Positions 1-47,259 are shown, numbered from the stretch's first letter. The stretch: DNA of 47,259 bases from Paraphysomonas bandaiensis (GCA_965644295.1 CBFFRP010000033.1:1-47259); one strand, 5' to 3'. Notes: generated by a model not told the origin, from the sequence alone. Numbers and translations are program-made.

Positions 1-4
1 GGGC

Positions 5-269
5 TATTAGGATTCAGCTTAATACATGATTGTATCTGTGAGTTATAATGTTCAATGAAATATACCATGAACTGAATTAGAGAGAGTATCTGTCGAAGAT
101 ACGTGATCGTCATCATAACGTCGTCATTATCAGTTACACTTCTAACTATTCCGTTGTGCATGATAGTACGTTCTATATTGTTATTCATAATTTTCACTCT
201 ATCGTGTTCATTACTTACACTCTAATAATCACAACATTGTTTTACTATTATAAAGATCAATTCTTTATT
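5..269 (+). repeat. 5' LTR of copia element (TATTAG...CTTTATT)
   Basis: Direct repeat of 4939-5202; inverted, diverged copy at 29441-29701. Confidence 0.95.
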
Positions 270-279
270 TGGTAGCGAG

Positions 280-1983
280 ATGTCAGTTAAAGTTACAAGT
301 TACGACTCAACCGACTCGGATTCGACAACCGACAAGCGAAAGGACTCAATGCCAAAATTCGATGCGAAGAACTTCTCCAGGTGGCAGAAGAAGTGCCGTG
401 CATGGTTCTATCGCAAGCCTAAGATCGTTTATACTCTACAGAACGATCACCCAATTGAGCCTGAAGCAGGAGAAAACTCAGATGACGAGGACTACCAGTA
501 TCGACTCGAACAGTATCAGGATGCGAAACGATATTATGATGAAGGTAATAACTACCTATGGTCAGTCATTGCAAGCTCTATCATTGGTCAGAATGAAGAG
601 GCTGAGGGGATTTTGGAGAACGTCCCCGATGGAGACGGTAAAACCGCCTGGACGGACTTGCTCAACCACTTCAAAGAAAAAACGACTAACGACGTCATCA
701 CTGATCTGATTGGCCAGTTTCAGAGCATAAAAATCAAAAAAGGTCAGTCGATAATCAACTTCCTTGACGCTGTCGAAAAGCTCCGAAACAAGCTGATTAA
801 TTATGGTCATCGGATAAGTGACCAAGATCTCATATCACGCATTCGACAAGGCCTGGTATCCAAAGAAAATATGACGTATCGTGAACTGGCGATCAACCTG
901 CAGATGCACCCTATCGATGACTACAAAACACTCATATGCAGACTACGCGGATTAGGAAGCTCGTCTGTTGGAATGCTCTTGTCAAGCAACGAAGAATCAA
1001 AAACCGACAGTATTCAGCTTGCAGCCTCAAAACCCCCATTTTTCAAAAGTAAAGTGAATTCCAAGCGCAAAAAGGGGACATCTTTCAGAAACCGTTCCAA
1101 TAAACCGAAACATGACAAGAGAGCTGACAAAGACATTAAGTGTTTCCGATGCGATGGAAAAGGACACATCGCTTCAGAATGCAAACACTCATGGGAAAGA
1201 ATCCAACAGATGAAGAATTCCTCTGGAAACAAATCAACCAGTAGGAAATTCAAAAAAGTTAGATTCCAGACCCACCAGAGCACTGAAAACGACGAATCCG
1301 ACCAGTTTGCAGATTATGAAGACAGTGGTCCACTACAACAGAAAGGACGAGACTTCGGAGGAGTCGGATATCCAACAAACGACGAAACGAACTTCGTTTT
1401 TGATCAAGAAGCCGGAATGGGGACCCTTGATTCTGGCTGCTCAGTCTCCATCACACCTGAAGCCGGATACATCACCAATTATAAGGAATGCCTCACCGAT
1501 ATTCAAACAGCTAAGTCAGGATCAACTATGACCTCTTCAGGACATGGAAGACTTGGTATTATCCCCAAGTGCAAGCACGTGGACCATGCTTCAAGGACAC
1601 TCGAATCCATCAGCCAATTAGATGACCTAGGGTATAAAATCTTGTTCGGAAACCAATCAGTTGAGATATATAAAGATGAAATACTGCTATCAAAGGGTAA
1701 GAGAGTTGGAGGCCTATATGAAATTCCGTTAACAGACCTCGGTACTCCTCTTGACGAATCCCACCTTGCTTCAACTGCTTCAGGCCCACTGCTTCAGGCC
1801 CACGATCATGGCGGACAACTAAAGAACGAGCACTCAGCAGCCTTATCGACTCTGGACTCCCACCGAATTTCTGGGAACAAGCCTCAAGGGCGACAATACA
1901 CATCAAGAACAGGTTACCGTGTCAAACAGCTAAAGGATTTATGTCTCCACTTCAGTTTATCGAAAACGAAATACCAGACTTGA
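280..1983 (+). CDS. copia Gag-protease-(pre-integrase) polyprotein; goes out of frame after ~1800
   Basis: CCHC knuckle CFRCDGKGHIASEC, aspartic protease LDSGCS, G-LY-I pre-integrase motif. Confidence 0.9.
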   Translation: MSVKVTSYDSTDSDSTTDKRKDSMPKFDAKNFSRWQKKCRAWFYRKPKIVYTLQNDHPIEPEAGENSDDEDYQYRLEQYQDAKRYYDEGNNYLWSVIASSIIGQNEEAEGILENVPDGDGKTAWTDLLNHFKEKTTNDVITDLIGQFQSIKIKKGQSIINFLDAVEKLRNKLINYGHRISDQDLISRIRQGLVSKENMTYRELAINLQMHPIDDYKTLICRLRGLGSSSVGMLLSSNEESKTDSIQLAASKPPFFKSKVNSKRKKGTSFRNRSNKPKHDKRADKDIKCFRCDGKGHIASECKHSWERIQQMKNSSGNKSTSRKFKKVRFQTHQSTENDESDQFADYEDSGPLQQKGRDFGGVGYPTNDETNFVFDQEAGMGTLDSGCSVSITPEAGYITNYKECLTDIQTAKSGSTMTSSGHGRLGIIPKCKHVDHASRTLESISQLDDLGYKILFGNQSVEIYKDEILLSKGKRVGGLYEIPLTDLGTPLDESHLASTASGPLLQAHDHGGQLKNEHSAALSTLDSHRISGNKPQGRQYTSRTGYRVKQLKDLCLHFSLSKTKYQT

Positions 1984-4738
1984 GTTACGCCAGAATATGG
2001 GGATGTAAATGCTTTGTGAATATCGATTCCAGTCTCCGAAAGAACAATTGGGACAGACATAGCTGGCCTGGGTATTTTATGGGCTATCGAGAGGATGGTC
2101 CTGGATATATAGTCTTTGTTCCCGCATTAAGAGACTTTGTTATATCAGGACATGTATTTTTCAACGAATGTGTTCCACCAGCGGATAAGAGATATTTTAA
2201 GGAGATAAATGAGATCTTCAGAGAGAATGAGACCTCCAGGACAGTAGAAAGTTTCAAATATCTCATAGGTCTAGCTCATGTAGATCCAGACGATGGATTA
2301 ACATATGTAACGACTCAAATAAAGCTCAGAAAAGGATTAATCGCAGCGTATCGTGGTCTAGTGGACGACAGCGGTGACACTGCACGACTCATCCAGCTCG
2401 ACGACCCCATTCATGCTGCAGACGTCGAAAAGTACACTGAAGAATACATAGAACTCCAAGCAGTTGGTCTCAAACGTAATACCTCTCGATCGAAAACCCC
2501 AATACATAAATCCAGCAAATCAGATCGAGACCCCGATACAGTTAATGGATCTCCAGCGCCAGCCGCTACTTCCAGGGGAAGTGGCGTGAACCTAAGACAT
2601 CATGATGCCGCGCAGGAGAGAATCAGCAGCCATCGGTGTGAACCTACCCACTCCGATGCAAAGATAGCGAAGACTCGCCCTTCGAAACAATTCAATGGGA
2701 ATCTAGTGCCGAATCCGGCACCACCCAGTCAAGTGGATCGTGTGTGTCAGCGTGTGGCCAAACGCTGTTATAAGCCTGCTGATTCATCGGGAGATTGGGA
2801 AAATCAGGGTACACCTGAAGGGCCAAGTAAGGTCCGTGCTACAGCAAAACAACAATTTTTAGCTGGTAAAAAGAGTGTTCTCCGAAGCAGGAGAATGGCC
2901 AGGAAACGGGTAATTGTAAATATACATAAACTTGGTGATGGTGTATATACATGTGATGTAAATGCTAAACATGTAGTAAATCATATGGGACATGACACAC
3001 AATGTATATCAAAATTACATACAAACAATATTGATATTGTTATGCATGCTATCAGTAATTGCGATGACATTGACGAGCTAACTGATACACCAAAGAGTGT
3101 TCAAGATGCTATTTCAGGTAAATATAAACAGCAGTGGATCGATGCTATCAACAGAGAAATATCCACTCTTCAGAGGAAAGGATGCTGGAGATACACTGCG
3201 TTACCACCTGGAGCAAGAGCCATAAAGGGGAAACTCATATTCAAAATAAAAAGAAAACAGAATGATATCAAATTCAAGGCTCGACTGGTCGCACAGGGTT
3301 TTACTCAAATCCAAGGCATCGATTATAATGATACATACAGCCCCGTCGCGAAGGCTACATCACTACGTACAATTATTGCCCTTTCGACTATTATGAAACT
3401 CAAATTGCACCAAATCGATTTCACAACTGCGTACATCAATGCTGACCTCGAAGAGGACATATATATATGCATCCCCCTCCTGGCATGGACGTCCCTGACG
3501 GAAAAGTCCTCAAACTGATGAAAAGCATCTATGGTCTAAAGCAAGCAGGTCTTAACTGGTATAAGTGCTGTACAAATTTTATGCTAGATATGGGTTTCAC
3601 CAGACTAATATCTGACCCGTGTATATTCAAAAAGCAGATTAATGGCAGGATTATGCTAATAGCCATGTATGTGGACGATATTATTATAGCATCTACATCC
3701 GACACTGATATCCAACAATTCAAAGACCATTATTTATCCAAAAAGTTCGAAATTACGGATCTCGGACTCCTAGATTATTACTTGGGCATCTCCATTCATC
3801 AAGATTTTGACAAAAATATCACGACTCTCAGTCAGGAGCAGTATGTCAGAAAACTACTGGACAAATTCAATATGTCCAACTGTAAACCCATGTCAACACC
3901 TATGTTACTGTCTTTCAACTATGATTTACATGAATACAATCATCTTTCAGAGTCAAATCAAAGTTATGTTCAGAATTTCCCCTACAAGGAGCTCATAGGT
4001 TCCCTAATGTATCTAGCTGTATGCACTCGACCGGATATCGCCTATGCAGTCAATACTCTAGCCAGATTTTCTGATATGCCTAATCTAACTACCTGTAATG
4101 CTGCGTTACATGTTCTTAGGTATCTCAAAGGCACTGCTAAGCAAGGATTAATATATTCTGGATCCCACATAACATTGTCAGGATACTGCGATAGCGATTG
4201 GGCACGATGTCACCTCACTCGACGGTCCACTACAGCTTTTACATTCTTCATAGGTAATTGTCTTATATCATGGCAATCTCGATTACAGACAACTGTGGCA
4301 TTGTCATCTACTGAAGCTGAGTATATGGCTTTATCGTCAGCAGCTCAGGAAGCATTATGGCTACGCTCTTTATTATCAGAAATTGGTTTCAAACTTCCAT
4401 TCTCAACAACTATTTGGTGCGATAATAAAGGTGCAGTCCAATTATGTTACAATCCTACTCATCATCGTCGTACGAAACATATTGCGATACGGTATCATTT
4501 CATTCGAGAAAATATTGCCGAAAATCAATTGACTGTTGACCATATTCCCACCACGTCAATGTTAGCCGATCTTCTCACGAAACCACTAGGAACAACTAAT
4601 TTTCTTCAATTGCGAACTACATTGATGGGGGGAGCTGGGTTCGACATCCCATCCAGCAGCAACAGGAAGCGATCAACAACCTCAGAGACACCTAAATCAC
4701 AATTAACAAGCCACAAGCGACCTAGGTGGCTAGTTTGA
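1803..4738 (+). pseudogene. copia Pol remainder: integrase C-terminal part, reverse transcriptase, RNase H; +2 frameshift at ~3460-3468
   Basis: SGLPPNFWEQA..KNRLP (IN), FKARLVAQGF, KSIYGLKQA, YVDDII (RT), YCDSDWA, RTKHIAIRYHFIRE, ADLLTK (RH). Confidence 0.93.
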
Positions 4739-4938
4739 GTTACACGGAGTTTTTACCATTTTTTTTTACTTTTATTCAATACATGATGCTGGACTAGAAG
4801 GATGGTCTCACAATATGGCATCTCTGCAGTTCGCTTATTATTGACTAGTGACTGCTACTCTGGTTTTTACTCTCAGTGTGCATAAGTACATATTCTCTCT
4901 ATTATCTACGGTTCACTGATTATTTCATTGAGGGGGCG

Positions 4939-5202
4939 TATTAGGATTCAGCTTAATACATGATTGTATCTGTGAGTTATAATGTTCAATGAAATATACC
5001 ATGAACTGAATTAGAGAGGTATCTGTCGAAGATACGTGATCGTCATCATAACGTCGTCATTATCAGTTACACTTCTAACTATTCCGTTGTGCATGATAGT
5101 ACGTTCTATATTGTTATTCATAATTTTCACTCTATCGTGTTCATTACTTACACTCTAATAATCACAACATTGTTTTACTATTATAAAGATCAATTCTTTA
5201 TT
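4939..5202 (+). repeat. 3' LTR of copia element
   Basis: Near-identical to 5-269; preceded by PPT. Confidence 0.95.
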
Positions 5203-6321
5203 AGGGCTGATAATGGTAATGGTAATGCCATTATAATTGCCTGGAACTGAACTACCGTTAATGGCATCCCATTAATAAAATGTACTGGTACTTGATATAT
5301 GCTATATATAGAATATAGAACTAAGTGAAATCTATACAATATGTTGAGCAATGTTCATGCAACTCTACAGCACCTTTGTGGAAACTTTCTTGATCATCAG
5401 CGGTAAACTTAATGCTATAAAAGTTAGAAAATAGTTTCCTGAGCAACAACGTAACAACGTAGCTACTCTAACCCAAAAACTCTAAAAAGCGTTAAAAATA
5501 TGCATACTTCACCTAGAAAACATCATAAAAATATTCTTTTTCCCCAAAGTTAAAAGGAGCTGCTGTACATAACTAAGCAAAATAATTATACTCTATAAGT
5601 ATACCATATATTATGCAACGATGGTGGTCAAAGAAAGCTGATGGCAGAGTAATGATCATAGTCTTCTACCGAGTGAATTCGCAGGATCACTGAGTCAGCT
5701 TTTTCGTTCGGGCTCTATGTTATTTCTCTGACACTGAGCGAGCAAACTGGCATTCCTTGATGAAAGATCTAAGGATGTTTAAGAATGGCAGTTTGCTCTC
5801 AACCGACAGCAATCACGACAACAGTGCAGGAACTGATTTTGCACAGGATGTTTTGGACAGGGCCGAGGTCACTAAGAGAGCTCGACTTGGTACCTATGAG
5901 TCCAGCTACCACTGCTTGCTTCATATCGAAGCACAATCTAATGCTGTCTATAGTCGTGCAAAGTTGATTATGTCACCTGAGTGTAGTTGCATGAATCTAT
6001 ATCGTCTAGAATCGTTGCTATTCCTACGAGCCAATTACATGATGTGAGATGCTAATGCCCTCCATGAAGCCCTGAAAGAAGATCCAGTTGTGCCAGTGGA
6101 GAGCGAGAAGTAATTACTATTCGTAGTCTGTTATTACAATTAGTAATTAAGGGTGCACTACTCTATCTATATGAGCGATATTATCTACTTAGGTATTGAT
6201 GGCCATTACTGGCCATTATAATATTATAATTGCCGGAACATTTTTCAATAATGCCATTATAATTGCCGGGAACTGGACTACCATTAATGGGCCATTAATG
6301 GTTAATGGTTAACAGGTTCTG
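5203..6321 (+). mobile_element. Degenerate non-autonomous hAT-like DNA transposon (family 1)
   Basis: 5757-6047 encodes a hAT C-terminal dimerisation-like remnant (SN...SRAKLIMSP...LESLLFLRAN). GCCATTATAATTGCC-type subterminal repeats at both ends. Related end at 42479-42547. Confidence 0.6.
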
Positions 6322-7942
6322 GTTTATTCGTATAGAACATCGCTTTCCATATTGTGGTGTTGAAGGCAGATAGCTTGCTATATAATTCAGGACTGGGGAA
6401 CAATATATTAAATACGTATAGAAACTGAATATTACAGTTTTAATATAATGATATATTGGTATTGTGTATTGCTAGCCAGAGCGGTTACAAGAAATATTTC
6501 TCTTTCATCATATCTGCCACCTGATATGCATGTGTCCCATACCTATATACTTATGTCTTATGTACATACTTGAGAAGTAGTTATAAAAAAATTAAGAAAA
6601 GCAACATCATTTATATAGCCCCAAGGAGGAAGGATGTGTATGTTGTAATATAGTTTCATTTATCCCCGGGCAATAAGGAGGCTATATGGTCCCGCGCTCA
6701 AAATTTTGAAATGAGGGGGAAGAGATGATATTCCTTATCCCTAGATTAAATTGTAGCTTATCCTCATAATGTTGAATTTCTATTATCTAGAATGTAGAGC
6801 AATTGTTGCTTGTTTGCTGTAAGAAGGAAATAAGTGTTTCCTGATTAACATTCGGAAAACCCGAATTTCAATAATTCTACAACAAATATACCCCTACTAT
6901 AAAAGAATATTGAGAGAATAGCAACTGCAAGGTATTGAAATTCGTACACAAGTGTGATGATGAATGTGAAAAATTGTAGTCGCATGAGGTTTCTTGTTGC
7001 CATTAGCATCATTATCACAATTATGTAAATACGCTTAACCTCTGTGTGTAATACGACACACATCCATCCTGAAAAGTACGACCCTGAAAGGACTGGGTGT
7101 CATTGCTCTTAAACAGCGTCATAGGTGGCATTTGAACTCTCCTGTAATATTCTTGACGGTCTACATAAATATCCCAGCATATTTCTTGTATACCCTGCGC
7201 CAATTAGCTCTAAACTGCATCAACACAATACTTGCGTGGCCCATAGGTGGTTTCCAGAAACTCCGCGCATTCGGGAATCATGCTTCGAGTTATTTCTTAT
7301 TAGAGAGAAAGTATTGTTCAGCAATATCGTACAGATTAAGTCATTTCTTTCAGGTTGATGTAAGGGCTATAAAATTTGCTTCGACATGTGTGCATTGTAG
7401 TCATTCTGTTTATCTACACTTCGTAATGTATTACTGCGCCAAATATTGGGTTTCCAAACATAGAGACTATGACGAAGAAAGTGTGGCAGGCAGATACAAA
7501 CAAGTAGGAATACAACATTAAGCCGTTATGATCCCAATATCAACAAGTACCACATAAAATGATCACAAGGCAAAGCTGCAACGAAAGGTTCGTCACATCT
7601 CCAACTCAAGTTCCTTAAATATACTCCACAACATCCATAAATTTCCTTGAACCATGAATTTATGTCACGTTTCACAGTAATTGATACAGAGCAGATATGT
7701 TAGAGTCTTGCATTATGCGAATAAAAAGCGCCACTATCACTAATAAGCAACTCACTTGATCACAATATATATCATACTGACCCAGAGTAGTTGCAACTAG
7801 CAGCTTAAAGAGAAAGAATAAAACAAAGACTAACTCTATCTGGATATCTGATGCTCACGGTGTGTACAGTGTAGATTGTTGCCCTATAGATAAAAAAGAA
7901 TACACAGTAGTAGAGTGGTCTATAATTGCAGTGAAAAAAATA

Positions 7943-7967
7943 TGGACGATGAGGGCTTCGATCCCTC

Positions 7968-8008
<41 letters not shown>

Positions 8009-8015
8009 ATCGCCC
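7943..8015 (-). tRNA. tRNA-Ala (anticodon TGC)
   Basis: 73-nt cloverleaf GGGCGAT...ATCGTCCA, G3:U70 identity pair, anticodon loop TT-TGC-AT, downstream T-run terminator. Confidence 0.96.
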
Positions 8016-8137
8016 TTGATAGGGAAGATGTCGAATATCTTTGGTAATATAAAATAATTACCGTTTTTGTTAAAATTGTAGTTTTTTTGAGATGATGGCT
8101 ACAAAAATTATAACATCAAAAATGACCAACAAAAATG

Positions 8138-8162
8138 TGGACGATGAGGGCTTCGATCCCTC

Positions 8163-8203
<41 letters not shown>

Positions 8204-8210
8204 ATCGCCC
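8138..8210 (-). tRNA. tRNA-Ala (anticodon TGC), identical second copy
   Basis: Identical to 7943-8015; T-run downstream. Confidence 0.96.
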
Positions 8211-8373
8211 TGTGTTGCCAGGATTGAACTGACTTTTCTTGGTTGAAAGAGGTGAAGTATTTGTATTATATAAAGTCATTTTATAAATTTATATTGCTTG
8301 GGAGTACATATTGTTTCAGGGCATCTACAGAGCATGTACACTTCACTGATAGAGTACTCGCAGTGCGTATAGA

Positions 8374-11300
8374 TATACCGACAACAGCATCGGAGGGGCA
8401 GCACCCACATCGGAGGGGCAGCATCCGTAGTCCCGTTTTTCTGTTCTGTACGTGAATATTAGTATGATCGAATGGGGATGGCGGGCTCTTCATATCTACA
8501 CAACCACATCCTAATAAGCGTATCTTCATATTAAAACTATTCGGAATGTACTGTTGTGTTGTTGTGCCCACTGTAGAAACTTAATTTTATCGATTTTATG
8601 CTGTAATGATGCAGGAAGTTCACCCAAATGTTGACCACAGTGGGGATCACACAATCCCATTATCATGAAGTGCTCGTTACAATCATACATCCCTAGTAGA
8701 TGAAGACTGTCCCCTGGATGATTTGTCATTAGATATCTTTTGAAGGAGCTTCAGAAAGAGCTATCAGCGGATGAGGTATACGACGAAAAGTGTTTACATG
8801 AAGCTCTTCTGCAGCAGTGCAGGGCAACTATGAAAGGAAGGATATATGCAAAGATATCCAAAGAGAATGGGGAAATGGAGGGAGAAACAAAACTAGGAGA
8901 CAAGATTTGAAGATAGGTGGCATTGAATATATATCATTATGCTTTATCATGAAGACTTTAAAGCGAACTAGAATTTAAGGACATACATACTTCCCTTGCA
9001 GTAAGTTGTAAGACGAAGTTGTTTGTGAGTATGGATTTCATGATATATACAACTAATGTGGTGTACGTTGTAGATCGCCGTAATGATATTGCATTTCGGT
9101 CAATAGTACATACTTAAATCATCGTATGCCTTATTTGCATGAACCATTTGATGTAACCTAAAACTGTAATGATGTATATTATACTTTCCGTGTAGTAAGC
9201 TATTTATGCATGTATATTGCATGATGTAACAAGTGTAATGTATGCTGTAGGCCGCTGCAATGATATTCGAATTTGTTTTTGTTAATTGCACATACTCAAA
9301 CCTTCGTATGTCACAACTATTTGTCTAACGTTATCTCGCAGCAGCAATTTTTAGCGAGCGTGTGCAAGCAAGCTAGGGACTATTCATTATAGTTTACAGA
9401 CAATCGTTTCAATATACTCATGCTAAGGTATAGCAAGTAGCTATGTAACGCTTGTAAAATGTTTATATGTGCGCGAATAATAAGACGAAAAACGGTTATA
9501 CTGCTTGCTGCATGTCCTCGTAAGCAATCTGTTTCGTGCAAGTACATGGAATTTTTATCATACTATTCCTGGGCAATTTATTTCATACATCGTTTAGATG
9601 TTTCAAAAGTTGTTTCAATTCAGATACTTTTAAAAAATGTTAGTACGCTTCTACTTAATACACTTTTTAAACTAAACATGGTTCAGCTAGAATACTTCTC
9701 ATTTGTTCATACAAAACATGTTAAAACTAAAATATTTTTCAAACAAGACATGTTACAACTAAAACACTTTTCAAACAAGACATGTTACAGCTGAAACACT
9801 TTTCAAACAAAACATGTTTCAACTAATATACTTCAAAAACGTTTAACTCAGATACTCTTCAACGATGATATGTTTCAAGGAAAACAAGAGCTTCAGCTAA
9901 TTCTCCAGCGACTGCTTCAAACTTCTGTCTTATTGCTTCAGCTCCTACTCTTTTCTTGGTCACTTTCTCAGCCTTATACTGCTCTGGAGATAAGGAATTA
10001 AACCTGTCCTTCTCTGATTACCTTCCCAACAGAGCCTAAGCCGCATTCGCATGTTTCGCCAAAGCTGCGGCATTATTTCTTTCTTCTCACCCCTCCTCCT
10101 TGCAAAATTTCTCCACTATATCAGGGGCTTAACAAGCCTTTTCCTACTTTGAAACATCTAAACGATGTATGAAATAAATTGCCCAGGAATAGTATGATAA
10201 AAATTCCATGTACTTGCACGAAACAGATTGCTTACGAGGACAGGCAGCAAGCAGTATAACCGTTTTTCGTCTTATTATTCGCGCACATATAAACATTTTA
10301 CAAGCGTTACATAGCTACTTGCTATACCTTAGCATGAGTATATTGAAACGATTGTCTGTAAACTATAATGAATAGTCCCTAGCTTGCTTGCACACGCTCG
10401 CTAGAAATTGCTGCTGCGAGATAACGTTAGACAAATAGTTGTGACATACGAAGGTTTGAGTATGTGCAATTAACAAAAACAAATTCGAATATCATTGCAG
10501 CGGCCTACAGCATACATTACACTTGTTACATCATGCAATATACATGCATAAATAGCTTACTACACGGAAAGTATAATATACATCATTACAGTTTTAGGTT
10601 ACATCAAATGGTTCATGCAAATAAGGCATACGATGATTTAAGTATGTACTATTGACCGAAATGCAATATCATTACGGCGATCTACAACGTACACCACATT
10701 AGTTGTATATATCATGAAATCCATACTCACAAACAACTTCGTCTTACAACTTACTGCAAGGGAAGTATGTATGTCCTTAAATTCTAGTTCGCTTTAAAGT
10801 CTTCATGATAAAGCATAATGATATATATTCAATGCCACCTATCTTCAAATCTTGTCTCCTAGTTTTGTTTCTCCCTCCATTTCCCCATTCTCTTTGGATA
10901 TCTTTGCATATATCCTTCCCTTCATAGTTGCCCTGCACTGCTGCAGAAGAGCTTCATGTAAACACTTTTCGTCGTATACCTCATCCGCTGATAGCTCTTT
11001 CTGAAGCTCCTTCAAAAGATATCTAATGACAAATCATCCAGGGGACAGTCTTCATCTACTAGGGATGTATGATTGTAACGAGCACTTCATGATAATGGGA
11101 TTGTGTGATCCCCACTGTGGTCAATATTTGGGTGAACTTCCTGCATCATTACAGCATAAAATCGATAAAATTAAGTTTCTACAGTGGGCACAACAACACA
11201 ACAGTACATTCCGAATAGTTTTAATATGAAGATACGCTTATTAGGATGTGGTTGTGTAGATATGAAGAGCCCGCCATCCCCATTCGATCATACTAATATT

Positions 11301-11381
11301 CACGTACAGAACAGAAAAACGGGACTACGGATGCTGCCCCTCCGATGTGGGTGCTGCCCCTCCGATGCTGTTGTCGGTATA
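8374..11381. repeat. Long inverted duplication: arms 8374-9607 and 10148-11381, ~540-bp spacer
   Basis: Arms are reverse complements with only a few substitutions; mirrored ORFs appear in the ORF track. Confidence 0.97.
9650..9880. repeat. Degenerate ~31-bp tandem repeat (ACATGTTACAACTAAAACACTTTTCAAACAA-like) in the inverted-repeat spacer
   Basis: Several recurring ACATGTT...CACTTTTCAAAC units. Confidence 0.75.
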
Positions 11382-12309
11382 CCTGCAATCGACAGGGCGA
11401 CGTTCGCCCTATTTCATCACGACATCTGATATGAATATACTCGCGAGAGAATGCTAGTTGAGATGCGCCAGATGAGCCGCCTTATCGCCCGATATGCATA
11501 TGTATAAATGATAGGACTGTGCCGTATATCCAGAGGCGCAACTGAATCACGTCAGTACTATCACTTCTAGACACCCTCGAGAACAAGCTTTGAAACAAGT
11601 GGTGCATTAGACTGCCGCCAGGGTAGGAATCTGTTTGTGTATTGCAATATTGAACTGCAAGAAGCGTTGATTTCAGAGATAGCATCGACACGATCCTGGG
11701 TGGAACTATTATTGGAAACAGTGTAGCTAATAGTTTCTAATGTTCATGTGCTGAAAACTGTGATGTTCACAAGCGGAATTCTTGTTAAGTGCAGTATATT
11801 ACAATACCATTTTTTGCTCATGTTGCAGTGGCAGAAATACAACCAATTCAACTAGTTGATTTACTTCTCATACAAAATACTTTCACTGTGATATCTCGAC
11901 GTCTGTCGCATTCACTTAGCCGTTTACCAATACACCATGTACAAGGGACATATATTGGATACTAAATGTACAAATATAAAGGACGTTTATAATTGCCTTT
12001 ACTTATCGAAGAATTGGTACCTGCTGTTTTTTCTTTTGCGAATTTATATGACTAAGCATGCTTGATCTGTAAAAAAGATGGGTAGTTGATACATTCTTTC
12101 AACGAATTTAATCTATACGATAGTACGAAATTACTAGTGTTAATTATGAATTCAGAATTGCGTCTTATGTATAGAATATACAAGGCTAAAACTTCTAAAA
12201 ATTAGGCTATATATGAGCCTTGTTACAATAGCCTATATATGACGCGTAGCAGAATGGATGATGAAAGGAATATTAATTTGAAAGAATCTTCTCAATTTCT
12301 GTGTGTACA

Positions 12310-12585
12310 GTAGTGAATGACTTATGACGAGCAATAGGCGTTTAAGAGTCAGTGCTTAACTCTGATGTCCTATTATTTAACGCCACGAAAGCTGCTTGTG
12401 CGTCACCGCAAGCACGAAGGTGCAACCACTTTTTCGCTCTATCACTCAGAGCAAACTCATTGAGCAAGAAGAATGTTGATATACCTGACATCTGCATTCA
12501 GGTTTTGTGAGTCCTAAAGGTGAACAGCCTGGATGCAGGTAGAGCTAAATACCCCGGATGCCCTTGAGGTGGGCCTATTCCCAGT
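12310..12585 (-). mobile_element. Short retroposon family copy A, 5'-truncated
   Basis: Matches the 3' half of the family; 10-bp TSD TGTGTGTACA at 12300-12309 and 12586-12595. Confidence 0.8.
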
Positions 12586-12779
12586 TGTGTGTACATCACA
12601 TGTGAGCGGCTATTATCCTCTACAGTCTATAGTAGTATTATGTAATGTTTTGAAAGCTATATATCATCAAAAGTCATATATTTTAATGACATTGGAATGA
12701 GGTTAATGCTATTATTACTGTAATACTGATAGAAATATGTGAGTTCGGGAAGATGAATTCTAGAGTGGCTACTAGTATG

Positions 12780-14208
12780 CAGGCTTGCGTAACAATTAGT
12801 TGGTTTTAAAAATGACAATTGCAATTAATAGGCTGGCTCAACTATGAAGCAGCTTAAGATGTATAGCAACAGATCATAAGTACAAACCCATTATATATGT
12901 TAGCATACAAGCTTGGATATATGTGCACAGGCACTCTATCATCTTATTAATGATAATTAGGTCAGTATACACTTTAATCTCATCACACATGAGTAATAAC
13001 ATGTCAAATATCGCTAACTGAGCACCTCCACAACGATCGTCTCAATACATAGCATAAGCTGATTGCATATTATACTAAAGTGTATTATTGTAAATGACAT
13101 TGTGCATTCGTTGGTGACTACTATCAGAGGAATCGTTGTGTGCGTCTGCAAGACAACAATCATACAGAGGAATCTGAGTGTGTGTGTGCAAGTATACAGA
13201 TTTCGAGAAAGAAGTAGTCAAAATTCAACGTGGAAGGGAAGAAGAACAAACCGCTATGAAAAAGCACAGGTGCAACGCTTTTTGATAAATAATTTACCTG
13301 CACACGAAGGTGATCTCGATGAAGAGAAAGAGGATGACGAGGAAGAAAAGGCCATTCGCTTACGTAAGGACAACCAAAAGCGCAAAAGCACGTATCAAAA
13401 TAATATATGGTTCCCTCAACGAAGTCGGACTCGCACCTTTTCGTGGTGTTCTGGGGGATAAGTGTGGAACAGAATCTTCCTGGGAAACAAACGTGAGTCG
13501 CAAACAGAGACAGCAGATATTGTTCTGCCCATTCATAGTCAATGCTTGTGTGGTACAACGTACATTAATATAAGTGTCACTTGTGTAGACGTCTTTGGAC
13601 CTTAACGACTAAACAGGCATCCGGAAAATAGGCCCACCTCAAAGGGTAACCGGTAACCGGGGTATTGGGCTGCCTGCTGCTGAAGTCAAGTATCAGGGCT
13701 GGAGGACTCAAAAGTGGTTGCACCTTGTTGGTGTTTGTGGTGACGCACAAACTTTCGTAGCGTTGAATATTAGGATATCAGAGTTAAGCACTAGTTAGTT
13801 ATATTACAATGCTAAGTTATTTCCGAGTCTTAACGCTTATTTCTAAGAATAAGACATTTAGTACTACAATATCGTTGCATGAAGTACTTGTATAGCACTA
13901 CTAATGTTTGTGGGAGGTTGTTTACCAGTAGGCATGTTAGTGTGAGAACTAGTGTTCCTTGAAACTAAACAGAGTCAGTCTTGCACTTAATACTAATATC
14001 CTACTATTTGTTGCTACGGAGGCTGCTTGTATTGTTTGTAGGAGCGAATGACACTAGACACCTTGTAATGTTGATGATTCTGCGTGCTAATTGTCATTTT
14101 AGAGATGAGATTATAGTTGACAATAATTGGATGTTTGGTTAATAATTGCAACTATTATTGTTGGATACCTATCACCAATTTATTTTCAATTAATGTTAGG
14201 CAAGCTTG
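12780..14208 (+). mobile_element. Non-autonomous hAT element (family 2) with nested retroposon
   Basis: TIRs CAGGCTTGCGTAACA / TGTTAGGCAAGCTTG, 8-bp TSD CTAGTATG / CTAATATG, transposase C-terminal remnant YRCMKYLYSTTNVCGRLF. Confidence 0.85.
13413..13864 (+). mobile_element. Short retroposon family copy B (near full-length, inside hAT)
   Basis: Starts CCCTCAAC. Degenerate 12-bp TSD TAATATATGGTT / TACAATATCGTT (9/12 match). The empty site is visible in the hAT copy at ~38150-38180. Confidence 0.85.
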
Positions 14209-14712
14209 CTAATATGCACACAGGAATGCAATCAAGAAGCATAGTGGTGGTGAGCTTTCTTTGCATACGTTTTTTTGTAGAGTGAGGATGTAATCAGTAA
14301 CTGTTATCATATATAGAACTGCTATGTTATAGTCAATATACTGAAATATTTATTGTTGAGCGCATGACAAAAGTATGGAAATAGTACTGACGCAATTCAA
14401 AATAACAGCACAATTGCAATAGTTTATTCTTACCCTTACTTTGGGTAGCACTCAATTCCTCACAGAAAACTAGTGGTGTAGCTATTCAATTCCAGCCTCG
14501 AGTATGAGATGTCATGATACAGACATTACGATATGTAAAATCTATGATAGAGAGCTGTTTTATGTGAAATCGTTCATTAAAATATAATATCTAACGCATA
14601 AAGGAAAACGTAACATTGCTTTATACGAACAGCAAAGGGAACACATGGTATATAAGATTGCCAGTGCGTTATCAACTAACATAACAACAAATACAGTGAA
14701 AACGAAATTAAC

Positions 14713-16975
14713 TCAGCAACAAGCAAAGGATACAACTTTGAACTTCCGGCCTGTGCTTGTGCATAACTTGATATATACATTGATATCATCAAAGCATGAC
14801 GTTTTCCCATCAGAATTACGCAGGCAGTCATTTAACTCAGAAACAGACGACTCCATTGTTTTAATATGCAATTCCAACTGCTGCTCTATTGATACAGGCA
14901 TGTGCCATCTCGATTGGACATAAAATGGTCCAAACATAGCAACCTGTTCAGTATCGGATAATGTCGACTGGTTAAAATATGGCAACGATCTATTTATAGT
15001 CGCTTCAACAAATACTTTAGCAGTGCCCCACTCCTCTCCTGCGCAGATAACAAGTATTAAACAACAATATGAATAGGCTTTTCTTACCATAACTTGCTAT
15101 ATATCCAATTTTTACACGGTCGTAATGCTGGTTTTCACATTTAAACTGAACCAAATTATCATCCCTTTCGCCATGCAAGAGACAGTGCTGGTTCTCTCCG
15201 ATAGTCATCGATACATGTGATTTCAAATGTTTTCCATGCTCAACACTTCGTCTTTCAGTAGTGCTATTACCTAGTTTGGCTGTACGCAGACGTGACCACG
15301 ATACCGTGTTGTTGGAGAGTAATTCAATTTTTCGACGGTAGCTTGATGATTGTAACCTCCGGATTGTTGCTCCACGAGATTCGATTACCCAACCCGTCTT
15401 GTATGGATCATTAGATATATCATTTCGAAGCTCCCAGTTGCCTCGATGAACACGAACAGCTTCCAGGTTATAAGCCTCCGGACGGCCATCAAAATCCATA
15501 TAAGTTGAGAAGCCCTACAACCAACACAATAAAAATTTCATGTATACAGCACTACAAAACATACCGAGAAGCACAATCCCCATTTTAAACTATTACTAAT
15601 TGTTGGCCATTGCAGAGAGTGGTCTTCGTTTTCAGAGTGAACGGCGGCTTCACCAGATACAGACTCTTCTTTCATTACTAGCATTAACACCTCCGTAACG
15701 AGCTGAGCCCATATCACATGAGTAGGCCAGGCTAGAAATCAACGTCAATAACAAAAACTATTTTAAGAACACAATTCGACCTGGGTGTCTTTCATTTTCT
15801 TGTGCCGCATAAAGAGGCGTCAGATTCGGAGCTTGGTCCATGCCTATCGCTTTCAAATAACTCACCATCGGAATATTATATTTCCTACAGACAAATTTAC
15901 TGAGATGAATACCACAATAAGATATTTCTACTTGTTAATCTCTACTCTATCTTTTATAGCATCCTCCAAGTATTGGGCATCATGTGGCTTCAAATCTTTT
16001 CTACGGTTATAAAACTCCAGATCAATCAATTGAGGCCTAGATAGATATAATTGACCACACTATGCGCAAAATTGACCATTTCATACCTACTGGGCATCGA
16101 TAATGTCTTAAGAACCAAACCCTCGTATACGTCTTTTCGATTGCGACGCCGAAACCACTTGAGATATAACAGATTGTAAGAACAAATAGGCAGTTAAGGT
16201 CATATCAAATGTTTACTTGGTTGCTGATATCATTCACTCCATAATCCCAAAGAATAAGATCAGGTTCCCACTCACTATCCGTGACGATTTCAATATTCGT
16301 GGAGCTCAGCTTGTCTACCCAGCATCCGCCTGTGGCGTAACTTCGAGAAACCAAACAGTCCATGCCTTTCACAGATGAAGTCGCAGCACGACAGCAATAT
16401 CTAGGTGAAATACGAACTGCCGCAACATCTGGTAATATACGATTAAATGCGTACTCAAGAAAAAACGATAGTCTTAGAGGCCACGAGCAGTGACGAGAGG
16501 CCAACGCGGCGGACTCTGTTGACACACCACATCGGGAATGATTGGTACACTGCGGTGCTATGTAGCATGCATGACCAACACAAACTGACCCCCCAATGTA
16601 AAGAATATTTAAAACTACAGAATTGGCATTTCCCTGACGAAATTCACGAACTTTCTTATCAAACGAATGCAATAATCGCTGAAAAGAGCCCTCCCACATC
16701 AAGCTCCTTCGAGCCATATCAGGAGTAACGATTGAAGTGATATCTTCGACAGAGTATCCCTTATAATCATTATACGTTTCAGAAGATACATCAGATCCTA
16801 TAAGGGATGCCTGCTTGTTATGTTCATCAGTCAATTTATCGAACGGAATAGTGAGTTCTAATGGGTGTCCACTGCTATGTACAACGAGAATAAATAACCA
16901 ATAAAGCTGGACAATGTATAGGGCGAATACACGCCAAACACTCACAGGTGACGAGGACTGCTTAATCTCTGGCAT
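14713..16975 (-). CDS. SGNH/GDSL hydrolase-like protein with N-terminal membrane anchor, multi-exon
   Basis: Block I-like YIGGSV and block III-like PDLILWDYGVND, hydrophobic N-terminal segment. GT-AG intron 15039-15087 joins the last two ORFs in frame. Middle exons not exactly resolved. Confidence 0.7.
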
Positions 16976-17481
16976 TGGCGCCACCCGAACTCTCTATCAT
17001 CTCGTTGGAGGATATACGCAGCCTTGAAGACTGCATTGAACGTCACATACTTGCAGCGCTCCTATCAGACCACAATACTGCTGTATAGCACACTGTACTC
17101 TATGTATTTTATTGTTCCACATTGCATATTCTAGTCAGTATCATCACTGTAGGTGTAGGGTGGCCATACAGTACACCCCGTACACCGTACACCGTAGTGG
17201 TTACAGCACCAGATTGAGATCCATGAAGTGCAGAGTGGTCAGTCGTTATATTCACTGACTGCGAAGTCTAGAAGTGTGTTCAAGCCTCATCTGTCAGCGT
17301 GCTGGATAGAAGCGGAAGACTTCATCTTGAAGATCCACTCGATAGTATTCTAATTTACTTTCGAATTTCATTTTTGAATTATGATTCAAATGGTGTCACA
17401 TATACACACACAGACATACACATATAGATATATTCTCCTCTGGTTCATATCATATCTGCTTCCTTATCAGAAATTGACACA

Positions 17482-17999
17482 ATGAGGTTTGTTATCTGCT
17501 TCATCGTTCTATGCCATCAGTTGCATTTGCTGTCGTCGGAATGGCTGAACTGCTGTCCTCATGAAGATCTTCTTGGTATTGAAACTGTTGATTTTACTCC
17601 CTCTCGGCTTAAGATGGGCGCCACTGCTAAACTTCATGTGAGTTGATCGGATTACTCTATGCTAGTGTGATGTTATGTAGGTAACAGGAACTCCAGTTGT
17701 TGATATACATCACGCTGTTGTGAGTGTCACTGTACGCGGCCCTCGAATGTTTCGAACCCGTTTTTATGAATCCAACCTGTGTGATTATGTCAAGTGCCCT
17801 TTATTTAGTGGCGTTCGAGTGTCAAAGACTGTTCCGCTTCGGATTCCAAAGCGTATTCCAGCAGGAAACTATACGGTATCAGAATGCAATTTATGTTCAT
17901 CAATTGTGACTTGCATTGCAGCTTCGTGTTGAGATTGACGATACCGATCGAATTGTTCTCGCCTCCTGCTTCGAAGTATCTAGCTACATATTCTACTGA
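17482..17999 (+). CDS. ML-domain (MD-2/NPC2-like) secreted lipid-binding protein, 3 exons
   Basis: Exons 17482-17637, 17681-17875 and 17922-17999 splice in frame. Signal peptide MRFVICFIVLC and ML-type motifs NLCDYVKCPL, IPKRIPAGNYTLRV, SCFEV. Confidence 0.85.
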
Positions 18000-18662
18000 G
18001 TTGTATTGTCGATTTCTAGATTATGATGTATTTTTTTCGAAAAGCCCACATACGCTTTGACCGATAGTATGAACATGTTCGTGGAACTTCACGTGGAAGT
18101 ATTTATCCTTATCACTCCGGCTTAGTATCGTTTTATTTTGTAATCTTTAATTTTACTTTCAGGAATACGTTAATAAATCTATACACAATGTGACTGTCTA
18201 TGATGTATGCAATGTAGACTAATTTTATATTCCCTCGTGCCATAGTATGCAGTAATTAATCCAGATACTCCTCATTTGATGTTGTTACTGAAGGCCGGCC
18301 TATTGCACATACATTCCAATGAATACACATATATATGATTTCAAATAAGGTTGTGGTGATGCTAAATAATTCACTCATTAATCGAAGTGTACACGTACTC
18401 AAATATAATAGTGTAAGTAGCTTAAAATGAAAGTGTTTGCTTGGTGAGTTATGTACTAATACAACAATATGAAGCTAAGGTAGCACTGACTTCTGATGTG
18501 CAACAAAGCAATACAATGGTAATAGATTGTATATGTTAAGGCTAAATAACTATAGCTGCCTTTTCTAATTTCTAAGAAGCAAAACTATGTACAGACGTAT
18601 GCTGCTGCTAGAAACTATCTAGTAGACCACTTTAGTACCTACCTATCTATCAAAACAAGATA

Positions 18663-19157
18663 ATTATTGAAAGTCTTTTATTTAGCAATAGGCGTTAAAA
18701 GCCTGCACCAATTTAGTAGCTAGATGAATGCTAGTCAACCTAGTTAGACCTCTACCCGTAACTAATCAGTACAAACTCTATTATCCTACTATTTAACGCT
18801 ACGAAAGCTGCTTGTGCGTCGCCGCAAGCACCAAGGTGCAACCACTTCCGTTCTGAGTCCTTAAGGTGAACATTAGCAGGCAGCCCATTACCCCGGTTAC
18901 CCTTGAGGTGGGCCCTGTCCCGGATGCCCTTGTGGTGGGCCCATTTCTGGATGCCTGTTTATTCGTCAGGGCCCAAAGACGTCTACACAAGTGACACTTA
19001 TTGGTGTCCCTTGTACCACACAAGCAGTCGGCTATGAGTGGGCAGAACAATATCTGCTGACTATGTTTGCGGCTCACGTTAGTTTCCCAGAGAGAATCTC
19101 TCCGGTACTTATCCCCAAGAACACCACGAAAAGGTGCGAGTCCGACTTTGTTGAGGG
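18663..19157 (-). mobile_element. Short retroposon family copy C (both ends present, 495 bp)
   Basis: Both termini present; perfect 13-bp TSD TCAAAACAAGATA at 18650-18662 and 19158-19170. Confidence 0.9.
19070..19157 (-). ncRNA. Candidate HDV-like ribozyme (Pr77-like) at the 5' end of copy C
   Basis: P1 CCCTCAAC / GTT..GGGG (imperfect), P2 CGG(A)CTCGC / GTGAGCCG, P3 ACC / GGT with 7-nt L3 TTTTCGT, P4 CCGGAGAG / CTCTCTGG, J4/2 CTAA. Confidence 0.72.
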
Positions 19158-19653
19158 TCAAAACAAGATATAATAATAAGTGATGTGCTCATCATACAAT
19201 TATATGATTCAACTTAATAAACGTATTTCTATATGATGGAGAGACAGGGACATGGCCTCAATCTACTCATTGTTTATAAAACCCATCTGACAACTTAAGT
19301 TGTAACCCTGGGGGATTCGCAAAATTCAATCACATCATCAGAAAGTAGTTATAAGTCGAGTCAATTCCTGCTGCTTTCAAGCTAAAATTCGGGTGAAGTA
19401 TACAACACCATTAATGATTATATCCGCCTCACCTTCTATTATAGTTCCTGCATCAAATGTCCGTACGAAATACTCGAACGCTACGTTGTATGCAGAAAGG
19501 AGTCGGATATTCCGCAAAACATGGTGATGGATATAATATTATATAATATAAAATAAAACATATGTAATAAATGTTAGTAACAGCAGTAGATAGACAAGTG
19601 CATTTAACTATAAATGATTATTACCCACTGCTGGTCGGCGACAAATCTCTTCA

Positions 19654-19785
19654 TGTCTGATTATTTAGCAATAGACATGAAAGTGTTAAAACTAAACAGA
19701 AATCTATCAGTACTTAATAATAATATTCTACATTATGACACTAATATGCTTGTGCGTCGCCGCAAGCACCAATGTGCGACCACCT
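19654..19785 (-). mobile_element. Short retroposon family copy D, heavily 5'-truncated
   Basis: 3' hairpin and terminus motifs; 8-bp TSD TCTCTTCA at 19646-19653 and 19786-19793. Confidence 0.65.
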
Positions 19786-20407
19786 TCTCTTCAGATTAGT
19801 GATTAATGTTTATTTTAATTGACCTGAATTTTGCGACGTGCTAATCTTTGGCAAAGGGTTTAATAGTCTGCCGCTAGGAAAGTAGAAGTGAAGAAAGCTA
19901 TAGTATATTATCTAGTCTTCATTGAGTGTTGCCTAAAGTATCATTGGTAAAGCATTGTGACAACTGCTTCTATATGGGCCATTCGCTCAACCTAAAATTT
20001 GCGCGGTAAAACCGTCGAGTCGATCAGTAGGACGCAACGACTTTTCGAGAGAAAAACAGCGTTTCAGCAACAGCATTCGACTGTCAATGTTTTGATGTTG
20101 ATGACAATGTTGAATGTGAAAATGGGGGAAGATATCGAAGCGAGGACACTTTTTATAGAGGCTGATAAGTCCGCTAGCTTCCGAATATTTCGGGATTCAG
20201 CGAAACACACAACCTCGTTTTGGGTAACATAACTTTCTCTGAATTTTGAATCTTAGCAATTCGTGTTAAATAGACCCAAACTTTATAGCTGTGGCAGTAG
20301 ACACTACTTCTTTATGACTTTAAGATATTGATTATAATTTTAATAATTGAGTCTGTATACAACGTTCAGTTAATTCACAACGTCAAAATTAGATACGCTT
20401 TATTTTG

Positions 20408-20494
20408 CCCTCAACAAAGTCGGACTCGCACCTTTTCGTGGTGTTCTGGGGGATAAGTACCGGAGATATTTCTCCGGGAAACTAACGTGAGCCG
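20408..20494 (+). ncRNA. Candidate HDV-like ribozyme (Pr77-like) at the 5' end of copy E
   Basis: Same double-pseudoknot arrangement as copy C. P4 CCGGAGA / TCTCCGG is flanked by AGTA and GAA; the catalytic-position C lies in CTAA. Confidence 0.75.
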
Positions 20495-21618
20495 CATATT
20501 ATATAGTCAGCAGATATATTGTTCTGCCCACTCATAGCCAAATGCTTGTGTGGTACAAGGGACACTAATAAGTGTCACTTGTGTAGACGTCTTTGGGCCC
20601 TGACGAATAAACAGGCATCCGGGAATGGGCCCACCTCAAGGGCATCCGGGACAGGGCCCACCAGAAGGGTAACCGGGGTATTGGGCTGCCTGCTGAAGTT
20701 AAGCATCCGGGATGTTCACCTTAAGAACTCAAAACACCTGAAGTCAGCAGATGTCAGGTATATCAACATTCTGCTTGCTCCCTGCGTTTGCTTTGAGTGA
20801 TTGATGCTGAGTATGAGTTCACATTATTCGGTATCTGTGTGGCCAATGACCGAGGTAATGCGTCAAACTTTCCTCATGGATGCATGGCAATGGCAATGAT
20901 GTGATTAGACCTGTCATGTCTTCTCACACGTCTACTGCCTAGTCTTGGTTTCTCCCGACCCAGGTCATTGAGATTATATCAAGGCTCTGGCACTGTTCTC
21001 CAAGCAGTGTCAGGTACATTTGTGGTGCTTTTATGTTATTCTTGCTTAGTAGGTTTTCATCCGAGCGGGGAAGGTGCACGGTTTCCTACTAGTGTAAGTC
21101 ACTCGGGAGAAGAGTGCAAGGTGGATGCATGTGCTGGATGAGTGCACACAATGGAGGGAAGACATTGGAGTCAGCTTGAATTTGTAACAGATTTTGGTAG
21201 ATGTCTGTTTCATGCGTCAGTGTGCAAAATTGCACCAGTGAGACCGCTTCGTGACCGTGGGAGGACCCGGCGCTATAGAGCTACTTTATTCTCCCTTCCA
21301 GACTACCTGCTGCTGTGAACACCACCTTGAAGAGGGCCCTAAAGATCTGCCGCATATACAGGAGACATATGCCGAAGACACCGACCGCAAGTTGTTTGTG
21401 TTAGGACAAGTAGATTGGGCAGGAGCGTATGATCCGGCTTAAACACGCAACTCGTCGTATGCCCATGTAGCTAACTAAATCGTGTTGTATAGTTGAGCAC
21501 TTGTCGGTGCATGCAATAGTAACTAGATGAGAGTCATGTTATGCATAGTGTCGCGCGAGTTGTTAGGTTGGTCGCGGCAACGCACAAGCTTGCGCTTCTT
21601 AATAATCAGATTTTCAAT
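20408..21618 (+). mobile_element. Long copy E of the retroposon family, with a degenerate coding-like interior
   Basis: Family 5' region 20408-20800 and a diverged 3' end (CGCACAAGC..AATAATCAGA). Flanking direct repeat ATACGCTTTATTTTG(CC) at 20393 and 21619. Confidence 0.8.
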
Positions 21619-22942
21619 ATACGCTTTATTTTGCCACATATAATATAGAATCAAGACTTTTATTTATTTCTTTAGCTTGAAGATATGATTAATTCTTACG
21701 CTCCTGCTACTTGAAAACAAAGATAGTTCATTAGTATATTCACTCAGCCATGCGTATACTATTGATTACACATAGTACTTATCAATATATATACTATGAC
21801 ACACCCACATCACGACGACAAATCAAGGGGTCCCTAGATACATACTAATTAACTGCAAATGTTATGCATTAATTGAATGTCTGTTATGGCTAGCTATCGA
21901 CCGCGCTACATTAGCTACCACGTCAACAACCTGTACAACAGGTCTAGCAGAACTAAGCATTCTTACCACAAGTGAATGTAGTGCCTCCCCACTAATGAAT
22001 TAAAAAAATCAAAACAATAACACAGCCCGAGTGCGCTTGTGACAAGCATCATCATATCTAGTTGCCGTCACTATTACCACCATAAAACAATCAACCTAAA
22101 ATCCATTCAGTTCGCATTATCTGCTGTTGTAGACAGTATGTTGTGCCACATAACGGCCACTTCCCAAACTATTCTATGGGCCATTTTTCACTTCTGACAC
22201 ACTATATAAAAATAAATTAATGTAACAAAGTCGATAGCCTGCAATGCGTACCTCCCGCAATTAAATGGCAATGTTGCGCAACAAACCGGCCAGATGAATG
22301 ACGTTCGGGTGATTTCTTTTGCCATGAAAGAAGTAGACTTTTCGAAAGCATTGAGGGTGTGGCTGTGTCATGAGGTCAGTAATACCATTGAATATAGGTG
22401 AGTATACACAGTCATTGATTAAGTGGAACTATCGTGTACAAGTCATCATTAGGAGGTGATGCTATGAGATATGTTGAAAGGGGGGTCTCATATCTTGCGT
22501 GATAGTGTAGATTAGAATCAACAAGAATGCGGTAGTCAATCTGCGCAACATCTAGACATGCACACATCTTCACTGTTCAACTGTACATTCTTCATTCCAC
22601 GAGCAAAAAAATCTTTTTTTTTCAGTTTTGGCTGTGAGTTGATGCTCGAACCATTATTTTATGCGGGTTCAGTTTTTAGGTTTGATACATGTGCTGCTAT
22701 AATACTGAGGCGTGCAGTGACCCTGGATAAGAACTTCGAGGAGCTAAATGGCCATCGTGATGTCGTGAAGAAATGGAAGCAGAGTCGCGTTTCGTTTTGA
22801 ACAAATCCGACACCCACAAGCAGATGTTGTTGATACAGTTTTGCGCGTGTTTCAAAGTATATGAGAAAGTTTATCGCACCTCCCCGTTGACCATCGTCTC
22901 TACCTCCCTCCTCTGCACCAGAATAGCCCCACTCTCACCAAT

Positions 22943-25900
22943 ATGCTGAAGCATTTTGCTGGAGAATTGGTTTTAAGTGAAAACGGCTCCTTGCTGCAGT
23001 CAGGAAACATAATCTTGAATGGAGTTCAAGGCACAGGGAAAACGACTCTACTCAAAGCAATGGTTCTTGTGGTTGCCATTAGTTGTGATAAATTCTTTTT
23101 TATTTATCATAACTACGAAACTGGATTAGAATCAAGTAGTCAGCTGATAGCGGAATGTGTTCATCGATTCGTGAATGGAATATGTAACGGGAAATTTGGA
23201 GATTTCGCCGCGGAATATTCGCATGACACACATACTTGCTTGAGAACATTGTCAGGACATAATTGTTATATCGGAATTGCGGCAGATGAAGTTCAAGATG
23301 TGGTTGTGATAGATGATAATCTTTTGTGGCGTATCAATATAATGAAATCGTTGGAAGAATTTTCTAGAACTGAGCTGCATCATGTTTTCTTGATTTTAAC
23401 TGGATCATCATCGAGTCTTATTCGACTTCTATTTCGTTCTAGGCGCCCCGCGAGCCTGCAGAACTTTGACTTCGACCTCAATGCCTCCCTATGTCAGCGA
23501 AATGATGTTCCTGCCAATCGCACTGTACATTCCCTGAGGTCTTACCTGTCCGAAGCTACCCACATCTGAAATTTTCAGACTCTGAGATCTGTGCGATGCT
23601 TATGGCCACTGGTGGGATTGGGCGCTTTGTTCATAACTACGTCCAGAATCCAATGGCTGGTGCTAGTTCTGGGCGGAAGGTGGACCCACGGACCGTCGTG
23701 TATGCTGACCCTTCTACCTTATATTGCTAATTGTGAATTTGATTGTGTCAATGAACTCCAAGCTCTTTGACAGTTTGAAGAACGGCATATTTGAGGGTCT
23801 TGAAAGTTGCCCTGGTGTTTCCCAGAATATAGTAGAAGATGTACTGGCGGAAACAGGGCAATATAACGCTAATGATGCCATAAACAATCTAGTTGACCAG
23901 GGTATTCTCTATATCTCTGACGATGGTCCATTGCACGACATGTTAACTGTCGAATTGGCTGTCCCTCAGGACTACCAACACTTTACCATAGATGACATAT
24001 CTTTTGATGATATATGGAAGCATCGAAAACAACGCCGGCAAAGCTTTTGAGAGATTCGAGCGTTTTCGCTTGCATCTATTAAACTCTCGATTTCTGTATC
24101 ACGGGCGGTATTTGATCATCGTCTACGGTAATCTTTACGTTGGACGTTATACCGACGCTAGGTATTCAAGAGAGCGCAGTTCGCATTGTGAAGTAGTGGT
24201 TGAACTAATCACGTTAACGAAGATGAAATGTTAACACGGGAGGGAGAAACTGGCGTTGATGTTATCTGTATACGCGTGGAGATGACCGATCGTGACAATC
24301 GTACTGTTTATGGTAGAAGAAGGCCAAATAAACAAGATTTGAAAATTCCCACTGTTATGGTTGATGGTTGGCAATGCAAGGGTGGTTATTGGAAGTTATC
24401 CATGGGCGAGGGAGTCATGAAATCTAGTCGCGACCTATGCATAGAAACTGGTAGGGTTGAGAACATCAGCGATAAGTTACTAAATGGAGTTTTTGCCAAA
24501 GCAGAGGTTGGGCTTCTAACGATTATTTAGTCTATATACAACACCATTGGTAATTATTCCGTTGCTGTTGGTCAAACTTATAATAAATACCTACCAAAGA
24601 TGGTACATTACCTGAGAAGACATTGGACAGAAGTTACAAGATTCCACGTAACATGGTGTCGATGATTTCTGGAATATGTAACGGGAAATTTGGAGATTTC
24701 GCCGCGGAATATTCGCATGACACACATACTTGCTTGAGAACATTGTCAGGACATAATTGTTATATCGGAATTGCGGCAGATGAAGTTCAAGATGTGGTTG
24801 TGATAGATGATAATCTTTTGTGGCGTATCAATATAATGAAATCGTTGGAAGAATTTTCTAGAACTGAGCTGCATCATGTTTTCTTGATTTTAACTGGATC
24901 ATCATCGAGTCTTATTCGACTTCTATTTCGTTCTAGGCGCCCCGCGAGCCTGCAGAACTTTGACTTCGACCTCAATGCCTCCCTATGTCAGCGAAATGAT
25001 GTTCCTGCCAATCGCACTGTACATTCCCTGAGGTCTTACCTGTCCGAATGCTACCCACATCTGAAATTTTCAGACTCTGAGATCTGTGCGATGCTTATGG
25101 CCACTGGTGGGATTGGGCGCTTTGTTCATAACTACGTCCAGAATCCAATGGCTGGTGCTAGTTCTGGGCGGAAGGTGGACCCACGGACCGTCGTGTATGC
25201 TGACCCTTCTACCTTATATTGCTAATTGTGAATTTGATTGTGTCAATGAACTCCAAGCTCTTTGACAGTTTGAAGAACGGCATATTTGAGGGTCTTGAAA
25301 GTTGCCCTGGTGTTTCCCAGAATATAGTAGAAGATGTACTGGCGGAAACAGGGCAATATAACGCTAATGATGCCATAAACAATCTAGTTGACCAGGGTAT
25401 TCTCTATATCTCTGACGATGGTCCATTGCACGACATGTTAACTGTCGAATTGGCTGTCCCTCAGGACTACCAACACTTTACCATAGATGACATATCTTTT
25501 GATGATATATGGAAGCATCGAAAACAACGCCGGCAAAGCTTTTGAGAGATTCGAGCGTTTTCGCTTGCATCTATTAAACTCTCGATTTCTGTATCACGGG
25601 CGGTATTTGATCATCGTCTACGGTAATCTTTACGTTGGACGTTATACCGACGCTAGGTATTCAAGAGAGCGCAGTTCGCATTGTGAAGTAGTGGTTGAAC
25701 TAATCACGTTAACGAAGATGAAATGTTAACACGGGAGGGAGAAACTGGCGTTGATGTTATCTGTATACGCGTGGAGATGACCGATCGTGACAATCGTACT
25801 GTTTATGGTAGAAGAAGGCCAAATAAACAAGATTTGAAAATTCCCACTGTTATGGTTGATGGTTGGCAATGCAAGGGTGGTTATTGGAAGTTATCCATGG

Positions 25901-26294
25901 GCGAGGGAGTCATGAAATCTAGTCGCGACCTATGCATAGAAACTGGTAGGGTTGAGAACATCAGCGATAAGTTACTAAATGGAGTTTTTGCCAAAGCAGA
26001 GGTTGGGCTTCTAACGATTATTTAGTCTATATACAACACCATTGGTAATTATTCCGTTGCTGTTGGTCAAACTTATAATAAATACCTACCAAAGATGGTA
26101 CATTACCTGAGAAGACATTGGACAGAAGTTACAAGATTCCACGTAACATGGTGTCGATGATTTCTGGAATTGACCGCAGACAGCACACTCGTCTTTCATC
26201 TTATTCGGTCATATTCCACGACAAGGACCAGTGGTTTCGTGATATGTTGATTGATGATAAGCGCCCAGCTCCTGCTACTCCTACACCAGTCTGA
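22943..26294 (+). pseudogene. Crinkler-type P-loop NTPase + PD-(D/E)xK nuclease-fold gene, frameshifted and internally duplicated; 5' part may extend to ~22265
   Basis: Walker A GVQGTGKT, Walker B IGIAADE, TGGIGR motif, downstream GVDVI...VDGWQCK; several frameshifts. Confidence 0.7.
23176..26164 (+). repeat. Tandem duplication, units 23176-24669 and 24670-26164
   Basis: Units appear identical except for a 1-bp indel; TGGAAT at 23176, 24670 and 26165. Confidence 0.96.
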
Positions 26295-26687
26295 AGACGA
26301 ATATTGGCAGGCATGAAAATAGATTTCACTGTGTTATTTGTTAATATAGAGTGATTCAGTCTTTCACAAACTTTAAAATGCCGTTAATTTGGATACATCT
26401 GTAGATCTGTAGCTATTTCTGTGTTGTTACACCCGAAGTTGTCAAGGTTTATTCCTATGTAAGTATTGCATGTTCTTCATGAGAAGTGTTCTTCTTATCA
26501 TTTTCACTTTTATATTAACTGTTCTTGTTTAAGTGTTAGGAAAAACTTGTTTGCTGGAATTAAGAATTGTGATAATTTAGAATCTGTGTTGATGTCATCG
26601 TAAATGTATCAAATGTATGTCATGTGCAATTCCCAGTAGTTTAAATGGTAAAAGTTAGATCGCACCCAGCGCAATAACCGTTACACA

Positions 26688-27213
26688 GTAGTGAATATCT
26701 TATTTTTAGCAATATGCAATTTATATAGGTTTTGCAAGTCCTTAAGATGAACATCCCAGGGAGAATCTGTTCGGCACTTATCCCCCAGAACACCACGAAA
26801 AGGTGCGAGTCCGACTTTGTTGAGGGAACTTTCTGCCCACTCATACTCAAATGCTTGTGTGTACAAGGAACACTAATAAGTGTCACTTGTGTAGACGTCT
26901 TTGGACCTTGACGACTAAACAAGTATCCAGGAATGGGCCCACCTCAACGATATCCGGGGTATTGGACTGTGGACTGCCTACTGAAGTCAAGCATCCGGGA
27001 TGTTCATCTTAAGGACTCAAAATCCTGAAGTCAGCAGATGTCATGTATAATATAAACATTCTGCTTGCTCACTGCGTTTGCTTTGAATGATAGAGCGAAA
27101 GTGGTTACACCTTGTTGCTTGCGGTGACGCACAAGTAGCTTTCGTAGCGTTAAATAGTAGGATATCAGAGATAATCACTCATTCTTAAAGCCTATAATAA
27201 TGAGACATCCACA
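26688..27213. mobile_element. Head-to-head pair of retroposon copies: F (-, 26688-26826, internally deleted) and G (+, 26831-27213, 5'-truncated)
   Basis: GTTGAGGG end of F is followed by AACT, then TTCTGCCCACTCATA from the family interior. Confidence 0.8.
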
Positions 27214-27604
27214 ATATAAGGTATTGTTCTGATTATTGTTGTGTGTTGTTGTTATTACAACTGTACTGTGTATATAATGGTAGCATAGGATAAGAGGCAG
27301 AACGGGAAGGAGAATGTCGTCGTCGACATTCGTGATGACAACGACGACCCGGATGAAGAGGTATTACGAAAGCGCACGAGCAGGGTATAAGTAATACTGT
27401 TTTTAAAGATGGTGGCGGGGTCGTCGAATTCCAGCAGAAAGCAGATGTGATACCTCCCGCTGTTGCTGAACTTCGTCAGGAAATGGTGTCCGGTCTACCA
27501 GAACTTCGTGATCTTCTTTTGATGAGAAAAAATGATGATCCTCTACCTGCTGCGGATGGTCCTCTACTTGCTTATGACCCTCCACCTACTAGTAATGTGC
27601 CCTC

Positions 27605-28254
27605 AACGCTCAGTCGAGGGATAAGCACCCCCCAGCTTAAGAATCAGCAGCACCACCGCGATGATAACGATGATAATAATATTAGCTGCAAAATTATCAG
27701 ATATGCGTGAATGGCACTTGAGAAGAAACTACCTCTCGCCACTCAATAGGCATCGCTTACTCCCTGTGGCATATCACGGATCGGGTAACAGAGACAAATT
27801 CCTAAGAGTACCAAAAATGCCTCGTAGGAGTACAAAAACAACAGATTCGCTTCGTCACCGAAAACACACTGCTTTTCTTGTGTATTCTTGGTAAGAGTAT
27901 GTGTAATCATCTGAGTAGTAAAAGAAACACTGCCCAGTGCGGCGTCAACCAAGAGTGTAACTACAATTGGGAACAGAAGCAGTAACGCTACCAGTAAAAA
28001 GTGTGAAGTGCCGTGACCTTTACACGTTGAAAACCACTGTTTAAAACAAGATTAATGCGCCATGTCTTCGCAATAAGTGGAGTCAGCATCATCGCAAACC
28101 CGAGGTGTCCTAGCACGTAGGCAGCTAAACAGGAATCATCATTTACCGGTAGAGATAGAGTTATTCCGAAAGCAATCAATGCTGCTCCACCGGGAAATAT
28201 AGTACTGCCTAATTCCGGCTGTAAGATGCGCACAATCCTCCGATTACAATAGTA
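27605..28254 (-). pseudogene. Partial duplicate of the class C GPCR 7TM region (copy of ~31818-32465)
   Basis: Near-identical sequence including an intron; 2-bp insertion frameshift near 27997. Confidence 0.92.
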
Positions 28255-29440
28255 GCAGGGGCAACTTGTAACGCAATAAATACTTCTAGTAACAACTATC
28301 ATTGCAACCTTTTTTTCATCATTAACCTTTAGATACAAATTACAGTAAAATAACAATTTAATACTTAGATATGAAACCTGGTGAAATCGCTTTACCAGGT
28401 TTTGGTATTACCTCGACTTTTAGAGAATAATATGACAATTGCACCAGATTAAATCAAACAATAAATCCCAAGATTTCAATAATAGCTACAGCAAATAATG
28501 TACTCCTACCACAAAAGGGTGCTGAAGGTATATAGCAACTCCGAGGTATTAAAGTCGTACATTATTGTGAAAAATAGTAGTCGCAGGAGGCTTCTTGCTG
28601 TCATTGTTATCATCATAACTTTTATGTTCATCATCACGCTTATTAACCTCTGCTAGTGCAACCGACTTGGTTGTTGTGTGCATGACATGAGGCACATACA
28701 CACAAGAAGGAGGAGGGCAGGGGAGCGCTCTGAGCCGCTTAGGCATATATTATTGTTATTGTTAGTAATATTGCACCTGATGTTGTCACATTGTCTACAT
28801 TAATATTTGCTAAACCTCCTGATACATTTAAAGTTTCTGAAACTGTATTTACTTTTATAGTATTTATATATGCCTTATATGTTGATGTATCTATTATAGT
28901 AGAAACTGTAAAACTTGTATTTGTTAAGTTGCTTGAATTAACATTCGTTATATCAAGTTCAAAATTTTTTATCACTTGTTAAACCATTGAAATATATGAT
29001 TGAACCATTGCTATAATTATATGTCAACACATTTGAAGAAAACGTATGTGTTGTACTAATTGATTCGCTTATTTCCTGATGAGCACAACGCTACCTATAA
29101 ACCCTGAAAGGGCTGGGTGCCACTGCTCATAATATATCATATATGTGGTATTTGAACTCTCCACAATAATTATTGAAGTTGTTGTTGCAAAGTCCTAGTT
29201 TTGAATATTGATCACTTGAACTGCTTTTATTTAAAATTTAGATCTTCTATATCACATACGAAGGATGGAATATACTTGAAGTATCTATTTTTTACCCGGT
29301 GATAATATGAGTATCTATTTTTACCTGATGCTAATATGAACCTTCTGTTAAACCCAATTTAGGTAAGAACTCTTTTAGAGACAAAGTGGATAAAACTATT
29401 CTATGCTAGTTTAATACAATGAGTAGTTATTATGATAATA

Positions 29441-31064
29441 AATAAAGAATTGATCTTTATAATAGTAAAACAATGTTGTGATTATTAGAGTGTAAGTAAT
29501 GAACACGATAGAGTGATAATTATGAATAACAATATAGAACATAACTATCATGCACAACGGAATAGTTAGAAGTGTAACTGTTAATGACGACGTTATGATG
29601 ACGATCATGTGTGTATCTTCGACAGATACTTCAGTTTATGATATATTTCAGTGAACATTATAACTCACAGATACAATCTTGTATTAAGCTGAATCCTAAT
29701 ACGCCCCCTCAATTAAATAATCAGTAAACCGTAGATAATAGAGAGAATATGAACTTATACACACTGAGAGTAAAAACCAGAGTATCAGTCACTAGTCAAT
29801 AATAAGCGAACTGCAGAGATGCCATATATTGTGAGACCATCCTTCTAGTCCAGCATCATGTATTGAATAAAAGTAAAAAAATGGTAAAAACTCCGCGTAA
29901 CTCAAACTAGCCACCCAGGTCGCTTGTGGCTTGGTAATTGAGATTTAGGTGTCTCTGAGGTTGTTGATCGCTTTCTGTTGTTGCTGGATGGGATGTCGAA
30001 CCCAGCTCCCCCCCGCAATGTGCGGAAGTTAATTGCTCCTAGTGGTTTTGTAAGGAGGTCGGCTAACATTGACTTGTTGGTGGATATATGATCAACAGTA
30101 ATATACGTTCTCGGCAATATATGTTCTCGGATGAAGTGATATCGAATCGCGATATGTTTAGTACGTCGATGATGAGTAGGATTGTAACATAATTGGACTG
30201 CACCTATATTATCGCACCAAATAGTTGTTGAGAATGGAAGTTTGAAACCAATTTCTGATAATAAAGAGCGTAGCCATAATGCTTTCTGAGCTGCTGACGA
30301 TAAAGCCGTATACTCAGCTTCAGTAGATGACAATGCCACAGTTGTCTGTAATCGTGATATTATTGCCACGATATAAGACAATTACCTATGAAGAATGTAA
30401 AAGCTGTAGTGGACCGTCGAGTGAGATGACATCGTGCCCAATCGCTATCGCAGTATCCTGACAATGTTATGTGGGATCCAGAATATATCAATCCTTGCTT
30501 AGCAGTGCCTTTGAGATACCTAAGAACATGTAACAAAGCATTAGATTAGGCATATCAGAAAATCTGGCTAGAGTATTGACTGCGTAGGCGATAACCGGTC
30601 GAGTGCATACAGCTAGATACATCAGGAAACCTATGTGCTCCTTGTAGGGGAAATTCTGAACATAACTTTGATTTGATTCTGAAAGATGATTGTATTCATG
30701 TATATCATAGTTTAATGAAAATAACATAGGTGTTGACATGGGTTTACAGTTGGACATATTGAATTTGTCCAGTAGTTTGTTGACATACTGCTCCTGACTG
30801 AGAGTCGTGATATTCTTATCAAAGTCTTGATGGATGGAAATGCCCAAGTAATAATCTAAGAGTCCGAGATCCGTAATTTCGAACTTTTTGGATAAATGGT
30901 CTTTGAATAGTTGGATATCAGTGTCGGATGCAGATGCTATAATAATATCATTCACATACATGGCTATTAGCATAATCCTGCCATTAATCTGTTTTTTGAA
31001 TATACACGGGTCAGATATTACTCTGGTGAAACCCATATCTAGCATAAAATTTGTACAGCACTTA
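29441..31064 (-). mobile_element. Older 5'-truncated copy of the same copia family (RT-RH + 3' LTR 29441-29701)
   Basis: High similarity to ~3560-5202; YVDD mutated to YVND; frameshifts. Confidence 0.95.
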
Positions 31065-31240
31065 AGCCTATGGATTATGGAAGTAAGAATAAGTGGCCAC
31101 AAAAAACATTAAAAAAAATACACTTATCTTACTATCGAGGCTAGAGCAACTAAAAAGTACGAAAATATCGTGATTTACATTTCAGTGACATATCTATACA
31201 TTACACTATTTCAATTTGTTGGAAGCAATACATTGAAGCA

Positions 31241-34144
31241 CTAGGCTTCACATTGTTCTGGTACAGAATCTAACGAGAATTGTGAATTCATCTGTTTGTC
31301 ATTCTTTGACTCAGATGGTACTTCTTCCAGGTTGGGTCTCAACGACGATTTAATTTGAGTATGATTCGACGGCGCAAGAGCTTCTGACATGCTTTCCCGA
31401 TACAGTTGCTTGTTCGCAATATGGGCAAGCCGTTGGTTAAGGCGTTCGATTTCAAGTTGAATCTTCCACTTCTCATCATGCTCTATGTCTGTAGTGCTGA
31501 CACGAACGTGATCTGACTCGTCCGGTGCAACACTTTTAGTGCCGGATCGAGTGAAGAACAAGACGATAGATCTACAAAGACACGACTTAAGTTTCCATCG
31601 AAATGGAGCAGAAACACACTTACTTTCTAACAAATACGGGTTTATGGCTGTCCACGATTTCGAATCGCTTGTTGAGGTCCAGTCCCTAAAGAAATACAAT
31701 CAAACATCGTTTCGAAAATCATTCAGTGCGCAACCTGCAAAGATTTGAATATAGCGTCGTGATACAAACACATGATAACACTGATTGCACCAGACAGCAT
31801 TGCCATCGCAATTATAAAACGCTCAGTCGAGGGATAAGCACCCCCCAGCTTAAGAATCAGCAGCACCACCGCGATGATAACGATGATAATAATATTAGCT
31901 GCAAAATTATCAGATATGCGTGAATGGCACTTGAGAAGAAACTACCTCTCGCCACTCGATAGGCATCGCTTACTCCCTGTGGCATATCACGGATCGGGTA
32001 ACAGAGACAAATTCCTAAGAGTACCAAAAATGCCTCGTAGGAGTACAAAAACAACAGATTCGCTTCGTCACCGAAAACACACTGCTTTTCTTGTGTATTC
32101 TTGGTAAGAGTATGTGTAATCACCTGAGTAGTAAAAGAAACACTGCCCAGTGCGGCGTCAACCAAGAGTGTAATTACAATTGGGAACAGAAGCAGTAACG
32201 CTACCAGTAAAGTGTGAAGTGCTGTGACCTTTACACGTTGAAAACCACTGTTTAAAACAAGATTAATGCGCCATGTCTTCGCAATAAGTGGAGTCAGCAT
32301 CATCGCAAACCCGAGGTGTCCTAGCACGTAGGCAGCTAAACAGGAATCATCATTTACCGGTAGAGATAGAGTTATTCCGAAAGCAACCAATGCTGCTCCG
32401 CCGGGAAATATAATACTGCCTAATTCCGGCTGTAAGATGCGCACAATCCTCCGATTACGATAGTATATCAGCACTGCAGCGAAGGAAACACATATGATAG
32501 CCACAATGACGGCCGCACTTCGCAGTACCACGACTAGCGGTGTTGACATGCGTAAGGTTTTCCTCCGCGGTCTATCACGAGGTGGATCGTTCGTTGGCGT
32601 ATTGAACTTATATGTGTAACACTCTTCATCATTCGAATTACAATCTCTATACCCGCTGTCTGTATTAATATATCCTACCACAACAAATCCCTCCGTCAGG
32701 TTCACATTATTCGAACTGAGAAAAATATCAGCCTGAAAGTTAACCACCTCATAGAGCATATCACTGAGTCGGTCATTATTCTGCCTATCAGGAAAGGGTT
32801 CAAACTCCACCCGACCGCTAGCACCGTTGAAGCTAATATAATTCATGCTTTGCATGAGAAGGTAGTAGTGAAACGGGTAGTTAATGTCGTATTTGTCAAC
32901 ATGAATATAATGATGAAGTGCATGGGCCAGAGATATAACAGCATCGTACGCGAAAAATGTATCGTCATATAAGTCTACTCCTGTAGAATCGAAGGATGCA
33001 TGGTCGAGTCCCGCGCATACAGTACCCTCATTATTCTGATGTAGGTAGTTGCCAACCGAGTCAGTGGCATTGTTGCAGTCCGATTGATCTCCATCAGTCG
33101 ACGGCTGTGATCTGAACCTGTGTATAAAATCCAATGCCTCAGGCGTAGATCGGTTGACAATGGAGCGAAAGGCGATCGCTCCGTGCAACAATTCTGCGAT
33201 TTGTGTACTATCGAAGTGTGCACTCAGATGTGTCTTCCACACCACGGGGTCTGTAAGAAATCCCGATACAATAAGTTGCGTACCAGGTTTAAGCAAGCCG
33301 TAGTCATAGGCCGCTTTAAGAAACGCACTCCCATGAGATGCCGATGCGTATACAGCAATAATATTAAAATTTGTGGCAGCGATCTCCACAATAATATCGG
33401 TATAATCTGTCTGGATGGGGTAGATTATATGATCTGTGCGTTCGATTTCGGATTGTTCAATGCCAAGGTAGTCCGTGAAGAAAATATCGTACTTGAACGA
33501 GGAGTGAAAGCCAAACGACGTATATGCTTTTACTACTGCCACTCTCGTCCACTTAAACTTCTCATAGGTGAGAAATGGAGCTACGTATCCTTCCTGTGCA
33601 GAAGGGGGATTTGTTCTCACGAAGTTGTTGTATACACGGTTAGTAAAGTCATCCTCGTCAGCGTGATATCCTATCTGAATTATGCCATTCTCCATCAGTA
33701 ATTTTGCCCCACCTGTAGTATAGAGTGACAACAAGTCAATTCAATCAATTCAGTACCTTCAATAGGAGCATTTTCTTGAGGGCCAATAACTGCCCGAACA
33801 CCTTCGTCGACAGCATACAGTGCAGAAACAGCACCAGCCGTTTTTGTGTTCGCCGGCTGGGCTGATATGACACTGAATGTTATATTGGGCAAAATATCGT
33901 CATAGATGCCATCCGTTTTATTGTTAATTTCACTTATAGCCAATAGAATAGCCGACTTGTACTGCAGGCCCTCCGGGTCGATATCCCCTGCACGGAATAT
34001 GAGTTGGAGAGAGCAAATCACTCACAACAAACCTGTCGAGAGGAAATTATTAAACATGACTCCAGTTTTATATTCCTGTGTCCATGTTGCCACACAAAGA
34101 CCTGACACCACACTGAGCACAGCCACTAGCAACCCGTTTATCAT
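31241..34144 (-). CDS. Class C (GABA-B-like) GPCR: signal peptide, Venus-flytrap/ANF-receptor domain, 7TM, coiled-coil-like tail; 5 short introns
   Basis: Motifs AISEINN..ILPNITF, VRAVIGP, FAYDAV, SFNGASGRVEF, IAKTWRI. GT-AG introns (e.g. 33713-33756) join the ORFs in frame through to the stop at 31241. Confidence 0.88.
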
Positions 34145-34530
34145 ATTCGTAGTGTGTGTTGTAGGTACGGCTCTATATCATAAGGCGACAGATACAAAGC
34201 GTAATGAGGCGATACTACTGCAGTGATTACTTATGATCTGCACATAACAGGCAGGACAGATCGCAGTTGTATGGAAATACATGACCTCAATCATCCTCTC
34301 TTCGCACTTCGTTTCGTGCGAGTGCAAGTAAGACGTGCGAACCAACCTTGGAATAAATTCCCACACTCAAAAAAGCCATTTTTTGAGATTCTGGGATGTT
34401 GAAAATCGAAAAATAGACATAAAACCCCACCAAAAAAACTGTTGTGGTCATACCAACTCAACAAGTACGAACCTCAACAACTGAAATTGAGAACTCACGA
34501 TGGCTAGACGTAGGAATAATTATTGTTCCA

Positions 34531-34605
34531 GCTACTCCATGCCATGGTTCCTTCTTCATGGTACACTATGGTACTCCATAGTACTCCATGGTACTCCATG
34601 GTACA
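34531..34605. repeat. 10-bp tandem repeat (GTACTCCATG)n, degenerate
   Basis: Seen directly, upstream of the NTPase-nuclease gene. Confidence 0.8.
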
Positions 34606-34742
34606 GTTTCACCGATATGGAATGACGTTAATTTTTTGTTTGTTGGTTAGTCATTTCTTACTTATGAAGTAAACAGCCATTGTTTTTATTTAGTAATATA
34701 TTAATAAGAGCCATTGCCTTCTATCAAGTTGTGTTTATAAAT

Positions 34743-36923
34743 ATGGATGTTAGCAAAAGAATAGTTGAAGACGTACTGGCATATTTATGCGAAGTTTATG
34801 GTGACAATAATAGTGAGTTAAATATCGGGAATAGTAAAAGTTTGGTGACACCGTTTGGACAAAAAATGCCACTTGTTGGTAGAAATGATATGCTTGAATC
34901 AGCAAAGCGTTTATTCGACGAGAGAGCTTCATGACGTCATATATTAGAGCGCAATTCCCATCGAGTCGGTGTCATTGGTGGCTGTAGTGGTTTAGGGAAA
35001 ACGAGAGGACTTGCTGCGGTCGGGGAAAGAATCCATGAATGGAAATCTGAAAATCAGTGGCATGCAATTGTCAACATATCATACAACAATGGAAATCCTC
35101 CCACTTGTGATCGTTCCCTTTTCGGCTTATCTGACACTAAGCCTGCAATTGATGTTGCCAACACAGCATTTGGCCTTCGTGTGCTATATTTCGCTTTTGT
35201 ATGTGGATCACAACGAAGGGTGCCCTTCGAACATTTTGCCAGGGAGTTCCCACGAGGCCTTCTGAGCAGTTTGACTACTAGAATAGCTATCTTAGCGATA
35301 TGCAGTTTCTGCGAGATGAAATACAGTCTGTCAGACGGAGTTCTGTTTATTGGAGTTGATGAAATCAATTACCTCCTAGATGAAACATATCACGGTGTCA
35401 ACAACAAAGAACAGCAATTCAGAGCGTTTTTGAAGGCCACGATGATAGCGTTTGGTAGTTCTTTGATTTCAACCTCTGCGTGCTTCGTCTTTGGAATTGT
35501 CGCTGGCACTACTATTTTACCACTAGATAAGGTCTTCGCGGAGTCAGGGCACCCAGTGTGTAAATTGCCTATTGGGCTTCTATCAGGGGATGACTGTGAG
35601 CTTCTGATGGATAGCCTGGAAAAGGGCAGCCCAGCCATATGGGGGAATTGGAGAATATGTCGAGCGTTTCGGACAGTGTTGAGTGATTTTGGTTCCTTGC
35701 CTCGCCTAGCGGAGAAGTTTTTGCAGACGGTGGAGGAAAAGATTGAGGCCGACGGGGAGCTATTGATGAATATTGACTATGAAACTTTATATTCAATGCT
35801 CCGCTCCTCCCTAATAATAGATGCACATATTCTTGCGCGATATGGTAGTACATTGATATCGGCTGTAATGTTGTCCACTAGTGTGTCTCGCGGTCAATTC
35901 GCTTGCACTGCAAGTATATATGAAGACAGGGAGACTGACTCCCTACTGACTTTTGGTGCACTGGAAGAGCAAGGAATTATCGTATTGAAAACTACTTCAG
36001 AGCAGCATTGTGTCGTACAACTGCCTTATCCTGTGTTTAGATATGTTGTCGAATGCCTGAGCGGAAGTGATCTGCTGGTGCATGCACTCCGGAGACTGTG
36101 TGCGTTAGGTAACCCAATGGCATCGCTATCATGGCAGAGCTTCGAAGATATGTTTGTTCACATGGAGGCTGTTCGTGAAATGCTACTCGCCAGATCTCTT
36201 GAAGAGGATAAGTCTTATTCTGCGAATAGTTTCTACTGTGCTCAACAAGGTCATTCATCTGCTGTCGACGAATATCTCGAGTTTTCATTGAGAGAGCATT
36301 GTTCTATTAGCACTGTTTCAACAAGGTTTCCGAGTAGTTCTTGTATGACAGATGGTGATGAGCAGGGTATTGGGGAAACTGGTCAGCCAGTCAATGGTAG
36401 CACAGAAATCATCAAGAATGCACCAGGTGCCATTATTGACTCGATCACATGTCGTTCACAGTATGATGGCTCAAGAGTATTCTGTTTTGGTCAACAGAAA
36501 TACTATCAAGATGGCATTGTTTCACTTAATCATATTAACTCAGAGTATCAAGAAGTTCAACGACGTATGGGATCGGCAAACGACAATACTGGTGTTCCCT
36601 ACATCCTGGTCGTCGCCGCCACTCGTGTAGCTGACGATGTGTTAGGCCATATTCCCGAGGGGTGTATTCTGTTAACGGGTGCATCTTTGGAAACCTTTTT
36701 TGGTCCGATATTCACTGGACGATATCGACTTCTGGCTGACATGCCGAAACTGAATATCAACACTTCCAACCTTGGTGAGCTGAAGACCCTTCCTGGGATA
36801 GGATATACACTGGCGAAAATGATCTTGGCAAAACGAGCAGAGCGCGCATTTTTAAGCTGGGATGATTTGAAAAGCCGAGTGCGGAGGATTTCGAAAAAAT
36901 TGGAGCTGTGTGTGGAGTTTTAG
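34743..36923 (+). pseudogene. Crinkler-type NTPase + REase-fold + C-terminal ComEA-like HhH; single in-frame TGA at 34932-34934
   Basis: One continuous frame: LVGR, Walker A GCSGLGKT, ISYNNG, Walker B LFIGVDE, WQSFE, KNAPGAIID..FGQQK, LNINTSNLGELKTLPGIG. Confidence 0.8.
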
Positions 36924-37029
36924 TTGGTGAATTTATTTGCTTGGAAGTTCTCTCGCTATCATTACAATTATATATTTGTTATGTTCCTTGTTTTACTTGG
37001 TTGTGTAATTAGACAATACTATCTACTAA

Positions 37030-38068
37030 GTAGGCAAAGCAAACGTTGAAATTGCTCATTCTTAACTAGATCTCAGAGAGAATTTGTCGTTAGGCTAGAT
37101 AGATTTATTAATATCGTTTACACGAAGTTGTGATAAACAACACAAACTCATTTTGTTCCACGCATAATCTCCTACATATGTGAACCTCTCGTTACTAAAC
37201 ATATCTTGAAAGATCACACTATTTCAGTTTCTCAATATCATCGCAGCATTTGTAAATCACTATATTTCACTGTATTCTCGCACCTTGTCTTCAAGTGACA
37301 TACTGAATATACTAGAATATAATCCGTATTCTAATACTCCCACTTAATGTAGAATGCAGTGAGATAAAACAACAGTGAGCAGAGTAATCTTTATGCTATG
37401 ACTATCTAGTTTCATAGGTAATATAGATGTGAAATCTTTTAAAGATACATATATAACTAGCAGTCAACTAGATATACAGTTATGTGGGATTTTCCCCCAC
37501 TAAAACACACCTTTAACCTCTTCGGGGTCGTTTCTTCTGCTGCTCCTCCACTCTGGTTGACACGCTTCTCTTCACCCCGGTAATCGTTTTCTCATGACGG
37601 CTGAAAATCTTCGTCGACAATGCCTTCGTAAAAATATCGGCCGCCATATCATCCGAAGACACATGAATCAACTTTGCTATAGGAAATTTTCCATTAACAT
37701 GCTCTCTTACCCAGTCAGTGATACTTGACGTCAATATGTTTCGACCTCTCGTGATACACTGGATTCTTGGAAAGATCCTTTGCACTCTTGCTGTCCATAA
37801 AGAATGAAGTCGGCTTTGCTACCAAGAGTTCGAGCTCCTTGAACACCCCCAAAGCCACACCAGTTCTTGCATAGCCGCATACTCTGCCATATACTCAGAT
37901 TCCATGCTTGAAGTCGCAACTGTGGACTGAAGCTTGGACTGTCAGGCCAAAGCGCCCACAGATAAAAACACGATGTGTCCCGTTGTGGACCGCCGACGAG
38001 TCATCCTATCACCAGCCCAGTCTGAATCACTGAATACATGTAAATCAAACTCACTCCCACTGAATCTG
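37030..38068 (-). mobile_element. Degenerate copia remnant (second family): RNase H, PPT and 3' LTR starting at 37336; distal LTR end uncertain
   Basis: FSDSDWAG..RRSTTG, SKLQSTVATSSMESEY, MAADIFTKAL; AAGTGGGAG PPT followed by TATTAG. Confidence 0.85.
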
Positions 38069-38074
38069 ATTGGT

Positions 38075-38498
38075 TAAGAGAAAGATGAGGAGGAGGAAGA
38101 CGAGGCCATTCGTTTACTTAAAGACAACCGAAAGCGCCAAAAAGCACGCATCAAACTTCCAACACGATATCGTTGCATGAATTATTTGTATAGCACTACC
38201 AATGTTTGTGAGAGGTTGTTTAGCAGAGCTAAGATTGTTATGACTAGATTTTTGCAAGCGAATGACACCTAGACACCTTGAAATGTTGAAGTTTCTGCGT
38301 GAAATTGTTAATGTTTTTTGATGAGATTATAGTTCAGAAAGTTACTCTAAAATCTATCAATAGAATTAAAGGCAATTAACAGGCAATAATTGCCAATTAA
38401 TTGCATTGACAATAATTGGATGCTTGATTAATAATTGCAATTATTATTGTTGGACACCTGTCACCAATTAATTGCCAATTAATTGTTACGCAAGCCTG
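38075..38498 (+). mobile_element. Right portion of a hAT family 2 element
   Basis: Homologous to 13320-14208 without the retroposon insert; NVCERLFSRAK motif; TIR TTGTTACGCAAGCCTG. Confidence 0.85.
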
Positions 38499-38834
38499 GT
38501 ATAAAATAACCGGATAGCTGGTTATTACACTTACACCAGGTAAAGATGACAAAAGTAATCCAAGGTGTGGAATAAGAGAAATTCTTTACTGTATATCATA
38601 CGCACCCCGACTACATATTTTACTTTTATCTTTCATTCCGCTTTCGCTTTATATTGACGCCTTTTGCTAACAGGACTTAACGATACTTCATTTCACTAAA
38701 GGTGAAATGATGTTGATTTCGTCATCGTATGTGTGCATTATTGGTATACTAAATAATGTAGTGTTTACAGTCGTTTATTTACGGGGACTCGAAGACAAAG
38801 TCGTTAAACATTTGCTATTAAATTGAATGAATTT

Positions 38835-39779
38835 TTACTCAATTTTGGTATCTGTTATGTTAGAAACTTTCCAACTACCATTGTTCAATTCCAAATCCAC
38901 TACTGTGTAGCAACCGCCTCTTCTTAAACTCTTCGGAGATGCGATCGCCATGCCATTATGCTGTTTGGGAAGCTCAAAATTTTCATCTTCAAGTGCTGGG
39001 ATTATAGACAGCTGTACTAAGGCTCGATTTAACAATTCAGTTTGAAAAAATAAGAAGTTGTTAAGTGTATGGGAGTACTTGTAGTTCAGAACAAATATTC
39101 CAGTTGGGGGAGTCGCAGAAGAAGGGAAAGCATATGAGGGTCCATTGGTTAAAACCTCTTCGATTATTTTCGCTGATGAACTGGTTTGAATATGAACGTC
39201 TGCAATATCTTCATCATCACTATCTGCACTTGTTTGTGATTCAGATAAATTGCATTCTTTTTCAGCGACGCCGGAAATATATACCCCATCCATCAGCGGC
39301 AGACATCTCGCATGCAAATTTACTGAGTTTGGTGTTAAGTGAAGCTGCTCAGAAAGTGTTTTCGTGGGGTCTCTATCTCCGGGCACGTAAATTACGCGAC
39401 AAACAATATTTTCAAACTGTGCAATAATAGATGACATATCACCCTCGCAAGAAGCCTCCTCCTCAGGTGTTGTGATAGCGCGGTGTATAAACGGACCACA
39501 TACAATACATGCATCGAACTCTGCCTTCGCATCGTTGCACACAAACTTCTCAGTCAACCTAACTGCAGATTGAATGTCCACATCACTGACAACTAATAGC
39601 TTTAAATGCGAAGAAAGAGCAGGAAAGAGCATACTCGTAGTTAAGTGTTCAGCAGAGCAAATAGCGTCCAAGCTCAGGATGTGTGATATCACCCCGTGCA
39701 GCAGTTCAGTGGGATGGTGATCTTGAAGCACGGTGTGACCCACAAAAGCCGCCTGCTTCATTCGCCCTGCTGTATTCAC
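38835..39779 (-). CDS. Calcineurin-like metallophosphoesterase-fold protein, divergent active site; start codon uncertain (ATG at 39632 plausible)
   Basis: LLVVSDVD, IVCGPF and IYVPGDRD correspond to motifs DxH, GD and GNHD. Confidence 0.7.
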   Translation of the reverse strand: MNTAGRMKQAAFVGHTVLQDHHPTELLHGVISHILSLDAICSAEHLTTSMLFPALSSHLKLLVVSDVDIQSAVRLTEKFVCNDAKAEFDACIVCGPFIHRAITTPEEEASCEGDMSSIIAQFENIVCRVIYVPGDRDPTKTLSEQLHLTPNSVNLHARCLPLMDGVYISGVAEKECNLSESQTSADSDDEDIADVHIQTSSSAKIIEEVLTNGPSYAFPSSATPPTGIFVLNYKYSHTLNNFLFFQTELLNRALVQLSIIPALEDENFELPKQHNGMAIASPKSLRRGGCYTVVDLELNNGSWKVSNITDTKIE

Positions 39780-39974
39780 AGTATACAGTATTCTACTGCC
39801 GAAATACAGTGAGCATTTTTTGTTGAGGATGCAAGTATCTAGCCAGTATATTGTGGCATATCATGGCAATGGGGTGTGATATCGTGCATTGCTATAAATT
39901 ATTTGAAGTGCCACATCTCAGAGAATACTTGCGGTCAACCTGTCAGCTCGGAAGCATTTAATATCTGTAACTAA

Positions 39975-40502
39975 ATGGTAAGTGATGGAGTAGGTAGTGT
40001 TATGTATTTTTTATGACTATTAATTGTTTATAGGCACAAACTGGAGTAACCGTCTCTGATGAAGTCATCAACGAGTTCAATGAAATGAAGTTGAAGCGCA
40101 TCAACCCGAAGTTTATCGTCTATTCAATCGTAGATGGGGTCATTGTTACGGATATGCGCAGTGAGTCGGACAATTTTGAGGATTTTTTGAACGCTCTGCC
40201 TGAGAATGATTGCCGATATGCCATATACGATATGGACTTCACTACCACAGATGGACGCCCCGGAAATAAGCTTGTGATGGTGTCATGGTAAGTGTTTTTA
40301 ACAGAGGTAGGGATTATATGCTTACTAAGTGCTGCAATGAAGGGCTCCTGATACTGCCAAGGTTAAATCCAAGATGGTCTACGCTGGATCAAAGGATGCC
40401 CTTACTCGATCCTTGGTTGGTGTTTCTACTAAGATCACTGCTACTGACGTGTCTGAACTTACAGTGGATATTATGATCGAAGCTTGCAGAAAGTTTGCAT
40501 AA
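39975..40502 (+). CDS. ADF: Actin-depolymerising factor / cofilin
   Basis: Exons 39975-39977 (ATG only), 40034-40287, 40343-40502. Motifs LPENDCRYAIYD and WAPDTAKVKSKMVYAGSKD. Confidence 0.96.
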
Positions 40503-41103
40503 GAGGGCACTAAATATGATTGTTTTATGACTGCACATCACCAATTGACTGACACATAAAATTTCTACCAGTTCTGATTTAGTAATTAATATTGGGTTTA
40601 ACTTTGCTCGGCTAACCTGTATTTATTATTTATATGAACATTCCAATGTACAGTGATAACTGTGGAAGTTATTGTAGTATGTTCTTGTAGATATAAGTGT
40701 ATCCCCAGCAAAAGCACTATTGGCTATTGGACGAGCCTCCTTATCCCCTTTCTATGGTAATGTATTCCTTCTAAGGCAGTAATAGTACTTGCCACAAAAA
40801 CTAATAGCATAATGCAACTTCAGTATTTTTTTCATTGCAATATTGGCTCAGTATTTTAGTATATAGTGTATTTGACGAGGCCAGGTGTGTGTGAGCATGT
40901 GAGCATGTGAGCATCATCACGAGCCACACTAATAATTAACTCTCCTCATCTATGTACACATACAATATTATAGAATTATAGATAACCCTAATCGAATATT
41001 ATACCCTTCCTTTGACCTTAATACTCATCTCACCCTATCTAACCAGACTACTAGCTATAGCCCCTTATTATATGTATCATGCACCTTGTTCCTATATATT
41101 AAC

Positions 41104-41159
41104 CCCTCAACAAAGTCGGACTCGCACCTTTTCGTGGTGTTCTGGGGGATAAGTACCGG
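41104..41159 (+). mobile_element. Retroposon family copy H: only the first 56 nt
   Basis: Matches the 5' end of copy E, ending in AAGTACCGG. Confidence 0.85.
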
Positions 41160-41169
41160 CCAATGTGAA

Positions 41170-41800
41170 AAACAAATGCTAGAGGAACGGAGGTATACAT
41201 GACATACTTTATTACTACTCAGGGCAGATTTTAGTAGTCCTCCGTTCCGCTGGTATTTGTCTTTCACTTTGTCGTTGCTGTAGAGTAAAAAGTACCATGT
41301 AATCCTTTACAAACTTTTGATCTTTTTCCAAACTACTAAACTAAGTACAATCAAATACAAGCTACGATGTGCTCAAACAACATCCTCTACATCATTATAT
41401 TACTGAACCAAAAGTCTACGCATCTACAATTTTAATGATGCCGTTTTAATACGTAGAAGTCCGTAACTGGATTCCCAATTTATCTCCAATGGTGTGTTTT
41501 TTATTCTGCTGTTGTTTAAAAGGATAAATTTATCACCATTGAAATATATATAGCCTTATATTTACCTGGTAAATAATATTTTAGTTAAATAAATCTTGGC
41601 CAGTAGAAAATACCCATTCTCTATGATAGACTATCAGCTTCAACTAACTCTTAATTTTAATAACCTTTACATCTGTACATCGCGGGATAAGCCATGCTTT
41701 AAACTTACGATATGGAGTATCACTTCCTGTTTAAATTTTAAATTTGAACAGTTCCCCTACATTTCAAAATTTTGACTGCTAAGCGAAAATATAGGCTATC
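41170..41800 (-). pseudogene. Possible highly degraded rve integrase remnant (gypsy/Polinton-like)
   Basis: Scattered motifs (IFYWP, IKIVDA) across frames; many stops. Confidence 0.3.
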
Positions 41801-41931
41801 CTTTTAACCCCAGGTTACATATATATAACTCTTATTATGCTTGATATCTAAATCAGAGTTGTATATTATATATGCTTCACCCCAGAGGCTTGTAAAACCT
41901 GACACTACAAACAGTGATATAAAGAGAAAGC

Positions 41932-42383
41932 CCCTCAACAAAGTCAGAATCGCACCTTTTCGTGGTGTTCTGGGGAATAAGTATCGGAGATATTTTTCCG
42001 GGAAACTAATGTGAGCCGCATATATATAATCAGTAGGTAACTCATAGCCAAATACTTGTGTGGTACAAGACAGGCTAATAAGTATCACTCATGTAGACGT
42101 CTTTGCGCCTTGACGAATAAACAGAGGGCCTACCTCAAGGACATCTGGGGTATTGGGCTGTTCACCTTAAAGACTCAATTTCTGAAGACAACATTCTGAT
42201 TTCTCACTGCGTTTGCTTTGAGTAGTAGAGCGAAAGTGGTTCCACCTTGGTGCTTGCGGTGACGCACAACAAGCAGCTTTTGTAGCGTTAAATAGTAGGA
42301 TATCAGAGTTAAGTACTAGTTAATTCAATTGCAATGCTACATTAGTACTGACTCTTACACTCTTATTGGCATTAGTTCACTAC
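41932..42383 (+). mobile_element. Retroposon family copy I (both ends, diverged)
   Basis: CCCTCAAC start, 3' hairpin and TTCACTAC end; no TSD seen. Confidence 0.85.
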
Positions 42384-42478
42384 TTGCTCAACCTGTTTAA
42401 AGTATATTACTATATATCGTCTACAATACTGGTATCTCGTATTACAATTTATAGTATATGATACTAGCGGTTATACCA

Positions 42479-42547
42479 GGCCCCATTAATAGTTGTCCAG
42501 ATCCCGACAATTGTAATGACATTACCATTAACAGTTACCAGACCCTG
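42479..42547 (-). mobile_element. Solo terminus of hAT family 1
   Basis: Reverse complement resembles 5203-5270. Confidence 0.55.
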
Positions 42548-43198
42548 AGTTGTACTAGCTTACAATACTAGTATATACTATACTGCTATATATTGTTCCC
42601 TTGCCCTGAAATCTTGCAGTTTATGGTTTTAGAAATATAACCATTTGTGATGAAAAAGAAAATTTAAACGAGTATTGTTGTCACAATTTTAATATATTGA
42701 GTAATGTGTGCGTAAACAGCGGGGAGAGGAGGCGAGCCTTTATTATTTATTACGTTATTACCCCCAAAAGGGATATTCTCTCCTTGAAATTTATTCAAGG
42801 TTCAAAGGTGCCAATCGTTGTTAAATAGAAAGTCAAGTTATTTCGCAGCATGAAACGAATACAGAATGACAATACGATTCGTATTGGACTCATCAAAAAA
42901 CACGAGCTACCGATACAAGATTATAAAAGTACTAACAAGCCTGCTGGAACATTTGCACATTGACAAACAACAAGTATCATTATTACAATCAGTTCAGTTA
43001 CAGGGGTTTACTCATCCTGATTACACTTTCGGACTGTATCCAGAACATTGCTAGTCTACTATTGATATATATATGAATAATGCTGTTTATCAGCTTGTTC
43101 TATCATACCATATCGCATTCATGACATGATATTACTGCGATTGATTCACTATCTAGATGCATCCGCACAGCGGGTAGGTGAATAAATTGGACAACGCA

Positions 43199-44457
43199 TT
43201 ACTTGGAGTCTCCTCCATTTGCCATAAAGCTTCCGAGAAAAGCAACGCATACAGTGGTATCGTCAATGACTTGTTCCTCGCGCATCCATCGCTCATTGGC
43301 TTCACTAATGAGCTTATCTACAGCGTACCTCGGTTCTGTGGTACCTACAGCGATATCCATCACCTCTTGGTCGCTCATGAATTCCCAGAGCCCATCCGAT
43401 GCTAGGACAAGTATCAAATCTTCTCGCCCTTGGCTGAATTCATATTCAACAAACTCTGGCTCGGAAGAGACTCCAGCGGAATGTGCGACGGCGTCGCAGA
43501 GAGAACGGCTCATGGCAAGGCCAGGCACATCCATATGACCAAGCCAAACACGAGGAGGACCATCCACTCCGTCATCGTACTCCACTGCAAAAACACGCCC
43601 ACCCTTTGCCTCTATGCGGGCCTACACAACCACCGCATAAAACACACACTGCGAATGAGTGTTGGATACCTTTTCAGCTGGGAGGTCGGGCTTGTGATCC
43701 TCCGTGAGGGCAACCGCAGTAATACCTCCAGAGTCATTGCGATACCCAACTGTACTGCGAGAATCCCCGATGTTTGCACAGATACAAGTATTTCCACGAA
43801 TGAGACAGCAAGTAAACGTAGTTCCCGAGAAATCAGTTTCAATTGACATATCTAATTTAATATGTTAGTTCAAATGTTACCTACTTTTCGACATACCGCG
43901 AAGCACCTCTCCTTCAATTTTGGCAACTACATCTGTTATAGCGGCCTTCACATTAGTTGCAAACTCCCTATGCTTAAAGAGGTAACTGGCTAGTTTTCCT
44001 TTTATTGACTGGGCAACTTTATCGCCATCCTCTCCGTGGCCATCTAGCACACACAATAGCAAGCTCCTCGTCTTGGGGTCTTCAGCCATTATAAGAGCAT
44101 CCTGGTTCTTCTTTTTAGGGTTATATGGTGCGTACCCTTTCTTGGAATATCCGCCGTATGAATTGACAATGAAACCTCCTGTAGCCGGGGCGGCGGCCAC
44201 AGTCTAAATAAATAAATAATTATAAAATATCAAAGTGCAATAAGGGTCGTGCCTCAGGCTCTTTGTCATCCAAATTTACCGAATCCATACCCTCGATAAG
44301 CTTATTGTCACTCATAACTGAAAGACGTCTTCTAGTCTGCTTAAGATTTTTCCCATCATCTTTGCCTGCAGCTCCAGTTGCACGTGAAGATCCTACGATG
44401 AATAAATAAAATACACACCGCATCCATGGTTTGCTTCACAATACCTTTGCTTGACAT
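43199..44457 (-). CDS. Protein phosphatase 2C (PPM family), multi-exon
   Basis: NQDA, VLDGHG, ANIGDSR, DHKPD, GLAMSRSLCD, LASDGLWEF, DDTTV; N-terminal RRRLSV motif. Confidence 0.95.
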
Positions 44458-44722
44458 GTTGGTGCCTTCTTACTGTCTCTAATATGAGAGAAAATCAAGG
44501 TCTACACTGCAGTTTGCAATTGACCACATCAGCGTGAGCTTATCATCATATGAATCAAAAATAGTCCACTGGAGAGCCAGTTACAGCAAAAAATAAAATC
44601 GTAACCTCTCCGGTCAAAGTATCTTGAAACGCCTATAACTGAAAATAATATGGATACGTGGTACGATCGTCGTATAATGGAATACACAGCAGGTCTAGAG
44701 GTCAGGCTGTAGGAAGTCGGTG

Positions 44723-47259
44723 CACGATTGCCGCCGCTTTTTTGGTCATTTTCAGATGTCCATTATTCGACACACAGATCATCAATTGAAATACAAATTA
44801 TATCAGAATATCAAGCATACTCTCGACTTTGTGTCATTATAATCGACTTTGTGCTCTCATGAACTCATTGTTGTGTTATTTAAGTTTCAAATGAGTGCCT
44901 TAAGCGTTTTTTGACAGTTTTTTTTGGAGCTCACGATTACCGCCGCTTTTCAACCGCCTGACTTCCAACACATCGACATCAAAATCATTGTTTGGCTGAA
45001 TATGTCTGCGCACACTACATTGTTAATGGAGATAATAATACCGTTAGACTAATTCAGAGGTGCTGGACTCGAATATGTCGTCAGATTCTTATATTTCGTT
45101 GAGTATCAATAGTTATAGCATGATGCACCACTCAACTCACATTTGTACATTACCTGCAATATTGACACAACCTGACCAAATTGGGCTGTATTGACAACAG
45201 GTCTAGGTCGTTAATACAGTATACATTGTCAAACGGTAATCTACGATATCAGTGTTTATGAATAGTGTCCACTTCTCGTGTCTCTAATTCACTTTTCACA
45301 GTTTGGGGACCCGGACCAATCAGAGTAATGTCAATGAGAAAAGTTTAAACACAAGTAGTAAACTTCACGTTTAGAATGGGATGAGGAATTTGATGCCACC
45401 TAGGCTTTAACTCAGCGATATCATTCCTCTATTTTCAATATTTCCAGAGCGTTGTGGAGGCTCATTTAGAAGAACTTATCAGTGTCGAAGAATTTAGCTA
45501 TCGTTCTTCAATAATGAACCAGCAGTGAACCTTATGTGCTAAGCATTCTACCAGAAATCTAACAGACTTAAGAAGTTTGGGTTACTAAGTGTTGTGAGTG
45601 CATGATATGGTGCAACCAAGATGAGTGTTAAAAGTTAAAAGGTGTGTCACTGGGTGGGTATCTTTACGAGGGTAAAGATATGCATCATGATTACTTTTTG
45701 CGACTTTCCTCTATCAATAGTGGAACATATTTGTGCTTAGCTATTTAAGTGTGATAGATTATGCTATTGGCAGGGTCAATTATCAATTAACCACGACCAT
45801 AATTCTAATACATTGGACTTCAGTCATGTGCCTAAGTAGCTGATTTGGTGATACCTAGCTAGCTATATATTGAATACTATAGAGTAATTATTTAATATAA
45901 TCGAAAATTCGAATGACAGGCTTTGGTAATAAAGCTATAACAGCTCAACGTGAATGCAATAACAAATGGAAAATGTGTGATAGAAAATGAAATGAACACA
46001 TTAATAGAGAGTAGAATAACAAAATAGATGGTTGTCTCGGGGATTGTTGTAGTGAGCGGACATTGGTTCTTCTAGTATTGCCACATACCACGCGTTTGTG
46101 GTAGTATTGATCCCTGGTGCCACCTCTGCTGACGGTTTTGGCATATGGTCACCAGCTCGTTCAGCGTGGGGCCTGCAGCTACTTTACTTCTACTTGCTTT
46201 GTTACCCATTCTCCCTGCCCATCTGGAGTCCAACTGCAAACTTCTTATTCTGCTGCTCTTATTGTCGCACTCGTTCAACCGTGTTATAGAGCACACAGTG
46301 CCCGTGTGTCAGTCCTACCCGCAATAGTGTCCTCCAGCTGTCTTCGGTTGGTGGGTCGGCGCAGAATGCCTTCAAACCGAAGTGTTGTCAAACCCCACAC
46401 TAGTGAAATGGAGAAGTTCAAAAGAAGTTCATAAGGTAGCTCGCTGAAGTTCATTGTTGCATGAACTACCTTTGAACTTTCACAGTCCACACTTTTTTAT
46501 GAACTGCCTTTTGAACTACCTTATGAACTACCTTTTCAGCTTCCTGATTTCACTAGTGCCAGGCGAGTACGGAGAGTAGACTTATCATCGCGCTGGGTGC
46601 GCAGAAACACACTATAAACTTTGCAGATGCTTTCTTGGGTTGATGAGGTGCTACTCCCTTAAGCAAGGGGGCCTGATATTCACCCATAAAACGCATGCAT
46701 TTATTAAGATTAATATACGCACTTTACATTCTTCAATTGTGTACTTTCGATGCACAGTGGGACGTTCCACTTAAGGACACCAACCTATAGCCTCAACAAG
46801 AGCCCTCTCTCTGGCCATGGACGGCATTATGGGCCCTCTATTGTCAGTGCTGTCCAACACAGTCAAGTGCTTCAACACCGTATTTATAGCCCGTTTCTGG
46901 TGTACGCATGCTGGCAGGGTGCTGCTAGAGACAGCTTCAAGTACTTCTCCAGTAATTAGAGTGTGGCTCTAAGGATTCAGTCGCATTCCGCTGTTTGCAG
47001 TATTATTCGTAGATTTCTGATTGGATTGCTTTAACATTCTCTAACTAATGCAAACTACCATGAAATTTCAAATGGAAGACAGCGTGTCGTCAATAGCAAT
47101 CAGTTTAACGTATGTGTATAGTTTCATATGATGCAGATGCTTATGGCGGGAGCTGACAGCAGATCAAACTACTTAAAACAAAAAAAATGAACTATTTTGA
47201 GGTGATTTCAGTTCGAAAAGCGGCGGTAATCGTGAGCTCAAAAAAACAAAGCGGCGGTA
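44723..47259. mobile_element. Unclassified inverted-repeat-bounded element, probably running past the window end
   Basis: Perfect 25-bp inverted repeat at 44927-44951 and 47215-47239; further copies of the core at 44723 and 47248-47259. Confidence 0.6.
46398..46558. mobile_element. 161-bp CACTA (EnSpm-type) MITE
   Basis: TIR CACTAGTGAAAT / ATTTCACTAGTG, 3-bp TSD CCA, inverted subterminal TGAACTACC repeats. Confidence 0.9.

Follow-up and report, generated by a model that had tools for sequence, protein, structure and literature searches.

A candidate HDV-like ribozyme of the L1Tc (Pr77) type heading a LINE-dependent retroposon in a stramenopile-like protist

The stretch of DNA analysed here (the window, 47,259 nucleotides) comes from the genome of Paraphysomonas bandaiensis (62.5 Mb in 669 contigs) and contains six sequences that open with the same 22-nt repeat start, CCCTCAACAAAGTCGGACTCGC. 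These lie at 13413(+), 19157(-), 20408(+), 26826(-), 41104(+), and 41932(+), the six positions given in the earlier note, and all match with zero to two mismatches against a chance expectation of 0. The copy at 20408, the focal element, is a complete member of a long non-coding retroposon family, and the remaining window copies belong to a sister ("short") family of ~0.5 kb with the same head. In each window copy aligned with its flanks, similarity begins exactly at CCCU. The copies are listed below, with bit scores from the covariance model R1 described further on.

20393 to 20407 and again 21619 to 21633, no strand: target-site duplication ATACGCTTTATTTTG, flanking the focal copy and abutting its first base (C1)
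20408 to 21618, plus strand: long-family non-coding retroposon, complete focal copy of 1,211 nt, 3' end read directly
18665 to 19157, minus strand: short-family copy, with the duplication TATCTTGTTTTGA on both sides
13413 to 13875, plus strand: short-family copy, older and decayed, 3' end approximate (R1, 21.2 bits)
41932 to 42392, plus strand: short-family copy, decayed, 3' end approximate (R1, 23.1 bits)
26692 to 26826, minus strand: mini-copy of ~135 nt with an internal deletion, head nt 1-73 fused to the element's final ~60 nt
41104 to 41159, plus strand: head fragment, first 56 nt only, without P4 and P2'
26831 to 27211, plus strand: 5'-truncated copy that begins near element position 115, head-to-head with the 26826 mini-copy

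The focal element had been described as part of a short retroposon family, but it measures 1.2 kb (20408-21618). It contains no open reading frame above 93 aa, and 25 other long-family copies are 97.4-99.8% identical over the shared length (~1,212 nt). The long family terminates in ...AATAATCAGATTTTCAAT, without poly(A). Its 3' 822 nt gave 262 candidates in the genome, and 89 near-exact tails were found. The other long-family copies are flanked by unrelated target-site duplications of 11-15 bp, nearly all touching C1, and of 20 readable copies, 19 have a duplication that adjoins C1 with zero extra bases. Across 30 genomic copies, similarity likewise starts at the first C, and the DNA upstream of it is unrelated from copy to copy. 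Three same-strand long-family copies lie within 3.2 kb at G000:C421:68996-72190 (L061), with tails 1.4 and 1.8 kb apart, and may form a local array.

The short-family copies at 13413, 19157(-), and 41932 have their first ~330-390 nt in common with the long family and then diverge. The final ~190 nt of the 19157 copy (18854-18665) correspond at 91% identity to the 3' UTR of a LINE encoding SET, APE endonuclease, and reverse transcriptase (RT) domains. The sequence AGTTAAGCACTAATTAGTTA was considered as the short-family 3' end and ruled out, the element extending ~100 nt more to the LINE terminal motif. The 26826 mini-copy lacks P2' and also ends in this motif. It sits on the minus strand 4 nt from the truncated plus-strand copy (26692-27211), a head-to-head pair that may reflect inversion at the time of insertion or two nested insertions. 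The head core is identical between the long and short consensus sequences (69/69) compared with 202/213 over the next 213 nt, a modest excess of conservation (P about 0.03).

Heads of this type are abundant in the genome. The 32-nt core has 442 exact matches as opposed to 0 with the reversed control, and first-look candidates numbered 1,970 with a 93-nt head query, 3,465 with a short-element query, and 3,930 with a covariance model, that is, ~2,000-4,000 overall. The element is also present in RNA-library contigs from three coded organisms, as well as in marine metatranscriptomes (20 sequencing runs, all as assembled contigs, which do not record RNA 5' ends), many of the RNA-library contigs running through the cut site predicted below.

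The 3' ends of the elements point to resident LINEs. A partner LINE was located on another contig.

G000:C440:4173-13235 (L111, L114), minus strand: partner LINE with one 3,021-aa open reading frame encoding SET, APE endonuclease, and RT

The SET domain lies upstream of the APE endonuclease and RT, and C433 carries a second copy with 98% identity across 8.5 kb. The long element and three LINE families share the terminus AATAATCAGAnnTTCA, preceded in all of them by a stem-loop motif of the ACGCACAAGC type; GCACAAGC occurs in two LINE families. Both retroposon families are non-coding, are flanked by target-site duplications, and have a 3' end shared with LINEs; they are therefore LINE-dependent non-autonomous retroposons. 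The lack of coding capacity, the target-site duplications, the many dispersed copies, and the LINE-shared 3' end are features of SINE-like elements. No partner LINE was found for the long family. Intersecting the lists of RT and tail matches located no LINE, and tandem tail matches on C365 and C608 were rejected as LINE candidates, being SINE copies within duplicated DNA. Model R1 found no match in the open reading frame and 3.7 kb of upstream sequence of the partner LINE (one full copy scanned, its 5' end unmapped). Because this copy has no ribozyme-model match, the analysis suggests that the element is a chimera, with head and tail from different sources, rather than a LINE deletion derivative.

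Numbered from nt 1 at 20408, the 87-nt head contains in order the strands P1, P2, P3, L3, P3', P1', P1.1, P4, J4/2, and P2'.

20408 to 20494, plus strand: candidate HDV-like (L1Tc-type) ribozyme, head of the focal element, identified by signature and helices (R1, 42.2 bits, E=1e-8)
20408 to 20413, plus strand: P1 5' strand, C1-A6, pairing with U40-G45 (20447-20452)
20421 to 20429, plus strand: P2 5' strand, nt 14-22 with A17 bulged, pairing with 20487-20494 (nt 80-87)
20430 to 20442, plus strand: P3 ACC/GGU (20430-20432 / 20440-20442) around L3 UUUUCGU (20433-20439), a loop identical to that of the environmental relative L084
20443 to 20446, plus strand: extra G36-U38 and mismatched C39 between P3' and the paired P1', an atypical feature
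20460 to 20477, plus strand: P4 hairpin of 7 bp (CCGGAGA, loop UAUU, UCUCCGG) between AGUA and GAA, followed by CUAA
20478 to 20486, plus strand: J4/2 GAAACUAAC, with C75-U-A-A at 20482-20485

The nested double pseudoknot that the earlier note had drawn is thus available at 20408-20494 with all strands in place, including P2 with its bulged A, the ACC/GGT P3 with a 7-nt loop, and the P4 hairpin between AGTA and GAA ahead of CTAA. P2 forms 8 stacked pairs compared with a mean of 3.2 for non-cognate strands. P1 had been called imperfect with a 2-nt bulge or mismatch; the helix is present, and also appears in the minimum-free-energy fold, but it comprises six of seven pairs (C1-G45 to A6-U40) followed by a mismatch of A7 (20414) with C39 (20446) and the extra G36-U38. 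No version with a standard 7-nt P1' was found in this genome. U28 (20435) can pair with A46 (20453) to give P1.1, C79 is unpaired and adds one base before P2', and L3 carries UUUU at nt 26-29. We take C75 (20482) to be the predicted catalytic cytosine from what is known of the HDV ribozyme, and the cleavage site predicted by the fold would lie directly 5' of C20408.

P4 is the only part of the head that varies between the subfamilies, and its pairing is retained. Between 20408 and 19157, a G-C pair is gained through a U-to-G change together with an inserted C, and a G.U pair results from one C-to-U change. The earlier statement that P4 differs between copies yet stays paired holds for these two, but the 41104 fragment has no P4. 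In the decayed 41932 copy, G15A and C18A disrupt P2.

The closest known counterparts are trypanosomatid retroposons. L1Tc, NARTc, and SIDER elements start with the 77-nt Pr77 unit, which is both a promoter and an HDV-like ribozyme (PMC3185411, PMC3383444, PMC4035085), in agreement with what the earlier note had said of a ~77-nt unit heading such elements, and 78-nt ribozymes at the 5' ends of Trypanosoma congolense L1Tco and NARTco are reported to be highly active (PMC4035085). Like the focal head, the units of this group (including L1Tc, NARTc, L1Tco, NARTco, ingi/RIME, and SIDER) occupy the extreme 5' end of a non-LTR retroposon, start with CCCU (CUCU in L1Tco), and follow the order P1, P2, ACC, U...CGU, GGU, P1', nnn-AGUA, P4, GAAnCUAA, P2'. 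Both have a single-pair P1.1, a C rather than a G at +1, and one or two unpaired bases between CUAA and P2', and both are carried by non-autonomous elements too. In contrast to the trypanosomatid units, the present host is a marine stramenopile-like protist, P1 has 6/7 pairs with three bases before P1', J1/2 is 7 nt instead of 1-2 nt, and the elements lack poly(A). NARTc and RIME are moreover deletion derivatives of L1Tc and ingi, whereas here the LINE that supplies the tail has no ribozyme-model match.

The ordered blocks common to the head and L1Tco/NARTco are the CCCU start, CACCU, CGUGGUG, GGG-nnn-AGUAC, and GGAAnCUAA, and a 23-base signature, ACCU-nnn-CGUGGU ... GGG-nnn-AGU ... GGAAnCURA, fits both the head and the active L1Tco ribozyme (PMC4035085). 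In this genome the pattern scored 442 matches, and its reverse 0. Used as a variable-gap pattern on metagenome contigs, the blocks retrieved 26 loci against a rough chance estimate of 2. Two identical GC-rich loci resemble chance matches, and the remaining 24 are plausible relatives, although assignment to the class by core sequence is partly circular, the pattern having been derived from the focal head. A scan of viral contigs with the signature gave no matches.

Outside the bases fixed by the pattern, the 24 relatives have an upstream 7-nt strand complementary to the 7 nt preceding nnn-AGUA, for example CCCCAUC/GAUGGGG, CCCUAGC/GCUAGGG, CCCUCCC/GGGAGGG, and CUCUGAC/GUCAGGG. The bases flanking ACC on its 5' side and CURA on its 3' side pair as P2 (UGGGUAC/GUACCCA, UUACAACA/UGUUGUAA, GCGUGGAU/AUCCACGC). 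In a MAFFT alignment of eight sequences from which the focal head was left out, 96.0% of cells were paired, compared with 37-50% in slid controls, 12 pairs had changed on both sides, and 0/500 shuffles did as well. A second alignment of 22 sequences, including two heads from this genome, was fitted to the model and is to that extent biased towards the structure; it gave 96.3% paired cells (41-50% slid), again 12 pairs changed on both sides, and 0/500 shuffles as good on 4/5 measures, with 2/500 on the both-sides-changed count. P1 positions 4-7 each show three to five pair types among the relatives. P1.1, the third L3 base with the first base past P1', is mostly U-A and is C-G in L082, G-C in L085, and A-U in L1Tco; this is the only L3 position that pairs in every sequence. 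The 22 aligned sequences are invariant for P3 and for the L3 pattern U...CGU. The class therefore covaries in P1, P1.1, P2, and P4; the fold of the relatives is an HDV-type nested double pseudoknot, and the class includes experimentally active members.

Covariation, which the earlier note had named as a check on the fold, is accordingly present for P1, P2, and P4 among environmental relatives, but none was seen within this genome for P1-P3 in 74 heads from 60 loci and 20 further model matches. Those genomic heads all belong to one lineage, in which differences are confined to P4 or reflect random decay. When the best P1 was sought freely in the 48-nt upstream stretch, discrimination was poor (6.65 cognate vs 6.12 non-cognate pairs) because all P1' strands are G-rich, and fixed-position alignments were used.

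The irregular P1 of the focal head can be placed against these sequences. Its P1' (CUGGGGG) is identical to that of L083, whose partner strand is CCCUCAG compared with CCCUCAA in the focal head. A 6-pair P1 would fall within the class range, since the top P1 pair is mismatched in 4/15 class combinations. The unpaired GUU insert between P3' and P1' is unique to the focal head, the relatives having exactly 7 nt there save for L082. In that sequence (L082:214-297), a 4-nt GGCU insert between P3' and P1' pairs with AGUC of J1/2 and extends P1 to ~11 bp. GAAnCURA is kept in all relatives and directly abuts P2' in L063, L082, and L084; an extra C before P2' also occurs in L085 and L083, and two extra bases occur in L1Tco.

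The genomic settings of the relatives are diverse. One lies beside a Tc1-like transposase and one beside a Ty3/gypsy element. At L086:2121-3553 (the same locus as L063 and L067), the relative at 2707-2778 lies ~535 nt downstream of a twister-P1-like match (E=2e-4), and a GOLLD-like RNA follows ~360 nt downstream of the relative (60.8 bits, E=3e-14, below the Rfam gathering score). A ClpP gene is found 3.6 kb further on, and its nearest atlas clusters are bacterial. This locus may encode a large non-coding RNA flanked by self-cleaving ribozymes, and its context is bacterial- or phage-like. Because one relative stands in such a context, beside the GOLLD-like RNA, the shared signature marks a structural subclass and does not testify to common descent with the trypanosomatid elements.

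A covariance model (R1) built from eight relatives, with the focal head left out, matched only the six head copies when applied to the 47-kb window. The best matches were 20412-20494 (42.2 bits, E=1e-8) and 19070-19153 (40.1 bits), followed by the decayed copies at 21-23 bits and two fragments at 13 bits; the core part of these scores is partly circular, as the pattern came from the head, whereas the P2 pairing is not. The earlier note had proposed a search with HDV-like descriptors and an alignment to L1Tc/ingi 5' ends as checks. Rfam gave no HDV-like match in the window or the head (20300-20600), neither above its gathering score nor with E relaxed to 10; this blank is uninformative for the subclass because eight relatives with clean helices likewise gave no match. 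When the head and NARTco were aligned globally, the score fell short of significance (z=1.3). A classical Pol III SINE promoter in the head appears unlikely, since UUUU, a Pol III terminator, occurs in L3 and no tRNA, 5S, or 7SL match was found by Rfam in 20300-20600 at E up to 10.

Element base 1 coincides with P1 base 1, the predicted cut site of the class. An active process still defines C1: thousands of young copies begin at this site without upstream flank. The process may be self-cleavage, or else an internal promoter may direct accurate initiation. The intact P2', P1.1, and C-U-A-A far downstream of the start, the modest excess of conservation in the head core, the confinement of head differences to a P4 that stays paired, the near absence of extra 5' bases, and the signs against Pol III favour cleavage; counting against it are the irregular 6-pair P1 and the three extra bases between P3' and P1', which do not pair as the L082 insert does. 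From these sequence comparisons, we consider that the head is probably a self-cleaving HDV-like ribozyme, one that falls in the structural subclass of L1Tc/L1Tco (Pr77). The element RNA would be transcribed within a longer RNA or from its own promoter, and the head would fold into the nested double pseudoknot P1-P2-P3-P1.1-P4. C75 of the C-U-A-A junction would then catalyse a cut just 5' of C1, so that the freed RNA would begin precisely at element base 1. Its 3' end, bearing the terminal motif and stem-loop common to resident LINEs, would be used by a LINE APE-RT protein for target-primed reverse transcription, and the outcome would be full-length copies from C1 with 11-15-bp target duplications on either side. 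In this scheme the anatomy of the element, the class signature and its covariation, the LINE-shared tail, and the exact 5' ends are observed; the cleavage reaction and its chemistry, and the LINE that serves the long family, are inferred. The earlier description of a RIME/SIDER-like self-cleaving mobile RNA stands as regards the signature, the covariation of the class, and the predicted cut site at base 1, but sits less well with the atypical P1 and with a LINE copy that has no ribozyme-model match.

It is less likely, though the strongest of the alternatives, that the head descends from an HDV-like ribozyme but has lost cleavage owing to the P1 defect and 3-nt insert, and that this relic now serves as an internal Pol II promoter and/or a stabilising 5' structure, with C1 set by initiation. 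Pr77 unites promoter and ribozyme, the head combines an atypical P1 with an insert in a genome devoid of the standard 7-nt P1' version, and RNA-library contigs cross the predicted cut site, all of which agree with such a relic. It leaves unexplained, however, why P2' (80 nt downstream), P1.1, and C-U-A-A are intact and invariant in both young families. An extra 5' base often marks capped templates, and such a base is absent at 19/20 junctions. A 6-pair P1, which would fall within the range of the class, also counts against this reading.

A structured 5' module recognised by protein (for example, in LINE RNP assembly, export, or protection), in which the fold is only a scaffold and neither catalytic nor a promoter, seems improbable. 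An invariant head on a variable body would fit such a module, as would the partner LINE copy without a ribozyme-model match, which implies that the head is dispensable for reverse transcription by that LINE. Against it, the conserved unpaired bases of the head (L3 U and G, C-U-A-A) are those of the catalytic core in HDV-type ribozymes, and a scaffold gives no reason for the element to begin precisely at P1 position 1. Chance resemblance, with the head an ordinary SINE 5' end such as a Pol III promoter and the pseudoknot an artefact, is very improbable: the non-significant NARTco alignment, a nested-fold folding z-score of only -0.7, and the absent Rfam HDV match would be expected from it, but the 23-base signature, for which the control gave 0 genomic matches, retrieves sequences with strong independent double-pseudoknot covariation, the independent model R1 matches only these heads, and a head with an internal UUUU would stop Pol III and has no tRNA/5S/7SL similarity.

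A self-cleaving head would have parallels beyond the trypanosomatids. In R2 and SIDE, an HDV-like ribozyme sets the 5' end by cutting a co-transcript, as proposed here, and the short non-coding derivatives retain the ribozyme head and a 3' end for target-primed reverse transcription (PMC3414825). R2 and SIDE, however, derive from their own LINE and are site-specific in 28S rDNA, whereas the present families occupy dispersed sites with varied duplications and appear to have head and tail from different sources. HDV, CPEB3, and other HDV-like ribozymes (RF00094 etc.) have the nested double pseudoknot topology of the head, as well as its 3-bp P3, a 7-nt L3 with U and G, and a cytosine followed by n-R-A ahead of P2', but in the head the base of P1 is C-G instead of a G.U wobble and P1.1 is one pair. 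Hammerhead retrozymes, Sm-alpha, and twister variants of Schistosoma non-LTR elements are further cases of a self-cleaving RNA processing the transcript of a non-coding mobile element (PMC4918200, PMC8501958), although their ribozymes are of a different class and retrozymes have a circular-RNA life cycle. Classical Pol III SINEs share the head-body-tail build, a LINE-derived tail, thousands of copies, and target duplications; unlike them, the present elements have a head that is not derived from tRNA, 7SL, or 5S and contains UUUU, and the long family reaches 1.2 kb.

The principle would be that of L1TcRz/Pr77 and R2/SIDE; the differences lie in the host, in the irregular P1, in a LINE tail lacking poly(A), and in the chimera-like build. 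Unrelated contigs from environmental eukaryotes carry the same core, as does the one bacterial- or phage-like locus, where it lies between a twister-like match and a GOLLD-like RNA. We tentatively suggest, as a possibility short of an even chance, that the L1Tc/Pr77-type ribozyme is a portable module used across very distant hosts and not a trypanosomatid hallmark, fused here to the tail of a LINE that gave no ribozyme-model match. If so, the element would be a SINE-like parasite that owes its 5' end to RNA self-cleavage instead of a Pol III promoter, and its 6-bp P1 with the 3-nt insert would mean that the P3'/P1' joint can accept extra bases without loss of the fold. Should the head cleave, the retroposon family of a stramenopile-like protist would begin with an HDV-like ribozyme, and the element would be a clear case of a SINE-like element with head and tail of different origin. 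The open literature searched yielded no paper that connects stramenopiles with HDV-like ribozymes. Its thousands of young copies could provide a natural system for studying ribozyme-defined 5' ends, and the 24 covarying environmental relatives make a ready seed alignment for a subclass missed by current Rfam models.

The window has several other features. A Ty1/copia retrotransposon occupies 1-5205, with gag, zinc knuckle, and RVT_2 matches over three frames and terminal repeats of ~270 bp (5-272, 4939-5205), and a second Ty1/copia copy, inverted, partial, and 94-98% identical, is found at 29440-31064. Two near-identical tRNA-Ala(UGC) genes (7943-8015 and 8137-8210, minus strand) lie just upstream of a perfect 1,237-nt inverted repeat at 8371-11384, the arms of which are 540 nt apart. 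The regions 23176-25349 and 27605-32465 contain a perfect tandem duplication with a period of ~1.5 kb and a duplication at 98-100% identity whose copies lie 4.2 kb apart. On the minus strand, 31857-33734 is a long open frame whose product resembles class C GPCRs and has ANF receptor and 7tm_3 domains.
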